This document shows positions 1 through 64,000 of a stretch of 64,000 nt of DNA, one piece after another. Position 1 is the first letter of the stretch, and every line of letters starts with the position of its first letter. The notes under the pieces are model-generated. The model did not search any database and had not been told where the DNA came from. It worked only from the letters and a program-made list of their open reading frames with translations. The position numbers were made by a program, and so were the translations under genes. Source of the stretch: a virus (lineage: Duplodnaviria; Caudoviricetes); IMG/VR virus record IMGVR_UViG_3300001528_000621, positions 1 through 64,000 of that record; one strand, given 5' to 3'.

Positions 1-2
1 AT

Positions 3-416
3 ACTTCGAAAACAAATGCTGCTTCATATGAGTCTGCAGCTAATACTTCTAAGACTAATGCAGCAACTTATGCAACAGCAGCGTCACAGTCTGCAGCAGC
101 AGCAGCTGGCTATGCATACAGTGGCTCAATGCGAGTTAGTAGCTCAGCAGCAACAGCAGGAACAGTAACATTAAATACAAATACTTACACTAAGATTGGA
201 ACTCTAACTGAAGCTGTAACATTAAATACCGGATCTCAATATACTAACGGTCTTGCAAATGAATTCTCTGGGGAGTTTACAGTAGGAACGTCAGTGTATT
301 CAGTTACTTGGGGAGGAGTTACAAAGACAGTTGTAGGGTCACCAACAATTAGAGCTAACCATAAGTATGTCTTCAGTATAATGGAAGGTGTTCTTATCTT
401 ATGTGAAGCTGAATAA
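3..416 (+). CDS. Tail fibre-like protein, C-terminal part (5' end outside the window)
   Basis: The frame of ORF 129..416 stays open to the window edge (TSKTNAASYESAANTSKTNAATYATAASQSAAAAAG...). Ala/Ser/Thr repeats resemble side-tail-fibre shafts, followed by a small beta-rich C-terminal domain; lies next to other fibre-type genes. Confidence 0.6.
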   Translation, partial: TSKTNAASYESAANTSKTNAATYATAASQSAAAAAGYAYSGSMRVSSSAATAGTVTLNTNTYTKIGTLTEAVTLNTGSQYTNGLANEFSGEFTVGTSVYSVTWGGVTKTVVGSPTIRANHKYVFSIMEGVLILCEAE

Positions 417-428
417 ATCAGATAGAAG

Positions 429-455
429 GAGTGTAGTACAAAGCTACACTCTTTT
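429..455 (+). terminator. Putative intrinsic terminator
   Basis: Stem GAGTGTAG/CTACACTC followed by TTTT. Confidence 0.45.
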
Positions 456-474
456 AAACTATATTTAATATAAT

Positions 475-1440
475 ATGGGAGTTGATAGAAGAAGATTTCT
501 AGAAGCAGCATCTAGTAGGAGAAGCATTTCAGAAAACAACGCTTATGCTTATGCGAGAAGTACAACAGGAGCGTTATACTGGTCACAGGATGCAGGCTCT
601 ACTTGGTCTGTACGTAATACTAATATTCAAACGGACGGTGCACTAGCAGCGTTGAAAAATAACGCAGTCTTAGCGTCAGGTACGAGAAGAAGTGCTCTGT
701 GGTATTTCGATAAATCTGGAAATTATGCAGCTCAGAGCATAACAGGAATTACTAATAACCTTTGCGCTTCTTCTGGTTCTGAGTATGTTTACTATACAGT
801 AAATGCAGGATCAAGTTGGCAGACCGGTTATTCTACTCAAATCTATAAAAAAACAGGAAGAGCTGGTAGACCAGTACTTAAGAAGACATTCAGCACTTGG
901 GATCAATCAGGTAGACATACCATAGCTTGTTCTGCAGACGGAAAATATGTTTGCATTGGAGGCCTTGCAGGATATACAAACGGGTTTACCAGTATAGATT
1001 ATGGAGAGACTTGGGTAGAAGCATTAGCTACATCTTCTTACGGTAACGGCGCTACGAGTGTAGATATGTCAAACGACGGAAGATACACTCTTGTAGGATC
1101 TCAGGGAGGTTTAAATAGGTCTGTAAATAGTCTAGCTTCATTTACTCACGATACTAACTCGAATATTTACAGTATAGCTATATCGGGTGATGGTAGGGTA
1201 ATGTACAGAAACGACTCTAATTTGATTCTATATCGAAGTCTAGACTACGGGGCGAGTTGGCAGCAATTACTGTCTTCATTCGGTGCTGCTAAACTGGTAT
1301 GCAGTTATACTGGACAAGTAGTATTGTGCGTTGCTTATTATGGAGGAACTATCTTCAGGTCTAACGACTACGGAAAATCGTGGTCTCAAATACTTAGTGT
1401 AGCTTGTAACGATATTGTGATAAATAACTGGGGAGTATGA
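475..1440 (+). CDS. BNR/Asp-box beta-propeller protein, putative receptor-binding/tail-fibre-associated
   Basis: Repeated Asp-box motifs SQDAGSTW, SIDYGETW, SLDYGASW, SNDYGKSW plus S-x-DG-[KR] blade motifs; N-terminal DRRRFL. Confidence 0.65.
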   Translation: MGVDRRRFLEAASSRRSISENNAYAYARSTTGALYWSQDAGSTWSVRNTNIQTDGALAALKNNAVLASGTRRSALWYFDKSGNYAAQSITGITNNLCASSGSEYVYYTVNAGSSWQTGYSTQIYKKTGRAGRPVLKKTFSTWDQSGRHTIACSADGKYVCIGGLAGYTNGFTSIDYGETWVEALATSSYGNGATSVDMSNDGRYTLVGSQGGLNRSVNSLASFTHDTNSNIYSIAISGDGRVMYRNDSNLILYRSLDYGASWQQLLSSFGAAKLVCSYTGQVVLCVAYYGGTIFRSNDYGKSWSQILSVACNDIVINNWGV

Positions 1441-1946
1441 TAATTTATAGAAATAAAGAAACAAAAGAGATTTGGAACGGCAGTCCTATCCAAACAGAAA
1501 ACGGCTTGTGTTTTAATCCAACACCGGAACTTTTAGTTGAATCAGGCTGGATAGCTGAGGAACAGACACCGATTCAAACCGAACAAAGTCTTAAAGGCAT
1601 TAAACAAGACGCTGTAGGAGAGTGTAATAACTACTACAATTCTACTGTATTGAATATAGAATATAGAGGTTCGTTGTTCTGGATACCGAGAAGCGAAAGA
1701 GTGTCTTACAAGGATATTCTTAAAGACTGCATAGAAGAAAAGATTACAAAAGTAACATTCAGAGATAATGAACTTTCTGTTCTAGAAGCTCTTAAGATTC
1801 TAAAAGACATGAACATCTACGAATTCAAGTGTAGAGAGATCAGAGATAATCATGTTAGAAATATTACTAAGCTTTACGATAAAGAAAAGGTAGAAGACTA
1901 CGATTACACAGTCGGTTACCCTGAAAGGTTAAAATATAGTTTATAG
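1437..1946 (+). CDS. Tail fibre assembly-like protein (DUF4376-like)
   Basis: C-terminal ...YDYTVGYPERL pattern, helical core, overlaps the stop of the propeller gene. Confidence 0.5.
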   Translation: MIIYRNKETKEIWNGSPIQTENGLCFNPTPELLVESGWIAEEQTPIQTEQSLKGIKQDAVGECNNYYNSTVLNIEYRGSLFWIPRSERVSYKDILKDCIEEKITKVTFRDNELSVLEALKILKDMNIYEFKCREIRDNHVRNITKLYDKEKVEDYDYTVGYPERLKYSL

Positions 1947-2061
1947 TCTCAGGGATTTTTTATATCTTCTATTTCGTAGAAGTAACGAAACTAGAAAAAT
2001 CTAGTTTAGTTCTTAGATCGAAGATGATAGAAGAAATAGAATCTATAAAGGATTTAAGTGA

Positions 2062-2598
2062 ATGGGAGTAGTACTGAATAGTAGCATAGATACAAACTTA
2101 GGTTCTTCTGATAAGATTTACCTAAGGATAGAAAACATTAACCTTAATCGAACTTTCGGTAAGGTTACGGTTGCTGTGACTTATTGGATCAACCAAAGCT
2201 ATTCGGAGACTTTCAAGCATTCTACTTCTAGATATCCTAAAGGTCAAATTCTGAATAATGTCATCTATTACGGAGATGACGATATAGAAGGAGAAGAAAT
2301 AACTTTACCTGTCCTTTTTGAGTTTGATCTTACAACGCCGAAAAAGATAATGGTACCTCTTTATAAGATCGAAGAGGTTTCTGAAGAGGTACCGTATATA
2401 AAGTTTGACGATCTAGGAAGAAAGACTGTAGCTTATCGAACAGTACATCACACTGTCAAAACCAAGATAGGAGAGAAGGAAGATATAACTCAGGTTCTGG
2501 ACTTTAATATAGAGAAAACCCTTATCTCTTGGTGTTATGGTCAGATAAAAGCTCAGTTAGCAGAGATAATTCCTATAGATATTCTTCTAGATACTTAA
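2062..2598 (+). CDS. Hypothetical protein
   Basis: 178-aa ORF in operon orientation. Confidence 0.7.
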   Translation: MGVVLNSSIDTNLGSSDKIYLRIENINLNRTFGKVTVAVTYWINQSYSETFKHSTSRYPKGQILNNVIYYGDDDIEGEEITLPVLFEFDLTTPKKIMVPLYKIEEVSEEVPYIKFDDLGRKTVAYRTVHHTVKTKIGEKEDITQVLDFNIEKTLISWCYGQIKAQLAEIIPIDILLDT

Positions 2599-2614
2599 GA
2601 GATTTTTTAACTAA

Positions 2615-3046
2615 ATGGCTATTCATACTCTCGGAAGTGAAAGATATAAGGATCTATACTATGATCCTGATCTATATGAAAACATAGATACAGAGAATAT
2701 AGGAGAGCTTATACCAGAGCTTTACCCTAAAGTAAAGAGAGTAACATCTCTGTCTGAGAATAATTCTTTCTCTTGGTTATGGGGTAGAATTAAAATTACA
2801 GGAAAAGGAACAGTAAAAATTAATTATCCTTTTTCAGAAGAACATACTTCAGATTTTACTCTTAAGAGTGTAGATCTCAGTACAGTTCCGTACATCATTC
2901 TAGAAGCAAAAACTTCAGGCCGATTTATAGGCTGGTATAGTTTGACACCTAGTGGTCTAGATTATATCTCAAATGAATCTTTTTTAATCTTGAACAAGTA
3001 CAACTTTTTAGATATAACAGGGTTTGAAGCTCATTTTAACGATTAA
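2615..3046 (+). CDS. Hypothetical protein
   Basis: 143-aa ORF; stop overlaps next start. Confidence 0.7.
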   Translation: MAIHTLGSERYKDLYYDPDLYENIDTENIGELIPELYPKVKRVTSLSENNSFSWLWGRIKITGKGTVKINYPFSEEHTSDFTLKSVDLSTVPYIILEAKTSGRFIGWYSLTPSGLDYISNESFLILNKYNFLDITGFEAHFND

Positions 3047-3897
3047 TGAGAACGATTTGGGTATTTAATGATTTCGGAAAAGGAGTCAATCAAAGAGACG
3101 TACTAATGCTCCTAGCTTCAGCTAAGCTTTGGAGCATTCACTGTCCTAATGACTATCGAGTTCTATATTGCAGTAATAATTTAGGGGATACCTTGGTATC
3201 CTTGGGTATGCTTAAGTTGTTTAATGAAGCTATATTACTACCTAACTCTTCTAGATTTCTTGTAGATACCCGCGTTTTCTGGGCTAGTCCAAAATTAGAG
3301 GTTTTATTGCAGCAAAGAGAACCGGTTCGGATAGTAGATCATGATTTTCTTACTTTGTGTTCGATTCCTGATTTCATTCCAGAAAACAGTACCTGTTATT
3401 GCTACACTGAAGATGCTAGGAATTACTATCCATCTAAATTAAACGAAAATGTAAGAGCTCTTACTTATAAAGCTAGGTGGCCTGATGAGTCAGCTAATGT
3501 AAGCTTCTTACAGCTTCCTTTTCCAGATTGGACAGAATTTTACGCCGGAACAAGCTTACAGATTATGGAAGAGTTTACGAAGATGAAAGTACCGGATGCT
3601 CGATATTTAATATTTGCAGAGCAGATGGTATTTAAACACCTTCTTTCTTCATTAGAGACACCGGTTTCCTGTCTTATTAAAAACATTTACGAATGTAAAA
3701 CAGAGTCTTGGACAGAAAACACTGTAAAAGAAGGTATCTGGACACTGGAAGAGGCTTGGGATAAGAAATTCATTCACTATGGACCTACAAAATCCAGGTG
3801 GGGAATAACAGAGTATAGAACTAAAATGGAGGAGATCTGCAATATCTCAGAACTTCCTTTAACTTTGATAAAAAGAACAGACTATTTGAGAAGATGA
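3046..3897 (+). CDS. Putative GT-A fold nucleotide-sugar transferase (paralog of 10960..11892)
   Basis: RVLY...FWASPKL...EPVRIVDHD (DxD-like); shares these motifs with 10960..11892. Confidence 0.5.
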   Translation: MRTIWVFNDFGKGVNQRDVLMLLASAKLWSIHCPNDYRVLYCSNNLGDTLVSLGMLKLFNEAILLPNSSRFLVDTRVFWASPKLEVLLQQREPVRIVDHDFLTLCSIPDFIPENSTCYCYTEDARNYYPSKLNENVRALTYKARWPDESANVSFLQLPFPDWTEFYAGTSLQIMEEFTKMKVPDARYLIFAEQMVFKHLLSSLETPVSCLIKNIYECKTESWTENTVKEGIWTLEEAWDKKFIHYGPTKSRWGITEYRTKMEEICNISELPLTLIKRTDYLRR

Positions 3898-5489
3898 GTT
3901 TAGTAGACCTTAATTTTATTCAAGAAAATATAACGACAGATAACGGACCCGATGTACCCTACATTTGGTCTCATGGAGCAAATAAACTTCATATCGGTGA
4001 TGGTATCGTAATTTATGCTCTTATACAGCAAATTCGAGCTGGAGTTTGTGTTTGTCTAGGTTCCGGAGGAGGATTTATACCTAGAATCATGACACAAGCT
4101 AGGATGGATCTGATTACAGAAGGTATTCGCACCGAAGAATACAATGAGGGGTGGAGTCCAGAAGGTGCAACCTATGTCGTTGATGCTTGCAATGAAGTCG
4201 GAGGCCACAATTCCTGGGCAGATGAAGATTCTTTCTATAGGAAGAGGTTTTTTCCTAGATTTATTCGGGATACGACGGAAAACGCTTTTTACAATTTCTT
4301 CGTAAAGCAGAATATTAAGATCGACTTCTTACATATTGATGCAGACCATAGTTTTGAAGGGGTTAAGAAAGATTTTGAACTCTATTCTACAATAATGAAC
4401 CCTGGAGGGATCATAACTTTACACGATTCCGATGAAAACTTTGAGAACAACTTAATTATATCAGAAGATAACAAAAAAACTTGGTTTAAATTCGATGGAC
4501 CTGCAAGGTTTGTGAAGACTTTGGATAATTCATGGGGAGTTATTAAATTATTCAATGAAGGTAAAATAAAGAATGCACCTTCAACAACAGGATTAACAGT
4601 GGTACAAAAGAAAGAGCCTAAATTACACTTAGTAACGGTCGTAGGAGATTTTCATAAGGATTTGACTTTGATCCAAATGTTAAAACACTACGAACCCATG
4701 GTAGATGACACAACCATAATTCACTACATAACAGGAAAGAAGACATATCTTGAAGAAACACAAGAGTCTCTTGATTTTTCTAAATATCTTGTAGATAATG
4801 GAATCGGAGAAGTAAATATTCAAACTGTCAAAGGTGAAAAATATGATTGGGATAGAGTAACAGAGTATTACAACCTAATTACAGCTACAGGATCTGAGGA
4901 CGATTGGTGGATGATATCCGATTGTGATGAGCTACAGGAATGGCCTACAGAGCCTAAAAAAGTAATTAAGAGTGCGGAACTTCTTCACTGTACATTCATA
5001 ACTGGAGGTTTTCTTGACAGAATAGGAGAAGATGGAACATTTCCTAAAATTACAGGACCTCAAGATGATCTAAATAAGCTATTTCCTTTAGTAGGATTCT
5101 TTAGACATCCAATATCGGGAGCTTGTCCAAACAAGGTCGTAGCTGTAAAGACAGGTCAAAAAGTATGTTCTGGACAGCATTACGCGATTTTTCCTGACGG
5201 AACTAACAGCTGGGGAAAGATTCATCCTAAAAGATATCCGATTCAGAAGTGTTTTGTACAAACGCATCATTTCAAATGGGATTCTACAATATTGAAAAGA
5301 CTTAAGGAAACAGGACAGTCGGGATGTAGTTATTCGGAAGAGTATAAGAAAATGTATAAAGCTCTTAAAGAGAGTAAAAAGATAGATACAGTAAATCCTG
5401 GGTATATGATAGAAAAATATAATCCCGAATTAGGTTATTTTTCATACTCTAACTGGGAAGGACTAAGAGACAAGATAACAAACATATAG
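3894..5489 (+). CDS. Class I SAM methyltransferase (Methyltransf_24-like) fused to a GT2-like domain
   Basis: N-half LGSGGG, IDFLHIDADHSFEGVKKDF, PGGIITLHD; C-half WWMISDCDEL (DxDE), GGFLDRIG, HHFKW. Confidence 0.7.
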   Translation: MSLVDLNFIQENITTDNGPDVPYIWSHGANKLHIGDGIVIYALIQQIRAGVCVCLGSGGGFIPRIMTQARMDLITEGIRTEEYNEGWSPEGATYVVDACNEVGGHNSWADEDSFYRKRFFPRFIRDTTENAFYNFFVKQNIKIDFLHIDADHSFEGVKKDFELYSTIMNPGGIITLHDSDENFENNLIISEDNKKTWFKFDGPARFVKTLDNSWGVIKLFNEGKIKNAPSTTGLTVVQKKEPKLHLVTVVGDFHKDLTLIQMLKHYEPMVDDTTIIHYITGKKTYLEETQESLDFSKYLVDNGIGEVNIQTVKGEKYDWDRVTEYYNLITATGSEDDWWMISDCDELQEWPTEPKKVIKSAELLHCTFITGGFLDRIGEDGTFPKITGPQDDLNKLFPLVGFFRHPISGACPNKVVAVKTGQKVCSGQHYAIFPDGTNSWGKIHPKRYPIQKCFVQTHHFKWDSTILKRLKETGQSGCSYSEEYKKMYKALKESKKIDTVNPGYMIEKYNPELGYFSYSNWEGLRDKITNI

Positions 5490-5506
5490 CATAACATTCT
5501 ATATAA

Positions 5507-5731
5507 ATGGCAAAAACAACACCAGTAGTTCCTGTAGAAACTCAGGATAACATTACGTTTTTTGAGACTAGAAAAGTAAAAGCTCTTGAAAAAATTGCAA
5601 TGAATTTGGAAGCTATAACACTCTTCCTAGAAGGCCTTGAAGCGGATGAGTGGAACAATAGACTCCAGTGGTATCTTGCAATGTTCAAGGAAGCTTATCT
5701 AGATCCAAAACTTAATACAAAGTCAAAGTAA
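5507..5731 (+). CDS. Hypothetical small protein
   Basis: 74-aa ORF filling the gap between neighbours. Confidence 0.6.
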   Translation: MAKTTPVVPVETQDNITFFETRKVKALEKIAMNLEAITLFLEGLEADEWNNRLQWYLAMFKEAYLDPKLNTKSK

Positions 5732-5742
5732 AATCGTAGTTC

Positions 5743-7200
5743 GTGAAGAAAAAACATAAGCTAGGTGTCATAGTTCCGTTTAGAGACAGGTGGGAACATC
5801 TTGAAGGTTTTCTCCTAAAAGTGCCAGAATATCTCAGAAAACAGGACATAGACTTTGAAATTATTATAGCGGAACAGATAGGAGAGGGCGAATTTAATCG
5901 TGGAGCTCTCCTAAATGCTGGTGCTCTAGAAGCAATCCAACGGAACTGTGACTATCTAGCTTTCCACGACATAGACCTACTACCTAAAGACGTAGATTAT
6001 TCTTATCCGGAGTATCCTGTAGAGCTCGTCAATAAGCTTGTAACTAAAGACGGACTTCCTACAGGAACTCCTATCAACTATGATTATTTTGGAGGAGTTA
6101 CCCTGTTTTCGGTTAAAGATTTCTTAAAGACTAACGGGTATTCTAACCGGTATATGGGATGGGGATTCGAGGATAACGATCTACTGGAGAGGTGTAAAGA
6201 GGTACAATTGCCGTTAGGAACAAAAACGTATCGTCAAACTTCTATTTTAGATGCTGCTTTTACTTTTAACGGTAAAGATTCTTACGTAGAATTTGATCTT
6301 CCAACAAAGTTAGATCCAAATAAAGAGTTAACCTTACTTGTAACCTTTAGGGTAGATAGGTTATCTTTTGGGGAGACAGAGATATCTGATGAAGGTTGTA
6401 TATTATCTATTCCTGGATATGACCTTAATATCTCCTATACAAATTTTGGTACGTATAAGTTTGAAGTTTTTGACAATTACGGACAGAGCTACTCAATTCA
6501 CACACCGAGAATGCCGTTAGGTATCACAAGTCAAGCTGCTATTGTATTTAAATACAAAAAGATGACAGCTTACTTAAACGGAATTAAGATAGGAACAAAA
6601 AATTGTGAAGAAGGTAAGGATTTTTATGTAGAGACGGACAAACTCCATTTAGGTGTAGCTGATCCTACTAGAGGAACAAAGAGCAAATGGCTTGACGGTC
6701 AGGTTTCTGACGTTGCTATTTTTAATAAAGCTTTAACTCAATTAGAGATAGCTAACATTTTCAGTGAAGCTTATCTTGGTCTAGGACCATATAAACCTCT
6801 CTACTGGTTTAAAGCTTCTACAGCAGGTCAAGATATGATACCTAATTTGGGTATAGCCCTTAAAAAAAGTATATTTTCTATAGGAAAGTACGATATTGAA
6901 CCTATAGTGACTCTTCAAGATACATTTCAAGCTCAAGTCCCGAATAGACGAACAGGTACCTTTGTAGAGCAAGAGCACAACACTAATGGAAGTGTTAACG
7001 GGTCTTGGCAGAAATGGTCAACCAGGCAAAACCAACATAGGTTCGGCTTAGCAGAGACTAGAGGTACATTTAAGAGGTACGATGGACTTTCAACATTGAA
7101 CCAGATAGCGTCTATGTCGTGTATGGATCGGGATAGGTACACGAAGGTTCAAGTTAGGTTTACTCAAGATTTACTAAAAAAAAATAGGATAGGAATATGA
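5743..7200 (+). CDS. GT7 (beta-1,4-galactosyltransferase-like) glycosyltransferase with LamG/concanavalin-like domain
   Basis: IVPFRDR, FNRGALLN, FHDIDLLP, YFGGV, NGYSNRYMGWGFEDNDL; then LamG-like AYLNG...LHLG...GQVSDVAIFNKALT. Confidence 0.8.
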   Translation: MKKKHKLGVIVPFRDRWEHLEGFLLKVPEYLRKQDIDFEIIIAEQIGEGEFNRGALLNAGALEAIQRNCDYLAFHDIDLLPKDVDYSYPEYPVELVNKLVTKDGLPTGTPINYDYFGGVTLFSVKDFLKTNGYSNRYMGWGFEDNDLLERCKEVQLPLGTKTYRQTSILDAAFTFNGKDSYVEFDLPTKLDPNKELTLLVTFRVDRLSFGETEISDEGCILSIPGYDLNISYTNFGTYKFEVFDNYGQSYSIHTPRMPLGITSQAAIVFKYKKMTAYLNGIKIGTKNCEEGKDFYVETDKLHLGVADPTRGTKSKWLDGQVSDVAIFNKALTQLEIANIFSEAYLGLGPYKPLYWFKASTAGQDMIPNLGIALKKSIFSIGKYDIEPIVTLQDTFQAQVPNRRTGTFVEQEHNTNGSVNGSWQKWSTRQNQHRFGLAETRGTFKRYDGLSTLNQIASMSCMDRDRYTKVQVRFTQDLLKKNRIGI

Positions 7201-8630
7201 AGTTAGGCGTTTGTGTCCCATATAGAAATAGAGAAGCTCATTTAGCTGAGTTCGTACCGAAGGTAGGTAAATATCTCGAAGATCGAGGCATAGACTACTG
7301 TATGTATTTTGGACATCAAGCAGATGATAAGCTCTTCAATAGAGGAGCTATGAAAAATATAGCTGCTAAAGTAGCGTTTGAAGAAGGGTGTGATTATATT
7401 GTTTGGCACGATATTGATATGATTCCTGAGGAAGGAGGAGGTGCAGATTACTCTTATCCTGAGGAACATCCAGTTCATATAGCTACAAATATTTCTCAAA
7501 TGGATTACAAGCTGAAATATTTCGAGTATTTTGGTGGAGCTGTTTTGTTTACGAGAGAACAAGTAGAAAAAACTAACGGATATTCTAATGAATACTGGGA
7601 CTGGGGCAGTGAAGATGATGATCTTTTCTGGAGATGTTATCTAGAAGGTTTAGCAGATATCAAGATAGCCGGAGAAGAGAAAGAAGCTAACATTGTAAGT
7701 TTTTCAGGACAAGATTCATATATCAAGATACCTACTGATGGAGAGCTTAGGAATTTTATGGGAAAATCTCATACAATTCAGCTTACTTGTAGGGCATTTC
7801 AGCAGCCTGAGAAGGTTGAGATGTATTTAGTTGGAAATCCTGAACGTCAATATGTAGAGTTTCCTATTCTTTGTGTGCCGGGATATGATTACGGTATAAA
7901 TTTTAACAACTCAAGAGCTCTTGATCTACAGTTCTGGAATAGTTTCAATCAGCATCAGTACATGTGGTGTAAAAAGTACGATAGGCAATGGTCTACCATT
8001 ACTGTTACCCTGGACTCTTTAACTCATGAAGCTAGACTTTATCTAAATGGTAGAGAGATTGATGCTGAGTTGGGTCAAGGAAGTGCTTCACCGTATACTT
8101 GGATAGGGAAGCTTAAGAGGTATGGAGATCTTGCAATATATCTCGGAACATCACCGTCAGCTGATCGAGATAACCCTAGAAAATTCTTCAAAGGTGATAT
8201 TCGAGAAGTAAAGATTTGGACTAGAGCTTTAGAGCCTGTTGAAGTCCAAAATTCATTTAACGACTATAAGAAAGACCTGGACGATACAGCTTTCTGGATG
8301 ATCGGAAATGAAAGTTCTCACGACATTGAAAGATTTCAGGTACAGACGAACGTAGAGGATATTTCTCTTACAGATTCAGTTCTTCCTTACAGAAAACAAG
8401 GTAGGTTCTTATGTTTACCGCACAAAGATGAAGGCATAGTGGGAGGAAGATTCGTTAAAGGAGAACCGTCAGCAAAGAATGAGAGAAGATATCAGACTAA
8501 AATGCAGCAAGGAGAGATAAATTACAAGCAAGACGGAATTGCTCAAGTTCAATATAAACTTTTAGGCATTGACGAGATTAATCCTAAAGCAAAGATGATA
8601 AATGTACAAACAATAAACGCACCAGAATAA
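7197..8630 (+). CDS. GT7 glycosyltransferase with LamG/concanavalin-like domain (paralog)
   Basis: VPYRNR, FNRGAMKN, WHDIDMIP, YFGGA, NGYSNEYWDWGSEDDDL; LamG-like LYLNG...FKGDIREVKIWTRAL. Confidence 0.8.
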   Translation: MKLGVCVPYRNREAHLAEFVPKVGKYLEDRGIDYCMYFGHQADDKLFNRGAMKNIAAKVAFEEGCDYIVWHDIDMIPEEGGGADYSYPEEHPVHIATNISQMDYKLKYFEYFGGAVLFTREQVEKTNGYSNEYWDWGSEDDDLFWRCYLEGLADIKIAGEEKEANIVSFSGQDSYIKIPTDGELRNFMGKSHTIQLTCRAFQQPEKVEMYLVGNPERQYVEFPILCVPGYDYGINFNNSRALDLQFWNSFNQHQYMWCKKYDRQWSTITVTLDSLTHEARLYLNGREIDAELGQGSASPYTWIGKLKRYGDLAIYLGTSPSADRDNPRKFFKGDIREVKIWTRALEPVEVQNSFNDYKKDLDDTAFWMIGNESSHDIERFQVQTNVEDISLTDSVLPYRKQGRFLCLPHKDEGIVGGRFVKGEPSAKNERRYQTKMQQGEINYKQDGIAQVQYKLLGIDEINPKAKMINVQTINAPE

Positions 8631-8631
8631 A

Positions 8632-9579
8632 ATGTGTGAAGTTGCATTACATACAATGGTAATAGAGCCTGACGGAGGAGTTAGGCTTTGTTGTATTTCC
8701 GACATGGAAGTTGGAAATATAAACACAGAGACCTGGAAAGATATTTTTTACGGAAAAAAAGCAGAAGAGGCTCGGGAAAGAATAGCTAAGAGAGAAGACA
8801 AAGGGTGCATTCACTGTGCATCCTATATAGGAAATTCAGGAAAAGACCTTATTTTTTCTGAACAAGACATAAAACTTACAGATCTTGATTTGAGAATAGA
8901 TAATCTCTGTAACTGTAAGTGTAAGATGTGTTCTGAATATGCTAGTAGCCGGTTCGGAAAGAGACACGTAATTACTAAAGAAGGTCTTGAACACCTGTAT
9001 GAGGCTGTTCGGGATAACAAAGACTATTTGACTCACTATCACTTAGCGGGAGGAGAGCCAATGATACAGTCTTTAGTTACAGACTTCCTACAGTATACGG
9101 TAGATCTAGGTGTTAGTCAGAATGTAAGGCTTAGTTATAATACGAACGCAACTGTAGTTGACGAAAAGCAGCTAGAGCTCTGGAAAAAGTTTGCATACGT
9201 GCATCTTGATGTTTCTATTGACGGGGTAGGAGAGGTAGACGAGTTAATTCGAGAAGGTACAAAATGGTCAACAGTGGAGACTAACATAAAGTACTTCAAA
9301 AACCTAATGGACACTAATCGAGAGTACGGTTTAAAGGGAATTAGAGTTCATCCGACCGTATCTACCTTAAACATTGAGTCTATTTGGAAGCTAGATAGGT
9401 GGTGTACTATAAACGATCTTGAAGTGTGCTGGGGAAACACAGTAGATAATCCTAGCAATCTCAGTATACATTCAATGGACAAAAGAAGACTTAAAGAGGT
9501 CGTAGAGAGCAACCTATTTAAAGCTACGTCTGACGATTTTAAAACATATATGAATAATATTTTAAATTCTATAGCATAA
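8632..9579 (+). CDS. Radical SAM protein with N-terminal SPASM/twitch-like Cys cluster
   Basis: CNCKCKMC (CxxxCxxC), AGGEP, YNTNAT, VSIDG; N-terminal C...CC...CxxC. Confidence 0.85.
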   Translation: MCEVALHTMVIEPDGGVRLCCISDMEVGNINTETWKDIFYGKKAEEARERIAKREDKGCIHCASYIGNSGKDLIFSEQDIKLTDLDLRIDNLCNCKCKMCSEYASSRFGKRHVITKEGLEHLYEAVRDNKDYLTHYHLAGGEPMIQSLVTDFLQYTVDLGVSQNVRLSYNTNATVVDEKQLELWKKFAYVHLDVSIDGVGEVDELIREGTKWSTVETNIKYFKNLMDTNREYGLKGIRVHPTVSTLNIESIWKLDRWCTINDLEVCWGNTVDNPSNLSIHSMDKRRLKEVVESNLFKATSDDFKTYMNNILNSIA

Positions 9580-9580
9580 A

Positions 9581-10963
9581 ATGCCGAGTTTAGGGGAAAC
9601 AAAGAAAGGTTTGGATTCTATTAGCCCAACTTTATGTTTAGCAAAGTGGAATCAAGTTACGATACACCTGGGTACAGGACTAACACACTCTTGTCACCAT
9701 CCGTCACCTCATAAAATTTCTGAGGTAGAAGTAGCTCACGATCCTAGAGCATTGCATTGTACTATGCATAAGAAAAAGTGTTGGAGAGAGATGCTTGAAG
9801 GAAAGAGACCTAAGGAATGCGATTATTGTTGGAAGATAGAAGATAGTTCACCTCTTCATTCAGACAGAATTTTTAAATCTTCAGAACCTTGGGCATGGCC
9901 AACATTAGAGAAAGTAGGAAACTCTGATTGGCTAGAAAACTACAACCCAACCTATGTAGAAATTTCTTTCTCTAATAGGTGTAATAATAAGTGTCTGTAC
10001 TGTAGCCCGCCTTTTTCTTCAAGATGGCAAGCTGAAGCAAAGCAGTATGGTCCGATTTACTTTTCTGATGGTTCAAGTTTAGATGAACCTTTAGACGAAA
10101 AGATAGAGAAAAGATGCAATAACATTGCAGAGAATCCTCTTACACAAGCTTTCTGGAAATGGTGGCCTGAACTCTTTAAAAATCTACATACATTTAGAAT
10201 AACAGGAGGAGAACCACTGCTTACAGAGGAGTGCTTTACGCTATTAAGGTATATACAAGAGCATTGGGAAGATAACCCTAATTTAGCTCTAGGTATTAAT
10301 ACAAACCTTGGAATGTCTGATGAGAAATTTGAGGAATTCGTAGAAATATCTAAAGATCTCTTCAATAACGGAAAGGTTCGTGAATATGTACTCTTTACTT
10401 CTATTGAATCAGCAGAGAGACAAGCAGAGTATGTAAGGTACGGTCTAGATGCTCCTAAACTCTGGAGTAGAATTGATAGACTTTTAACAGAGCTTCCTAA
10501 ACTAACGCTTACAATCATGGCTACCTACAACATACTTTCTGTAAGTACTTTTGATGATATTGTTTTACGCTCTCTTGCAATGAAGACAAAGCATAGAAAC
10601 GATGTACGAGAATACGGTACTCCTCTAATGCTTGATACTTCATATATTAGGTGGCCAAGTATGCTCTCACCTAAACTTGCAACAGGAAAGTTGAGAGAGA
10701 AGATAAAAGCTAGTGGAGATCTGATAAAGTCTCTACAGCGTAAAAAATTCATAGACAAGTACGGAAATGAACATAGTTGGATGCCTGGATTCTGTGAAAC
10801 AGAGGTTGAAAAGGTAGAAAGAATATACGATTATGTTCAAAACGATAAAGAACCTTTCGACCATGCAGCTATGAAAGTAAAACTAATAGAGCTCTTGACA
10901 GAAGCAGACAGAAGAAGGGAGACAAATTATAAAGAGATCTTCCCAGAAATAGAAACACTATGA
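9581..10963 (+). CDS. Radical SAM protein with N-terminal twitch-like Cys cluster
   Basis: CNNKCLYC, TGGEPL, INTNL, TSIES; N-terminal CLAKW...SCHH...ECDYCW. Confidence 0.85.
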   Translation: MPSLGETKKGLDSISPTLCLAKWNQVTIHLGTGLTHSCHHPSPHKISEVEVAHDPRALHCTMHKKKCWREMLEGKRPKECDYCWKIEDSSPLHSDRIFKSSEPWAWPTLEKVGNSDWLENYNPTYVEISFSNRCNNKCLYCSPPFSSRWQAEAKQYGPIYFSDGSSLDEPLDEKIEKRCNNIAENPLTQAFWKWWPELFKNLHTFRITGGEPLLTEECFTLLRYIQEHWEDNPNLALGINTNLGMSDEKFEEFVEISKDLFNNGKVREYVLFTSIESAERQAEYVRYGLDAPKLWSRIDRLLTELPKLTLTIMATYNILSVSTFDDIVLRSLAMKTKHRNDVREYGTPLMLDTSYIRWPSMLSPKLATGKLREKIKASGDLIKSLQRKKFIDKYGNEHSWMPGFCETEVEKVERIYDYVQNDKEPFDHAAMKVKLIELLTEADRRRETNYKEIFPEIETL

Positions 10964-11892
10964 GAGCAGTTTGGATTTATAGAGACTATCACAAAGGTCC
11001 AGCTAGACTTAAAAACAAGGTGGACGGAAACTGTGAAATCTTTAATAGAAGAGAACTAGAAGTTATGAGTGGAGCTTTAGCTTCGTGGCAAGTTCTAGCT
11101 CCTGAAGTTGAGAGAGTTCTTTACCTCGATTTGAGTATATATAACTATCTTTCTAAGGTTGATATGCTTAAGAGGTACGATAAGGTCATTCTCGTAGATT
11201 TTAATGAAGTTCTTGATTCAAAGTACCCTAATAACTGTTTCTTTGCTTCACCTAAACTCTGGGCTCTGACTCAATGTAATGAACCGACAATTTTACTTGA
11301 TACGGAAACGGTTCTATTTCAACCGCTCAAAGATTGGATGAATCCGGAAAACTTTTATGCTTTTAGATATAGTGTAGAAAATCCAATTCATCCTAGTAAA
11401 TGGCACAAGAATGACATAGAAGGATATAACGTAGAGTTAGAGAAATTAGGAGAATTAGGTAGATTCGTAAACTATCAAGATATGATAGAAGCTGGAATTA
11501 CCTATTGGCCTGATCCAAAAGCTGCTAGATGGGTAGGAAATAAAGCTCTTGAAGTGTGCGAAAAGGTTTGTAGTACAAACTACCTAGCTTTTGACTATAA
11601 ATGGACGATGTGTGAAGAGAGTAATCTTATACCTATTCTTCGAGACTATGTTTCAAACAATTACGAAGAAGGTAGAGCTCCTGAAATTTGCGTTTTACCG
11701 TCACAGCTGGATGTTCAATGTCCGGTAGCGGTTGAGATTAGTGGTCCGGGATGGTCAAGAGAAGTTTATAGTGGATTTGCAGGATGGATGCACACACTAT
11801 GTCCGGAGGTTTTGAAAAAGATACAAGAAATAGATCCTTACTACACCGACTGGGACACTCAAGCTTCTGTAGGATATCAAAATATTGTATGA
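10960..11892 (+). CDS. Putative GT-A fold transferase (paralog of 3046..3897)
   Basis: RVLY...FFASPKL...EPTILLDTE. Confidence 0.45.
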   Translation: MRAVWIYRDYHKGPARLKNKVDGNCEIFNRRELEVMSGALASWQVLAPEVERVLYLDLSIYNYLSKVDMLKRYDKVILVDFNEVLDSKYPNNCFFASPKLWALTQCNEPTILLDTETVLFQPLKDWMNPENFYAFRYSVENPIHPSKWHKNDIEGYNVELEKLGELGRFVNYQDMIEAGITYWPDPKAARWVGNKALEVCEKVCSTNYLAFDYKWTMCEESNLIPILRDYVSNNYEEGRAPEICVLPSQLDVQCPVAVEISGPGWSREVYSGFAGWMHTLCPEVLKKIQEIDPYYTDWDTQASVGYQNIV

Positions 11893-12941
11893 GAATAGCT
11901 ATATGCTTTTTTGGACAGCCTAGAACATTTGAGTTCTGTTACAGATTAAATGGAGAGTACTATGAAGAACTGCAAAAAGATAACAGCGTAGATTTCTTTA
12001 TTCATACTTGGAAGAATAATACCGGAGGTCTTGGGTCAGAAATAAACCAAGGCCTCGGGTTTAATACTCTACATGAGAAGCTAAGTACACTCTATGTTCC
12101 AAAAAAATTAGTGATAGAAGATGCTGAGTATGTAAAGTACGCTGTTTTTCCTAAAAGCACTGTCGATACATCCGATAGGTTCTTTTGTATGCAGTATTCT
12201 ATGGGTAAAACTTTACAGCTTTGTAGAAAATATGAAAAACAAGAGAATTTTAGGTATGATCAAGTAGTGTTACTTCGTATGGATCAGTGGTTTCCTAAAG
12301 GTTTCATATTAAACTCTGATCCGGAAAACATAGCAGGAAAGAGAGAAATCATATCTATTCAAGATATTCCTTTTCCGGAAAACTACAATACAGTTGACGG
12401 ACGAAACGTATTTTGCACCAGGGATGAAGGATTTCAATTTAACTCAGAGACTGCAGAAATTTTTTCTCATCTATGTTCTTGGCTTCTTACAAAATACAAC
12501 TATGGATTTTATGTAGGGGCTCCGATGCATTTTAATGAATTGTGGGCTCCAGAAGCTTCTATTTCTAGGTTTGTTCTAGACCAGAAACTGCATTTTAATC
12601 CAGCTAAAGGTATTGTACACGGAAGACTAATAGTAAGGCAGCCGCTAGAGACTTTACTCAGTCCAAAGAATCAATTTCACCTACAACTTCTTTACGAGAT
12701 TCGAGAGTGGGTAGATTACGTTACGAAAGAAGAGAAAGCATACACTTCCTACGTAAAAGGAAGACTAGCTGGAAGAAGTGCTAAAGATTGTCTAGAGGAA
12801 TTACAGAGATGGTATGATTTAGATTTTCTATCTACGTTTGTAGACTACTTAAAGTTTGGCGACGTAATTTCAGAAGAAATAGAACGAGGGTTGTTACAGG
12901 AAATAAGGAGAGGACATGAAAATAGCGCTGTGCTTATATAA
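11889..12941 (+). CDS. Putative glycosyltransferase, IAxCxxGQPR family, copy 1 (start corrected to ATG 11889)
   Basis: MRIAICFFGQPR, VDFFIHTW, YDQVVLLRMD; ATGA overlap with upstream stop. Confidence 0.55.
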   Translation: MRIAICFFGQPRTFEFCYRLNGEYYEELQKDNSVDFFIHTWKNNTGGLGSEINQGLGFNTLHEKLSTLYVPKKLVIEDAEYVKYAVFPKSTVDTSDRFFCMQYSMGKTLQLCRKYEKQENFRYDQVVLLRMDQWFPKGFILNSDPENIAGKREIISIQDIPFPENYNTVDGRNVFCTRDEGFQFNSETAEIFSHLCSWLLTKYNYGFYVGAPMHFNELWAPEASISRFVLDQKLHFNPAKGIVHGRLIVRQPLETLLSPKNQFHLQLLYEIREWVDYVTKEEKAYTSYVKGRLAGRSAKDCLEELQRWYDLDFLSTFVDYLKFGDVISEEIERGLLQEIRRGHENSAVLI

Positions 12942-13422
12942 TCTGAAATTAGATCAGAGTCTACAAGACGTAGAAGAACTCTTTAGAGTAAAAGATTTGT
13001 ACTGCGGAATTGTAGATTCTGATAGCTTAGAGGATACTTTACTGTCTATAGAAGCTTGTACTCAATTGTGTAGAGGTTCCAGGAAATACTACAATAGAGT
13101 AGTATTTTTAGACATGAAGAGATATTGTTCAAACACCGTTAAGCTTACTGATAACTTTTTTTCAAAAGACATTAAGGTTTTTCCTACAGACTTTGTAAGC
13201 GATGGAAACGGATTAAGCTTGACAGAAGAAGGACTTTATATGCTTAATACAGAGTGTTTTTGTGCAGGCTATGTAGCGTTACAGTATTTAGCAAACATTG
13301 AAGGACATTACAGGTTTAATGTAGGGTACGGTAGTGACTATGTTTCTTTAGATACAATACTACCGGTATTTATTTCTAGTAACGCTTTAAGTCTTAGTGC
13401 TATACCGTTTTTTGAGAAATGA
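12916..13422 (+). CDS. Short/degenerate member of the same family
   Basis: MKIALCLY and YNRVVFLD; lacks GQPR, only 168 aa. Confidence 0.4.
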   Translation: MKIALCLYNLKLDQSLQDVEELFRVKDLYCGIVDSDSLEDTLLSIEACTQLCRGSRKYYNRVVFLDMKRYCSNTVKLTDNFFSKDIKVFPTDFVSDGNGLSLTEEGLYMLNTECFCAGYVALQYLANIEGHYRFNVGYGSDYVSLDTILPVFISSNALSLSAIPFFEK

Positions 13423-14462
13423 GAATTGCTGTTTGTTTGTCAGGTCAACCTAGAGCTTTTAGAGCAGCTGCTAAAAACATATTAAAGACGTTTAGGAAAG
13501 AAGAAAATGTCCAGGTGGATTACTACATCTTTTCTTGGACAGATAATATAACACCGTACAGTCTCGAAAACATAAAACTGCAGGAAGATATAGTAGAGTT
13601 AGAGAGAGATCTTACAGAACTCTATCATCCTAAAAAACTTGAGATTAGGAGTGAGAAGGAAATAGATAAAGCTTTTGCATTCTTACCAGTGATACAGGAT
13701 GATTTTTATCAAATATATCATTTTGCTAGAGTACTATCGCTGGTTCCGAAAGACGAGGAGTATGATTGGTGTTTTTGGACAAGAATAGATAATTTTATGT
13801 TCAATTCGACCATAGACACCTATGAAGATTGGAAAGCTCCCAGACTAAACTACAAAACTATTCAGGTCTACAGCCAAGACAGTAGAAGTAATGATTTAAT
13901 ATACATGCCTATAAACGGAGATCGAGAAACACCGGTACACTACGCTAGCTGGGCTAGGTTTCAGCCTACCGCTATAGATCTCCTTTATGCAGGAAGGGTT
14001 GATGTTTTGAGAAATCTTTCTCTTAAGACATTTGTTACATATTTACGTGATATAGCTTTACTTAAACATGGAGATAAAAATTTTCTAGAGTGGTGGGTAC
14101 CCTATATTTGTACAATCTCTGGTATCGGAATTAGAAGCGTACCCTTTCTAGAAAACAATGAAGAGTTACAGTGTGGGGTATATAGGCAGGTTTTTGAAGA
14201 AGCTAATGTAAGTTTATATACAGCTCTAGGTTTCAAATTTTCGGATTTTGATAATTATTATAGACTCTATATGTTTGATATTACTTCTGAATATGTTCAG
14301 AAACTCTATGAACTATACCAAGCAGGTTATATTTTACCTCCTTTTACCACATCGGACAGTGCTGAAGCAGCGTCTTGGAGTAGAGCTAAAATAGAAGAAT
14401 ATATCAACAATCCAACTGAAAAGAGGAAGGTAAAAATACCGAAAAAACAAGATATACTATGA
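13419..14462 (+). CDS. Putative glycosyltransferase, IAxCxxGQPR family
   Basis: MRIAVCLSGQPR, VDYYIFSW, YDWCFWTRID. Confidence 0.55.
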   Translation: MRIAVCLSGQPRAFRAAAKNILKTFRKEENVQVDYYIFSWTDNITPYSLENIKLQEDIVELERDLTELYHPKKLEIRSEKEIDKAFAFLPVIQDDFYQIYHFARVLSLVPKDEEYDWCFWTRIDNFMFNSTIDTYEDWKAPRLNYKTIQVYSQDSRSNDLIYMPINGDRETPVHYASWARFQPTAIDLLYAGRVDVLRNLSLKTFVTYLRDIALLKHGDKNFLEWWVPYICTISGIGIRSVPFLENNEELQCGVYRQVFEEANVSLYTALGFKFSDFDNYYRLYMFDITSEYVQKLYELYQAGYILPPFTTSDSAEAASWSRAKIEEYINNPTEKRKVKIPKKQDIL

Positions 14463-15472
14463 AAATAGCAGTGTGCCTATCAGGTCAACCTAGAGCTTAT
14501 AAAGCTGCAGCTCGAAGCATTCTAGAAACCTTTAGAAATACAAAAGATATTCAAGTGGACTTTTATATTTTCGCTTGGACAAATAATACCTCCTATACAA
14601 CCCCTAATTGTGATGACGTTCTTCACGACATGGAAGGATTGAAGAGAGACTTAATCTCAATGTATCATCCTAAAGGAATAAGGGTAGAGGACGAAGAGGA
14701 AGTAGCGAAGATTTGTGGAGTTATTCACCCCAAAGTTACTGCAAACGCATATAACTTCTTCCAGAACTACCATATGATATCTTCAATTAGTATAGCTTTG
14801 GAGACAGGAGGGTATGATTATTATATTTGGACCAGGATAGACATGCTTTTTTATAATTTCTCGGGAGAGAGATACAATGCTCCGAACATTAACGTAGGAA
14901 CGTTACGTAGATTGTATGAACAGCCTTGTCATGTGCTCTATAATGTTGGTGAAAAATTAAGACTTCCTGCATGGTCAACGTATTTACCTAATTTTTTGGA
15001 TTTTCTATACTTCGGTAGGGAATATACATTTAGGTTAATGAGAGAGACCTTGATGAACACGTTCTTCAAACTTCTGACATATGAAGATAGGTTTACAGAA
15101 GAAGACAGAAATATTCGACAGAGTAGGTTTGCTTGTCCATATCTAGAGAACGACATTCCTTTATGGGCTTTTGAACATCAAATTGGACTGTATACTGTTC
15201 CTGATTTATTTGAAGAGAACAGTCACATGAAAGTCTTAAAGCAGTGTTATGTAGACGCTGGAATAGACTATTACGACAGGAAGGATTTTCTTTTTGCAGA
15301 AAGCTATCCTTGCTTATATCTCTACAAAAACATAACAACGGACATTATTAAAAAATTACGAATTCTGTATGGAGAAGGTAAGATTTTACCTTTCTTCCAA
15401 AAGACAAGATGGGAAGAAACACACCCGATAACAGCAATAGAAATGCGAAAAGCTTTAGTAGAGTATGAGTAA
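14459..15472 (+). CDS. Putative glycosyltransferase, IAxCxxGQPR family
   Basis: MKIAVCLSGQPR, VDFYIFAW, YDYYIWTRID. Confidence 0.55.
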   Translation: MKIAVCLSGQPRAYKAAARSILETFRNTKDIQVDFYIFAWTNNTSYTTPNCDDVLHDMEGLKRDLISMYHPKGIRVEDEEEVAKICGVIHPKVTANAYNFFQNYHMISSISIALETGGYDYYIWTRIDMLFYNFSGERYNAPNINVGTLRRLYEQPCHVLYNVGEKLRLPAWSTYLPNFLDFLYFGREYTFRLMRETLMNTFFKLLTYEDRFTEEDRNIRQSRFACPYLENDIPLWAFEHQIGLYTVPDLFEENSHMKVLKQCYVDAGIDYYDRKDFLFAESYPCLYLYKNITTDIIKKLRILYGEGKILPFFQKTRWEETHPITAIEMRKALVEYE

Positions 15473-16430
15473 AGTAGCAGTTTGCTTTTTTGGACAGCCT
15501 AGATCCTTAGATTTTTGTTCAGGAATACTAAAGACTGTTTTTGAAAGAGGAGGAAAAAACGAGGTGGACTACTTTATTCATTCCTGGAATGAGTGTAGCT
15601 ATGGAACGGGTTGGGGAGATGTAGATGAAAAATTTAAGATAGAAGAGGTAACAGAAAAACTAAAGCTTCTTTACAACCCTAAAAATATTCTTGTTGAGAA
15701 TCCACATACTCAAGGGGAATTCGAAGAGGAAGATTACATGTACAGTGTGCTTTCTGTATACTACTCTTTATGTAAAAGTATAACAATGAAGAGAAAATAT
15801 GAGAAAGAACACAAGTTTAGGTACGATTTTGTTATAGTTAGCCGGTTAGACCTGGGTGTGTATCCTTGTGAAAATTTAGAGGAATTTTGGGACCAGTACG
15901 ACTGGGATGATCCAGAGTTTCTCTTTCCATACGAAATAAAGACAACAGGAGGGCCAAACCCAATATACGCTACAGACTGTCCAGAGCACGGTACTCATAC
16001 TCAGATAGATTTGATTTATCTTTGTAGGTCTAAATGTGCAGACCTATTGGCCGGAATCTACAGATGGGCTCATGCTACTGGATCTTCTTGGGATTTTTCA
16101 CCCTCCTATAGAGATTCTTCTGGGTTCAGAGCTCTATACAACTTTAGGACTATGGGTCCAGACATAGTTTTATATAAGTTCCTAGCTAAAGAAGGTCTCT
16201 TTACGGGTTTGCAGTATATTGGAAACTTCTTTCCTGTGAGAACTGCTGTAGATGAGTACGACTTAGATCCGACTGATTATAAAACAAGAAAAGCTGTATG
16301 TAAATATTACAACGGATTTAAACCATATGAAGGAAGAGCTTGGGATGTACAGAATTTAGGCAAAGTTTTAGTAGAGAACGGAATTATTGAGGAAAAAGAT
16401 ATTCCAAAACCAAAGAACATCGTAGTATGA
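15465..16430 (+). CDS. Putative glycosyltransferase, IAxCxxGQPR family
   Basis: KVAVCFFGQPR, VDYFIHSW, YDFVIVSRLD. Confidence 0.55.
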   Translation: MSKVAVCFFGQPRSLDFCSGILKTVFERGGKNEVDYFIHSWNECSYGTGWGDVDEKFKIEEVTEKLKLLYNPKNILVENPHTQGEFEEEDYMYSVLSVYYSLCKSITMKRKYEKEHKFRYDFVIVSRLDLGVYPCENLEEFWDQYDWDDPEFLFPYEIKTTGGPNPIYATDCPEHGTHTQIDLIYLCRSKCADLLAGIYRWAHATGSSWDFSPSYRDSSGFRALYNFRTMGPDIVLYKFLAKEGLFTGLQYIGNFFPVRTAVDEYDLDPTDYKTRKAVCKYYNGFKPYEGRAWDVQNLGKVLVENGIIEEKDIPKPKNIVV

Positions 16431-17344
16431 AAGTAGCAGTGTGTCTGTTCGGACAACCTAGAGCTTGGAAGATAGCTTCTCAGACATTAAAGGAAATATA
16501 CAAAGAGGAAGAGGTAGATTTCTATGTTCATACTTGGACTGAAGATGATAATCTCTATTTTGACAGGTTCAATGTCACCCATAGTAGAGAGAAACTAGAA
16601 AGAGAAATAATTGAAGTATATCATCCTAAAGATCTCATAATAAATGACCGTAGTCGTGTAATGGAGCAAGAATGTAGAGATTTACCAGAGTTTGATGGTA
16701 AAACCTACACAAGAGGTCTCTGTCAAATGTACTCTATGTCTAAATCTATAGAAATGTGTATAGATTCAGAGATAGGGTATAACCTTGTAGTAGCGTGTAG
16801 GCTTGACACGTACATGTCACCGGGAGGAAAGCTAAAGATACCAGAAAGCCCTTTCAAAGACTGTAATAGAGTTCTTTGGATACCTAACTGTCATGAACCC
16901 TACTTTTCTATTGGAGGAGAAACTCAGATATCAGATATACTCTATATTATGACTTTACCTGCAGCTAAGATTATATCTGAAGAATTCTTTAATTTTGCTA
17001 AGTTAAGGTATAAGTATCTCGTAGAAAAGGATAAGACCATACCTCTTGAGGCCCCGTATCCGGATCATCTTTGTCCCTATGTTTTTCTTGAAGGAACGTT
17101 AATGCCTTTTTTAAGTTTTGTATGTATTCTACCTGTTTGCGGTGGAAATTTAGGGATGTATGAAGGTTACATCCGAATACTTTATCCGAACTGTACAGGT
17201 CTTGCAGATTATCTTTATTCTACAGATTTAAATAAGGTAAATAAAGTGGTTCACTATTTAGATACGTACCTTACTTTTGAAAATAAAGGTATATCTTCTG
17301 AAGAACTTAAACAAAAATTTCTACAATATGATAATAGCTGTTGA
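16427..17344 (+). CDS. Putative glycosyltransferase, IAxCxxGQPR family
   Basis: MKVAVCLFGQPR, VDFYVHTW, YNLVVACRLD. Confidence 0.55.
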   Translation: MKVAVCLFGQPRAWKIASQTLKEIYKEEEVDFYVHTWTEDDNLYFDRFNVTHSREKLEREIIEVYHPKDLIINDRSRVMEQECRDLPEFDGKTYTRGLCQMYSMSKSIEMCIDSEIGYNLVVACRLDTYMSPGGKLKIPESPFKDCNRVLWIPNCHEPYFSIGGETQISDILYIMTLPAAKIISEEFFNFAKLRYKYLVEKDKTIPLEAPYPDHLCPYVFLEGTLMPFLSFVCILPVCGGNLGMYEGYIRILYPNCTGLADYLYSTDLNKVNKVVHYLDTYLTFENKGISSEELKQKFLQYDNSC

Positions 17345-17690
17345 TATAGACGATACCTTGTGTACAAGACCGAAAGAAGCTGAACATTTAGGCTCTCCTA
17401 CAAAATATGAATATTGTGTGCCTATTCCGGATATGATTGAGAAAGTTAATGTTCTCTATGACCGAGGAAACACCATTATCTTGTATACTTCTAGAGGAAT
17501 GTCAAGTATAGGAACAAACGTAGAAGATATAGATAAAAAGTTACGGAAGGTTACAGAGCGAAAACTAAATGAATGGGGAGTAAAATATCATAAGCTTATA
17601 TTTGGAAAGATTCATTTTGATTATCTAATAGACGATAAAGCTTTTAGTGTTTCAGAGTTTATTGATAAATTTAATCATGATGAAATCTAA
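17328..17690 (+). CDS. HAD-superfamily phosphatase (capsule-biosynthesis type); start corrected to ATG 17328
   Basis: AVDIDDTL motif I, YTSRG motif II, FGK, IDDK motif IV. Confidence 0.8.
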   Translation: MIIAVDIDDTLCTRPKEAEHLGSPTKYEYCVPIPDMIEKVNVLYDRGNTIILYTSRGMSSIGTNVEDIDKKLRKVTERKLNEWGVKYHKLIFGKIHFDYLIDDKAFSVSEFIDKFNHDEI

Positions 17691-19257
17691 AGTTTTTATA
17701 TCTACTGTAGGAACAGGATCAAGACTAGGTGGTTTGACTCGATACATTAATAAGTCTCTACTTAGCGTAGGGACTAAACCTGTATTAACTCACATTCTAG
17801 AAAAGTTTCCGAAAGATTCGGAATTTATCATAGCTACCGGATATAAAGCTGAGCTCGTAGAAGAGTATCTTTCTCTTGCTCATTCAGATTTGAACATTAA
17901 AACTATTAGGGTAGAAAACTACGAAGGTGAAGGATCAGGACTAGGGCATACCTTTAGTTGCGTTGAAGATGAACTACAATGTCCATTTTACTTTTGCAGC
18001 TGTGATACCTTGTGCTCCTGCGGGACCCTTGCGGATATTGATACAGATTGGATTGTATTAAAGTATAGTCCTTCTGATGATCCAAGATACCGTACAGTCC
18101 GACTCCTTAATGAGGTTAGGATGGCAGGAGAAGGTATAGAGAAGATACAGGAAAAGGGTGAATATGGACATTCTTACGTAGGTCTCTGTCACGTTCAAGA
18201 CTATGAGAGGTTTTGGGAAGGAATGCATGCTGCATCTTCACCTGAACTAGGAGAGGTTGAAGGTTTACGTAATCTTGACTTGTCAAAGATGAAATATGCC
18301 TTTGCTAATCAATGGGACGATACAGGGTGTCTTGAAGGCCTAGAAGCAGCTAGGGTAAGATACAGGAAAGAGAGTGATCCAAACATACTACCTAAAGAGG
18401 ATGAAGCTATTTGGATACTTGACGATAAGGTTATAAAGTTCTTTAACAATCCGACTCTTATAGAGCAAAGAGTACAAAGAGCAGAACAGTTGAAAGGGTT
18501 TGTTCCGGAAATTATAGGGGTACGAAAACATATGTATTCTTATAGAAAAGCAGAAGGAACAGTTTTATCGGATTGTATTAATGTTCCGATTTTCAATAAG
18601 CTTCTAAACACTCTGCCGGACTTCTGGAAATTACCGGAAAATATAAAATTATCAGCAAAAGATTTTCACATAGATTGTGGAGAATTTTACAAAACCAAGA
18701 CTTATGAAAGAGTACAGAAGTTCTACAAGAGATTTAGTAAAGCAGATAAAGAATACACAATAAACGGTAAGGAATATCCTAAACTTCAGGAAATTCTCGA
18801 CAGTGTAAACTGGAGCAGCGTCTGTAGAGGAGTGCCGGTTAGGTTTCACGGAGATCTTCATAACGAAAATATATTGTACTCTGAAGATAAAGGTTTTACT
18901 TTTCTCGATTGGAGGCAGAGTTTTGGTAAATCTTTAGAGATAGGAGATGTTTATTATGATCTTGCAAAGCTTTATCATGGACTAATCGTAAATCACGGTT
19001 TGATTCACGATGGTCACTTTAGTGTTTATTGGCAAGGTAACAACATTACTTACGATTTTTACAGGAGACATGTTCTCGTAGAGTGTGAACAAGCTCTTTT
19101 TAGGTGGATAGAAAAAAGCTGTTATGATGGGAATAAAGTAAAGCTTATGACAGCTTTGATCTTCTTAAATATCTGCGGTTTACATGAATCTCCGTACAGT
19201 TTCATGCTATATGCTTTAGGTACAGAAATGCTTTATAGTTCAACGTATGAAAAATAA
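17677..19257 (+). CDS. Nucleotidyltransferase fused to APH/choline-kinase-like phosphotransferase
   Basis: N-terminal GTGSRLGGLT...NKSLL, WDDTG; C-terminal HGDLHNENIL, FLDWR, YDLAKL. Confidence 0.8.
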   Translation: MMKSKVFISTVGTGSRLGGLTRYINKSLLSVGTKPVLTHILEKFPKDSEFIIATGYKAELVEEYLSLAHSDLNIKTIRVENYEGEGSGLGHTFSCVEDELQCPFYFCSCDTLCSCGTLADIDTDWIVLKYSPSDDPRYRTVRLLNEVRMAGEGIEKIQEKGEYGHSYVGLCHVQDYERFWEGMHAASSPELGEVEGLRNLDLSKMKYAFANQWDDTGCLEGLEAARVRYRKESDPNILPKEDEAIWILDDKVIKFFNNPTLIEQRVQRAEQLKGFVPEIIGVRKHMYSYRKAEGTVLSDCINVPIFNKLLNTLPDFWKLPENIKLSAKDFHIDCGEFYKTKTYERVQKFYKRFSKADKEYTINGKEYPKLQEILDSVNWSSVCRGVPVRFHGDLHNENILYSEDKGFTFLDWRQSFGKSLEIGDVYYDLAKLYHGLIVNHGLIHDGHFSVYWQGNNITYDFYRRHVLVECEQALFRWIEKSCYDGNKVKLMTALIFLNICGLHESPYSFMLYALGTEMLYSSTYEK

Positions 19258-19906
19258 ACTATCACCGTCATTGATCTGCTTAGATCCGCTAAATCTTCGA
19301 GAGGAAATCAAGCAACTCGAAGAAGGAGGAGCAGACATGCTGCATGTAGATTTTTTAGATGGACATTTTAGTCCATCCATGCCACTGGGCTTCGATCTTG
19401 CACGTAGGGTAAGGGAAATAACAAAGCTTCCATTCGATGTACATGTAATGGTTTCGGACGGATTTAAGTGTTTTGATGATATAGCTAAACTAAAGCCATA
19501 TCAAATTACATTTCAGATAGAAACACTAACTCATCCATACGAAACATTGCAAAGATTTAAAGATCTTGGATGTAGGGTAGGAGTAGCGGTTCAACCAGCA
19601 ACGTCACTCACAACTCTTGACTGGATTCTTGATATTTGCGATGTAGTCTTATTTATGGCTATTGAACCGGGATTTGCTTCACACAATGTTCAGTTTATTC
19701 CGAGTACTTATGAGAAAATCTTAACATTCTACGGTCAGATGGATTTACAAGACAGAGAGTGTGAAATAGAGCTTGATGGACGAGTGTCTCTAGACGTAAT
19801 GAGAAATCTTAAGGACAAAGTTACAGCGTTTGTGTGCGGAAGTAGCTGTTTGAATAGGAAAGACTTAAAAGGATCAATAGAATATGTACGAAACATTCTC
19901 GAGTAG
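19247..19906 (+). CDS. rpe: Ribulose-phosphate 3-epimerase family protein
   Basis: LSPSL, LHVDFLDGHFSP, FDVHVMV, MAIEPGF, IELDG. Confidence 0.85.
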   Translation: MKNKLSPSLICLDPLNLREEIKQLEEGGADMLHVDFLDGHFSPSMPLGFDLARRVREITKLPFDVHVMVSDGFKCFDDIAKLKPYQITFQIETLTHPYETLQRFKDLGCRVGVAVQPATSLTTLDWILDICDVVLFMAIEPGFASHNVQFIPSTYEKILTFYGQMDLQDRECEIELDGRVSLDVMRNLKDKVTAFVCGSSCLNRKDLKGSIEYVRNILE

Positions 19907-20453
19907 GTTTAAAAGAAACACTGGAACAGTTTTACTAGAGCTGAGAGACGTTTTGGTTAATATAAGTCCGGAAGATCTAGAGAAGTTTATAGTAGAGTTA
20001 AACACAGCAGAGAAGATTTTCTTTGTAGGTGTAGGAAGAGTAAAACTTTCTCTAGAAGCTATAGCTAAAAGGCTAAGTCATCTAGGATACGATACTCATA
20101 TGGTCGGGGATATGAACGAACCAGCTATAACAGAAAAGGATTTACTTATAGTCGGTTCTGGTAGTGGAAATACCGTTGTTCCAGTAGCAATAGCAAAGAG
20201 AGCTAAAGAACTGAGAGCAACCGTATTACATCTTGGATCAAACAAAGATGGAGCTGTATCAAAGTATGTAGATGTTTTTGTAAGGATACCGGCAAATACG
20301 AAGTATAAGAAAGAAGGAGAGGTAGAATCTAAACAACCGATGACGTCGCTGTTTGAACAGTCTCTACTTCTTTTTGGGGACATTGTAGTAATGTCAATCT
20401 TGAATGGAGAAGATATAGAGGGACTGTGGGAATGTCATGCAAACCTAGAGTAA
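19884..20453 (+). CDS. hxlB: 6-phospho-3-hexuloisomerase (SIS domain)
   Basis: FVGVGR, RLSHLG, GSGSGNT, QPMTSLFEQ, C-terminal HANLE typical of HxlB/PHI. Confidence 0.85.
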   Translation: MYETFSSRFKRNTGTVLLELRDVLVNISPEDLEKFIVELNTAEKIFFVGVGRVKLSLEAIAKRLSHLGYDTHMVGDMNEPAITEKDLLIVGSGSGNTVVPVAIAKRAKELRATVLHLGSNKDGAVSKYVDVFVRIPANTKYKKEGEVESKQPMTSLFEQSLLLFGDIVVMSILNGEDIEGLWECHANLE

Positions 20454-20455
20454 CG

Positions 20456-20463
20456 CTATTTAT
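20456..20463 (+). promoter_or_regulatory. CTATTTAT motif (putative late promoter)
   Basis: Same motif recurs in intergenic gaps upstream of structural genes (23723, 27677, 28942, 30510). Confidence 0.5.
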
Positions 20464-20497
20464 GAATCGTAATCTTTAATTTTAAGGAAAACAACAT

Positions 20498-20590
20498 ATG
20501 ACAGAGAAAGAAATAATAGTAGCAGTTATGCAGGACATTGCAGATGCTATCATGGCAACAGTACCACAAAATTCAACCGAAGAAGAGTAA
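20498..20590 (+). CDS. 30-aa acidic peptide MTEKEIIVAVMQDIADAIMATVPQNSTEEE (not in ORF track)
   Basis: ATG 20498 after an A-rich leader, TAA 20588-20590, 6 nt before the next ATG. Confidence 0.55.
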   Translation: MTEKEIIVAVMQDIADAIMATVPQNSTEEE

Positions 20591-20596
20591 AGAATT

Positions 20597-22207
20597 ATGA
20601 AAGGAGTATTAATAGGTTCAGATTTGATGTATAGGCAGGACGGAAGTCTTGTACCGATTGAGATAAATACTAACGTAGGTTGGGATGTTACGAACAGGAT
20701 GGAGAGAGAAGAAGATATGTGGGATTTTAGTTTTCTAAGATCTTACATTAAGGAACATAACATAACAGACATATATCTTGAAGGTCAGATTCAAAGAATG
20801 AAGAATTTCTGGCCAGAGGACATGGGTGCAGAGGTTCATGTAATCACTAAGGAAGAAATGGATGAATCTACTGACGAGTCTGAATATCATCTTTACATTA
20901 GGTCTGCATATAGTGATGAAGCTTATGTAGATAGTTTCTGTAGAGATAAGGTTAACTTCTTGAATGCTATTCAAAATCTTAGTTTCGGTTGTGAATATCT
21001 TCTAAAGACTTCTGGAGGATTAGTAGGAGACATTACAAAGGTAGAAGATAACGGAAAGCTTCCAAACTTCTTGGTAAAGTATAGATACCCAAACTATAAT
21101 AAGAGTAAGTATCCGCTTGCAATTAGGTTTGATAATGTAGAGAAGTTGAAGAGCTGGGCAGAAGCGAATCTAGAAGAGGATTACTTCATTATGCCGTTCT
21201 ACTACGATGTAGATAATCTTTACAAAGCAGAGGGAGAAGAGAATTCAAGAATTAAGCTTATAAGGAACTGGAGTCTTTACATCGCAAATGATGAAGGAAG
21301 TCTAGATTCTGTTTATGTAGCTTCATATACAAAGCTTTCTGCAGAGATCGATGAGAGTAAGATAGAGTGGAATGAAGATGGAACGTGTAAAGACGAGGAA
21401 TCTCTTCATAGAATGATTTCATCTGCTCTTTGGACTTTAGCAGACAATCTAGATGTACTCTTGGAAGCTAATGACGTAGTCTTGATGGAGGATGATACTT
21501 GGAAAGAAGCATCTGAGTTGAAGACAGGGTTGAAAGTAAAGGCTGTTACGATTCCGACTTCTGGAACGGTGGATATTCACAAGAGTGTAGAAGACTATAA
21601 CGTAAGTTTCGAGGAACTAGTTGCATCTTCAAGTTATACAATTAATGAGATTAAGGTTGTTCATAAGGTGGAAGGATGGGTTAGTGAGACAGTCTTGAAT
21701 TTCACTGATGGAACAGATTGGTTTGATTCTGATGCATCATCTTATCCGGTTCTTGATCCGAAGGATCAGACAGTAATGTTCAAGAAAGTCGGAACTATAG
21801 AAGCGGGTGACAAAGTCATCTTAATGGAAGCAGGTGCAACAGAACTAGAGAAACCAACATTTGTAATAAGAGAGGTAGAGAGTACGAGTAAGAGAAGAGT
21901 ATTGCAGAAAGGTTACGCGATAAGCTTGGACGGAAATCACTTGTTCTTGTCTAAGACTTCAGCGGACGCGCAGGCATACATCTCTATAGAACATAATTCT
22001 GTCTCGGACAAATCATCAAACACATGCTACATATTGTTTTCAGACTCAAAGTGTTCAGAATACGCTAATACGGTTTACCTAGACCCCTCTACATCTCGTT
22101 GCCACAGTATGCTAGGTCCGTGCACTGTCGAAGGTTCATGTATTTTAGGGCAGCCATGCTTTACTCCTAGTGCTTTATCTTATCTTATAGGAACCTTGTA
22201 CAACTAA
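20597..22207 (+). CDS. Circularly permuted ATP-grasp-like domain + Hint (intein-like) domain + variable C-terminal module (cassette A, 69 aa, 6 Cys)
   Basis: N-terminal IGSDLMYRQDGSLVPIEINTN (D...ExN); Hint-like blocks LLEANDVVLMEDDTWKEASELKTGLKV, IEAGDKV, YAISLDGNHLF, terminal HN followed by S. Confidence 0.7.
   Translation: MKGVLIGSDLMYRQDGSLVPIEINTNVGWDVTNRMEREEDMWDFSFLRSYIKEHNITDIYLEGQIQRMKNFWPEDMGAEVHVITKEEMDESTDESEYHLYIRSAYSDEAYVDSFCRDKVNFLNAIQNLSFGCEYLLKTSGGLVGDITKVEDNGKLPNFLVKYRYPNYNKSKYPLAIRFDNVEKLKSWAEANLEEDYFIMPFYYDVDNLYKAEGEENSRIKLIRNWSLYIANDEGSLDSVYVASYTKLSAEIDESKIEWNEDGTCKDEESLHRMISSALWTLADNLDVLLEANDVVLMEDDTWKEASELKTGLKVKAVTIPTSGTVDIHKSVEDYNVSFEELVASSSYTINEIKVVHKVEGWVSETVLNFTDGTDWFDSDASSYPVLDPKDQTVMFKKVGTIEAGDKVILMEAGATELEKPTFVIREVESTSKRRVLQKGYAISLDGNHLFLSKTSADAQAYISIEHNSVSDKSSNTCYILFSDSKCSEYANTVYLDPSTSRCHSMLGPCTVEGSCILGQPCFTPSALSYLIGTLYN
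21968..21998 (+). repeat. Shufflon-like repeat R1
   Basis: GCGCAGGCATACATCTCTATAGAACATAATT, encodes AQAYISIEHN. Confidence 0.95.
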
Positions 22208-22683
22208 CTTATGACTATATACAGGTCTTGAGAAAATGAATCTTGAATATACAAGGTGCCTTCACATGTTCGAGGTCTAATGGTCAACTCTGTTTCTGCC
22301 GCTATATCGCCGCCGCTTGAATAAATTTCCATTCTTGAAACAGGCGGAAGAGCCTGTGTTCCGGCAAAAGAAAGATCTACCCAAAGTGCTATGTCTGGAT
22401 CGCTTAGATCGTTGGCTGTAATACCTATATTATATACCAAGGACCAGTCAGAACTAGTTGCCTCTATGTTCTCTAAACTTAAATTGTAAATAGTACCATC
22501 ACTTAGAGTTAATTGTACTATTGACGAAGTTTTGTCTAAACCTTGTTGTCCTGTACCGTTCTGTATAGTGAGAAAAACCTGTATAACTTCGTATACTACT
22601 TTATCTGGTGCTACACATTCATCTTCGGTGCCGTCGCAAGTGATATCATACGAATTATGTTCTATAGAGATGTATGCCTGCGC
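22204..22683 (-). other. Silent cassette B: AQAYISIEHN + 149-aa module (SYDITCDGTEDECVAP...DLYIVIS)
   Basis: Open frame from R2 through the ORF-track fragment 22204..22440; in-frame TGA directly upstream of R2; its stop overlaps the stop of cassette A. Confidence 0.85.
22653..22683 (-). repeat. Shufflon-like repeat R2
   Basis: Exact reverse complement of R1. Confidence 0.95.
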
Positions 22684-22733
22684 TCATGGAAATTTCAACA
22701 ATATTACATAACTTACGAGAAATAAGTTAAAAT

Positions 22734-23033
22734 ATGCATATAGACTTTAAGGAAATTTTATCGGCTTGGGCAGCTAAGATCAATCCGACACCGGATCAGA
22801 AAGATCTAGCTCTAAGAAGAGCAAAAATTTGTGATGAGTGTGAATTTCTTGGAGAAGTTCTCAAAGACAAGAAAATGACACAATATTGCAAAGAATGCGG
22901 CTGTGTCATTGGTGCTAAGATTTATAGCTACAAAGAAGGTGCTTGTCCGAAGAACAAATGGGACAGAGTAGATTGTGAATTTAGAAATTCAAAAGCGATT
23001 AAAGTGCTTAAACATCCGAGATCGATCGTATAA
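22734..23033 (+). CDS. Small Cys-rich, probably Zn-binding protein
   Basis: CDEC...CKECGC...K...CPKNKW. Confidence 0.7.
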   Translation: MHIDFKEILSAWAAKINPTPDQKDLALRRAKICDECEFLGEVLKDKKMTQYCKECGCVIGAKIYSYKEGACPKNKWDRVDCEFRNSKAIKVLKHPRSIV

Positions 23034-23043
23034 GCGCTATATT

Positions 23044-23089
23044 ACATAAAGAAACCCGGAATCTTGATCGATTTCGGGCTTTTTTATGT
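23044..23089. terminator. Putative bidirectional intrinsic terminator
   Basis: CCCGGAATC/GATTTCGGG stem with A-rich 5' and T-rich 3' flanks. Confidence 0.6.
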
Positions 23090-23098
23090 GCATTATCT

Positions 23099-23129
23099 GC
23101 GCAGGCATACATCTCTATAGAACATAATT
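23099..23129 (+). repeat. Shufflon-like repeat R3
   Basis: Exact copy of R1. Confidence 0.95.
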
Positions 23130-23290
23130 ATGTTATTGATCCTGGTACGATGTCTAAGTGTGGTCCGGCATACTGTAACGGCCTCATCTGCGAATGTGAT
23201 ACTAGTAACTGCTATCTAGACAGCACTACTGTTATTAACTGCAGTAGTGATGAATCTGTTTGTGCTAAGTATTTGTGTGTACAAACATAG
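23099..23290 (+). other. Silent cassette C: AQAYISIEHN + 53-aa module YVIDPGTMSKCGPAYCNGLICECDTSNCYLDSTTVINCSSDESVCAKYLCVQT (8 Cys)
   Basis: Translated by hand from R3; TAG at 23288-23290; absent from the ORF track. Confidence 0.85.
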
Positions 23291-23402
23291 TTTTATGTAT
23301 GATAGAAGTTACCTGCTATGTCTTGTCTGGGTGTTGATATAAGATAACCACCGTACAGGTGTTTCCGGCAGTATAGTAACTATCGTTAATAATTTCTCTT
23401 CT

Positions 23403-23660
23403 TTAAGATTTAGACACTTCGCAAGAAGATTCTCTATAGCTTTTATAACCACCTAAAATAGTACAACCTGTTGGAGTTCCATTGTGACATGTATCCGTCA
23501 AATCCGGTATAGAGGAGCAGTTAGCCGGTGTTGTACAGTTCTCTCTCAAAACGTACTCTCGTGGACCAACGCAATTCTCGTTTGAGTAACGTACGTATAT
23601 AACTACTTCTGAGACGCCAATAATATTAGAATTATGTTCTATAGAGATGTATGCCTGCGC
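23403..23660 (-). other. Silent cassette D: AQAYISIEHN + 75-aa module SNIIGVSEVV...SSCEVSKS (6 Cys)
   Basis: Corresponds to ORF-track 23403..23720 from the repeat onward. Confidence 0.85.
23630..23660 (-). repeat. Shufflon-like repeat R4
   Basis: Exact reverse complement of R1; identity extends to 38 bp (21963-22000 vs 23628-23665). Confidence 0.95.
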
Positions 23661-23784
23661 GTCCGATAAAGGGGAAATTTCGTGGAAATCAGCGCGTAAA
23701 TCTTGTTTCGAAGCCCGCAAATCTATTTATCTCAGAGTATATTCAACTTATGTATTCCTGAAATTTAGACAAATAGCGCGAGCA

Positions 23785-23816
23785 TTTGGGAAAACAAAGG
23801 AATCCTAAGGGGAGAC
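23785..23816 (+). repeat. Dispersed 32-bp repeat, copy 1
   Basis: TTTGGGAAAACAAAGGAATCCTAAGGGGAGAC; 29/32 identical to 43251-43282. Confidence 0.75.
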
Positions 23817-23852
23817 ACAAGTAAAACATTTCAATAATAAGTTTATTAAAGT

Positions 23853-25850
23853 ATGGCAGAAGTATTGGTAAGCCCTGGAATTCAGATTACAGAGACTGAT
23901 AAGAGTTACGTTCCTGCTAGACCGTTGATAGCTGGAGCAGCTATTATCGGACCTACAGCGAAAGGTCCTGCAAATTCTCCTACAGTGGTGACATCGTATG
24001 GTGATTATCAGCGAAAATTTGGTACAACGTTCATGATGAACAGGTACGAAAAGAAGACTACTGAGACAGATAAGTATGTCGAAGCTGAGTATGGAGAATA
24101 CATCAAGAATGAGAGTGGAGAGTACGTTATACCTGAAAATTATTCAGATTCAGATGTAAGGTATGCTAAGACAACCGAAACCTCCGATGAACTCATTAAA
24201 TTGCAGCAGAAAAAGCAAGAATACTTGACAAGTATGGCTGCAAAGAGCTTCTTTGAGCAAGGAGGAGAGTCATTGCTCGTAGTTAGAGTAACAGATAACG
24301 ATTTCAAGAGCGGTAGAGCTGTTATTCCTGCAAAGAACGATGGGACTGCTTTCGAGATTAAGACAATTTCTCAGGGAGAGGATTTAAACAACTGGTCTGG
24401 GAGTTTCCAGGACAGGTCAGAAACTACAGCATCAATTGACGGTGTTATCAGAACCGATGGTTCACTTATTAGTGGATCTAAGGACAATATTAGATGGGAA
24501 ATCGCAGATGTAGATGAAGAGACAGGTACATTCTCAATCTATGTACGAAGAGGCGATGATGTAGATTATGATAAGAACATTCTAGAGGCCTTTACTGGAC
24601 TTAATCTTGATCCTGATAGTGAAAATTATATCTCGAGGAGAATTGGTGACCAGTATCAGGAGCTTGTAGAAGAGGTTGTAGGAGACAGCACAATCTACTA
24701 TATCCGACCTTACGGAAATTATCCTAACATTTCAAACTATATCTACATTAAGGATGTAAATCCGATTTACGGATACTTCTTAGCAGATGGATATACTCGA
24801 AGAGGAAAGGATACTGAGGATGATGTAGCTAACATGCTACCTAAGCAGGTTGAAGGAGGTTTTGCACAAGCTGAAGGTAAGCTCTTCACAAACGAAGAGG
24901 ATGAAGCAAATGCTCTATTCTTCGAAGATATTACAAACGGACACGCTGGTGCAGTAGGAGGCTATACTAGTGAGAATAAGATTCAAGGTATTAACCCAGA
25001 AAAGTATCAGCCACTTATTGCCTGTCTTGAGAATACTGATGAATACGAAATTAATATGATCTCAGTTCCAGGTCTTACAGTAGCAAATAATACGACTGAG
25101 GTTGATATGGTTAATTCTCTTGCTTCAAAGAGAGGAGACCTTATTGCAGTTGTAGACCTTGTAGGTTTCGGTTCACCAATCGGCGATGTTCAGCAGAAAG
25201 CTCTTGGACTTAATAGCAGCTATTCAGCAGCTTATTGGCCTTGGCTTCAGATGTATAGCTCAACCGGAAGGCTCGAATGGGTACCAGCATCGGTTATCAT
25301 TCCTGGCGTTTATACCTATACCGATCATGTAGCTGCTCCTTGGTATGCTCCTGCAGGTATGACTAGAGGCAGTGTTCAGGGCGTTATTCAGACAGAAAGG
25401 AAACTTTTGAAGCAGCATAGGGATGAACTTTATAAGAAGAACGTTAACCCTATTAGCATTCTTCCTGGAAACGGCATTACGGTTTACGGTCAGAAAACAC
25501 TTCAGAAGAAAGCTACTGCACTTGATAGAGTAAATGTAAGACGACTCTTGATTGAACTTAAGAGAACAGTTAAGAACATGGCTTCTGGGTTGCTCTTCGA
25601 GTTCAACGACGCTCAGCTTAGAAGTACATTTAAGAACAATCTTGATGCTTACTTGGAGAGCGTGACAAAACGTAGAGGTCTATATTCTTACAAGACAGTA
25701 GTGGAAGAACTAAATACGCCAGATGTTATTGATAGGAATGAACTAAGATGTCAGATATATATCCAACCGTCAAAAGTTGTGGAATTTATTTACATCGATT
25801 TCACTATTACCAATACCGGTGTAGATTTCAACACCCTAAGTACATCTTAG
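23853..25850 (+). CDS. Contractile tail sheath protein
   Basis: SPGIQITETD, IGPTAKGP, YWPW, PWYAPAG, GQKTLQ, LDRVNVRRLL, QPSKVVEFIYIDF. Confidence 0.95.
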   Translation: MAEVLVSPGIQITETDKSYVPARPLIAGAAIIGPTAKGPANSPTVVTSYGDYQRKFGTTFMMNRYEKKTTETDKYVEAEYGEYIKNESGEYVIPENYSDSDVRYAKTTETSDELIKLQQKKQEYLTSMAAKSFFEQGGESLLVVRVTDNDFKSGRAVIPAKNDGTAFEIKTISQGEDLNNWSGSFQDRSETTASIDGVIRTDGSLISGSKDNIRWEIADVDEETGTFSIYVRRGDDVDYDKNILEAFTGLNLDPDSENYISRRIGDQYQELVEEVVGDSTIYYIRPYGNYPNISNYIYIKDVNPIYGYFLADGYTRRGKDTEDDVANMLPKQVEGGFAQAEGKLFTNEEDEANALFFEDITNGHAGAVGGYTSENKIQGINPEKYQPLIACLENTDEYEINMISVPGLTVANNTTEVDMVNSLASKRGDLIAVVDLVGFGSPIGDVQQKALGLNSSYSAAYWPWLQMYSSTGRLEWVPASVIIPGVYTYTDHVAAPWYAPAGMTRGSVQGVIQTERKLLKQHRDELYKKNVNPISILPGNGITVYGQKTLQKKATALDRVNVRRLLIELKRTVKNMASGLLFEFNDAQLRSTFKNNLDAYLESVTKRRGLYSYKTVVEELNTPDVIDRNELRCQIYIQPSKVVEFIYIDFTITNTGVDFNTLSTS

Positions 25851-25861
25851 TGTTTTTAATG

Positions 25862-25893
25862 CCCCGGAGTTGTCTAAGCTTCCGGGGTTTTTT
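25862..25893 (+). terminator. Putative intrinsic terminator
   Basis: CCCCGGAG/CTTCCGGGG stem + T6. Confidence 0.7.
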
Positions 25894-25941
25894 ATGTCAA
25901 GGTCTATAATTATATTCAATAAACTTAGGCGTATTAAGATC

Positions 25942-27666
25942 ATGGACATTAAGATTGAATTGGATAGGATTGCTAAAGAGCACTCCGGAGGTTACAGTAA
26001 GATTATAAAATCCCAATATCCGGAAGAATTTATAAAAATTTCAGAGTCATACGAAGGGGTTAATTTCGGGGAAAAACTCTGGCTTTATGTTTACGGGCCT
26101 GAAAAGTCTATTTGTCCAGTTTGTGGAAAAAAGAAAAAATTCGGAAAGTATTCAACAGGGTATCCGGGAATAACTTGCAGTAGAGCTTGTACTTTTAAGC
26201 ATTTAGGTATATCCTCTAATTTTCAATTACCTTCAGCTGTTATAAAGAAGAGAGAAGCTATACTACGAGGCTGCTATAAGAATGTCGGTAAAAAAGCTAA
26301 AGAAACACATTTAGCTAAATACGGGGACTATAAAGAAGCTATTAAAAAGGGAAAACAGACTAGACTTCTTCGATATGGTTCTGAAAATTATAACAACCGA
26401 CAAAAGCAGAGAGAAACCTTTGAAGAGCGATACGGAGTAGGGGGAAGGACAGAAAAGCAGAAAAAAGCTCTTAAGGAGTTGATAGAAAAGAAAGGGTTTG
26501 GTACAGAAACACACAAAAAGTGGTTAGAGAATCAAGGAGTTACGAATGCTTCCCAATTAGAATCTGTCAAAACTAAAAAACATCAGAAGCGCGTTCATCA
26601 AGATTTTGAATATCTAAGGGAGTTTGCTGAAAGTAGAGACTTAAAACCTTTATTCTCAGAACAAGATTTCAAAGGATACGTTGAAGGAGATCTTGAATTT
26701 CATTGCAATCGGTGTGGAAACGACTTTAAGTATGGTAGAGTTCAGAGTTCCTACCTAAGGTGTCCTATCTGCTACCCTAAGAGAGCGTATACTTCTTATG
26801 AGCAGCAAGAAGTTCAGAATTTTCTAGAAGATCTCGGCATATCTTTTGAGGTAGAAAATCAAAAGATCATAGGAAAAGAGCTAGACATTTATATACCGGA
26901 TAAGAAAATAACTATAGAGTATGATGGACTCTATTGGCACTCAGCTCAAACCGGTACAACGTCGGAAAGACATTTAGAAAAGACAGAACTTTGTGAGAAA
27001 AAGGGGATTAGGTTGATTCACATCTTTGAAGATGAATGGCTATTTAAGCGGAAGATTGTAGAAAGTAGGTTAAAAACAATCTTAGGGGTAGAAACAGATA
27101 GGACCTATGCTAGAGAGTGTAAAATTAAGAAAATAGACTCTAAAACCTGTAATGATTTTTTAGAAAAATACCATATTCAGGGAGCAGATAGAGCCTCTAT
27201 CAGGTACGGACTCTATTATCAAGAGGATCTTGTAGCTGTAGAGACATTTGGAAACCTAAGAGCAGCTTTAGGTCAAAAGCGAAAAGAAGGTGAATATGAA
27301 TTACTTAGGTTTTGTTCAAAAACACAGGTTGTTGGTGGATTTTCTAAGCTTTTAAGATATTTTATAGAGGAACATAAACCCAAGCGAATAATCTCGTATG
27401 CAGACCGGAGGTGGTGTAACCTAAAAGGACACACCGTTTATGAAAAAGCTGGATTTAGGTTAGTTTCCGAAGGAACACCTAACTACTGGTATTTTAAGAG
27501 CGATGTTCTTAGGCGTTATCATAGGTTTTCGTTTAGGAAGAGTGTACAAAAGAAAGTATTGGAGAAGTTTGATGAAAGTTTAACAGAACAACAGAATATG
27601 GGCAGGAATAAGTACCTGTGGATCTGGGATTGTGGTTCGTACAAATTTCAGCTAGACTTAGAATAG
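25942..27666 (+). CDS. Hef-like homing endonuclease-type protein (Zn fingers + PD-(D/E)xK-like domain); start likely ATG 25942
   Basis: CPVC, CNRC/CPIC, ELDIYIP..KITIEYDGLYWHS, GIRLIHIFEDEW, ISYADRRW, WDCG. Confidence 0.7.
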   Translation: MDIKIELDRIAKEHSGGYSKIIKSQYPEEFIKISESYEGVNFGEKLWLYVYGPEKSICPVCGKKKKFGKYSTGYPGITCSRACTFKHLGISSNFQLPSAVIKKREAILRGCYKNVGKKAKETHLAKYGDYKEAIKKGKQTRLLRYGSENYNNRQKQRETFEERYGVGGRTEKQKKALKELIEKKGFGTETHKKWLENQGVTNASQLESVKTKKHQKRVHQDFEYLREFAESRDLKPLFSEQDFKGYVEGDLEFHCNRCGNDFKYGRVQSSYLRCPICYPKRAYTSYEQQEVQNFLEDLGISFEVENQKIIGKELDIYIPDKKITIEYDGLYWHSAQTGTTSERHLEKTELCEKKGIRLIHIFEDEWLFKRKIVESRLKTILGVETDRTYARECKIKKIDSKTCNDFLEKYHIQGADRASIRYGLYYQEDLVAVETFGNLRAALGQKRKEGEYELLRFCSKTQVVGGFSKLLRYFIEEHKPKRIISYADRRWCNLKGHTVYEKAGFRLVSEGTPNYWYFKSDVLRRYHRFSFRKSVQKKVLEKFDESLTEQQNMGRNKYLWIWDCGSYKFQLDLE

Positions 27667-27724
27667 GTTCTCAACCCTATTTATCTTCAGAACCTAAAAT
27701 AAAGAACATTAAAAACAACAAAGA

Positions 27725-28213
27725 ATGGCTGTTTTAGATACAAACGAAATTTTCTACACGACCTTTGAAGCTAAAACTAAAAACAGAGGTATCATCTACA
27801 TAGACGGAATACCTGCTTTCATGGTCTACAAGATGAAGAAGCCTAGCTTTACAGTACCGGCTAAGGAAATTCACCACATAAACTCATATTTTACCTATGC
27901 AGGTAAGAGAAAGTGGGATACAGCTCCAATGACAGCTTACGATCCAATTACTCCTTCTGGTGCACAAGCTTGGATGGACTGGGCACGACTTACCTACGAA
28001 GCTGCTACGGGACGAGCAGGTTATCTCGACTTCTATAAGAAGGATATCGTTTACGATGATCTTGGACCTGTAGGAGATATTGTATCTGAATGGGTTTACA
28101 AGGGAGCTTGGGTTTCTAAGTTTGATCCGGGTGAGACAGATTGGACAAACGAGGGTGACGCTCAAGAGATTCAGGTAGAAATTACCTTTGATTATGCAAT
28201 TCTAAACTTCTAA
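27725..28213 (+). CDS. Tail tube protein (T4 gp19-like)
   Basis: 162 aa downstream of the sheath; YDPITPSGAQAWMDW, YKKD, EWVYKGAW, ITFDYA. Confidence 0.85.
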   Translation: MAVLDTNEIFYTTFEAKTKNRGIIYIDGIPAFMVYKMKKPSFTVPAKEIHHINSYFTYAGKRKWDTAPMTAYDPITPSGAQAWMDWARLTYEAATGRAGYLDFYKKDIVYDDLGPVGDIVSEWVYKGAWVSKFDPGETDWTNEGDAQEIQVEITFDYAILNF

Positions 28214-28246
28214 TACTCAGAGAGGTACATACGATCAATTAAAGTT

Positions 28247-28280
28247 AAGCTTTCGGACTATTCTGGAAGCTTTTCTTTTT
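28247..28280 (+). terminator. Putative intrinsic terminator
   Basis: AAGCTTTCGGA/TCTGGAAGCTT stem + T-rich tail. Confidence 0.55.
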
Positions 28281-28307
28281 GTACAAGCTTTAACCTATTT
28301 AGTATTA

Positions 28308-28940
28308 ATGAAGATTCACTACTTTTACAAAATAACTAACCTTCTTAACGGAAAATACTACTTAGGGGTTCATACTTCTACTCTCTCACCAGAGAAAGAT
28401 AATTACTGGGGATCAGGACCAGCAATTAAAGCTGCTATTAAGAAGTACGGAAAGCAGAATTTTAAGAAAGAGGTCTTAGAAGTGTTTAACTCTTCAGAAG
28501 ATGCTTTTAAGTATGAAGCAGAACACATAACCTTGAAAGAGGTTCAAGATCCAATGTGCTACAATATGCAGCTAGGAGGACTAGGAGGTACAGAAGGAGC
28601 TATCTTTATGACAAACGGTACGGATCATGTCAGGATTTTACCGGAGTTTGAAGAAGAGTACAGAAACAAGGGGTACTCAAGATTGCAAAAAGTTCATTCA
28701 GCTGAAACTCTTCAAAAAATGAGAGAATCTCACAGGGGTTTGAAGAGATCTAAAGAATCTTTAACAAAAGCAGGTGCATCAATGAGGCAGCTCGTCTGGG
28801 TTAAAAAAGAGGATCAAGAACTTAGGATTCACAAAAGGGAGTTAGAGTCTTATCTGGATCAAGGCTATGTTCGAGGTCGCTTATCGTCTACGAGCTTAAA
28901 GATAGGTCAAACCTTAAAAGCACGTCATCAAAATTCTTAG
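28308..28940 (+). CDS. GIY-YIG (Seg-like) homing endonuclease
   Basis: YFYKITNLLNGKYYLGVH, YWGSG, KKYGKQNFKKE, CYN; NUMOD3-like HSAETLQKMRESH. Confidence 0.85.
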   Translation: MKIHYFYKITNLLNGKYYLGVHTSTLSPEKDNYWGSGPAIKAAIKKYGKQNFKKEVLEVFNSSEDAFKYEAEHITLKEVQDPMCYNMQLGGLGGTEGAIFMTNGTDHVRILPEFEEEYRNKGYSRLQKVHSAETLQKMRESHRGLKRSKESLTKAGASMRQLVWVKKEDQELRIHKRELESYLDQGYVRGRLSSTSLKIGQTLKARHQNS

Positions 28941-28992
28941 ACTATTTATCATTGCTAGCATAAATTTAACGTTAAATTATTAAATTAAAACA

Positions 28993-29319
28993 ATGAGTTA
29001 CAAAGTTGGAAATAAGATAGGCGTATCAAAGGATACAGGTATCCTAGACCTATACACCAAAAACGTAGAAAATACAGCTTACGCTGGTTTTGCAGGATCC
29101 CAGTATTCTCTTCAGAACGGAAACCAGACTCTTGGTGGAGCAGAGATTGTAGGTGGATTTGTAGATGATGCAAACGACGGAGTTAACACCGGAAAGCACA
29201 GTGGAACTTACGGAATGAAGTACGTAGGTGAATCTTCAAACGGCCACAATGCATTTGATATCTTTGTGAAGAAGCAAATTGGTGAAAAACCAGATCCAGC
29301 AAAATTCTACGGAGAGTAA
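28993..29319 (+). CDS. Hypothetical Gly-rich protein in the tail module
   Basis: 108-aa ORF with upstream CTATTTAT motif and downstream hairpin. Confidence 0.7.
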   Translation: MSYKVGNKIGVSKDTGILDLYTKNVENTAYAGFAGSQYSLQNGNQTLGGAEIVGGFVDDANDGVNTGKHSGTYGMKYVGESSNGHNAFDIFVKKQIGEKPDPAKFYGE

Positions 29320-29343
29320 AAGAAGCTTTGACTTAAAAAGTTT

Positions 29344-29375
29344 GCCCGGACTCCAGCGAGTCTGGGTATTTCTTT
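29344..29375 (+). terminator. Putative intrinsic terminator
   Basis: GCCCGGACTC/GAGTCTGGGT stem + T-rich tail. Confidence 0.5.
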
Positions 29376-29433
29376 GTTCGTTTCACAAATAATTGCTATT
29401 TAGAGATTACTTAAGTATTATTTTATTATTGAA

Positions 29434-30177
29434 ATGGCAGTAGAAAACATGTTTCCTACCGAAACGGTAGAACTTCCTTCAAAAGGTAAGATTTATCCTA
29501 AAAATTCTCCTCTAGCTAAGGGAGAGATTGAGCTCCGCTACATGACAGCAGCTGACGAAGATTTGCTAACAAACCAGAATTATATAGAGAGAGGTGTTGT
29601 AGTGGATAAGCTTCTTCAGTCTCTTATCGTAGACAAAACTGTTGATTACAGTCAGCTTTTGCTTGGAGACAAGAATGCTCTCTTGGTTGCAGCTAGGATT
29701 CTAGGATACGGTGCAAATTATGAGTTTGACTACAGAGGTCATAAAGAGTCCGTAGATCTTTCAAAGCTTTCTCATAAGGAGCTTCATCCAGACTTCGTAG
29801 CAGCTACAGAAAACCTCTTTACTTTCAAGTGTCCTGCAACCGGAGTTACTCTTGAGTTTAAGCTTTTGACTCATGCCGACGATCAGGCTGTTGAGCAGGA
29901 ACTTAAAGGCCTCAGGAAGATTAATAAAGAAGCTAGTCCTGAACTTTCAACCAGGATGAAATATATGATATTATCTGTGAATGGAGAAACAGACAAGAAA
30001 GCAATCAGGGATTTCGTAGATAAGCAGTTCTTGGCACGAGATTCAAGAGCTTTCAGAAAATACGTCAACGAAATTCAGCCAGATATGGACATGAGGTTTT
30101 ATCCAGAAGACGGTCCGGAAGAAGGAGTAGAGATTCCAATACAGCTTTCATTCTTGTATCCTGACATTACAGCATAG
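29434..30177 (+). CDS. Baseplate hub assembly/tail chaperone (T4 gp26-like)
   Basis: VELPSKG..Y, YMTAADEDLL, GDKNALLVAARILGYG; upstream of the tape measure gene. Confidence 0.7.
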   Translation: MAVENMFPTETVELPSKGKIYPKNSPLAKGEIELRYMTAADEDLLTNQNYIERGVVVDKLLQSLIVDKTVDYSQLLLGDKNALLVAARILGYGANYEFDYRGHKESVDLSKLSHKELHPDFVAATENLFTFKCPATGVTLEFKLLTHADDQAVEQELKGLRKINKEASPELSTRMKYMILSVNGETDKKAIRDFVDKQFLARDSRAFRKYVNEIQPDMDMRFYPEDGPEEGVEIPIQLSFLYPDITA

Positions 30178-30179
30178 AA

Positions 30180-30500
30180 ATGGAGAACATTGACAATCTT
30201 CTCAGGGAAATCCAGAGTACCGAGAATGGTCGTCAATTTCTCGGAGCTCGTAGAGTTCACCTATTTCGGGAACTTCATGAAATGGTGTTTTACGGTAAAG
30301 GGGGTTATGATTGGGAGACAGTTTATCATCTTCCAATCTGGCTCCGAAGATTTGTTTATAGTGAAATCGTAAAACATTATCGGGACGAAAAAGCTGCTGT
30401 AGATAGGGCTTCTCAAGGTAAGGGAAGTCAAACGCTCAGTAAGACTGACAGCAACCCTACAGTTAGAAAACCGGATTTTACTTTAAAGCCTCGCAAGTAG
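30180..30500 (+). CDS. Tail/baseplate assembly chaperone (gp51-like)
   Basis: GYDWETVYHLPIWLRRF; position between gp26-like gene and TMP. Confidence 0.55.
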   Translation: MENIDNLLREIQSTENGRQFLGARRVHLFRELHEMVFYGKGGYDWETVYHLPIWLRRFVYSEIVKHYRDEKAAVDRASQGKGSQTLSKTDSNPTVRKPDFTLKPRK

Positions 30501-30540
30501 CGAGGTTTTCTATTTATCTTAAACTGTGAAATGTAGTTAG

Positions 30541-33500
30541 ATGCCGCAAATAGACGTAGAAAAATTAAAACAATCAAACTCAGTTAAAACCTGGGAGGAA
30601 GCTTTTGAGGGAGTTGACAAAACTTCAGCTAAGTTTGACGACCTCGTAGATGCTTTTGTTAAGTTTGTAGGAGATTGGAAAGATTTTTCTGATATTCGAC
30701 GAGACCGTTTAGCTGAATACATACTAAGTCTTGACAATGTACAGGGTCATTGGAAAGACGTAAACAAATGGATCGAGACTAACACCGATTCACTGGTTCC
30801 TTATGTAGGAACGTTGCGTGACATCAAGAGTCTCTTTCAGTCAATTTCACAGGAACTCGGAGGAAACATACGTCAGATTCGAGACAACGAAAACATCATT
30901 AGAGGCCTATCTAGATTAGCTACAGACAACATAGTAGCTATTCAGCAAGAAGGGGGTTTAACAGAAAATTCAATTAGGAGTCTTGATAAGAAGAAAACAA
31001 AGCTTGAACAAGAGTATAAGACAAGATTAACGCTTCTAGGTGTTCATGAGAACGGAGATAACTTAAGAATCGTAGCTGAAGGTCAGGAAGACAATCTTAG
31101 AATTACTCAAAATCGTATTGCTGAACTAAATAAACTCAGAGAGTCGGGGATTAGACTTACAAGTATTCAGAGAGAAGAGCTTAAAAACCTTCAACTTAGG
31201 GAAAGACTTATACAGTCTAATTTAGAGCTCTTAAATGAGTACAATAGAACAGCAAAAGACGGACTTTTTAAGCGAATTGATCTTCAGCAGAAGTATTTTA
31301 AGGAGATCAGTAAGGAACTTCAGACAACTAAGGTAGATGTTGCTTCTAAGCTTTTGAAGAAGCTGGGAATGTCTGGGGAAGCTGCTGAACTTAAGGAGAG
31401 CTATGGAAAACACTCGACTAAGAGGGTAGAAGCTAACACAAACCTCGAATTAGCAAAGCAAGCAGAGGAAGTAGCTAAGGTTAACTACGATAACGCTTTC
31501 AAAGAGAAAGATACTAAGCTATATCAGAGGGAAAAAGGACAGAGTGAAGCTGTTATTGCTGAAGCACAAAGAAAGTTCTTTGAAAGCCAGCAAAAGGTAG
31601 CTGATCTTGAAAGACAGATAGAGGAAAATCAGAGTCGTCTGAAGGACTTCGAAACTACTTTCAAGAAAGATAAAAATATTAAAGGCTACCGAAACGTCAT
31701 AACAGGTAGAAAAGCAACCACGGAAGAGGTTGAGCAAAACAATCAAGACCGTGCATTTGAATATAAATCTACAGCTCTTAAAAGAGTAGCAGACAAAGAA
31801 CTTATTCAGAGTAAAAACAACCTAAACAAAGCTTTAAGCGAACACGCTAATAGGTTCGGAGAGCTGATAGCGAAAGAGAACGCTCTAAAAGAAGCTACAG
31901 AAAATAGAGTAAAAGCTGAAAAGGAAGTAAACAACATTAAGCCTTACCAACTTAAGGTTGACTTAGTAAATAAGATTAAGACAGGGTTTAAGAGTCTTCT
32001 TAGTCCTGCAAGTTTACTTTCAACCATAGCTTTGGTTATCTGGAAAAACTTCTTGAAAGTAGACGAAGTAGCTTCAAACCTCAGACAAAGGATAGGTTCT
32101 TGGGAATTTGCAGCAGCAGCAACAAATTCACAGTTTGCTACAAGTACTCAATGGCTTGAAATGGCTGTGGGACTTGCAGACGAGTTCCATATTGACCCTG
32201 TTCTTGTATTTAGCAACGCTGAAATTGGCAAGATGGCCGAAGCTAAGAATCTTCTTGGCTATACCAACAAACAAGCCCAAAATTTAGGTGTATCTTCTAA
32301 GCTTGTAGGAATATCTTCTGACCAGTTCCGAAAGAACATGAAGGAAGGTTGGCAGAACTATGTTAAAACAACAGGAACTGCTGTACATCTTGGTGGAGTT
32401 CAAAGAGAGGTTCTTAATACTTCTAATGCTATTAGGCTTTCTTACGGAGGTCAAGGAGAAGCATTAGCAAAAGCTGCAGCAGCTGCTCTTGAGATTGGAA
32501 TGAGCATGCAGCAAGTAGAGAATGTAGCTAGTAACTTGATTAGCTTTGAATCTTCTATTAGTGCTGAAATGCAAGCTCAGTTACTTACAGGAAGACAGCT
32601 AAATCTTGCTAAAGCTCGAGAGTATGCTCTAAATAACGACATTAAGGGGGTTGTAGGGGAGATCAAGAAGCAGGGCATTGACATGAACTTCTGGGGTAAT
32701 TCAAATAGAATTCAACAGGAGAACATGGCTAAAGCACTTGGAATGTCTCGAGAGGAACTAGCTCAAATGGTCGTAACTCAAGAACTTCAGAACGGTGCAT
32801 CTACAACAGCTATAGCCAAAGCTATGAAGATATCTGAAGAGAGCGTCAAAGCTACAGCACTGTCGATGGAGTGGAAAACAACAGTAGCTAAGCTTTCTGA
32901 AGCATTTACACCTATTCTCCAGATCCTTCGACCTGTTGTAGAGCTTATAAGCTTTGCAGGACAGCTAATTTCGCCGTTTGTTGGATGGATTTCAAGTCTC
33001 TTTGGACTTCTCGATAAGATAAACGATCAAACATCTACGTGGATTAAGAATCTAGCTAGGTGTGTTCTAATATTACCTCTCATCGGTAAAGGGATGGGAA
33101 CGATAGCTGTAGGAGCTGGTAAAGCAACAGCATCCATGGCAGCACTACCAGCAATGCTTGTAAAGCCTTTTAAAGGTCTTGGAACAGCTGTTAAAGACAT
33201 TAAGCAGGACGGAGCATTAGCAACTTTGAAGAAAGGTTGGAGCTCTATAGGAGAAAAATTCAAACAAGGAAGAGAGTCGGTTACTGCACCTGGACAGCAA
33301 AAACCGGGTAACCTAAAGAAAGCTTTACAAGGAACCCAAGTAACTGAAGCAGCTGGTAGAACATCGCAACGAGTTACCGGAACTGGAAACAATTTACCTA
33401 AGCTTGGATCCAACATCAGGACCTTTATTAATAGGGTTGGAAAAGCTGTAGGAATTACCACAGTCGGATCGGTAGCAAGAGTGTTTGCTTCATCAGGAGC

Positions 33501-34716
33501 ACGAATGGCTACAGGCCTTAGAGCTCTAAATTCAGTTAAAGATTCTACCAATTTACCAATTCTTGGACAAAACATAGCTTCGTTTGTAAAGAGTTTTGGA
33601 ACTGTCAAAGGTCTTGGTAAGTTTGCAGGAATTTCGACTATCTTTGCTCTGTTTGGAAAACCAATGGCTTTTGGAGTTAGAACCCTTAATACCGTAAGCA
33701 AGTTTTCTGATGGATTGCTTAAGCTTGGAAATAATGTAAAATTCTTTATAGATACATTTAAGACCGTAACAGTTAAGAACATAGGAGCTTTCATTGCTGC
33801 TGCATCTTCGTTTGCAATCTTTGGGGTACCAATGGCTCTAGGAGTTGCGTCTCTTAATCTTGCAAGCAAGTTTTCTGATGGATTGCTTAAGCTTGGAAAT
33901 AATGTTCTGGGCTTTATGGTTCCGTTCAAAACTATAACAGCGGGGAGTCTTGCAAAACTGGCTGCATTTGGAGTTGCAGCAGCAGTAGCAGCGCCAGGAA
34001 TACTTCTTCTTGAACTTGTATCACCGTTTGCAGGTCTTCTACCGGCTTTAGGCACAGCTATAGCTAGTTTTGGAACAGCTCTTAGTACGGCAGCTGGACC
34101 AATTTTAATCGGTAGCGGGGTATTAGCAGTTCTCGGAGCTTCTTTAATTCCTGTAGCGTTTGCATTACGATTAGTAGCACCGGCTTTTTCAGCTTTCGGA
34201 GACGTAGTAGTAGCTTTAGGTTCAGCAATAAAGTCAGCTTTTGAAGGAATCGGAAGTGTAATTACTACAGCCTTCTCGGGAATGTCAGCTCTTCTAGAGA
34301 ACATTACATTTGAAAAAGCAGCTGCACTTGGCGCTGTTGGTGTAAGTTTCGGAGCATTAGCAGCAGGAATGGCAGCAGCTACTGTGGCCATAGCAGCATT
34401 CCCTAGGAAGAAGTTTGCTAAGATTCTGGAAACAGCATCTGAGATAAAAGCTTCAGATAGTACTCAACTAAAGAGTACTGAGGAGAAGCTAGGAATCCCA
34501 AAGGAGAACATAAAGGAAGCTTACTCTGAAGTAACTATACAAAGAACGCAGAATTTACAGAAATCCCAAGAGATCTCCGTAAATCAAAAAGAAGCAGACT
34601 ATAGTAGGATTGAACGAAAGATGGACACTATTATAAAAGCTATAGAAGGTTCTCGACCAGACTGGAATTGGCTTGAATTTCAGCGAGAACTAAGAACCAA
34701 TACAGTAGGAGCATAG
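30541..34716 (+). CDS. Tape measure protein
   Basis: 1391 aa, coiled-coil N-half, Ala/Gly-rich hydrophobic repeats, position in the tail module. Confidence 0.85.
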   Translation: MPQIDVEKLKQSNSVKTWEEAFEGVDKTSAKFDDLVDAFVKFVGDWKDFSDIRRDRLAEYILSLDNVQGHWKDVNKWIETNTDSLVPYVGTLRDIKSLFQSISQELGGNIRQIRDNENIIRGLSRLATDNIVAIQQEGGLTENSIRSLDKKKTKLEQEYKTRLTLLGVHENGDNLRIVAEGQEDNLRITQNRIAELNKLRESGIRLTSIQREELKNLQLRERLIQSNLELLNEYNRTAKDGLFKRIDLQQKYFKEISKELQTTKVDVASKLLKKLGMSGEAAELKESYGKHSTKRVEANTNLELAKQAEEVAKVNYDNAFKEKDTKLYQREKGQSEAVIAEAQRKFFESQQKVADLERQIEENQSRLKDFETTFKKDKNIKGYRNVITGRKATTEEVEQNNQDRAFEYKSTALKRVADKELIQSKNNLNKALSEHANRFGELIAKENALKEATENRVKAEKEVNNIKPYQLKVDLVNKIKTGFKSLLSPASLLSTIALVIWKNFLKVDEVASNLRQRIGSWEFAAAATNSQFATSTQWLEMAVGLADEFHIDPVLVFSNAEIGKMAEAKNLLGYTNKQAQNLGVSSKLVGISSDQFRKNMKEGWQNYVKTTGTAVHLGGVQREVLNTSNAIRLSYGGQGEALAKAAAAALEIGMSMQQVENVASNLISFESSISAEMQAQLLTGRQLNLAKAREYALNNDIKGVVGEIKKQGIDMNFWGNSNRIQQENMAKALGMSREELAQMVVTQELQNGASTTAIAKAMKISEESVKATALSMEWKTTVAKLSEAFTPILQILRPVVELISFAGQLISPFVGWISSLFGLLDKINDQTSTWIKNLARCVLILPLIGKGMGTIAVGAGKATASMAALPAMLVKPFKGLGTAVKDIKQDGALATLKKGWSSIGEKFKQGRESVTAPGQQKPGNLKKALQGTQVTEAAGRTSQRVTGTGNNLPKLGSNIRTFINRVGKAVGITTVGSVARVFASSGARMATGLRALNSVKDSTNLPILGQNIASFVKSFGTVKGLGKFAGISTIFALFGKPMAFGVRTLNTVSKFSDGLLKLGNNVKFFIDTFKTVTVKNIGAFIAAASSFAIFGVPMALGVASLNLASKFSDGLLKLGNNVLGFMVPFKTITAGSLAKLAAFGVAAAVAAPGILLLELVSPFAGLLPALGTAIASFGTALSTAAGPILIGSGVLAVLGASLIPVAFALRLVAPAFSAFGDVVVALGSAIKSAFEGIGSVITTAFSGMSALLENITFEKAAALGAVGVSFGALAAGMAAATVAIAAFPRKKFAKILETASEIKASDSTQLKSTEEKLGIPKENIKEAYSEVTIQRTQNLQKSQEISVNQKEADYSRIERKMDTIIKAIEGSRPDWNWLEFQRELRTNTVGA
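33696..33905 (+). repeat. Exact 42-bp direct repeat within the TMP gene (33696-33737, 33864-33905)
   Basis: AAGCAAGTTTTCTGATGGATTGCTTAAGCTTGGAAATAATGT twice, 168 bp apart. Confidence 0.9.
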
Positions 34717-34719
34717 TGT

Positions 34720-36945
34720 ATGGAAGAAAAGTATAAAGGAAATAAAATAGGATCTTCAAAAAGTAAAGGAATTTTTCAGACTTACGATGAAGGTGGGTCT
34801 GAAATGAAGCTTTTACAGTATGGAACCTTCCTAAAAGGTTCAGCTCCGCTTGTAACTAAAGATATCAATTCAGGGGAACCTCTAGAGCGAGACGGATGGT
34901 TTAAGCTTTATACCCAAACATCTGAAGTTGCTGTTCAAAGAAGAATTGATGATGTTAAGAGAATCACAAAATTTATAGCGACTCCTAAAGGTGTTTTGTG
35001 GGAGAGTAGAATGGCTGCTCTTGAAACAATACAGCAGAACCTACAGCAGAAAACATCGGGAAAGATTAAGAATATACAAGATAGAAACCTTAGTAGTGGG
35101 GATACTACATCTTTTCTTAAGAGAGCTCTGAATTCTGTGAAAAATTTCGGGAAGAGTGCATTGAGAGGAGTAGGACTTACAGCTTCTACTCTTGCTCAGG
35201 TAGGTGTTTCTGGTACCGGAGCTCATATGGATACCTACATCTCTAGAGCGTATCTTACTGATGGAGGTGGAGGTACACTTAACCAGCTTTTGTCTTATGC
35301 TGGAATTACGAACGGAGGAGGATTGAACGGAGCAGAGAAGGTTTTAGGAGGAGCAACAGATGTTCTCGGAGAAGAGCCTTGGAAGCACATACCTGATGAG
35401 AAAAAGCTTGTACCTGAATCAGCTATAGGAAATAGAGGAGAGCAAGACTACTACGGAATATCTACACCTTCTTTTCTTTCCAAATATCTGAAAGATTCGC
35501 AGGATACAAAGAATTATTTAGGTGAAAAAATATCAACAGGATCTGCATACCTAGAGACAGAGCTTCACGGCGTTTCTAAAGCTAATCAGTCTTCTATGAC
35601 TGAAAGGCCTGTTCATTCAGGAGTCCAGAAATCAGATACTAAGGATCTCGGAAATAGGTATGGGGACGTAAAAAGTATAGATGAAGAAGACCTATTTAGA
35701 ACAGATCCTAGAAAAACTACAGGTATTTCAAAAGCAAAGCCTGTTTCGAGGGATATTTCACAAACACCGGTAGAGAGAGTAGCTCGACTTTACGACGGAT
35801 ATACTGCTAAGGGTAACGTAAAGAGCGGGGAGTCTGACGATCATAGGTACATTAAGACACCTTCAATAGGTACAGATAACAGACTTTCTATTAACAGGGA
35901 AACCGGAAGCGTAAGGACTCTGTATGATTTCGATTCAGTAGAAGAGAACGGATATCTGAAGACCAATACAGACAGTGAAGAGTACTTTAGAAACAAGAAA
36001 GATGTCTTCGAGTTAAAGAAAAACCAGAAAGAGGTAGATGCTACTGTTACGGTTTCTTCTAAGACAAAGAAAAAACATCCGACTACTACTCGAGATGAAA
36101 TTTACAGCATGGTTTATGAGTCTGAAGAACCAGACTATGTAGTAGAATCTGATATTTCTTGGAAAGATCATCCAACCATCTTACAGGAATTCAGCTTAAT
36201 ACCGTTCTGCATAACTACAATAACGCCAGAACATCGAACATATCTGTATTTTCCTGCATACCTAGAAACATACGAGGATAGCTATACCGGAGATTGGGAT
36301 AGTCAGCAATATATTGGAAGGGCTGAAAAGTTTTATGGATATAAAGGTTTCAGTAGAAGCATTAGTTTAAGCTTTAAAGTTATAGCTAAGCAGCAAAAAG
36401 ATATAATACCTCTATATCGAAAACTTAATAGGCTTGCAGGAGCGACAGCACCGAGTTATGGAGGAGATCAAGCTTTGTTTATGAGAGGTACGCTTGCATC
36501 TTTGTCTATCGGAAGTGACAATTCAGGTTACGGAGCGGATACAGGAAACGGTCTTCTCAACAATCAGCTTGGATTTATACCAAACGTAAAGTTTTCATGG
36601 GATAAGGACGATCCTTGGGAGATAGATTCAAAGACATACCGAGTACCGTACGTATTGGGTGTAAGTATGACCTTTACTCCTATTGAGAAAGAAGAGATTA
36701 AGGAAGATTACGGTGCATTCTTTGTATTCAATCCTCAGCAATCTACACAAGAGCCAGAACCGCCAGAGCAGGTTAATAGTCTTCCAAACACCGAAGAAAT
36801 TCAGACACGCACTGTGATGTTTGACGATTTAATGAGACAAGTACCTATTCAGCGAGACAACACAATGGTCTATACGGGTGTAACGCCTGATGGACAATCG
36901 ACTTCACCCGTAGGTAGAGGCGGTGGCGGAGGAGGTATAAGCTAA
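34720..36945 (+). CDS. Baseplate/tail-tube-initiator-like protein
   Basis: C-terminal FPAYLETYEDSYTGDW...YIGRAEKFYGYKGFSRSISLSF; follows TMP. Confidence 0.6.
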   Translation: MEEKYKGNKIGSSKSKGIFQTYDEGGSEMKLLQYGTFLKGSAPLVTKDINSGEPLERDGWFKLYTQTSEVAVQRRIDDVKRITKFIATPKGVLWESRMAALETIQQNLQQKTSGKIKNIQDRNLSSGDTTSFLKRALNSVKNFGKSALRGVGLTASTLAQVGVSGTGAHMDTYISRAYLTDGGGGTLNQLLSYAGITNGGGLNGAEKVLGGATDVLGEEPWKHIPDEKKLVPESAIGNRGEQDYYGISTPSFLSKYLKDSQDTKNYLGEKISTGSAYLETELHGVSKANQSSMTERPVHSGVQKSDTKDLGNRYGDVKSIDEEDLFRTDPRKTTGISKAKPVSRDISQTPVERVARLYDGYTAKGNVKSGESDDHRYIKTPSIGTDNRLSINRETGSVRTLYDFDSVEENGYLKTNTDSEEYFRNKKDVFELKKNQKEVDATVTVSSKTKKKHPTTTRDEIYSMVYESEEPDYVVESDISWKDHPTILQEFSLIPFCITTITPEHRTYLYFPAYLETYEDSYTGDWDSQQYIGRAEKFYGYKGFSRSISLSFKVIAKQQKDIIPLYRKLNRLAGATAPSYGGDQALFMRGTLASLSIGSDNSGYGADTGNGLLNNQLGFIPNVKFSWDKDDPWEIDSKTYRVPYVLGVSMTFTPIEKEEIKEDYGAFFVFNPQQSTQEPEPPEQVNSLPNTEEIQTRTVMFDDLMRQVPIQRDNTMVYTGVTPDGQSTSPVGRGGGGGGIS

Positions 36946-36955
36946 AAGAGAAACA

Positions 36956-37261
36956 ATGGCAGATAGCAGATACTATACAAACACACTCTTACAGGACAAT
37001 CAGACAGGTAGGAAGTATTTAGCTAATACTCTCTACCCCGATGTTCCTGTTTCTGAGGACGATTGGTATGTAATAACAACTGTAGGAGATAGGTACGATT
37101 TACTCTCGTATCAATTCTATTCAACTACAGACTACTGGTGGATTATTCCTATAGCTAACGGACTACCAGCAGACTCTCTTTGTCCAGAGGTTGGAATTCA
37201 GATTAGAATACCTGCAAACCCTACAGTATATGCTAGACTTGTAGAAGATGAGAACGATTAG
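36956..37261 (+). CDS. LysM-like baseplate wedge protein (gp53/tail X-like)
   Basis: GDRYDLLSYQFY...WWIIPIAN...GIQIRIP. Confidence 0.75.
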   Translation: MADSRYYTNTLLQDNQTGRKYLANTLYPDVPVSEDDWYVITTVGDRYDLLSYQFYSTTDYWWIIPIANGLPADSLCPEVGIQIRIPANPTVYARLVEDEND

Positions 37262-37263
37262 GA

Positions 37264-40200
37264 ATGGCAGCAGATAAAACATTTACAGTGGATCAGCCGG
37301 AAAAAATAGAAGGTTCGTTTACAGCTAATATTCCGATTGATATCATAAAGCAAATAGAGGTTCGAGAGAAGAGATTCGGACGAAAAATTCATACTGAAGA
37401 GGAACTTGAAGTTATTAACGGAAACGCTGTTTGGGTCCTTCTTCGATCTGGTGTGGACGTACCTATCAACGAGGCTGAGTGTCGAGAACTCAAATCTCTA
37501 GAAGCTCGAAAAAGCGTACAGACTAGCAATAAGCAAGCTTGGGCAGGAATATTGGGAGGAGACTTAAAACCGAACGGAATGCCAAACTACCACTTGGCTG
37601 GTATTGAGGGTGCAGACCAAGCCCAAGATAGAGCAGCTTATAGGTTAGATGCAGTTCAAGGTCATAGAGCAATACCGGGAATTACGGGTTTTTCTGTAGT
37701 TTCTAAGGACACTTGGGGTATGATTCTTGAAGCGACTGTGAATATCAAGGTTTGGTCTCGAGATGACTTAGAACGCATGGATCTCATATATTTCAAGCCA
37801 GGTTTTACTGCTCTTCTTGAGTGGGGTCATACACTGTATTTTGATTCGAACGATGAGATTAGAAGAGTTCCTGAACCGATGATAAGTAATGAGGAATTCT
37901 TTGCAGGAGGTCAATTTGATGATCTAGATAGTAAAATCTACGAAGCTCGTAAAAGAGACTGCAACAGGGAAGCATGTTTCGGTTACATTACTAATTTCTC
38001 TTGGAAATTTAATAGGGATGGAAGCTACGACTGCACTGTTAAGATGGTTTCAAAAGGAGCTGTTTTAGAGGGTCTTAAGCTTAAGAGCGGAAAAACATCG
38101 GGAGAAGCAGACGTACAAAAAGACCATAACTGGTGGGATATCTCGATTTTTCATAAGATTCTAAAATGCTTTCAGGATAGGTACAACTATATGCCAAGTC
38201 CTGGAACAGTCTCTGGAAACCCTGCAGTTACGCCTCTAAATGAAACACTGGATCGATGGAAAATGCCAGGAAGTACGTCGAAAGGTGAGCAAAAAAGTCT
38301 AATACTATCCGCAGTAGCCTCAATAAACCAGGGAATGTCTTCAATACCGAAAAGACAGGGTACTATAATTTCTGAAACAGATGCTCGAATTAAGAAAATT
38401 CAGGATTTTCCGGTTCTTGCAGTGCCGTTGGGAAGTGGAGGTCTTTTTCATTCTCAAATTGAAGGGTTTTACATTCAACTCAGGTCTCTCTTACATCTCA
38501 TAAATGTATATGAGCTTTGGGATGGAGACGGATATAGAGGCTTTTATGACCTCTTAAGTCCAGCTAGGTTTGGTCATGGGGACGATAGTACTGTTGTAAG
38601 TCTAAATCCTATCGTAGCTGCAACCGAAAGTCAAAGTGAAGCTATAAGCTCTAAGATATCTCTAAAAGCGCTTAATCTTGTAACGCAGTCAGAGCTAAGA
38701 GATGCAGATATTATTGGAAATATCTGGGTGGACTATTCAGCGTTTTGCGCTGTAGTAGCGAGACAGATTGATGCTCAAGGTTCTGATTACCGGATAGACC
38801 TTGTTCTTCGTGAATTTTTATCAGAAATTCAAAAAGCTCTTGGGAATATTCATAATTTTGGGGTCCATACAAATCAGATGATTGGAGGAAATTGTTATGA
38901 GATCGTGGACTTAGCTAGCGTTAGAACTAACAAGGATAAGAATATTCCTAGGGATATCGGAGTTTCTGGACTCTTTAATACGGTTCTAGATTTAAACGTT
39001 GAGAGTGACGTTTCGTCTGACATAGTTAATGAGATGTGCATAGCCGCAGCTGCCCCTACTACTTCTGAAGATGGAGCTGAGTCAGCAGACGAATGTATGG
39101 TTTTTTGGGGGGAAAATTGTAAGTCTAGATGGACACCTAAGCCATTAAGTTCAGGAGGAAGTAGTAAAAACACTAAAAGTAGTAACGATTCTAGAGAAGG
39201 TTTTGATGAAAAACTTGCTAAGCTTTATAAAAGACTCCGAAGAGGAAAGTTAGATAAGAAAGCTCACGGAGAGCAAGTACAGACAGATGCAATTCAAGCT
39301 AACATTGCTGAAGAACTTATAGACATTCAACTTACCGGTGAGAAGCTTTACTTAGATAAGGTGAGGACAGATTTAGGAAACAAGAGTAACTTGCAGATGG
39401 GAATCATTCCAGTTCGTCTAAATCTCACCATGCTTGGACTTTCTAGACTTACTATCGGAAATACTTTCAGAATTAAAAATGGAGTTTTACCTAGAAAGTA
39501 TGACAACTGGGGATACATTATTACAGGTATAGAACATAGGGTTCAAGGAGGACAGTGGGTAACGCAGCTAAAGACTCAGTACTATCCAGTGTATCCAGAC
39601 AATACATACAACGAGGGAAGGTCTTCATCTTCTTCAACAGTATCATCTTCAAATTTAACATCAGAGAAAAACGTGGTAACAGGAGAAAGAACAGCTCGAC
39701 GAGGTCCATATAAAGATATTCTAGAGAACGTTTGTGACTACAGAGTAGCTTTTATTAAGGGAACCGGAATAGACTATGGAGCAGGAAACAAGGTTTCTAG
39801 TAACGGATACAAGAGTCCTTACATGGGTTGGTGTGCAGCATATACCTTTAACTGGGCTAGAGTATACACGCAAGGTAAGAAAGCTTGTGAGACAGGAGCA
39901 AAGCTTCAAAAGCATTCAAGTAATAGGTATGATTATGATGCTAACCCTGGAATAGGTACGTACATACCACAGGTACCTGCAGGGGGTAATGCTGGATCAG
40001 CTGGATATGCAGCAAATCTAGAGAGCATAGGGTATCAGCCAGGGAATACCGTTACTATGTCTGATGCTGAACTTAGGAAAGTTACAGCCGGTACAAATGT
40101 TGGTGGAAAAACAGTGAAAGAGGGTGACGTTCTTGTGTATACTGGACAGGGAGGAAGTCCATATCACACTTGTTTCTTCGACGGTACAAAGTGGCGGTCA

Positions 40201-40308
40201 GATGCGGATCAAAACAGTGCAAATTGCTACGGTTCTAGAGGGAATTACAAAGTTCAGTTATTCTCTTGTACAAAACCGAAGCATAAAGATTGGAACTGTT
40301 CTGCATAA
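37264..40308 (+). CDS. Baseplate hub-like protein with C-terminal CHAP/NlpC-P60-like amidase domain
   Basis: LLEWG, FGYITNFSW..NRDGSYDC, YIITGIEHRVQGGQWVTQL; C-terminal WCAAY...GDVLVY...HTCFFDG. Confidence 0.6.
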   Translation: MAADKTFTVDQPEKIEGSFTANIPIDIIKQIEVREKRFGRKIHTEEELEVINGNAVWVLLRSGVDVPINEAECRELKSLEARKSVQTSNKQAWAGILGGDLKPNGMPNYHLAGIEGADQAQDRAAYRLDAVQGHRAIPGITGFSVVSKDTWGMILEATVNIKVWSRDDLERMDLIYFKPGFTALLEWGHTLYFDSNDEIRRVPEPMISNEEFFAGGQFDDLDSKIYEARKRDCNREACFGYITNFSWKFNRDGSYDCTVKMVSKGAVLEGLKLKSGKTSGEADVQKDHNWWDISIFHKILKCFQDRYNYMPSPGTVSGNPAVTPLNETLDRWKMPGSTSKGEQKSLILSAVASINQGMSSIPKRQGTIISETDARIKKIQDFPVLAVPLGSGGLFHSQIEGFYIQLRSLLHLINVYELWDGDGYRGFYDLLSPARFGHGDDSTVVSLNPIVAATESQSEAISSKISLKALNLVTQSELRDADIIGNIWVDYSAFCAVVARQIDAQGSDYRIDLVLREFLSEIQKALGNIHNFGVHTNQMIGGNCYEIVDLASVRTNKDKNIPRDIGVSGLFNTVLDLNVESDVSSDIVNEMCIAAAAPTTSEDGAESADECMVFWGENCKSRWTPKPLSSGGSSKNTKSSNDSREGFDEKLAKLYKRLRRGKLDKKAHGEQVQTDAIQANIAEELIDIQLTGEKLYLDKVRTDLGNKSNLQMGIIPVRLNLTMLGLSRLTIGNTFRIKNGVLPRKYDNWGYIITGIEHRVQGGQWVTQLKTQYYPVYPDNTYNEGRSSSSSTVSSSNLTSEKNVVTGERTARRGPYKDILENVCDYRVAFIKGTGIDYGAGNKVSSNGYKSPYMGWCAAYTFNWARVYTQGKKACETGAKLQKHSSNRYDYDANPGIGTYIPQVPAGGNAGSAGYAANLESIGYQPGNTVTMSDAELRKVTAGTNVGGKTVKEGDVLVYTGQGGSPYHTCFFDGTKWRSDADQNSANCYGSRGNYKVQLFSCTKPKHKDWNCSA

Positions 40309-40326
40309 CAAGCTTTTAGAAAAATT

Positions 40327-40358
40327 AGCGTTAAACGAAAGTTTAGCGCTTTTTCTTT
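40327..40358 (+). terminator. Putative intrinsic terminator ending the tail module
   Basis: AGCGTTAAAC-GAAA-GTTTAGCGCT + TTTT. Confidence 0.7.
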
Positions 40359-40401
40359 CAACTATACTCCTTATATTTATCTGTACATAAAAATTTAAGC
40401 A

Positions 40402-42774
40402 ATGATCAAAAGTGTAATAAAGAGGGACGGGAACGTCGCAGAGTTTGATATCGATAGGATCAAGGATTCTATTTCAAAAGCAATGGCTCGAACTGAGAAA
40501 GGTATAGATCCTGACTTGATTGAAAGAATAGCAGAAAGTATATCCAAATCTACATCAGAGAAAGCTTCTGTGGATAAGATTCAAGACATGGTTGAAAGGA
40601 AGCTCATGGATTCTAGAAGAAAAGATGCAGCTCAAACCTACATAAAGTACAGACAGAAGAGAGACGTAGCTCGTCAATCTAAGACTCGGGTAATGTTCGA
40701 GGAAATCATAAATGCAGAAAATAACGATATAACTCGAGAGAATGCAAACATGAATTCAGATACACCAGCAGGTATGATGATGAAATTTGCATCGGAGACA
40801 ACAAAACCTTTTGTAGACACATATCTTTTAAGGGAAGACATTCGAGAAGTTGTTGATAGAAATTATATTCATGTTCACGATAAGGACTACTACCCTACAA
40901 AAAGCTTAACGTGCTTGCAGCATCCTCTTGATACCATCTTTAAGAGAGGCTTTAGAGCAGGTCACGGAGAACTTAGGCCACCTAAGAGAATAGAGACAGC
41001 TGCAACACAGGCATGCGTTTCGATGGAAACAGTGCAGAATGAAATGCACGGAGGTCAAGCAATACCAGCTTTTGATTATTATCTTGCTCCTTTTGTCAGA
41101 CTTGCATACCAGGAAGAGATTGATAAGATTAGTAAGCTCTTTATAGATCTACCGGACAAAGAATATTGGGATGAGATTAAGAATATAGAGATAAAGGACT
41201 ACATTACAAAAGAGCTACCTCCTTCAAACACACTACCAGCAGCGGGATCGTTTGTAACGTATCCGACTAAGGAGAGAATCATTCAGATGGCTATAAACCA
41301 GACTGTTGACAGGGTTCATCAAGCAATGGAGTCGTTCGTACACAATATGAACAATATTCATTCTAGAGGAGGAAATCAGGTAGTCTTTAGTTCAATCAAC
41401 TACGGTACAGATACTTCTGCAGAGGGACGATGCATTATTCGAGAGGTTTTGAGAGCTACAGAAGCAGGTGTAGGTAACGGAGCTACAGCAATCTTTCCTA
41501 TCCAGATTTGGAAGCTCAAGGCCGGTGTCAGTATAAATCCTGGAGATCCAAACTACGATCTCTTCAAGTACGCCTGCAAAGTATCGGCTAGAAGGTTCTT
41601 TCCGAATTTCTTAAACCTGGATTCAACCTTTAATAAGACTGATGAATGGAAGGAAAGTGATCCGGGAAGGTATAAACACGAGGTTGCAGTAATGGGATGT
41701 AGAACAAGACTGTGGTTGGATAGGTTTGGAGAGACAACTTCGATTGGAAGGGGAAATATCTCATTCACAACGATAAACTTACCAAAACTTGCTATTGAAG
41801 CAGCTATCGAATGTGGAGCGTTGGTAAAGAACGAGGAAGGAAAGTATATAAGAGCTGAAATCAAGGATACTGAGAAGATGTTCAAGCTCTTTATGGAAAG
41901 GCTTAAAGAGGTTGCAGATCTTGCAGCTGAACAGCTTCACGAAAGGTACAAATTTCAGGCTACAGCAAAAGCAAAGCAATTTCCTCTTCTTATGTCAGGT
42001 CTTTGGAAAGGTTCAGAAAACTTAGGACCAGAAGATTCCGTAGAACCTGCAATTAAGCACGGAACATTGAGCTTAGGTTACATTGGGCTCGCTGAAGCAT
42101 TGGTTGCAATGTTCGGAAAGCATCATGGGGAGTCTGAAGAAATGCAGGAGAAAGGTCTAGAGATTGTAGGACTTCTTAATGATCTTTGTAAGAATAAGTA
42201 CAGTGAGGAGTATGACCTAAACTACACTTGCTTGGCAACACCAGCTGAAGGTCTTTCGGGTAAGTTTACGAAAGTGGATAAGAAAGAATTCGGCGAAATT
42301 AAGGGTGTTACGGATAGAGAGTACTATACGAACAGTAACCATGTGCCTGTATACTACGACTGTTCTGCAAAGCATAAAGCTGAGATAGAGGGACCTTATC
42401 ATAAACTAACGCCTGCTGGTCACATCTTTTATGTAGAGGTTGATGGAAAAGTAACAAGTAATCCGGACGCTGTGGAGGATATTGTAGGGGTTGCAAGAAA
42501 GAATGATTGCGGGTACATAAGCATTAACTACAATTGTTCTAGGTGTGAAGACTGCGGTTACGAATCGTCAGAAGAGTTTGAAAACGGGATTTGCCCTAAA
42601 TGTAGCAGCAAAAACACAACGTACCTAGCCCGTATCACGGGATATTTAGTCGGTACAACTAGCAGGTGGAACTTAGGAAAGAAAGCAGAACTTTGTGATA
42701 GGGTATCTCACGAAGGTCAAGAAAGACATACAAATCTTGAGATGATCTATGGACCAGAACCTCAGAATTCTTAA
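40402..42774 (+). CDS. nrdD: Anaerobic (class III) ribonucleotide reductase
   Basis: ATP cone VIKRDG, ENAN, HVHDKDYY, MGCR, TPAEGL, YYTNS, CEDC/CPKC, glycyl-radical RITGYL. Confidence 0.97.
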   Translation: MIKSVIKRDGNVAEFDIDRIKDSISKAMARTEKGIDPDLIERIAESISKSTSEKASVDKIQDMVERKLMDSRRKDAAQTYIKYRQKRDVARQSKTRVMFEEIINAENNDITRENANMNSDTPAGMMMKFASETTKPFVDTYLLREDIREVVDRNYIHVHDKDYYPTKSLTCLQHPLDTIFKRGFRAGHGELRPPKRIETAATQACVSMETVQNEMHGGQAIPAFDYYLAPFVRLAYQEEIDKISKLFIDLPDKEYWDEIKNIEIKDYITKELPPSNTLPAAGSFVTYPTKERIIQMAINQTVDRVHQAMESFVHNMNNIHSRGGNQVVFSSINYGTDTSAEGRCIIREVLRATEAGVGNGATAIFPIQIWKLKAGVSINPGDPNYDLFKYACKVSARRFFPNFLNLDSTFNKTDEWKESDPGRYKHEVAVMGCRTRLWLDRFGETTSIGRGNISFTTINLPKLAIEAAIECGALVKNEEGKYIRAEIKDTEKMFKLFMERLKEVADLAAEQLHERYKFQATAKAKQFPLLMSGLWKGSENLGPEDSVEPAIKHGTLSLGYIGLAEALVAMFGKHHGESEEMQEKGLEIVGLLNDLCKNKYSEEYDLNYTCLATPAEGLSGKFTKVDKKEFGEIKGVTDREYYTNSNHVPVYYDCSAKHKAEIEGPYHKLTPAGHIFYVEVDGKVTSNPDAVEDIVGVARKNDCGYISINYNCSRCEDCGYESSEEFENGICPKCSSKNTTYLARITGYLVGTTSRWNLGKKAELCDRVSHEGQERHTNLEMIYGPEPQNS

Positions 42775-43264
42775 AATAGTACCAAACACGGTTGTAGATG
42801 GACCGGGGCTAAGAACCTCGGTCTATTTTGCCGGATGTAAACATCACTGTCCGGGATGTCATAACCCCGAATCGTGGAATATGAATGGAGGAGTGGAGAT
42901 GAACATAAACGAGGTTTACTCCGAAATTCTGAAGAACGCTGTCAATAGTATAGCGCCGAAGATAACATTGACAGGAGGAGATCCATTCTATCAAAGAGAA
43001 GGTCTAAAATCTTTACTTTATAGGTTTAGTGTAGACAGTACTCGTCTTTGGGATGTTTGGCTTTATACCGGATTTACATTTGAGGAACTAACTGAACAAT
43101 TCTCAGATATTCTAGAATTACCGGTCTTGACGGGAATAGTGTGTGATCCGTTTATTCTGGAAAAACGAGATACAGAAAATTACATCTACAGGGGATCTTC
43201 AAATCAGAGAATCTTTAGAAAAGATAGAACTTCAAACTATAAATGGATTCTTTGGGAAAACTAA
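42749..43264 (+). CDS. nrdG: Anaerobic RNR activating enzyme
   Basis: VDGPGLR, GCKHHCPGCHNPESW, TGGDPF, RGSSNQRI. Confidence 0.95.
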   Translation: MDQNLRILKIVPNTVVDGPGLRTSVYFAGCKHHCPGCHNPESWNMNGGVEMNINEVYSEILKNAVNSIAPKITLTGGDPFYQREGLKSLLYRFSVDSTRLWDVWLYTGFTFEELTEQFSDILELPVLTGIVCDPFILEKRDTENYIYRGSSNQRIFRKDRTSNYKWILWEN

Positions 43265-43282
43265 GGAATCTTTAGGGGAGAC
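43251..43282 (+). repeat. Dispersed 32-bp repeat, copy 2
   Basis: TTTGGGAAAACTAAGGAATCTTTAGGGGAGAC. Confidence 0.75.
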
Positions 43283-43329
43283 CTTGTTGAATATTCATCA
43301 TAAGTCCTTATTTATTTTAAACAGCAAAC

Positions 43330-43851
43330 ATGTTTTTACCTAAGTCTAAATACAAAATAAAGCAAGCTGCTTGGGGTCAGTTCTACTTGAGTGGATCTGC
43401 TCGAGGAGAGTACTATGTCGGACCCTACATTGAAGACTATAGAGGAAGAACGTTTGCTGGATCAGACATTTCAAAAGCACAGGACAGGGTTCTAATTTCA
43501 ACATCAGAGGAAGTAACACCGATTGAAGAGTATAGTTCAGACTACAGCCCTAAGGAAGACGCTTTTGTCTCTGGATCCTATATAAGATATTTCAGACAGA
43601 ATACAGTTACTACGGTTGTAGAGGAAATTACAGAAGAACAACTAAAGCAAAGCGGACCGTTCATCTATACTTCAGGATCTTGGATAGTTACAGGAAGTCT
43701 TGATGATATCCTAATTTACGGAATACCGTACAGGGGGGTAAGATGGAGGAATACTCAAACCTTAAATGCTTGGGATAAAGAAATTTCTGGAATTATTTCA
43801 GCTTTAAACCTAAAACCTGAAGATTTTGTTCAGGATTATCAGAGCTCTTAA
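43330..43851 (+). CDS. Hypothetical protein
   Basis: 173-aa ORF preceded by TTATTTAT. Confidence 0.7.
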   Translation: MFLPKSKYKIKQAAWGQFYLSGSARGEYYVGPYIEDYRGRTFAGSDISKAQDRVLISTSEEVTPIEEYSSDYSPKEDAFVSGSYIRYFRQNTVTTVVEEITEEQLKQSGPFIYTSGSWIVTGSLDDILIYGIPYRGVRWRNTQTLNAWDKEISGIISALNLKPEDFVQDYQSS

Positions 43852-43879
43852 TTATATTCTAGTGTAAAAGCTAGAAAGA

Positions 43880-45244
43880 ATGTTCTATATTGTAGAATCT
43901 GAATCACAGTTAGGAAGATTAGCAGAACTCGGAAAAGAGGTAGATTGTTACGTGGAAGTAGTAACAACAAACGACTACTTTCATCCAGCTCTATCTTCGG
44001 TTGTAGCTGTTTACATTAGACCTCTCGAAATTAAAACAAATTCAGAGACAGGAGAAGATTACTATGCTTCGGGATATATTGTTCCTGTAGATCACAATGA
44101 AGGTCTTTGTGTAAGTTTGGATAGGGTACGAGAGCTTTTGCAGAGTTTTAGGAAAATTTATGTTCTCGACAGGAAAGCTACTCTCTATTTTGTAAATCAC
44201 AAAAATCTAGTAGATCTGAGTTTAATTTACTGTATGAATACCTACGAAAAGTTAGAGTGGTTTGTAAGAGAGAAAACATGTAACTGGTTCTATAACAGGT
44301 ACGGAGGAAGGAAAGACCTAAATCAAATCATACCTTTAACAAAAATCTACGAAAAGTGTGAAGCAACTTTTGACCAGGTTAAGAAGGTTTTAGAGCTACC
44401 TGAACCGGATGGGTTTGATTTCTATAATAGGTTTGTAACTAGTGTCTATTATCTTGTTGAGAGAGAAGGGATTCGAGTAGATACTCATGAATTTGTAGAA
44501 AGGTTTAAACCTACAAATCCAGATTTCTCTATTAGAGGAGAGACAGTCTATACAAGATATAATCTCTACAATACGACAGGAAGACCCACAAACTCATTTA
44601 ACGGAGTTAATTTTCTAGCTATACCGAAAGGTACAGAATTTCGTAGATGTTTTAAGCCGAAAAATAGTAAGTTTGTTCAAATGGACTTTGATGGATATCA
44701 TGTAAGGTTGGTATCAAATTTGATAGGATATAAAATTCCTACAGACATTAAAGCTCACATGTATCTAGCAAAACAGTATTTTTCTAAAGAAGAGATATCT
44801 CCAGAAGAATATAAGAAAGCTAAACAGACAAACTTTCAGTCTATTTACGGAGCAATACCAGATGAGTATAAACATCTAGACTTCTTTGTAAAGCTTAAAG
44901 CATTTATGGATGAGTTGTGGGAAAGATTTTGTAAGGAAGGGAAGGTTTATGTTGCTCCGCCAGATATCAAAGCATTTACTACAAAGCTGCCTGAAATGAG
45001 AGAAACTAAGCTTATGAACTATCTAATTCAGGCAACAGAGACAGTGAGGAATACGGGACTTTTGTATAAATTAGCGAGATTGCTTCAATCTTATAAAACT
45101 AGAGTTCTTCTTGTAACGTACGATAGTGTTCTTATAGACTGGGACGAGAAGGAAGGTACAGAAATTCTTTCTAAAATTCAGAAAATTCTCGAGGAAGGAA
45201 AATTTCCAGTTTCGGTTGATTATTCGATGGATCTTAATTTTTAG
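43880..45244 (+). CDS. Short family-A DNA polymerase-like protein
   Basis: TTGRP, motif A DFDGYHVRL, motif B KQTNFQSIYG, NYLIQ, motif C TYDSVLID; only 454 aa. Confidence 0.75.
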   Translation: MFYIVESESQLGRLAELGKEVDCYVEVVTTNDYFHPALSSVVAVYIRPLEIKTNSETGEDYYASGYIVPVDHNEGLCVSLDRVRELLQSFRKIYVLDRKATLYFVNHKNLVDLSLIYCMNTYEKLEWFVREKTCNWFYNRYGGRKDLNQIIPLTKIYEKCEATFDQVKKVLELPEPDGFDFYNRFVTSVYYLVEREGIRVDTHEFVERFKPTNPDFSIRGETVYTRYNLYNTTGRPTNSFNGVNFLAIPKGTEFRRCFKPKNSKFVQMDFDGYHVRLVSNLIGYKIPTDIKAHMYLAKQYFSKEEISPEEYKKAKQTNFQSIYGAIPDEYKHLDFFVKLKAFMDELWERFCKEGKVYVAPPDIKAFTTKLPEMRETKLMNYLIQATETVRNTGLLYKLARLLQSYKTRVLLVTYDSVLIDWDEKEGTEILSKIQKILEEGKFPVSVDYSMDLNF

Positions 45245-45315
45245 TAAAAAAAATCTTTTATAATTCAAAATTCATTTTATCTTTAGTATTATTAAGTTAA
45301 CAAAACACAATTACC

Positions 45316-46188
45316 ATGAATTTAGCATTGATTAAGCAGAAATTGCAGGAAGTAAATGAACAGACATCAGAGAGACAAGACAATTCAGCGTCAAAGTGGA
45401 CATGTCCGAACGGTAAGAGTCAGATCAGAATCGTACCGTCTGTAGACAATCCAGACAATCCTTTTACGGAGCTTATGTTCTATAACAGGCTCGGTAAATA
45501 CCCTGTCCTTGCACTTACAAATTTCGGAGAACAGGATCCTGTAGAAGATTTCATTCAGGTTCTTAGGGGCACTGACGATAAGGATAATTGGTCTCTTTCA
45601 GGTAAAATTTCTGCAAGACCAAGATATTTCATTCCTGTTATCGTTCGTGGTGAAGAGGATAAGGGTGTCCGAATTTGGAGTATTTCTTCTACAGTCTATA
45701 AAGCTCTTTTGAGTCTGGCTGCTGATGATGAAATCGGGGATTTCACCGACATTCAGACAGGTACAGACATGGTCGTAGAGAAAACACCTCCTACAACTCC
45801 AGGTGGATATGCAGATATCTCCATTAGAGCAAAGAGAAACAGTTCACCGCTTTCTGAAAATAAGGACGAGATTAAGAAATGGCTTACAGAGCAGCCTAAG
45901 GTTCTGGATCTCTTTAGAAAACCTAGTTACGACTGGCTTAAAAAGCAGCTCAAAGCTTATCTCGAAGGTAAGCCAGCTGTGGACGAAGCAGTAGCAGCTG
46001 TTGAAAACGCTAAATCTGCAGCAGCTCCTGAAGAGAAGAAAGTCGAGGAGAAGAAAGTAGAAGAGAAGTCAGCTCCAAAAGCAGCAGTCAAAAAGAGTGT
46101 AACTACGAAGTTCGACGATCTTTTCAGTGACGACGAAGATAACAGTAAGTCAAAAGATAAGTTGCCTTGGGAAGAGGATGAACAGTAA
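45316..46188 (+). CDS. Single-stranded DNA-binding protein (gp32-like)
   Basis: IRIVP, PVIVRG, GDFTD..TGTD, acidic C-terminal tail. Confidence 0.75.
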   Translation: MNLALIKQKLQEVNEQTSERQDNSASKWTCPNGKSQIRIVPSVDNPDNPFTELMFYNRLGKYPVLALTNFGEQDPVEDFIQVLRGTDDKDNWSLSGKISARPRYFIPVIVRGEEDKGVRIWSISSTVYKALLSLAADDEIGDFTDIQTGTDMVVEKTPPTTPGGYADISIRAKRNSSPLSENKDEIKKWLTEQPKVLDLFRKPSYDWLKKQLKAYLEGKPAVDEAVAAVENAKSAAAPEEKKVEEKKVEEKSAPKAAVKKSVTTKFDDLFSDDEDNSKSKDKLPWEEDEQ

Positions 46189-46199
46189 TTGGATAGTGT

Positions 46200-47276
46200 A
46201 TGCCAGCAGCTAAAAAAGAGATCATACAGAGAGCTACAGCTGAACAGCAACAGAAGTTCAGCTTAGCTTCTTTTAAGAAGAAAAAAGGCTTTGATTCAAA
46301 TTCAATTAAATTTAAGCCGCAGTCCTGGATACCACTTTCAAAGGCTTGGCAGGATGTTACTTCACTGCCGGGAATACCTCAAGGACACATTACTCTCCTT
46401 AGGGGACATTCGGACACAGGAAAGAGCTCAACCCTGTTAGAGTGTGCAGCTTCTTGCCAAAGACTGGGTATTTTACCGGTTTTTATTATAACGGAGATGA
46501 AATGGTCTTGGGACTTCGCTAAAAAGATGGGAGTTCAGGTAAAGGAGGTTATTGATAAGGAGTCCGGTGAGGTTGTAGATTATGATGGATTTTTCTTGTA
46601 CGTAGATAGGGGGTCTCTCAATACAATTGAAGATGTAGCTAACTACATAGGAGATCTTCTTGACGAACAAGCTAAAGGAAAGTTGCCTTATGATCTTTGC
46701 TTTTTGTGGGACTCTGTAGGATCTGTACCTTGTGAACAATCCGTAAACTCAAACAAGAACAACAATCAATGGAATGCAGGGGCAATGTCAACACAGTTTA
46801 GTGGTTGGATCAATCAGAAAATACCTCTCTCTCGAAAGGAATCTTCGCCCTACACCAATACCCTGGTGTGTATCAATAAGATATGGGTATCGCCTCCAGA
46901 GTCGTTTTTAGGTCAGCCAAAAATGAATAATAAGGGTGGAGAATCCATGTACTACGATTCGAGTGTTTGCTTCACATATGGAAACATCTCCAATGCAGGT
47001 ACCTCTAAGATAAAAGCCGCTGCAGGAGGAAAAGCGTTTGAATTTGCAAAGAGAACAAAAATCTCTTGCGATAAAAACCACATAACGGGCGTTCAATCGG
47101 TCGACTATATTGTTATGACACCTACCGGATTTATTCATAACGACAAGAAAGAGATCGATGAGTATGCAAATAAGCATAAAGAGGAATGGAAAAACATTAT
47201 TGGTACGGACAGCTTTAGTGTAGATATTGAACCGGTAATGGAAGAAACTCCGAACAATATTATAGATGATGATTAG
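46200..47276 (+). CDS. uvsX: RecA/UvsX-like recombinase
   Basis: GIPQGHITLLRGHSDTGKS, WDSVGS, INK, KGGE, KNHI. Confidence 0.85.
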   Translation: MPAAKKEIIQRATAEQQQKFSLASFKKKKGFDSNSIKFKPQSWIPLSKAWQDVTSLPGIPQGHITLLRGHSDTGKSSTLLECAASCQRLGILPVFIITEMKWSWDFAKKMGVQVKEVIDKESGEVVDYDGFFLYVDRGSLNTIEDVANYIGDLLDEQAKGKLPYDLCFLWDSVGSVPCEQSVNSNKNNNQWNAGAMSTQFSGWINQKIPLSRKESSPYTNTLVCINKIWVSPPESFLGQPKMNNKGGESMYYDSSVCFTYGNISNAGTSKIKAAAGGKAFEFAKRTKISCDKNHITGVQSVDYIVMTPTGFIHNDKKEIDEYANKHKEEWKNIIGTDSFSVDIEPVMEETPNNIIDDD

Positions 47277-47344
47277 TGTAGGGAGGGACATTTAAGTCCC
47301 TTTCCCTATGTCTAGTTCTCTCAGAAAAACTAATTATCTTTACT

Positions 47345-48379
47345 ATGATGGATAGAAGTGAATTACTTAGTTTAGCAGATAATCTGCATAAAAAACCTGA
47401 AAGGGGTCTTAACGACCACATCTTAATTCTAGACGGACTAAACACCTTAATTCGTTCATTTTCAGTAGTAAGGACACTAAATGGTGATGGTCAGCACATT
47501 GGGGGTTTACAGGGTTTCTTGAAATCTCTAGGATCTATGACTAGAATGTTCAACCCGACCAGGGTTGTCATAGTTTGGGATGGAATTGGAGGAGCTCAGA
47601 ATCGAAAAAATTTAGATGAACACTACAAAGCTAATAGAGTTCATGCATCGGTAATTCACTACGATCTTTACGAAGATAAAAAAGCTGAGTTGAAATCTAT
47701 GCAAGACCAGGCTGACCGTCTTTTAGATTACTTGGCATGCCTACCTGTAACTTATATCCAAATAGACAAGCTTGAAGCAGATGACGTAATTGCTTATCTT
47801 TCAAAACTATATTCAAAAGCAGGAAGAAAGGTAACTATAGTTTCGTCGGATAAGGATTTCATGCAACTGGTAGATCAAAATATTGAAATCTATTCACCTA
47901 TCAGAAAGGTCTTATTTGATCACGAAAAAGCTCAAGAGTTTTTAACGGTTTTGCCGGAAAACTACAACATTGTAAAAGCTTTATTGGGAGATGCTTCTGA
48001 TGGCCTTATGGGCGTTAAGGGCGTCGGCATTAGAGGTTTGGTACAGAAATTTCCAGAACTAAACTCAGATCCGGATCTAACTCTAGATAGGTTTTTTGAA
48101 ATTTGTGCTCAGAGACAAGAAGCTACAAAGAAAGCAATCTTTACTAAGATTTTAGCAGATTGGTACAGAGTAGAAAAAAACTACAAACTTATGGATTTGA
48201 GTGTTACGGTTCTTGACGATAAAGAAAAAGAGCTTGTGAGTAAGATCATGAGTAATTCAACTCTAGCACTTAAAATTGGACCGTTCTTACATTATCTCTC
48301 TCAGGATAAGTTTGACCTCGTAAAAGATACAGAGGGGTGGCTCTGTGAATTTTCTTCATTGGTACACGAAAAAAGTTAA
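47345..48379 (+). CDS. 5'-3' exonuclease/flap endonuclease (RNase H of T4-like phages)
   Basis: LDGLN, VWDG, YKANR, EADDVI, SSDKDF.QL, LLGDASD..GVKGVG. Confidence 0.9.
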   Translation: MMDRSELLSLADNLHKKPERGLNDHILILDGLNTLIRSFSVVRTLNGDGQHIGGLQGFLKSLGSMTRMFNPTRVVIVWDGIGGAQNRKNLDEHYKANRVHASVIHYDLYEDKKAELKSMQDQADRLLDYLACLPVTYIQIDKLEADDVIAYLSKLYSKAGRKVTIVSSDKDFMQLVDQNIEIYSPIRKVLFDHEKAQEFLTVLPENYNIVKALLGDASDGLMGVKGVGIRGLVQKFPELNSDPDLTLDRFFEICAQRQEATKKAIFTKILADWYRVEKNYKLMDLSVTVLDDKEKELVSKIMSNSTLALKIGPFLHYLSQDKFDLVKDTEGWLCEFSSLVHEKS

Positions 48380-48461
48380 AGATTTCTTCTTTCTTTTCAG
48401 AGAATATAGTTATATTCATATTGTTATTTAAAAAGAATAAAAGATAGGGGAAAGATAGAAT

Positions 48462-49805
48462 ATGACTTTAAATTCGTTACAGGAGTACGGGAAGCCTTTC
48501 CAAATTAAAGTAATAGGAGCTCTTTTGTCAGATAAAAAGTTTCTGCAAGAGGTTTCTGACGTAGTAAAAGAGTCATACTTTTCTGCAAATTCACATCAGT
48601 GGATTGTTCATGAAATTCTGAAATATTTCAACGAATTTCATACAACACCTACAATGGAAGTGTTGCAGGTAGAGTACAAGAAAATTGATAACGATGTCTT
48701 AAAAGTTGCAGTAAAGGAAGAGCTTCGTAGATCTTATGAATCTTCTCAGGACGATCTAGATTACGTAAAGCAGGAGTTTGCAGCATTTTGTCGAAACCAG
48801 GAGATGAAAGCTGCTATTCTAGAATCAGCAGATCTTTTGAAAGCTGGAAATTATGACGGCATTAGATTTAGGATTGAATGTGCACTTAAAGCAGGTCTTG
48901 AGAAAGACATGGGGTGTGATTATAAGAAAGATGTAGAAGCTCGATATAGGGATGATTATAGGCCTACAATACCTACACCTTGGCCTCCAATTAGTGAACT
49001 ATTCTCAGGAGGATTAGGGCCTGGAGATCTATTCTTGATTCACGGAGGTCCTGGAACTGGAAAATCTTGGCTCTGTATAGCTGTTGCAGCAGAAGCAGTA
49101 AAACTCGGATATAACGTAAATTACTATACTCTAGAACTTTCTGAAGATTATGTAGCTCGTAGAGTAGACAGTTATTTAACAGGATACTCAGTTGAAGAGC
49201 TTAAGAGTCACAGACCAGAGGTAGATGCTTTGATGGAAAGTTTGCCTGGAAATCTTACAATTAAGGAATATCCTCCAAAAACAGCTACAATTAACCAGAT
49301 CGAGTCTCATATGCAGACTTGTAAGGATGAAGGAAAGGCTCCAAACCTGGTTATCATTGACTACATTGACTATGTTAGAGCTCCAAGAGGTTCAAGGTAT
49401 GCTGAAAAGAAAGATGAGATTGATGATGTCTATGTAGCAGCAAAAGCTTTAGCTAAGACTTGGGGAATACCGGTTGTATCTCCTTCTCAGATAAATCGAA
49501 TGGGAGCTAGAGAAGATGTTGCTGAAGGTGACAGAGCAGCAGGTTCTTACGATAAGATAATGGTAATGGACTGTGGTATTTCACTTTCGAGAAAGAAAGA
49601 AGATAAGGTAACAGGTACAGCTCGAATTCATGTAATTAAGAACAGGTACGGGGCTGATGGAATGACCTACAATGTTAACTTTGATTCAAACAACGGACAT
49701 GTTGAGTTTGAAGGTCTTATGGATTCAGGATCGGTAGCAAAAGCGCCGTCTTTTAGTATGAATAAGGAAGCAATAGCAAAGTTTTTTGAAGATGAAAGTA
49801 ATTAA
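48462..49805 (+). CDS. DnaB/gp41-like replicative helicase
   Basis: GGPGTGKS, YTLELSE, IIDYID, SQINR, KNRYG. Confidence 0.9.
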   Translation: MTLNSLQEYGKPFQIKVIGALLSDKKFLQEVSDVVKESYFSANSHQWIVHEILKYFNEFHTTPTMEVLQVEYKKIDNDVLKVAVKEELRRSYESSQDDLDYVKQEFAAFCRNQEMKAAILESADLLKAGNYDGIRFRIECALKAGLEKDMGCDYKKDVEARYRDDYRPTIPTPWPPISELFSGGLGPGDLFLIHGGPGTGKSWLCIAVAAEAVKLGYNVNYYTLELSEDYVARRVDSYLTGYSVEELKSHRPEVDALMESLPGNLTIKEYPPKTATINQIESHMQTCKDEGKAPNLVIIDYIDYVRAPRGSRYAEKKDEIDDVYVAAKALAKTWGIPVVSPSQINRMGAREDVAEGDRAAGSYDKIMVMDCGISLSRKKEDKVTGTARIHVIKNRYGADGMTYNVNFDSNNGHVEFEGLMDSGSVAKAPSFSMNKEAIAKFFEDESN

Positions 49806-50205
49806 CTTAAGGTTTAGGGTGCCGGGACTGTTTCTGGTTAAGAACAGACCAAACAATGCACCTTCAGTAAACTTAATACTTCAAGGTAGGTTAGTAGGAG
49901 AATCTGAATGGAAAGAAGCAGGTGAAATAGAGGGATTTAAGTTTTTAGGAGAGAATTATCCTGGACCTATAGGTGTCCTTTCTGAACCTCTTGACATTAT
50001 TACAGATCCGACATTTCCTAGACACGACGAGGGAGATGGAACTAAAGATTTCAAAATTCTTGTGGACAACTCTAAGGCTTGGGAATATAGGGTAATAGCT
50101 ACGCCATGTGTAGATTGTGTAAGGTTGTGGCAGAGTTACGGAAAATCAGAGGACGTTATAGGCGCTGTTACTGTTATTGTTGCAAAAGGAACTATAGAAA
50201 GTTAG
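49786..50205 (+). CDS. Hypothetical protein
   Basis: 139-aa ORF overlapping the helicase stop. Confidence 0.6.
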   Translation: MKMKVINLRFRVPGLFLVKNRPNNAPSVNLILQGRLVGESEWKEAGEIEGFKFLGENYPGPIGVLSEPLDIITDPTFPRHDEGDGTKDFKILVDNSKAWEYRVIATPCVDCVRLWQSYGKSEDVIGAVTVIVAKGTIES

Positions 50206-50210
50206 GTATA

Positions 50211-50549
50211 ATGATGGAAAAATTGAACAAAGAGGAAATTCTTTCGCTTTTAGGAAAGACTTTTAATGACACACTGATTCTTGACGAGTCTTTTGGACCG
50301 CATTTCATTCTTAAGTATCTAGAAGGAGGGTACGGGGTTATGAAGGTTCGAAAAGACGCAAACGGAAAAACGAGATGGAAGGTTTTAGGTTACCCTTCAA
50401 GCACATCAGGCTGCTTAGATATGATAGCAAAGAGCCTGCTAAATGAAGGAGGAAAGACTTACAAAACTCTCCAGGAATATAAGACAGAATGGGATAATAT
50501 TTCTCGTAGAATTTTGAATTCATATAAAGATTGGACAATTGAAAAATAG
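50211..50549 (+). CDS. Hypothetical protein (start likely ATG 50211)
   Basis: ATG 5 nt after the previous stop. Confidence 0.6.
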   Translation: MMEKLNKEEILSLLGKTFNDTLILDESFGPHFILKYLEGGYGVMKVRKDANGKTRWKVLGYPSSTSGCLDMIAKSLLNEGGKTYKTLQEYKTEWDNISRRILNSYKDWTIEK

Positions 50550-50558
50550 GTAGAAAAT

Positions 50559-50891
50559 ATGGTTACGTTAAGAGCAATTTTAGAGGTTGATGCAGTAAAG
50601 CAGCTTGATCCTGAGAAGGTAGAGATTTGGGTTAACCGAGAACCTGTCTGGGACTATAAGGATTTGGATGGAAAGCTAATGTTTATTCACGAAAAAAGTA
50701 AAGGATCAGAAAAATATTCGAAAGTAATGCTTAAAGAGCTATTAGAGTATCAAGATCTTCCAATATATTCTGAAACATTGGGTAAGGATACGGAGAACGT
50801 AGCTTTACTTGCTGTCGGAAAGACAAGTGTAAGAAATGTACTTAACTTTACAGAAGAAAAGACTAATGTTACAGATTCGAAAGCCGTTTAG
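50559..50891 (+). CDS. Hypothetical protein
   Basis: 110-aa ORF. Confidence 0.6.
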   Translation: MVTLRAILEVDAVKQLDPEKVEIWVNREPVWDYKDLDGKLMFIHEKSKGSEKYSKVMLKELLEYQDLPIYSETLGKDTENVALLAVGKTSVRNVLNFTEEKTNVTDSKAV

Positions 50892-51066
50892 TTTAAACCG
50901 AGTTTTAGCAGAGTCTAAGAGAGAGAACCCTTGCGTAGAACTTCCTGCAAACATGAATACTGTGGAAGCAGAGTGGGAAATGTGGGTTAGTAGACTTCAT
51001 GGAAATTATCAGAGAGCTTCTGTAGCTGATATGAGTATGATTATGGAAATTGTAAATAGACTGTAA
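50866..51066 (+). CDS. Hypothetical small protein
   Basis: Fills the gap; start uncertain. Confidence 0.5.
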   Translation: MLQIRKPFSLNRVLAESKRENPCVELPANMNTVEAEWEMWVSRLHGNYQRASVADMSMIMEIVNRL

Positions 51067-51067
51067 T

Positions 51068-51586
51068 ATGACTAAAGGAGAGTGGACAATACCGTTTTTG
51101 GAAGACATTCATGAATTTAACACGACGTTTCATAAGCCGGAAAGCAATACGCCGTTGATTCCGGAAAACTATCAATTCATTTTAGATACAGTTCAGGAAG
51201 AGAAGGATGAGCTTGAAGTAGCTTTTAAAAATAAGGACATTGTAGAGGTAGCTGATGCCTTGATGGATCTTCTATACTTTGTAGGTAACGGTATTCTTGC
51301 TACAGGTCTTGCAGATAGAGTTAAGGAGCTTTGGGCAGAGGTACAAGCATCTAATATGTCTAAAGTCTGTAGGTCTGAAGAGGAAGCTAGACTATCTGTA
51401 GAGTACATGCAGAAGATCAAGGGAGTTCCATATTATTACAAAGAATGGAAAGATAAGGGTGGAAAGCCATATTGGATTGTATATCGAGTATCTGATGACA
51501 AAGCAGGAAAGTGTTACAGATGGTTTAATCCTAAACTCAAAGAAATGTTTACAGAAAAGGAGATAGAAGATGCCAAATTTGAGTAA
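51068..51586 (+). CDS. MazG-like NTP pyrophosphohydrolase
   Basis: EEKDEL, EVADALMDLLYF, EVQASNMSK. Confidence 0.8.
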   Translation: MTKGEWTIPFLEDIHEFNTTFHKPESNTPLIPENYQFILDTVQEEKDELEVAFKNKDIVEVADALMDLLYFVGNGILATGLADRVKELWAEVQASNMSKVCRSEEEARLSVEYMQKIKGVPYYYKEWKDKGGKPYWIVYRVSDDKAGKCYRWFNPKLKEMFTEKEIEDAKFE

Positions 51587-51794
51587 CTACCCTTTCAAAT
51601 CAGCAAAAACCGTAGACGGAAAGACCTACATTTCTCTAGAAGAGGTTAATGAAATGTTAGACAACCTTCAGAATATGGGACCTATCTTTAAGCAGATAGC
51701 TGATGCTACAAGTCAAATGAAGAAGGTTTTTAGTGACACAAAGAACAAAGCAGATAATCTTCTAGTTGAACTTCAAAAAGAAACTAAGGGATAA
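51570..51794 (+). CDS. Hypothetical small protein
   Basis: 74-aa ORF. Confidence 0.55.
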   Translation: MPNLSNYPFKSAKTVDGKTYISLEEVNEMLDNLQNMGPIFKQIADATSQMKKVFSDTKNKADNLLVELQKETKG

Positions 51795-51815
51795 GCTAGG
51801 ATTCCTTTAGGGAGA
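51788..51815 (+). repeat. Degenerate third copy of the dispersed repeat
   Basis: GGGATAAGCTAGGATTCCTTTAGGGAGA keeps the G-run spacing and GGGAGA end. Confidence 0.4.
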
Positions 51816-51923
51816 TTGAAGTAAAAAACAAAGCAAATATCTTTTATAATTCTTGGAAGTTTTCATTGGATTTCCAAGAATTTTCTATATCTTTATCTTA
51901 TAGAAAAAGACAAAGAAAACATC

Positions 51924-52415
51924 ATGGGAAAGAGACTAACACCGGAAGAGCGAGAAGCTCGAATCCGAGAATACGAAAAAGCTAAAGCTGATAGAAAAGC
52001 AGCTAAGTTAGAAAAACGTAAAGCTCGAATAGAAGCTTACGAAAAAGCTAAAGCTGAACGTCAAAAGAAAAAAGCTTGGGAAAAGAGAGGGGTAAGACCA
52101 GCAGCGGCACCTGATTCCACTAGAGCAGGACAAGTTAAAAATTTTCCAACTTATCGAGGAAATATAGAGCTTGGAGATGAGGTAGGATTCAGGTGGATCG
52201 GACTAGCTTTAGCTGGAAAAGTCATGGAAATCAGAAAAGAGAGAAATTACAGAGTTAGGGATGACGGAAATGGAGAGATGGAGGAGAAAGGCTATGAAAC
52301 CTTCTATACAATTAAAGAAAATTCAGAAAAGACAGTTTATCCTGTCAGAAGAATTAATATATTAGCTAAGAAGGTTAATGGAGTTTGGATTGACGAATTT
52401 TCAAAGAAAAAATAA
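51924..52415 (+). CDS. Hypothetical basic protein
   Basis: Repeated ARIxxYEKAKA helix, small beta-rich C-terminus. Confidence 0.65.
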   Translation: MGKRLTPEEREARIREYEKAKADRKAAKLEKRKARIEAYEKAKAERQKKKAWEKRGVRPAAAPDSTRAGQVKNFPTYRGNIELGDEVGFRWIGLALAGKVMEIRKERNYRVRDDGNGEMEEKGYETFYTIKENSEKTVYPVRRINILAKKVNGVWIDEFSKKK

Positions 52416-52438
52416 CTGCAAAATTAAATTATAGATAT

Positions 52439-53497
52439 ATGGAAATTAAAACCAGTTTTGGCTGTGAATTAGAGTGGTCAGATGTTGATCGACGCGTTGA
52501 TATCCCGAAAGAGCTTGGAGAGTGGGAAGGTCCGAAGATAGCGGGATATTATATGAATTCTGAGATTGATATAGTAAATACAAAAGGTAAGTATAGGGGT
52601 GTAGGAACAGATCCACTATGCATGACCTGTAGGGTTGGAGGAGAAATACATACTCAACCATCAAACACTATTGAGACTCAGGTTCTTAGGATGATGAGAA
52701 TTCTTGATTTATTTTCTACAGCAAATATAGCTTGTCCAAACCATGGACATATTCATGTAGGACTTCCAGGAATTCTCAATGAGGAAAATCTGGAAACTCT
52801 TAAGAACATTTTTAGGTATACAAAAGCAAACCAAAATGACCTAATAAAGTACTGTTGTGGATACGACGAAGCTGATGCATCTAAGATAGCAAGTACGGAT
52901 CTGCAAGATTGGGTTAAGCAGTATCTCTTGGTCGGGGATGGAAAGCATATTACAAACCAGCTTTTTGAAGCAGTAGAGGAAGCTGCAACTGTACAGGATG
53001 TTTTGACAGCTCTTCAGACCATACCTTGTGAAGATTGGGAATGGACTACAGGAAAAGCAACAAAGACACCAAGTTCTCATAGAACAGCTGTTAACCTCTT
53101 CAACCTAACTAAAGGAGAGACTATAGAGTTTAGGATTTTTAGAGCTACAATAAACCCTGTAGAGCTTTATTCTTGTCTTTATCTTACAGATAGGTACATT
53201 GAAGAAGCTTTGCTTGGAGCAGAAGGAAAGCCTGTATCGGAAATTCTTAAAGAGGGAAACTTTAGATTTCCAAAGCTTAACTTTAACTACGATCTTGCAA
53301 AAGGATGGCAGAATACTCGACAGACAAAAGGTAGGTGTGGTCCATTTAAGAAATATACAGGAGTAGTAGAAGTTTCTGAAGACAGCATCATGCTAAATCC
53401 AGAGAATATTCTATATGTGTTTGATCAGGGACTCAAGGACATTTTGACTCTTTGCATACTGGATTTTCAAGGAAGAACTATAGACTCTATACAGTAA
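52439..53497 (+). CDS. Putative amidoligase (COOH-NH2 ligase type)
   Basis: FGCELEW, GGEI, HGHIHVG, TIEFRIF. Confidence 0.7.
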   Translation: MEIKTSFGCELEWSDVDRRVDIPKELGEWEGPKIAGYYMNSEIDIVNTKGKYRGVGTDPLCMTCRVGGEIHTQPSNTIETQVLRMMRILDLFSTANIACPNHGHIHVGLPGILNEENLETLKNIFRYTKANQNDLIKYCCGYDEADASKIASTDLQDWVKQYLLVGDGKHITNQLFEAVEEAATVQDVLTALQTIPCEDWEWTTGKATKTPSSHRTAVNLFNLTKGETIEFRIFRATINPVELYSCLYLTDRYIEEALLGAEGKPVSEILKEGNFRFPKLNFNYDLAKGWQNTRQTKGRCGPFKKYTGVVEVSEDSIMLNPENILYVFDQGLKDILTLCILDFQGRTIDSIQ

Positions 53498-53500
53498 AGT

Positions 53501-54058
53501 ATGATTGTAGTTTTAACGGGTAGCCATAGTTGTGGAAAGTCTACGCTCGTAGAGTTCTTTCGAGGAAAGGAAGGGTTCCAGAGTATAGACTCTGTAACAA
53601 GGAACAGTACGTCAGCAGCTGAACGAAGAATCGATGGCGTTGATTCTCTTGACAAGGGTCAACTAAATATTTTGGAAAACATTCAAGCTGCTATGAAAGA
53701 AATTATAGCTAAGAATGAAGAGGATCCTACTCAGGTTTATCTTATAGACCGGTGCGTTTTTGACTTTATAGCATACTCTAGAGCTTTCTACAAGAGAGGG
53801 TTGATTACTAAAGAAACTCTTAATGAGATTGAAAGTAAGTGCAGCGATCTGTGGCCTCACTACGATCTTGTATGCTATCTTGGTATTGAATTTGGAATAG
53901 TTAATGATGGAGTTAGAAGTTTGGATGAAGATCTTCGAAAAGACGTAGATTCAGAAATACTTAACCAGCTTCTTTGGAATCCAGTAAAAGCAATAAAATT
54001 AAGTGGGACAGTTCGCCAGCGTGTTGAGAAGTTGTACGACGTCATCAGTACCCTCTAA
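53501..54058 (+). CDS. P-loop nucleotide kinase-like protein (AAA_28-like)
   Basis: TGSHSCGKST, IDRCVFDFIAY, DGVR. Confidence 0.75.
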   Translation: MIVVLTGSHSCGKSTLVEFFRGKEGFQSIDSVTRNSTSAAERRIDGVDSLDKGQLNILENIQAAMKEIIAKNEEDPTQVYLIDRCVFDFIAYSRAFYKRGLITKETLNEIESKCSDLWPHYDLVCYLGIEFGIVNDGVRSLDEDLRKDVDSEILNQLLWNPVKAIKLSGTVRQRVEKLYDVISTL

Positions 54059-54485
54059 CCTAATTGGAGTAAAAGATGCGTTTTTACAAGAAATCGTAGA
54101 TCTTTGGAACGATCAAAATAAGCGAGGAAAAATTTACACCTATTATCTCTACACAATTCCTGTAGGGACTCTAATGGTAGAAGAGAACGGAGAAGATTGG
54201 ACTATTAGAGGAACTTGGGTAGCAGAAGAGTATAGAAAAGAGGGAATAGGTAAAAGAATGTTAGAAGACCTGAAATCTAAGTTCGATAACAGCAAAATAG
54301 TGTCTAGACTTTGGGTTAATATAACTCCTCAAGCTGAAGGTTTTTATAAAAAGCTCGGATTTAGAATACCGGGATACAGAGTAGATACACCAGCACCGAT
54401 GTCGGTAGGAATATTTGTAAAAGGAGCGTATCTCGATACAATTTTTTCAGAAAAATATAAAGGATTTGTATATGCAGAAGAATAG
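54003..54485 (+). CDS. GNAT acetyltransferase (start uncertain)
   Basis: WVAEEYRKEGIGKRML, AEGFYKKLGF. Confidence 0.8.
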   Translation: MGQFASVLRSCTTSSVPSNLIGVKDAFLQEIVDLWNDQNKRGKIYTYYLYTIPVGTLMVEENGEDWTIRGTWVAEEYRKEGIGKRMLEDLKSKFDNSKIVSRLWVNITPQAEGFYKKLGFRIPGYRVDTPAPMSVGIFVKGAYLDTIFSEKYKGFVYAEE

Positions 54486-54936
54486 TCCAAAATACAAGGT
54501 AGGTGACACTGTACTATACCACACAGATTATAGTACGGAACCATGCACCTTTACTATCAAGAGAGTAGAGATTGAAGATAGCGAAGATGACGATCCTAGA
54601 TACATATATCACGATTCGGGGGAAAACGAATCTGGAGGCTTTTTGTATGAAGAGGATATCGACGGACTCAGCATGGATTCAACGTTAATTGATGAACATA
54701 CACTTTCACAGCAAGAGTGGATTCTGTACTCTCTATTTGGGGGTAAATTCATTCGATATGAAAAGTCTATAACTTGCGGTGACAGATCATTCTTGTGCGA
54801 TCTTCAAAAAGAGAGTAACACAGTGGGTCGCGACTGGTGTCTTCATGTGGATAACGAGGATGCTGAGTCTGTAGGAAGCATGGACGTAGCTACGTTTGGG
54901 CAAATTGACAGATTTTTGAAGCTGTTATCTGAGTAA
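54466..54936 (+). CDS. Hypothetical protein
   Basis: 156-aa acidic ORF. Confidence 0.6.
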   Translation: MYMQKNSPKYKVGDTVLYHTDYSTEPCTFTIKRVEIEDSEDDDPRYIYHDSGENESGGFLYEEDIDGLSMDSTLIDEHTLSQQEWILYSLFGGKFIRYEKSITCGDRSFLCDLQKESNTVGRDWCLHVDNEDAESVGSMDVATFGQIDRFLKLLSE

Positions 54937-54963
54937 AATCAAGAAAATATCTTATCTTTAGGT

Positions 54964-55836
54964 ATGATGAAAAAGATAAAAATAGCACACGAAGCTCCTA
55001 AATCAATCTTTAGGAGAGTTCAGAAATTTACAGATTACGATTATGCTTTAGTTCATCTTTTTGAGGAAGATGAAGAGTATTATAAAATGTTTGAAGATGC
55101 TATAGCGGAAGGTAGAGAGGTAATTCTCGATAATAGTATTTTTGAACTAGGTACAGCTTTTGATCCAGAAAAGTTCGTATATTGGATTAACAAACTCAAA
55201 CCGGCTTGGTACATTGTTCCGGATTCTCTAGAGAATTGTCAGAAGACCAAAGAGAACATGAAGGACTGGGTTCTAAACTACAAGCATCGTGTTACAGCTC
55301 CAAGTAAGATGATCGGAGTGGTTCAGGGAAAGAACTATGAGGAAATATTGGAATGCTTTAAATTTATGGCTGCTAATATGGGCGTTGACAAAATTGGCAT
55401 TCCTTTCGACTTCAGCTACTACGAAACTTCAGTGCCTCATCCAAATAAGCTTGTAAGCTGGATGTTGGGTAGAGTAAAGCTTCTTGGAGATTTGACTAGA
55501 GATATAAAGGGACCAAACAACAAGATGTCGCTTGTTCATCTACTTGGATGTGCTTTACCGCAAGAAGGTCTTTTCTATTCGGGAGGACAATACGACTTTA
55601 TCGATAGTCAAGATACTTCAAATCCAGTAGTTCACGGACTTAAAAAGATTAAATATAGTTCAATAGGTTTGAATAGTAAGAGTAGTGAAAAGCTCTATAC
55701 CCTAATCAATCACGATACTACGCTTGGAGAGTGGTCAGCTATTCGGCACAACCTTAAATACTTTAGAGCTTTTTGGACTTCTTGGGACAGTTTAGATAGC
55801 CTTGAACATGATTACCAAGAGATTGCCGCCTCTTAA
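54964..55836 (+). CDS. TGT/DpdA-like TIM-barrel protein
   Basis: ILDNSIFE, VPD, GVVQG, HLLG, DTSNP resemble guanine-transglycosylase-fold motifs. Confidence 0.5.
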   Translation: MMKKIKIAHEAPKSIFRRVQKFTDYDYALVHLFEEDEEYYKMFEDAIAEGREVILDNSIFELGTAFDPEKFVYWINKLKPAWYIVPDSLENCQKTKENMKDWVLNYKHRVTAPSKMIGVVQGKNYEEILECFKFMAANMGVDKIGIPFDFSYYETSVPHPNKLVSWMLGRVKLLGDLTRDIKGPNNKMSLVHLLGCALPQEGLFYSGGQYDFIDSQDTSNPVVHGLKKIKYSSIGLNSKSSEKLYTLINHDTTLGEWSAIRHNLKYFRAFWTSWDSLDSLEHDYQEIAAS

Positions 55837-56341
55837 GGAAATTTCTAGAGAGGATTTAGATGATTCTTTCATAAAAGTAGAGTTTTGGGATCCATATTTC
55901 TGGGAAAAAGCTACACATGTAGTTACAACGTCATATTGGCAGAACAAGAATGAATTTGTATCCCACTATGACTACTACATGAAAGCTAACGAAGTCCTTG
56001 GAAAGTTAGATGCAGGACACGGATACATATATATTCTTATCAGCGAACAGCAAGAAGGTATCTGTAAGATAGGATCTACAGAAAGAACACCTCAGGAACG
56101 AGTAGACGAAATCAACCGTGCGACAGGTGTAATCTTGCCGTGGAAATTATATGACGCATATCCTTGTAAAGCTCCACATTCTGTAGAAAAACTTGTACAC
56201 AGGGTTTTAGCAGAGTCCAGAATTGATAGGAGAAAAGAGGGATTTGCAGTGTATCCTGAGGTAGCACAAAGAATAATTACAAAGGTTATATCTGATTCAA
56301 ATGAAAGAGACATCAAAGGAGAATACAAGGATAACATTTAG
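55808..56341 (+). CDS. T5orf172/GIY-YIG family protein
   Basis: GYIYIL, KIGST, R..EI.RATGV..PW, EKLVH, RKEGF. Confidence 0.75.
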   Translation: MITKRLPPLKEISREDLDDSFIKVEFWDPYFWEKATHVVTTSYWQNKNEFVSHYDYYMKANEVLGKLDAGHGYIYILISEQQEGICKIGSTERTPQERVDEINRATGVILPWKLYDAYPCKAPHSVEKLVHRVLAESRIDRRKEGFAVYPEVAQRIITKVISDSNERDIKGEYKDNI

Positions 56342-56885
56342 AAAGATGTTTGGACATTTGGGTACAGTCCTAAAGCACAAGTACTGGGTTTTTCATTATG
56401 CTAGAAAACTCGGTATTGGATGGAGAGGGTTTGTGCACGATATGTCTAAATTTTCGCCTACAGAGTTTTGGGAAAGTGTAAGATACTGGAACGGAAAGAG
56501 TTCACCGATACCGGTTTGTAAAGTAGATAAAGGATATTCTCTAGCTTGGCAACACCACAAGGGTCGAAACACTCACCACTACGAATACTGGATAGATAGG
56601 TTGGACGAAGGAGGAGTGCCAATAAAGGTGCCGTTTGAAGATATGTTAGAGCTTATAGCTGACTGGCTTGGGGCTGGAAGAGCATATTTAGGAAAGAATT
56701 TTACATTGAAAGGAGAATTTCTTTGGTTTGTAAACAAGGTCAATGTTGAAAATCCTAAAATTCATCTAACAACGCAAAAGTTTATTGGAGATTTCTTATC
56801 TAAGTTTGCTGAAGATCCAAGGAATCTTACGTACTTTAAGAAAATTTTTACTACTAAAACTAAAAAACTTTACGAGGAAAGCTGA
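56301..56885 (+). CDS. DUF5662-like HD-type protein
   Basis: HKYWV, HDMSKFSP.EF, AWQHHKGRN.HHYEYW, ELIADW. Confidence 0.7.
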   Translation: MKETSKENTRITFRKMFGHLGTVLKHKYWVFHYARKLGIGWRGFVHDMSKFSPTEFWESVRYWNGKSSPIPVCKVDKGYSLAWQHHKGRNTHHYEYWIDRLDEGGVPIKVPFEDMLELIADWLGAGRAYLGKNFTLKGEFLWFVNKVNVENPKIHLTTQKFIGDFLSKFAEDPRNLTYFKKIFTTKTKKLYEES

Positions 56886-56906
56886 AGAAATTCAGCTTTT
56901 CTTTTT
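56878..56906 (+). terminator. Putative intrinsic terminator
   Basis: AAAGCTGAA-GAAA-TTCAGCTTT + T-rich tail. Confidence 0.55.
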
Positions 56907-56916
56907 ATCTTTAGGT

Positions 56917-59295
56917 ATGTTTGAAGGAATAATTAAGGACTATACCATAGTCGATACAAAAGAGAAGGTAGAAGCTCTTATAGAGCATATCGGAAATCAT
57001 GGAACCGATCCAAACAACGTATACGATGTTATTGCATTCGATACAGAGGATACAGGACTAAATGTTAGAAAAGACAGAGTTATCGGTTTTTCGGTTTGTG
57101 CTGAAGTAGGTAAAAGCTTTTATTTTCCTATCCTAAACTGGGATCCAAAACAGGAAAAGCTTGTAGAACCTGTAATTGGAGGACGAGGAGCAATTTCTAT
57201 AGGCTTAAAGATTCTAGAGATCTTAAGTCGTAGAAAACTTGTGATGCATAATGGAGATTATGACTGTAGAATCATAAAGCATAGTCTTGGAATAGACCTA
57301 TTACCGGCACTTTATGCTGAAAATATGCTTGTAATCCATACAGTTCAGGAGGAAGGAGCAGGACGAGGAGGAGCTGAAATTTTTGGACTTAAGAAAGTAG
57401 CTATAGCTATTCAGGACAAGGTTGGTCTTGATGTAGAGAAAGCAGCTAATGAAGAGCAGATAGAACTTCGAGCATCAATTCAGAAAAATGGAGGAGCTAT
57501 TTCTAAAGCTCATTATGAAATATATAAAGCGGATTACGAGATTCTAGGAAAGTATGCAGCTGCAGATACAGATTTAACTCTTCGAGAGTACATCTACTAT
57601 ATGCAGAAATTAGTAGCTGAAGGAATGGAAAAGTTCTTCTTTGAGGATGAAGTAATGCCACTTTACAAGGAGGTTACGATTCCTATGGAAGATCACGGAA
57701 TTGCTCTTGACATCCCTCTACTAGAAAAAACAAAAGCTGACATTATTGAAGACATGGAGAAGCAGAAGAAAGCTGTAGTTGAAGCTCTTCTGAAAGATGA
57801 ACCGGGTCAGAGATGGGTAATAGACCAAGCTGTAAGTACGTTTCCTTGTAAGAAGACAGGAGCTTGGGCAACAGCTTTTGTTGAAAGGTATTCATTACCT
57901 TTACCAAAATCAGAGAAAACAGGAAAATATTCAATTACAAAAGCAAACATAGCAGCTCTAGACGATTGTTGGCAAAAGCAGTTTCTAGAGACAGGTGATG
58001 AGTCTTTAGTTCCTGAAAAAGAACGAGTAAGGATATCGCTAGCTTTGTGGAAAGATATAAACGATGGGGATTACTTTAACGTTCAATCTTCTAAGCAGTT
58101 AGCAGATATCGTATTTAAGTACTATGGAGAAAAGCCACCAAAGATAAGTGAAAAAGGACAAGAAGCGTTCGATGGAGCTGTAATTCAGGAACTTTCTAAA
58201 AAGTATGAATGGGTGGAGAGTCTTAGAATCTATAGAAAGCTTCAGAAAATTAAGACAACGTACATTGATAGGTTCTTGGATGGACAGGAAGATGGAAGAT
58301 ATTACTTCTATTTTAAGCAGCATGGAACGGTTTCAGGACGGTATGCTTCTGATGCTCAACAGCTTCCAAAACCGATGGAGGATGAACAGGATGTACCTCT
58401 CGTAGTTAAGTATAATCATCTAGTAAGAGCTTTTTTGATTGCAGGTCCGGGTAGAAAGTTCGTGGACGCTGACTACGAATCACTAGAACCGCATTGTTTT
58501 GCCTCGGTTTCCGGAGATGAAGGTCTTAGAGATATTTTTAGACACGGTTGGGACTTCTATTCAACTATTGCTATTAAGACTGAAAAACTGGACGAAGACA
58601 GAAAGAAGTATCCGAACGGTGTTTCTGCAGATAAGAAAGCTGATAACTTTCTTAAGAAAATAGATCCGGTAAAGAGACAAACAGCGAAGGGCTACGCATT
58701 AGGTGTACCATACGGAATGTCCGGATTTGCTCTAGGTAAGAGACTTAATATGCCGACCAAACAAGCACAAGCTCTTGTAGATGGCTATTTGAACGGATTT
58801 CCGCAGCTTAAAGAGTGGTACAATGGTTCTCGTGAATTTGCATATAAGAACGGATACATCAAAACTCTTGTTGGAAGAACTAGACATCTACCACAACTTA
58901 AAGAGATTTACGAGACTTTTGGTTTGAATATCATGGATTACAAATACCGTGAACAACTGGTTCAAGACGGTATTTGTTCTCGAGAAGACATCGACAAAGT
59001 GTATGCTGAATTCAAAAATTCACGTAATAACTGTCTGAATTTTCAGCTGCAGAGTCTCGGTGCAAGTGTAGTAGGTAGAGCAGCTGTAGCAATAACGCGA
59101 AAAATGCGAGAGCTTGGAATGGACGGGTGGGTGTGTGCACAGGTGCATGACCAATTGATTCTCAATGTGTCAGAGAAGGATGCAGAGGTAATTAAACCGT
59201 GGATGGAAAAGCTAATGGCAGAGACAACAATACTGCCGGGAGTAGAGTTAAGAGCACCAGCTGAGATCGGAGACAATATGGCGGAGACCCATTAG
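56917..59295 (+). CDS. Family-A DNA polymerase with 3'-5' exonuclease (start corrected to ATG 56917)
   Basis: AFDTEDTG, HNGDYD, YAAAD, TVSGR, motif A DADYESLE, motif B RQTAKGYALGVPYG, motif C QVHDQL. Confidence 0.92.
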   Translation: MFEGIIKDYTIVDTKEKVEALIEHIGNHGTDPNNVYDVIAFDTEDTGLNVRKDRVIGFSVCAEVGKSFYFPILNWDPKQEKLVEPVIGGRGAISIGLKILEILSRRKLVMHNGDYDCRIIKHSLGIDLLPALYAENMLVIHTVQEEGAGRGGAEIFGLKKVAIAIQDKVGLDVEKAANEEQIELRASIQKNGGAISKAHYEIYKADYEILGKYAAADTDLTLREYIYYMQKLVAEGMEKFFFEDEVMPLYKEVTIPMEDHGIALDIPLLEKTKADIIEDMEKQKKAVVEALLKDEPGQRWVIDQAVSTFPCKKTGAWATAFVERYSLPLPKSEKTGKYSITKANIAALDDCWQKQFLETGDESLVPEKERVRISLALWKDINDGDYFNVQSSKQLADIVFKYYGEKPPKISEKGQEAFDGAVIQELSKKYEWVESLRIYRKLQKIKTTYIDRFLDGQEDGRYYFYFKQHGTVSGRYASDAQQLPKPMEDEQDVPLVVKYNHLVRAFLIAGPGRKFVDADYESLEPHCFASVSGDEGLRDIFRHGWDFYSTIAIKTEKLDEDRKKYPNGVSADKKADNFLKKIDPVKRQTAKGYALGVPYGMSGFALGKRLNMPTKQAQALVDGYLNGFPQLKEWYNGSREFAYKNGYIKTLVGRTRHLPQLKEIYETFGLNIMDYKYREQLVQDGICSREDIDKVYAEFKNSRNNCLNFQLQSLGASVVGRAAVAITRKMRELGMDGWVCAQVHDQLILNVSEKDAEVIKPWMEKLMAETTILPGVELRAPAEIGDNMAETH

Positions 59296-59361
59296 TCTAA
59301 TTTTAAGTATTTTTTACTTTTAGTTTTGACTACTTATTCTAGGATTTACTTACGGAATGAG

Positions 59362-60462
59362 ATGAACTACTATACGTACAAATTAACTTTAAAAAGAGAT
59401 CCTAGATACTATTACTACGGTGTACATAGGACAGAAAGGCTACCGGAAGAGGACAGGTATTTCGGATCTGGAAGAGGAATTCAAGAACTCAAACAGCTTT
59501 ATGGATCTGATTGTTTTGAAAAAGAAATACTCTCTATTCAGAACTCCAGAAAAGAATCTCTTATAGAAGAGGAAAAGCTTGTAGGTAATTTGTGGAAAAC
59601 AGATCCATTTTGTCTCAACAGGATGCCTGGAGGAGCCTTTAAAAGTAAGTTTGATACAACGGGGCTGATTACCTACCATAAAGGAAATAAAGTTCGGTAT
59701 ATTAGACCAGAATCTACTCGCCATTTTGAAGAGCAAGGATGGATTAAGGGAATACCGGAAAGTAGGGCTGAAACTATTAGGCGGTATATCACCGTAAGTA
59801 AAGGCGGCACTGAAAAGAGGATTTTACCGGAGGATTTAGGTAAATGGGAACAAGAAAGTTGGGTTAAAGGTAGAGCAGACAAATATATTCAGGAACTTAA
59901 ATCTAGAATACCTGTTACAGACGGAGTTCACTCTAAAAGCATACATAGTGGTTCTCTTCAACACTACCTAAATCAGGGTTGGAAAATTGGACATTCTGGT
60001 GAACACACAAAAAGGAGTGCAGAATGGAATAAAGGTACAGTGTATGTTTTTAGGAACGGTGTTTCTACTAAGGTCAAAAAAGAAAATCTTCAAAAATACC
60101 TCAACGACGGATGGCAGAAAGGTAATTTAGCTACAAGAAAGCCTAGATCCCAAGAACTTCGGGAACTTTCTAGAAAAGCACAAAAAGGTCGTATTTGGAT
60201 AAAAAAAGGAACAGAATGTAAAAAGATTTGGCCTTCAGAGTTGAAAAACTATCCTGATTGGGAAAGAGGAAGATTAAGCACACCGGACACAACCGGGTAC
60301 CGGTGGATTAACAATGGTCAAGAAAGTAGAACAGTAAAGTTAGGAGATCTTCAAAAATACCTCGATACTGGGTGGCAAAAAGGGAAAGGATTTAAAGTAG
60401 GCTCAACAAGTTCTCTAGGCCGGAGTACAACTTTTAAGCAGACACCTCTTTACTTAACATAG
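59362..60462 (+). CDS. GIY-YIG (Seg-like) homing endonuclease with repeated DNA-binding modules
   Basis: YYTYKL..YYYGVH, YFGSG, CLN; six repeats ending GWIKG, SWVKG, GWKIG, GWQKG, DWERG, GWQKG. Confidence 0.8.
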   Translation: MNYYTYKLTLKRDPRYYYYGVHRTERLPEEDRYFGSGRGIQELKQLYGSDCFEKEILSIQNSRKESLIEEEKLVGNLWKTDPFCLNRMPGGAFKSKFDTTGLITYHKGNKVRYIRPESTRHFEEQGWIKGIPESRAETIRRYITVSKGGTEKRILPEDLGKWEQESWVKGRADKYIQELKSRIPVTDGVHSKSIHSGSLQHYLNQGWKIGHSGEHTKRSAEWNKGTVYVFRNGVSTKVKKENLQKYLNDGWQKGNLATRKPRSQELRELSRKAQKGRIWIKKGTECKKIWPSELKNYPDWERGRLSTPDTTGYRWINNGQESRTVKLGDLQKYLDTGWQKGKGFKVGSTSSLGRSTTFKQTPLYLT

Positions 60463-60531
60463 AGCAACAGTTGAAAGTATCTAACATTCTTTTTATTATA
60501 AAGCATATTAAAAATTAAACATAAGTACGAA

Positions 60532-60849
60532 ATGATTAAAGCAATTCATCCACTAAACGATAGGGTTTTGATTAAACCTATCGATGCAGGAGAAAGACGT
60601 CGGGGAGCGATTATTATCGCAGATACGGGACAGGAAAAGCCAGAACTCGGAACCGTTGTTGAGATAGGTCCTGGACGAAAGACAGAATTTGGTATAGTGA
60701 TAGAGCAGTCAGATTTTCAGCTCAATGTTGGTGATACAGTCTTGATACCGAAGATAGGTACAATCAGAACAGAGATTGATGGAGAGGAATATTACTTGAC
60801 TCCATTTAAGGAAATTCTAGCAAAGATTGATTATACAGAAGAGAACTAA
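60532..60849 (+). CDS. groES: Co-chaperonin GroES
   Basis: PLNDRVLIK, GAIII, EKP..GTVVEIGPG, VGDTVL. Confidence 0.95.
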   Translation: MIKAIHPLNDRVLIKPIDAGERRRGAIIIADTGQEKPELGTVVEIGPGRKTEFGIVIEQSDFQLNVGDTVLIPKIGTIRTEIDGEEYYLTPFKEILAKIDYTEEN

Positions 60850-60855
60850 TAGGGT

Positions 60856-62490
60856 ATGCAGAAAATTTCATATAACGTAGAAGCACGAGAGAAGCTTAAA
60901 AAGGGCGTAAACACACTAGCTAATGTTGTAGGTTCAACTCTCGGACCTTCAGGTCATAGTGTCATTCTTGACCTTAATCCGGGAAATCCGGTTGCCACAA
61001 AAGACGGTGTTACGGTAGCAAAAGCTATTAAAGCTGACGATTACGAGGAGAATACTGGTATTCAGATGCTTAAACAGGCGTCTATGCAGACAGCAGATGA
61101 AGCTGGAGATGGTACGACTACAGCTACAATACTAGCAGCTAAGATGTTTAATGCTGGTATTGAGAGAGGAAACCGAAAAGGTTACAATTCTGTAGAGGTT
61201 AAGAAGGGAATGGAATGTGCTCTTAATGCTGTCGTAAACTACATTAAGGACAACATTTCCAAGCCTGTAACTAACGTAGATCAGCTCTATCAGATAGCTA
61301 CAATCTCAGCTAACGGAGATAAGGAAATTGGACAGCTTGTAGGTAAAGCACTTGACGAAGCTGGACTTGATGGAGCAGTTACAGTTGAAGAGTCTAAGAC
61401 CGGGGAAACATATCTCGATGTTGTAGAAGGAATTCAGTTCAATCAGGGATACAAGTCACCATATCTCGTAACAGACAATGAGACGATGACAGCTGTTCTT
61501 GATGATGTTCTGATTCTTTTTGCAGATCAGAAACTTAATGACATTAAACCTCTCATACCTGTCTTGAACGCAGTTGCATCTTCAGACAAGTCTCTTCTCA
61601 TTGTAGCAGAGGACATTGGAGGTGAGGTTATTTCAACTCTCGTAGTAAATAAGATCAGAGCTGGACTTAAGGTTGCTGCTGTAAAAGCTCCTGAATTTGG
61701 AGATAGGAGAAAAGCTGCTCTTGAGGATATGGCCATTCTTACCGGAGGTGCAGTTGTGTCGCCAGACAAGGGTATGAGAATTGACAAGTTCGATCAGAAC
61801 TGGTTTGGTACAGCTAAGAAGGTTACAATTTCTCGAGATACTACAACCATTATCGGAGCTGAGGGAAATGTAGATGACATTAAGAAGAGAGTTGATGAGA
61901 TTAAGAGTCAGATTGACGCAGCTACATCAACTTACGATAAGGAAAATCTACAGGCTCGACTTGCTAGGTTTGCAGGGGGCGTTTCGGTTATGTACGTCGG
62001 AGGTCACACCGAGGTTGAGATGAAGGAAAAGAAAGATCGTGTAGACGATGCTCTTCATGCAACTCGAGCAGCTCTTGAGGAAGGTATTTGTCCAGGAGGA
62101 GGTAGAGCTCTTCAGGTAGCTTCTAGTTACGTATCCGACATTAAAAAGGGTTCACCGGACTTTGAGTTCGGAAAAGAACTTGTGCTTGAGGCGTGTAAAT
62201 ATCCATTTATCAAGATTCTCGAGAATGTAGGATACTCAGAGGAAGAGGTTACAGAAAAGGTACAGAGAGCTGAAGCTACTGAAGATCCTTGGACATCATT
62301 CAACGCAGCTACAGAATGGTGGGTGCAGATGCTTGATTCTGGTGTGATAGATCCTACAAAGGTTATCAGGCTTGCACTTAAGAATGCTGTATCTGTAGTG
62401 TCTACAATGCTTACGTCAGAGGCTCTTGTAGTCAATGTTCCTGACAAAAAGGACAATATAGGACCAGGATATGATCCATCAGTTCTATAG
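60856..62490 (+). CDS. groEL: Chaperonin GroEL
   Basis: TLGP.G, TKDGVTVAK, AGDGTTTAT, KAPEFGDRRK, KDRVDDALHATRAA.EEG, GVIDP. Confidence 0.97.
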   Translation: MQKISYNVEAREKLKKGVNTLANVVGSTLGPSGHSVILDLNPGNPVATKDGVTVAKAIKADDYEENTGIQMLKQASMQTADEAGDGTTTATILAAKMFNAGIERGNRKGYNSVEVKKGMECALNAVVNYIKDNISKPVTNVDQLYQIATISANGDKEIGQLVGKALDEAGLDGAVTVEESKTGETYLDVVEGIQFNQGYKSPYLVTDNETMTAVLDDVLILFADQKLNDIKPLIPVLNAVASSDKSLLIVAEDIGGEVISTLVVNKIRAGLKVAAVKAPEFGDRRKAALEDMAILTGGAVVSPDKGMRIDKFDQNWFGTAKKVTISRDTTTIIGAEGNVDDIKKRVDEIKSQIDAATSTYDKENLQARLARFAGGVSVMYVGGHTEVEMKEKKDRVDDALHATRAALEEGICPGGGRALQVASSYVSDIKKGSPDFEFGKELVLEACKYPFIKILENVGYSEEEVTEKVQRAEATEDPWTSFNAATEWWVQMLDSGVIDPTKVIRLALKNAVSVVSTMLTSEALVVNVPDKKDNIGPGYDPSVL

Positions 62491-62947
62491 GTATGACATT
62501 AACCTAGAAAACTATCAATATCGAGAGATCCCTCAGGCCATAGTTCCGTATGAGAAGAGGTTTGAGAGATCTCTTTCTACCGAAATCAAACGCTTTCAGA
62601 AAGAGTTAAATTGGACTGAAATGTGGACGATACCGGAAGTTTATTCTAGGTTAGAAAATGGATACCATTTCTGGGTACTTAGACCTAAAAATCAGATCAA
62701 AGGATGGATTTGGTTAGCTCCAGACGGAGAAATCAAAAATGCATATGTTTCTAAATGGTTGCGAAATCAAGGTTGGTATAGACATCTAACTTACCAAGCT
62801 TTAAATGAAGCTCTAGATTTGGATAGAGACACAGTCTACCTACGTATAGACATTTGGAACGAACCATCAAAGAGGTCTATAGAACAAATACTTGAAAGAA
62901 TAAGTTGTAAATCAAAAATCAGTAAAATAGAAGAATCGTATGAATAA
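62471..62947 (+). CDS. GNAT-like acetyltransferase
   Basis: AYVSKWLRNQGW, IDIWNEPS. Confidence 0.6.
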   Translation: MIHQFYRYDINLENYQYREIPQAIVPYEKRFERSLSTEIKRFQKELNWTEMWTIPEVYSRLENGYHFWVLRPKNQIKGWIWLAPDGEIKNAYVSKWLRNQGWYRHLTYQALNEALDLDRDTVYLRIDIWNEPSKRSIEQILERISCKSKISKIEESYE

Positions 62948-63188
62948 GCTAGGAACACCGAAATTTGGACTAAACGACACTGAGGCTGTTAAGTGTGAAG
63001 CATGTGGAGGAGAGGTTTTTGAGGAAGGTTTGATGCTTCGAAAGGTTTCTGCTCTTTTGACAGGAACAGGACAGCCAGGAATTGTACCGGTACCGGTCTT
63101 TATGTGTGCAAAATGTGGACATATTAATAAGGAATTTTTGCCGGTAGGGCACGAAGATAAGGAGTCTAATGGAAACCTCAACCTTTAA
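62940..63188 (+). CDS. Small Zn-ribbon protein
   Basis: CEACG...CAKCGH. Confidence 0.65.
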   Translation: MNKLGTPKFGLNDTEAVKCEACGGEVFEEGLMLRKVSALLTGTGQPGIVPVPVFMCAKCGHINKEFLPVGHEDKESNGNLNL

Positions 63189-63519
63189 GCAGACTCTTCG
63201 TTACGTTCTTGTAGGTATTTGCGTACTTTGTGTAGCTGCTCTCATTTTCTTCGGTGGGACTAGGTATCAGAAAAGCAAGATAACGCCTGCAGAAAAATAC
63301 TTACAAAACCAGGTAGAGGTTGTTATAAAGCAAGTAAAGTACTGGAGAGAGGAGTATGATGGTCTTTTGAAAGAGAAGGAGATTCTACTCAATAGGATAG
63401 ACTCACTAGAAACGTGTCTTAAGGACCACAATAAAAACTACAATGAAAAAGTTACTACTATTATGTCTTACTCTAGTCCTAAGCTTGAACGCTTTTTCAC
63501 AGAACGTTACAGAAATTAA
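63169..63519 (+). CDS. Membrane-anchored coiled-coil protein (possible spanin-like)
   Basis: N-terminal TM segment then heptads. Confidence 0.45.
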   Translation: METSTFKQTLRYVLVGICVLCVAALIFFGGTRYQKSKITPAEKYLQNQVEVVIKQVKYWREEYDGLLKEKEILLNRIDSLETCLKDHNKNYNEKVTTIMSYSSPKLERFFTERYRN

Positions 63520-63868
63520 GGATACAAGCCACATTATACTATCTACAGAGATAGCTAGGAAGGTAGCTGTTGACTTAGTGGAAGGAGATAAAGCTAAGGA
63601 GGAAGTAAAGATTCTAAAATCAGAAAATCTTACTCTAAAACAAATAGTAGCCCTGCAGGATACCTTAGGTATCATAAAGGAGAATGAGATTGCAGATCTA
63701 TATAAACTACTTGAGTTAAACTCTGTTCAAACTAAGGGATACCTTGAGGAAACCGATAGATTGAACAAAGAGCTAGGCAAGCAGTGCAAACTAAAGACTA
63801 TGTTTGAAGTTACTACAGGAGTAGCTACATTGGGTTTAATAATCTCGTTAATTTTAGGAGGAAGGTAA
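63443..63868 (+). CDS. Secreted coiled-coil protein with C-terminal hydrophobic segment (possible spanin-like partner)
   Basis: Signal peptide MKKLLLLCLTLVLSLNAFS; overlaps the previous gene by 77 nt. Confidence 0.45.
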   Translation: MKKLLLLCLTLVLSLNAFSQNVTEIKDTSHIILSTEIARKVAVDLVEGDKAKEEVKILKSENLTLKQIVALQDTLGIIKENEIADLYKLLELNSVQTKGYLEETDRLNKELGKQCKLKTMFEVTTGVATLGLIISLILGGR

Positions 63869-64000
63869 ATGGCCATATATGTTGGAAATAAGAGCCAAAG
63901 CTCTAGACCTGAGGATTCAGTATCAACGCAGCCGCAGGAGACAGATGAAACAAGAATGACGTCCTGGGCTGTATTTGCAAACAAGTATCCAAATCTTGCA
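63869..64000 (+). CDS. Start of a CDS running off the window (MAIYVGNKSQSS...)
   Basis: ATG immediately after the preceding TAA; open to the end of the window. Confidence 0.55.
   Translation, partial: MAIYVGNKSQSSRPEDSVSTQPQETDETRMTSWAVFANKYPNLA

Follow-up and report, generated by a model that had tools for sequence, protein, structure and literature searches.

The locus described here raises the question of whether a phage exchanges the C-terminal part of one of its proteins by recombination at short inverted repeats and, if so, by means of which enzyme. It lies in a window of 64,000 nucleotides, the whole stretch of DNA analysed, which belongs to the complete 187,848-bp genome of a T4-like phage. 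From the letters of the window, a shufflon-like locus had been predicted in which inversions replace the C-terminus of an enzyme-Hint fusion.

Organization of the array

The locus comprises the following features (window coordinates).

20498-20590, plus strand: 30-aa acidic micro-ORF ending EEE, immediately preceding the constant gene
20597-21457, plus strand: constant part, residues 1-287, circularly permuted ATP-grasp-like domain (by match of the model fold)
21458-21997, plus strand: constant part, residues 288-467, cleavage-only Hint domain ending E465-H466-N467 (by match of the model fold)
21968-21998, plus strand: core R1, the expression site, encoding AQAYISIEHN plus the first tail base
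21998-22207, plus strand: tail A, 69 aa, 6 Cys, currently expressed (stop 22205-22207)
22204-22653, minus strand: tail B, 149 aa, predicted all-beta, silent, tail-to-tail with A (stop 22204-22206)
22653-22683, minus strand: core R2, with an in-frame stop codon directly upstream
22734-23033, plus strand: central-segment gene for a 99-aa protein (phrog_13558, E 3.3e-9)
23055-23089, plus strand: intrinsic-terminator-like hairpin after the 99-aa gene
23099-23129, plus strand: core R3
23129-23290, plus strand: tail C, 53 aa, 8 Cys, silent
23403-23630, minus strand: tail D, 75 aa, 6 Cys, silent
23630-23660, minus strand: core R4, which with its flank pairs with R1 as a 38-bp perfect inverted repeat

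The architecture given in the original prediction holds in all its parts. The 31-nt core occurs in exactly four identical copies at 21968(+), 22653(-), 23099(+) and 23630(-), where sequence shuffles give an expectation of 0, and no fifth copy is found in the whole 187,848-bp genome. The outer pair extends to a perfect inverted repeat of 38 bp (21963-22000 vs 23628-23665), itself enclosed in a 44-nt arm that is 95% complementary. When the 188 kb were scanned, the inverted repeats of the array were the sole exact ones of at least 22 nt, the others being direct. PeSL-like direct repeats are seen at 103-123 kb of the same genome. A palindrome of 8-10 bp occupies the core centre (TCTATAGA in the window, CTCTATAGAG in the sister phage L092).

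All four cores encode AQAYISIEHN and each is open in frame into a different tail, so that the predicted tails of 69, 149, 53 and 75 aa are recovered by the reading frames. Tail A alone is joined to the upstream sequence, in an expressed ORF of 536 aa (20597-22207; residues 1-467 of the constant part, then the tail). A and B are arranged tail-to-tail and their stop codons share 2 nt, C and D form a second tail-to-tail pair, and the geometry is that of R64-type shufflons, with convergent pairs between inverted sites. Two features by which a shufflon is recognized are present at this locus: at least three copies of a repeat, some of them inverted, at the 3' end of a single gene, and start-less, in-frame alternative C-terminal cassettes of which a single one is expressed.

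Neither Pfam nor PHROGs gave a match for any of the four tails, and none of these resembles a tail from the remoter members of the family. For tail B, AF2 builds an all-beta model of low confidence (pLDDT 61); Foldseek returned no significant match for it, jelly-roll, CBM and TNF-like folds appearing only at E>=0.02. BACON carbohydrate-binding domains are present in long-tailed members of the family. A diversity-generating retroelement was considered as the source of the tail hypervariability and rejected, reverse transcriptase (PF00078) being absent from the genome.

The 99-aa protein of the central segment has 6 invariant Cys, with 54-99% identity among relatives, and from this pattern it may possibly bind zinc. 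Its gene adjoins the family gene in all relatives checked. Since it also occurs in relatives devoid of an array, the 99-aa protein is a conserved partner of the family and not the recombinase of the array. The 30-aa micro-ORF is 43-93% conserved in L092 and in two further relatives (L008, L010).

The constant protein

Pfam gives nothing above threshold for the constant protein. The enzyme-Hint fusion of the original prediction is nevertheless supported by the AF2 model (pLDDT 84), in which an apparently ATP-grasp-like domain and a Hint fold are found. With Foldseek, residues 1-285 match glutathione synthetases at E about 4e-5, a moderate match with a TM by target of about 0.3. The match of residues 1-287 to the structure clusters CP_ATPgrasp and GSP_synth is also moderate (TM 0.51-0.55). 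As modelled, the fold of residues 1-285 is thus similar to that of an ATP-grasp enzyme or a glutathione synthetase in circularly permuted form. Within this domain, E22 and N24 (ExN-like), R102, K118, K161 and R223 are invariant.

The Hint fold of residues 288-467 is retrieved by Foldseek with a best E of 7e-7 (about 1e-6) and a TM by target of 0.64-0.74, and VIA aligns 143 residues to BIL2 and inteins (Z 13.4, rmsd 2.8). In the VIA alignment the model, from 288 to 467, spans the intein from position 1 to the last one, Leu288 corresponding to position 1 and N467 to the terminal Asn. Sequence methods give fainter signals: Hint-type Pfam matches (Hint, Hom_end_hint, PT-HINT) are weak and seen in 25 of 60 family members, and a sequence-profile search of the PDB yielded Ataxin-AXH, intein and BIL matches that were all sub-threshold. 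The Hint assignment is therefore settled by the fold search, not by sequence profiles. E465, H466 and N467 are invariant in the 60 homologues compared and, in a set of about 120, the family sequences diverge completely right after EHN. The last base of the core lies one past the N467 codon. As N467 aligns to the terminal Asn of inteins, the repeat ends at the Hint C-terminal junction, where the original prediction had placed it.

The window has Leu at position 288 and the family Leu, Lys or Met, so that no Cys, Ser or Thr nucleophile is available there. The TxxH motif of block B is absent, no conserved His being found in the 369-383 block of the family columns. The +1 residue varies across the family, where it can be Pro, Ala, Glu or Tyr, and is not restricted to Cys, Ser or Thr. 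What the domain keeps is the C-terminal cleavage apparatus only, namely the block-F His and the terminal His-Asn. With Leu, Lys or Met at position 1 and no TxxH block, only C-terminal cleavage is plausible; judged from the model, the domain is a cleavage-only Hint rather than an intein.

The family of the constant protein comprises 363 clusters at 50% identity and is undescribed yet widespread in phages. A tblastn search of the constant protein against 50,697 deposited phage GenBank records found no homologue, and megablast with the 20-26 kb region likewise retrieved nothing from phage GenBank records. IMG/VR was searched for a 24-mer taken from the core, with no exact match. A degenerate junction pattern, searched in IMG/VR and JGI metagenomes, gave mostly chance matches in unrelated proteins and two single-copy family members. 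Among 83 family loci examined by motif and k-mer scans, extra junction copies occur only in the window and in L092, and one tail only is present in relatives of 44-60% identity. Proteins fusing the constant part to B, C or D were absent from the 90% cluster, which has only 3 members.

Comparison with sister phages

The sister phage L092 has a constant gene 97.7% identical to that of the window and the same four-site array. Positions 21957-22683 of the window align gap-free, in reverse, to L092 11504-10778 with 89.8% identity, while the flanks, the constant gene and the centre are 97.5-98.5% identical and keep their orientation. The entire R1-[A/B]-R2 segment is therefore inverted in L092 and occupies the R3-R4 slot, which is where, and which way round, inversions at R1xR4 and R2xR3 would be expected to leave it. 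Close relatives thus carry different arrangements of the same segment, a third mark of shufflons. Because the A/B segment is both flipped and moved, the DNA has been reshuffled at the cores. The proposed shufflon-like rearrangement is in this way documented between strains, and the comparison of cassette order in related genomes, suggested as a check, did not give one fixed arrangement. The L092 arrangement could alternatively come from cassette exchange between co-infecting phages. Moreover, only A/B is common to the two genomes: C/D in the window and B'/F in L092 have no counterpart in the other. Inversion alone cannot, for this reason, interconvert the two arrays, and cassette replacement has also occurred.

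The orthologue of tail A stands at the silent R4 site of L092 (61% aa identity, all Cys conserved) and that of tail B at the R3 site (84% aa identity). A single synonymous A-to-G change is common to all four L092 cores, which implies that the cores have undergone gene conversion since the divergence of the two phages and, from the core sequences, indicates concerted evolution. Three strains with 97.4-97.7% identity express the non-homologous tails A, B' and E, the expressed tail of the third strain being a fifth tail. In L090, a contig that is short, has low coverage and breaks off within a cassette, a convergent reverse ORF follows the tail. Together, the three strains hold eight to ten different tails.

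Tail A shows 35.8 nonsynonymous vs 2.2 synonymous differences between the window and L092 (dN/dS 5.98), and tail B has a dN/dS of 1.58, to be compared with 0.05 for the constant part and 0.12 for the 99-aa gene. On these substitution ratios, the tails evolve under positive selection, the silent ones being intact.

Which mechanism exchanges the tails?

Two ways of explaining the array away can be set aside. An artefact in the assembly of the repeats or of the cassette order might be suspected in metagenome assemblies, one of which (L090) is short and of low coverage, and is hardly credible given that two independent assemblies from different sources, an IMG/VR record of 187,848 bp with terminal repeats and an ENA contig of 189,780 bp with a coverage of about 20, have the same four-site architecture and orthologous flanks, and that the final k-mers of assemblers usually exceed the 31 bp of the repeat in length. 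The silent cassettes could also be decaying pseudogene fragments, and the repeats relics of duplication with no current role, inasmuch as tails B, C and D have no start codon and no evident promoter. This view is already strongly disfavoured: the 149-codon frame is open and gap-free between strains, the silent A copy of L092 has a dN/dS of about 6 and not about 1, and four perfect cores undergoing concerted change are incompatible with decay.

The search for an enzyme covered the complete genome. Six-frame HMM searches with the models Resolvase, Phage_integrase, Recombinase and DEDD_Tnp_IS110 (PF00239, PF00589, PF07508, PF01548) gave 0 candidates at E<=1 for the serine, tyrosine, large-serine and DEDD recombinases, very divergent or host-encoded enzymes being outside their reach. 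A cognate recombinase of the Rci/Rin or Gin/Min type, which would complete the likeness to a shufflon, is thus found neither beside the array, where no gene is unexplained, nor elsewhere in the genome. As no integrase was found, a lytic lifestyle is suggested for this T4-like phage. The genome does encode a candidate for recombination at the cores, given below; the UvsY Pfam domain is absent from it.

46200-47276, plus strand: UvsX-like recombinase (phrog_97, E 2e-16; RecA Pfam, 25 bits)

We consider it probable that the locus is a genuine four-site, two-slot array swapping the C-terminus of one protein, and that exchange occurs via the homologous recombination of the phage. The last strand of the Hint domain is encoded within the 31-bp repeat, which stops at the presumed scissile Asn, so that an exchange between two copies of opposite orientation would fuse a silent tail in frame. 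R1xR2 would install tail B, R1xR4 tail D, and R3xR4 followed by R1xR4 tail C. Homologous recombination of the UvsX type, acting on the perfect inverted repeats of 31-38 bp, is favoured as the driving process because the complete genome has no detected site-specific recombinase; it would operate at low frequency, within genomes as well as between co-infecting relatives. After translation, the Hint domain would cleave at N467 by Asn cyclisation and release the tail. We infer that the tails serve for binding and take part in an arms race, in which case each swap would change binding specificity. It should be noted that a length of 31 bp is on the short side for T4-type homologous recombination to be efficient, and that the sharp repeat edges and the central palindrome of 8-10 bp would suit a site-specific enzyme also.

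A classical programmed shufflon, in which an invertase from the phage (divergent) or from the host cuts within the 31-bp core and flips the segments at high frequency, has to be weighed. A Bacteroidota tyrosine invertase would be an example of such a host enzyme. The R64-type geometry, with its convergent cassette pairs between inverted sites, speaks for it as do the sharp repeat boundaries and the palindrome, and invertases abound in the likely host phylum, the phage sheath being closest to that of a Flavobacterium phage and BACON tails occurring in relatives. Nevertheless, the empty recombinase search, the lack of an unexplained gene at the array and the presence of the 99-aa gene in array-less relatives make this explanation rather unlikely. 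Furthermore, conservative site-specific exchange alone would not be expected to spread a tail-side substitution to four cores. The host Xer/dif system was also tried as a candidate and rejected: at best, the cores match the dif site of E. coli at 13-15 of 28 positions, as random windows do.

Still less likely is an evolutionary archive of cassettes, the repeats anchoring rare exchange between co-infecting phages with no meaningful switching within a clone. The two complete arrays do differ in content and order, the strains share out their many tails, and the modular PeSL-type shuffling of T4-like phages operates in this manner (PMC2839356). However, replacement between genomes requires neither inverted orientation nor convergent pairs, whereas in-frame intramolecular inversion does; a machinery active between genomes would act inside one genome too; and four identical cores per genome imply frequent exchange among the copies.

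Homologous recombination within and between genomes being preferred, a bolder form of it can tentatively be put forward, with fewer chances of being right than the array itself. In this form, the locus would be a device for phase variation that does without any site-specific recombinase: the recombination machinery of the phage would flip the perfect coding repeats of 31-38 bp, each flip loading a fast-evolving binding module, which would be released by cleavage and perhaps attached by the permuted ATP-grasp domain to a carrier or virion protein. The 30-aa EEE peptide and the 99-aa Cys protein are candidate carriers. Were it true, it would represent a new way to diversify and attach surface or effector modules of phages. 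More generally, if the mechanism is confirmed, short inverted repeats within coding sequence can be made into a phase-variation device by general recombination, and the locus provides a natural handle on the function of the family, the four tails being an allelic series and the junction a precise point for swapping modules. The predicted self-cleavage of the Hint domain is easy to assay.

Comparison with known systems

What distinguishes the locus is the combination of a T4-like carrier in which no integrase was detected, no recognizable invertase in the complete genome, and a target from an undescribed, widespread phage family, in which a hypervariable tail under strong positive selection follows ATP-grasp-like and cleavage-only Hint domains. 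Its closest relation in layout is the R64 shufflon (pilV, sfx, Rci). In both, repeats in the two orientations mark the point of a single gene where the constant part gives way to the variable one, every invertible segment contains two convergent start-less C-terminal cassettes, there is one expression site, and isomers arise (here, as proposed) via single and nested inversions. The sfx sites of R64 are short and non-identical, whereas the four phage cores are 31 bp long and identical. Unlike R64, the phage genome has no Rci or other detected tyrosine recombinase, and a conserved partner gene stands within the central segment. A plasmid and its pilus adhesin are replaced here by a T4-like phage, in which no integrase was found, and its ATP-grasp-Hint protein.

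DNA-inversion switches of phages are known for tail fibres and are accompanied by an invertase. As in these switches, a variable C-terminus would be swapped by DNA inversion, with silent inverted cassettes adjoining the expressed gene, and by analogy inversion probably changes what the phage binds. Their invertase is adjacent and their targets are tail-fibre or receptor-binding proteins, whereas the complete genome studied here has no detected invertase domain and the target shows no tail-fibre signature, with a predicted self-cleaving Hint junction instead. The systems compared are Gin and the G segment of Mu, Cin of P1, Min of p15B and the prophage shufflons with the tyrosine recombinase Rin (PMC6109161).

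BIL domains, in particular BIL2 of Tetrahymena BUBL (PDB 6y75, 2lwy), are among the top structural matches and are statistically tied with inteins (Z 12.8-13.4). They share with the phage protein the Hint fold, the terminal His-Asn and, as predicted here, autoprocessing rather than splicing. Unlike BIL domains, the phage Hint is fused to a permuted ATP-grasp-like domain, has Leu, Lys or Met at position 1 and lacks TxxH.

HINT polymorphic toxins also have a Hint domain directly upstream of a hypervariable C-terminal module, which nearby silent cassettes replace by recombination at a conserved junction (PMC3482391). The phage locus departs from them in having no detected toxin domain, immunity gene or secretion/trafficking domain; no Pfam family is found in any tail and no ORF between the tail-to-tail cassettes. 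Polymorphic toxin cassettes form cassette-immunity units of the same orientation, whereas those of the phage are in inverted convergent pairs behind an ATP-grasp-like N-terminus, in a phage tail-region context.

Finally, T4-type phages are known to reassort modules through short repeats (PeSLs), at which they recombine without a dedicated recombinase, exchange being detectable in one infection at about 1e-5 per virion (PMC2839356). The present array resembles PeSL shuffling in its T4-like carrier, in its use of short repeats as joints and in having no detected recombinase dedicated to it (PMC2839356, PMC4122927). PeSLs, however, are intergenic direct repeats made of a promoter and a terminator, and move whole ORFs, whereas the repeats described here are coding and inverted, and would exchange part of a protein in frame.

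Organization of the Repeat Array

As originally predicted, four exact copies of a 31-nt core (R1 to R4) lie at 21968(+), 22653(-), 23099(+) and 23630(-), the outer pair extending to a 38-bp perfect inverted repeat. Sequence shuffles give an expectation of 0 copies by chance, and the rest of the viral genome, complete at 187,848 bp, contains no further copy. Translation confirmed that every copy reads AQAYISIEHN and runs in frame into a distinct C-terminal tail, that only tail A is fused to the upstream gene, and that the stops of tails A and B overlap, two bases being shared. The array is a real feature of this DNA, with the following parts:

Tail A, + strand: 69 aa, joined to the 536-aa ORF at 20597-22207
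Tail B, - strand: 149 aa, stop codon directly preceding its core
Tail C: 53 aa
Tail D, - strand: 75 aa
22734-23033: sole gene within the array, coding for 99 aa with six invariant Cys

The two minus-strand cassettes are conspicuous because all convincing genes of the 64-kb window are on the + strand. Moreover, in a scan of the 188 kb, exact inverted repeats of at least 22 nt are found at the cores only, and all other repeats of this size are direct. Upstream of R4, the minus-strand frame continues without a stop as far as a TTG at 23720; the resulting ORF of 105 aa (23403-23720, -) is probably not expressed. The residues before this core (…ISPLSD) faintly recall the …SKTSAD of the constant gene, which suggests that the R4 flank derives from an inverted duplication of that gene's 3' end.

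The Target Protein

Neither the 536-aa protein nor any tail has a match in Pfam or PHROGs, and homologues of the constant protein (residues 1-467) are absent from deposited phage genomes. A protein search uncovered a large metagenomic family, comprising 363 clusters at 50% identity (147 of them at E<=1e-30, exhaustive HMMER). Conservation across the family stops sharply at a motif that ends in IEHN (residue 467 here), past which divergence is complete, the tails being 33 to >1,000 aa long and mostly Cys-rich.

An AF2 model built with 60 homologues is confident over residues 1-467 (pLDDT 84, pTM 0.80) and shows a disordered tail. In this model, residues 288-467 adopt a Hint fold (Foldseek E ~1e-6 against bacterial intein-like domain BIL2, inteins and hedgehog). 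VIA-align (Z 13.4, rmsd 2.8 A, 143 residues aligned) equates residue 288 with intein residue 1 and residue 467 with the terminal Asn, so that the repeat does fall exactly on the Hint C-terminal junction. Sub-threshold Pfam matches recurring in family members (Hint, Hom_end_hint, PT-HINT, Intein_splicing) agree with this fold, and PT-HINT is Pfam-detectable in Atlas clusters of related viral proteins. E465-H466-N467 is invariant, and 51 of 60 members keep H448. An intein was rejected because the family has Leu, Lys or Met at position 1, no TxxH block is seen in the columns of the 60 members, and the +1 residue after N467 is unconstrained. The domain has the residues that C-terminal cleavage by Asn cyclisation requires; from established intein chemistry, we infer that such cleavage would take place.

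The structural matches of residues 1-285 are to eukaryote-type glutathione synthetase and to ATP-grasp proteins of the circularly permuted kind, with E22/N24 and several Arg and Lys conserved, in line with the proposed enzyme-Hint fusion; enzymatic activity of this predicted domain is plausible. Directly upstream of the gene, an acidic micro-ORF of 30-34 aa ending in EEE(EE) (20498-20590) is conserved in the window, in its close relative L092 and in two other relatives (L008, L010). Some ATP-grasp ligases, RimK and LysX/LysW among them, use as acceptor or carrier a small acidic protein with a C-terminal Glu. By analogy, the fused domain may act on the micro-ORF product.

The 99-aa gene (phrog_13558) lies next to the family gene in all relatives that were checked, downstream in most and upstream in the P0014 loci, one of which carries two copies. 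Its product is better conserved than the family protein itself. Since the gene is kept beside the family gene in many relatives without an array, it presumably serves the protein's function and not DNA flipping.

Two classes of tails can be distinguished: short ones built around a Cys framework (A, C, D and E, the last from the relative L090) and longer ones predicted to be all-beta (B, and B' and F from L092). Some family members (P0147, P0149-P0152, P0124) carry 500 to >1,200 aa past the Hint junction, and BACON or viral-BACON carbohydrate-binding domains were found in three of six long-tailed members scanned. These distant members give hints that the tails could be binding modules and that the hosts could be Bacteroidota.

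Rearrangement and Selection among Related Phages

The 90%-identity cluster of the 536-aa protein has three members. One of them, L092, on a 189,780-bp ENA contig, has four sites in the same + - + - order, with matching position-specific flanks outside each site. The original prediction had proposed comparing cassette order in related genomes; the order differs, the A/B segment being reversed in the R3-R4 slot.

Window segments and their L092 counterparts (BLAST and gapless 727-nt alignment)
Constant gene: 97.5%, same orientation
Central segment with the 99-aa gene: 98.5%, same orientation
Right flank: 98.4%, same orientation
R1-[A/B]-R2, 21957-22683: 89.8% to L092 11504-10778 (R3-R4 slot), reversed

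Consequently, the expressed tail A of the window is a silent cassette at site 4 of L092, and tail B occupies site 2 in the former and site 3 in the latter. For this segment, the L092 placement and orientation are those that an R1xR4 inversion followed by R2xR3 would give. The remaining slot holds C/D in the window versus B'/F in L092, so cassette replacement must also have occurred, presumably via double crossover in the flanking cores. In the third member, L090, identity of the constant gene is 97.4% to the window and 97.7% to L092. Up to the end of the core its DNA is identical to that of the window; there it changes abruptly to a fifth tail, after which comes a convergent minus-strand open frame. 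Thus, three near-identical phages express three unrelated tails. Taken together, the relatives give strong support for rearrangement at the repeats.

Compared with the window's cores, the four of L092 all share one synonymous A-to-G change. As four independent mutations are not credible, the cores must have exchanged sequence with one another after the strains split. Between window and L092, dN/dS (Nei-Gojobori) is 0.05 for the constant part and 0.12 for the 99-aa gene, versus 1.58 for tail B (27 nonsynonymous, 5 synonymous differences) and 5.98 for tail A (35.8 and 2.2), where every Cys is kept and the nonsynonymous excess has p ~0.003 (binomial, hand estimate). Together with silent copies that are open and indel-free in alignment, these values indicate that the cassettes are kept by selection and evolve adaptively, which requires at least intermittent expression.

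A survey of 83 family loci (IMG/VR, ENA and Logan) showed extra junction copies only in the window and L092, and probably in L090. Relatives at 44-60% identity have one tail, with the 99-aa gene and tail sheath after or before. The array is a recent addition, specific to this lineage, to a widespread family whose post-Hint tail was already hypervariable.

Genomic Context

The genome, with direct terminal repeats and a completeness rating of 100%, is that of a T4-like myovirus. Upstream of the array lies a sugar-modifying and radical-SAM gene cluster; downstream follow tail sheath (best cultured match Flavobacterium phage vB_FspM_immuto, 44%), homing endonuclease, tail tube, SegE-like GIY-YIG endonuclease and baseplate hub. 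The homing-endonuclease genes flanking the tube gene (25870-27666 and 28308-28940; one phrog_3339 with a PD-(D/E)XK-like MTES_1575/Vsr region, the other SegE-like GIY-YIG) are both kept in L092 and missing in L007, L008 and L010, whose sheath and tube genes adjoin. Four tandem paralogues of 305-347 aa (13419-17344), sharing the start M(R/K)(I/V)AVC(L/F)(S/F)GQPR, sit within a sugar, radical-SAM, NTP-transferase/kinase, Ribul_P_3_epim and SIS cluster; no Pfam family covers them, and their match to phrog_13607 is weak. A 25-53-nt AT-rich motif (…AAAAGCTATTATCTTTAGCTTAGAAATTAAAAACAAA…), likened to PeSL-type early promoter cassettes of T4-like phages, has many direct copies at genome positions 102,996-123,650 and at 74,007; the genome thus holds other short recombination-prone repeats, all direct.

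Mechanism of Exchange

We rank first homologous recombination, by which exchange would occur at the cores. It fits the identical cores, their homogenisation by gene conversion and a genome without other inverted repeats; moreover, the phage encodes a UvsX-like recombinase, and in T4-type phages recombination between short repeats is documented at ~1e-5 per virion, with no dedicated enzyme (PMC2839356). The main rival is a cryptic or host-encoded invertase acting at the cores, kept in play by the palindrome at the core centre and by the sharp repeat edges. Against it, six-frame HMM searches of the complete genome, with positive controls, gave no hit at E<=1 for Resolvase, Phage_integrase, large-serine Recombinase or IS110/Piv-type DEDD domains. 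The core's likeness to E. coli dif is not above background. A diversity-generating retroelement was rejected, as the genome has no reverse transcriptase.

Comparison with Known Systems

The target protein of the array is new, and Hint or intein targets do not appear in a systematic survey of inversions that alter genes (PMC9881135). The array layout is that of a shufflon, as had been proposed from its geometry; it cannot be placed in any invertase-based family, for want of a recognisable recombinase. Conceptually, the closest systems are the R64 and Rin/Min-type inversion systems, the polymorphic toxins that combine HINT domains with standalone cassettes (PMC3482391), and the modular shuffling of T4-type phages at the short repeated joints termed PeSL.

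Follow-up and report, generated by a model that had tools for sequence, protein, structure and literature searches.

A conserved phage gene trio around a fused ATP-grasp and Hint protein: probable release, and possible re-attachment, of variable mini-proteins

Both ATP-grasp ligases and Hint autoprocessing domains are well known on their own. The window (the whole 64,000-nucleotide stretch of phage DNA that was analysed) contains a gene in which the two appear to be joined, and the locus raises the question of what such a protein does with the variable tail that follows them. The open reading frame of 536 residues on the plus strand was found as the original prediction had claimed (Table 1). 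That prediction had named fold prediction of both parts as the test that could refute it, and the ATP-grasp and Hint folds were both recovered by Foldseek and VIA. On these models, we confirmed that three domains are joined in one protein: a circularly permuted, ATP-dependent ligase fold (residues 1-282), an intein-like self-cutting fold (residues 288-467) and a fast-changing, Cys-rich tail (residues 468-536).

Table 1. Positions of the main gene, its domains, the partner genes and the repeat-bounded cassettes in the window.
Feature	Position	Strand	Remarks
Gene for the 30-aa helper peptide (amphipathic helix with three Glu at its end)	20498..20590	+	6 nt upstream of main gene
Main gene, 536 aa	20597..22207	+	Open reading frame as earlier described
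Circularly permuted ATP-grasp domain, residues 1-282 (predicted)	20597..21442	+	AlphaFold2, Foldseek, VIA, residue invariance
Hint domain, residues 288-467 (predicted)	21458..21997	+	Foldseek, VIA, residue check
Junction repeat copy 1, 31 nt, exact	21968..21998	+	Codes for the final ten residues of the Hint domain
Expressed tail, cassette A, 69 aa, 6 Cys, plus stop	21998..22207	+	Low-confidence fold; unlike other tails
Silent cassette B, 149 aa, 3 Cys, convergent with A	22204..22653	-	Open for 149 codons, in frame with copy 2
Junction repeat copy 2	22653..22683	-	
Zinc-ribbon gene, 99 aa, six conserved Cys	22734..23033	+	Between repeat copies 2 and 3
Terminator-like hairpin after zinc-ribbon gene	23055..23078	+	One site, not above shuffled expectation
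Junction repeat copy 3	23099..23129	+	
Silent cassette C, 53 aa, 8 Cys	23129..23290	+	
Silent cassette D, 75 aa, 6 Cys	23403..23630	-	
Junction repeat copy 4	23630..23660	-	Outer repeat pair extends to 44 nt at 95%

Sequence searches with the whole protein gave no Pfam family at E ≤ 1 and no PHROG at E ≤ 0.01, a sequence-profile search of the PDB returned nothing relevant or significant, and neither tblastn nor blastn found a relative among 50,697 records of cultured phages. At 50% identity, the relatives that were found group into about 145 clusters, each of them from uncultured (large) phages, and all of these clusters have the ATP-grasp domain fused immediately before the Hint domain. Neither an ATP-grasp/Hint nor an ATP-grasp/intein-like fusion was found in the literature searches, nor did the family searches turn up a curated family with such a fusion. 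The fusion defines a large family that is widespread in uncultured large phages and was previously undescribed in the literature searched.

The AlphaFold2 model of residues 1-282 (pLDDT 94) revealed an ATP-grasp fold. Both Foldseek and VIA matched it best to eukaryotic glutathione synthetase (GS) and to YgiC/YjfC, with further matches to Cp1B and 3n6x; the Foldseek match to the GS/YgiC/YjfC group covered the whole length with an E-value of 4e-6, and VIA superposed model residues 1-270 on 1m0w with a Z-score of 9.2 and an rmsd of 5.9 Å over 237 residues. LysX and ArgX were also among the fold matches (Z about 5), and a search of BFVD structures gave no match for this domain. In particular, model residues 1-280 were collinear with human GS 119-465 and YgiC 94-381, in contrast to unpermuted ATP-grasps (Ddl, LysX and TTL), for which the alignment started only at about model residue 56; the hairpin that carries the Mg ligands is accordingly placed at the N-terminus, as in the circularly permuted members of the fold. 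The D...ExN motif that the original prediction had read at the N-terminus as that of permuted ATP-grasp ligases was located as D9...E22-I-N24, and the VIA alignment brought human GS Glu144, a residue of the Mg/ATP site (PMC10106969), to about the position of E22. Among 79 distant representatives with 23-50% identity, D9, E22, N24, R102, K161 and R223 were invariant, and T25 was conserved, being Ser in three of them. These six residues, which are candidate metal ligands and phosphate-binding residues, lie on the expected strands of the predicted model. At the level of fold and conservation, the N-terminal domain was thus identified as a permuted, glutathione-synthetase/GspS-like ATP-grasp domain whose catalytic-type residue set is predicted to be intact.

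Structural comparison of the middle part likewise revealed a Hint fold. In VIA, the model of the C-terminal part superposed on the RadA intein 4e2t with a Z-score of 12.5 and an rmsd of 3.0 Å over 146 residues, in which model positions 19-197 aligned onto intein residues 1-172, and whole mini-inteins were covered. Foldseek gave E-values of about 1e-6 to the bacterial intein-like (BIL) domain BIL2 6y75 and to Hedgehog 1at0, with target TM-scores of 0.65-0.70, and BIL 2lwy was a further structural match. At the sequence level, Hint-family Pfam matches in relatives were sub-threshold only (3 of 104 members at E < 0.1), and a single relative, P0150, gave a match to PF07591 (PT-HINT), which at 21.3 bits stayed below the cut-off of 27.7; a relative in locus L088 carried a precomputed Intein_splicing match.

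The structural alignment placed the first intein residue on residue 288 and the last one on residues 466-467, and the individual positions could be read from it. Position 1 is L288 rather than a Cys, Ser or Thr nucleophile, and across the family this position is L/K/H/I/T/Y. In place of the T-x-x-H of inteins, residues 380-383 read A-S-S-Y, and the position of the block-B His is Y/I/L across the family. The domain ends in E-H-N (residues 465-467), and H466-N467 was conserved in all but two of the 73 representatives, from the set of 79, that align at the junction; E465 changes to Q, T or M in far clades, and the block-F His448 is not invariant in that set. The terminal strand that carries E-H-N was modelled with low confidence (pLDDT about 53 at residues 451-467). 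Additionally, the residue that follows the Asn was of 15 types across the family, Ala and Val being the commonest, and is not restricted to the Cys, Ser or Thr of splicing inteins. Intein alignment and residue check therefore agreed with the prediction of a Hint-like region at about residues 288-467 with Leu first, no TxxH and a His-Asn end. At the level of fold and conservation, the middle domain is thus of the Hint type; it lacks all that an N-terminal acyl shift requires and has retained the terminal His-Asn.

The invariance of D9, E22, N24, R102, K161 and R223, together with the near-invariance of His466-Asn467 at 23-50% identity, indicates that this observation is not due to chance. It also bears on the reading that nothing is processed at all, in which the whole 536-aa protein would belong to the virion as a structural or decoration component, with the tail displayed as a receptor-binding tip and the two folds kept as scaffolds only. 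The gene lies between tail-fibre and glycan genes on one side and the tail sheath gene on the other, the swapping of C-terminal tips by inversion is classic in phage tail fibres, and the BACON domains found in some long tails suggest binding. However, scaffolds would not fix these six residues and the His-Asn pair at 23% identity while the positions next to them drift, and the protein showed neither fibre-like or trimeric features nor a match to phage structural families. We consider this reading very improbable. The conservation pattern matches a Hint domain that cleaves only at its C-terminus plus an active ligase, and the interpretation given in the original prediction is partly supported.

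In every full-length relative, the His-Asn is followed by a hypervariable tail of 23 to about 1200 aa. As evident from pairwise comparisons, the tails diverge far more than the body; body identities of 100% and 98% were accompanied by tail identities of 69% and 24%, respectively. Short tails (23-60 aa) contain 4-14 Cys each, many tails are devoid of any Asp or Glu, and a near-invariant Lys (C-x-K) is present in the tails of a large clade. We found no toxin or immunity family in the tails or neighbours examined, and the scorpion-toxin-like matches of the tail profile were insignificant (E 0.4-8).

The tail of the query is one of four. The 31-nt junction repeat occurs in four exact copies, with two on either strand; every copy shares its frame with an open cassette, and those four copies are the only ones in the complete 187,848-bp (187.8-kb) genome; the inverted repeats thus bound alternative in-frame segments, the arrangement expected for DNA inversion. 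Reading of the cassettes bore out the claim that the Asn is followed by Ser in A, B and D and by Tyr in C. No similarity was detected when the cassettes were compared with each other and with 253 other tails, and cassette B had no homologue among longer proteins. The four-cassette arrangement was found in this phage and one sister contig only, an exact search of viral and metagenome contigs with the junction repeat gave no match, and the identity to sister contig L086 ends exactly after the His-Asn codons. Serine (PF00239), tyrosine (PF00589) and IS110-type (PF01548) recombinases were absent from the complete 187,848-bp genome in searches whose controls were positive. The 598-aa neighbour at 25870 was considered as an invertase and ruled out, as it is a homing endonuclease.

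Such a tail could simply be set free. On this second reading, the Hint domain would release the tail as a toxin, an adhesin or a signalling peptide, and the task of the ATP-grasp domain would be unrelated to the new N-terminus: it might modify a glycan acid or another phage protein, or act on the tail before cleavage. A conserved body followed by a Hint domain and a polymorphic C-terminus with spare cassettes parallels pretoxin-HINT proteins (PMC3417536), the sub-threshold PT-HINT match in P0150 points the same way, the tails evolve like arms-race modules, and the module is located inside glycan or modification islands in the query locus (WIN), L001, L003, L004, L087 and L088. The lack of toxin and immunity families noted above speaks against release alone, which would also leave the invariable ligase-Hint fusion in about 145 clusters unexplained. 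We regard release alone as unlikely.

We also found that the main gene is part of a conserved phage gene trio that encodes a helper peptide, the ATP-grasp-Hint protein and a zinc-ribbon protein. Helper reading frames of 24-38 aa touch the main gene in all 88 loci (an 85-locus census plus L086-L088). When the full protein was modelled with ATP, Mg and the helper peptide, the predicted binding of the helper to the ATP-grasp domain scored 0.83, compared with 0.02 for the best of three controls. Of 80 solved complexes, 58 attained this score, as did 2 of 110 mismatched pairs; both counts are rough guides here because the modelling employed our own alignments and riding ligands. Between runs, at least 91% of the contacts agreed, and the partner pLDDT was at least 81. 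The modelled helper helix packs on the sheet face opposite the D9/E22/N24/R223 side, and a structural subunit therefore fits better than a substrate. The helper C-terminus varies, being ...EEE here, ...NS in the large clade, whose helper peptides have one acidic residue, and ...HT or ...HLQ in far clades. An acidic end as a universal feature of the helper was accordingly rejected, as it is specific to the clade of the query.

The helper could also be seen as a leader peptide. In a RiPP-like system, the tail would be a core peptide fused to its enzyme, the helix peptide a leader that activates the ATP-grasp domain in trans, and the Hint domain the replacement for a leader protease, with the ATP-grasp domain macrocyclising the tail head-to-tail or from Lys to the C-terminus. 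The helix modelled on the ATP-grasp domain would suit this, as would short, Cys-rich tails that are hypervariable on a conserved scaffold and carry the near-invariant Lys in the large clade; in tails without Asp or Glu, the C-terminus is the only carboxylate. Against this, tails of 130-1200 aa with BACON or beta-rich domains are unlikely substrates for macrocyclisation, the ATP-grasp domain is of the GS/GspS type and not of the RimK type of graspetide ligases, and the tails lack the conserved pairs of Thr/Ser/Lys with Asp/Glu of a microviridin-type graspetide core. A RiPP-like role is quite improbable in our judgement.

A homologue of the zinc-ribbon protein (about 95 aa) was present in 84 of the 85 census loci, typically some 100 nt downstream from the main gene, and in 85 of 87 when later loci, including L087, were counted. 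The query protein shows 54% identity to the neighbour in L001 and 37% to that in L002, and corresponds to phrog_13558, which PHROG labels as of unknown function. Its C-terminus is basic and hydrophobic, on which ground a role as a LysW-like acidic carrier was rejected. The small open reading frame before the sheath gene in Flavobacterium phage immuto proved unrelated to it. Both partners, helper and zinc ribbon, lie outside what the original prediction had covered.

Taken together, the best explanation is that the 536-aa protein is a three-part processing enzyme within this trio, an account whose mechanistic steps are drawn from homology and conservation and to which we give an even chance of being right. 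The helix peptide of about 30 aa, encoded separately, would dock on the ATP-grasp domain as a subunit. Asn467 would cyclise and so cut the chain exactly where the conserved body meets the hypervariable, mostly Cys-rich tail, and the tail would leave with a newly formed alpha-amino group irrespective of the residue it starts with. This release by Asn cyclisation is, we infer, the best reading of the junction; it is well motivated because His-Asn and the ATP-grasp residues are fixed, the block-B His is absent, the position-1 nucleophile is lost and the residue after the Asn is free. Precedents for it are type A BIL domains (PMC4031507) and pretoxin-HINT domains (PMC3417536). The tail itself would be the part that varies and does the work, in all likelihood by binding, and in the query phage three silent tails could replace the expressed one by recombination at the four identical 31-nt repeats. 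Overall, release of variable mini-proteins is the probable function of the trio, perhaps followed by their re-attachment.

Judged by the conservation pattern, a fixed-site cut would expose an amine directly beside a ligase, and ligation of this amine by the ATP-grasp domain is plausible. In this weaker step, the ATP-grasp domain would use ATP to activate a carboxylate and couple it to the freed amine, which the Hint domain would keep close. The carboxylate might be the C-terminus of the helper, that of the tail (cyclisation) or another phage or glycan acid. The original prediction had likewise proposed ligation, to a target such as a virion protein or by cyclisation of the peptide, with phase-variable cassettes; on that proposal the product might sit on the virion. 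The full scheme of ATP-driven ligation without a thioester, in which the Hint domain exposes the amine and the helper-completed ATP-grasp domain makes an acyl phosphate and then a new amide, seems doubtful to us. If true, the tail would be joined to the helper or to a phage or glycan acceptor, or cyclised head-to-tail into a cystine-rich mini-protein, and the phage could exchange the attached module freely by means of its hypervariable or cassette-switched tails. It would also be a new route to sequence-independent, ATP-driven ligation or cyclisation of proteins and peptides, of interest to RiPP biology and to protein engineering, where inteins, sortases and asparaginyl ligases are the present tools. 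The hypervariable cystine-rich tails, four of them putatively switchable here, mark a fast-evolving and currently unannotated phage function, and with the conserved 30-aa and zinc-ribbon partners the system is directly testable with three small genes.

Glutathione synthetase, YgiC/YjfC and Cp1B are carboxylate-amine ligases. The predicted ATP-grasp domain shares their fold and permutation, with an acid...Glu-x-Asn at the N-terminal hairpin, but it is smaller (282 aa compared with 380-490), only about 10-14% identical and without an HMM match, and one core helix appears in the model to be supplied by the separate 30-aa product. In this group, Cp1B forms the amide in E-64 biosynthesis (PMC12568646).

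LysX/ArgX with LysW are similar in that an ATP-grasp enzyme works with a small separate partner; in the clade of the query, the peptide ends in Glu and a zinc ribbon is encoded alongside. LysW, however, combines the zinc ribbon and an acidic tail in one protein, whereas the query system splits these over two genes, the zinc ribbon has its basic/hydrophobic C-terminus, and the acidic peptide end is absent in most clades.

The switching systems Gin/Cin/Min and the R64 shufflon also have alternative C-terminal segments in both orientations, with short identical repeats within the reading frame. They differ from the query in that its 188-kb genome is without the three recombinase types above and the protein that would be switched is not a fibre.

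Pretoxin-HINT domains (PF07591) have been proposed to release the C-terminal modules of polymorphic toxins by autoproteolysis (PMC3417536). As in the query, the Hint domain stands directly before a polymorphic C-terminal module, and spare cassettes downstream share the junction sequence; the query is in contrast phage-encoded and fused to an ATP-grasp domain, with inverted cassettes that lack toxin and immunity domains.

Cleavage by type A BIL domains proceeds through Asn cyclisation, with no nucleophile at the +1 position; their N-terminal Cys forms a thioester, and the amine that is set free attacks an acyl group that has been activated (PMC4031507). The query family resembles them in its Hint fold, C-terminal His-Asn, free +1 position and hypervariable host proteins. 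It does not belong to type A overall, since BIL-A domains start with Cys, whereas position 1 of the query family is Leu, Lys or His and the block-B TxxH is absent. Any acyl activation in the query would have to come from the fused ATP-grasp domain.

The structure of each part of the protein was predicted separately after about 100 relatives had been aligned for each domain (ATP-grasp; Hint plus tail). The predicted structure of the ATP-grasp domain was well determined, with a pLDDT of 94 and a pTM of 0.88. Its top PDB matches in Foldseek were yeast and human glutathione synthetase (GS; E 4e-6), followed by E. coli YjfC and YgiC, the E-64 ligase Cp1B and the GspS-like 3n6x. Upon superposition with VIA-align, model residues 1-270 were collinear with residues 122-480 of 1m0w (Z-score 9.2, rmsd 5.9 Å, 237 residues), whereas the match to the ordinary ATP-grasp enzymes Ddl, LysX/ArgX and TTL began only at model residue ~56 (Z ~5), which is the signature of circular permutation. 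The original prediction of a permuted ATP-grasp fold with an N-terminal D...ExN motif was borne out: D9, E22 and N24 were found in the sequence and sit in the first two strands of the predicted fold, and E22 aligns about where Glu144 of human GS, a Mg/ATP-site residue (PMC10106969), falls. D9, E22, N24, R102, K161 and R223 were invariant in 79 distant representatives (23-50% identity), and T25 was replaced by Ser in three of them.

In the model of the C-terminal part, the Hint core was predicted with a pLDDT above 90, and residues 451-467 and the tail were poorly determined. The expected Hint fold was recovered: Foldseek matched BIL2 (BIL, bacterial intein-like), Hedgehog and many inteins (E ~1e-6), and VIA-align placed model residues 19-197 on residues 1-172 of the RadA intein (Z-score 12.5, rmsd 3.0 Å, 146 residues), so that residue 288 corresponds to intein position 1 and residues 466-467 to the intein end. 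Support at the sequence level was weak, with sub-threshold Hint, Hom_end_hint, PT-HINT and Intein_splicing matches in some relatives and a recorded Intein_splicing match in one far relative. L288, A-S-S-Y (380-383) and E-H-N (465-467) were all present; indeed, every sequence feature originally reported was found. H466-N467 was retained in 71 of the 73 distant representatives that align at the junction, and E465 and His448 were conserved in nearer clades only. Across the 79 distant representatives, Hint position 1 was never a conserved nucleophile, and Y, I or L occupied the block-B His position. The residue following Asn467 (+1) was unconstrained across relatives. The fixed His-Asn, the missing N-terminal acyl-shift machinery, the free +1 residue and the sharp border to a hypervariable module fit a Hint domain whose specialised function would be to cleave at its C-terminal end through cyclisation of Asn. 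Type A BIL (BIL-A; PMC4031507) and pretoxin-HINT (PMC3417536) domains are precedents for such cleavage. Together with the predicted folds, these features upheld the architecture originally proposed and made cleavage probable. Ligation of the freed amine, phase variation and targeting to the virion are further, putative elements of the original proposal.

Coordinates of the features in the window and in related contigs
Feature	Position	Strand	Description
Glycan/modification island	3046-20453		
Helper peptide gene	20498-20590	+	30 aa
Main gene	20597-22207	+	536 aa; ATP-grasp 1-282, Hint 288-467, Cys-rich tail 468-536
Zinc-ribbon gene	22734-23033	+	99 aa
Tail sheath gene	23853-25850		
Homing endonuclease	25870-27666		598 aa; phrog_3339 (E 3e-121); Vsr/MTES_1575-like nuclease core
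Fifth tail type and convergent frame, sister contig L086 (ENA)	1396-1868	-	Strand refers to the convergent open Cys-rich frame, which runs off the contig
Zinc-ribbon gene, 205-kb relative L004	7623-7916	Opposite to main gene	

Conservation ended sharply at E-H-N, where a tail of 23 to ~1200 aa begins. Most tails were 33-55 aa long and contained 6, 8 or 10 Cys. Some, of 130-240 aa, were β-rich domains, and BACON domains occurred in a few giant tails. Tails diverged much faster than bodies, the parts before the tail: identities were 100% versus 69% between locus L003 and protein P0029, and 98% versus 24% both between the window and P0002 and between P0019 and P0021. Between L003 and P0029-P0037, the bodies were 99.6-100% identical and the 159-aa tails 67-89% identical with scattered substitutions, which points to the tail as a site of targeted hypervariation or of intense recombination. 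The short tails of the large freshwater-type clade, though hypervariable, share a spaced-Cys scaffold, and the Lys of a C-x-K motif is nearly invariant; in the window, cassette C carries C-A-K.

The 31-nt junction sequence occurred in four exact copies, two per strand, with no further copy in the genome, and the zinc-ribbon gene lies between copies 2 and 3. Each copy reads in frame into its own open cassette (A, 69 aa; B, 149; C, 53; D, 75), and the +1 residues were as predicted, Ser in A, B and D and Tyr in C. That the four repeats match perfectly even at synonymous positions argues for ongoing recombination, either site-specific or homologous; no serine, tyrosine or IS110-type recombinase was found in the complete genome. 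Between the window and L086, nucleotide identity of ~98% collapsed right after the His-Asn codons, where a fifth tail type follows in L086. Convergent with this tail is the open Cys-rich frame that leaves the contig, so at least one silent cassette is retained in the sister phage as well. Since additional junction copies were present only in the window among 85 loci, and given the fifth tail type and Cys-rich frame of L086, the spare-cassette arrangement is a recent elaboration of one lineage.

Partner genes were examined in 80 IMG/VR loci and in four more that were retrieved by protein identity. An ORF of 24-38 aa touched the main gene in every locus. In the window clade it lies directly upstream and its product ends in two or three Glu; in the large clade it lies 10-60 nt downstream and mostly ends in Asn-Ser, and in the far clades L087 and L088 it is also downstream. 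An amphipathic helix is common to these peptides. When the full protein was modelled with ATP, Mg and the helper peptide, the complex scored 0.83 versus 0.02 for the best of three controls. Among solved complexes, 58 of 80 attained this score, as did 2 of 110 mismatched pairs; these counts are rough (own alignments, riding ligands). At least 91% of contacts agreed between runs, with a partner pLDDT of at least 81. Peptide residues 3-22 contacted residues 6, 8, 10, 17-20, 23, 222-228 and 234-243 and helices 110-130, the modelled helix being wedged between the sheet and the helices on the sheet face opposite D9/E22/N24/R223; the last eight peptide residues had no placement. We read the helper peptide as a putative core helix of the ATP-grasp domain supplied in trans.

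The gene for the zinc-ribbon protein (~95 aa, six conserved Cys) was present in 84 of 85 loci as well as in L087, usually ~100 nt downstream of the main gene. The protein belongs to phrog_13558, a PHROG with no assigned function, and is faintly linked to DUF6171; a LysW-like protein was ruled out, as the C-terminus is basic and hydrophobic. In L004, unlike all other loci, its gene is opposite in strand to the main gene, possibly because this locus once underwent an inversion. The usual upstream neighbour of the main gene in many loci of the large clade (L006-L084) was a ~70-aa DUF2061 membrane protein, annotated PF09834 in L088.

At least 178 close to moderate relatives and 145 representative clusters at 50% identity were found. 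The sources of all of these were metagenomes or contigs (up to 336 kb) of uncultured phages, and 50,697 deposited phage genomes contained none. One 211-kb contig (IMGVR_UViG_3300042892_005961; L023 and L054) carries two complete ATP-grasp-Hint modules ~38 kb apart with different tails. The fusion was not mentioned in any paper of the literature searched, and neither the family nor its three-gene unit appears to have been described. The source record, of which the window is the first 64 kb, is complete (187,848 bp, with terminal repeats); its nearest cultured relatives by tail-sheath similarity (44% identity), the 160-kb Flavobacterium 'immuto' myoviruses, lack the main gene. This gene is preceded by a long stretch of sugar-modifying genes, and the tail sheath gene starts 1.6 kb further on. 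The homing endonuclease interrupts the run from the sheath gene to the next tail genes; in L001, L003 and L004, a 162-aa gene directly follows the sheath. Glycan/modification islands repeatedly surround the module (the window and the flanks in L001, L003, L004, L087 and L088); among the products encoded there are GT7 glycosyltransferases fused to LamG, UDP-glucose dehydrogenase and radical SAM enzymes, and in L088 also APS kinase and a sulfotransferase-like gene. This setting hints at glycosylation or some other modification of the tails or the virion.

The simplest unifying idea, which we only infer, is that the fused ligase would activate an acyl group in the form of an acyl phosphate and offer it to the amine freed by cleavage; this would also explain the tolerance of any +1 residue. 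Candidate carboxylates would be the helper peptide C-terminus, an acid from the adjacent glycan pathways and the tail's own C-terminus, the only carboxylate in many tails. Rival explanations are RiPP-like macrocyclisation, release of the tail only and a purely structural protein. Acyl-phosphate supply by the ligase would depart from BIL-A domains, in which the freed amine attacks a thioester (PMC4031507): in contrast, no thioester can form in the phage protein, and the Hint domain is in every case directly preceded by a fused carboxylate-amine ligase that appears to be active.
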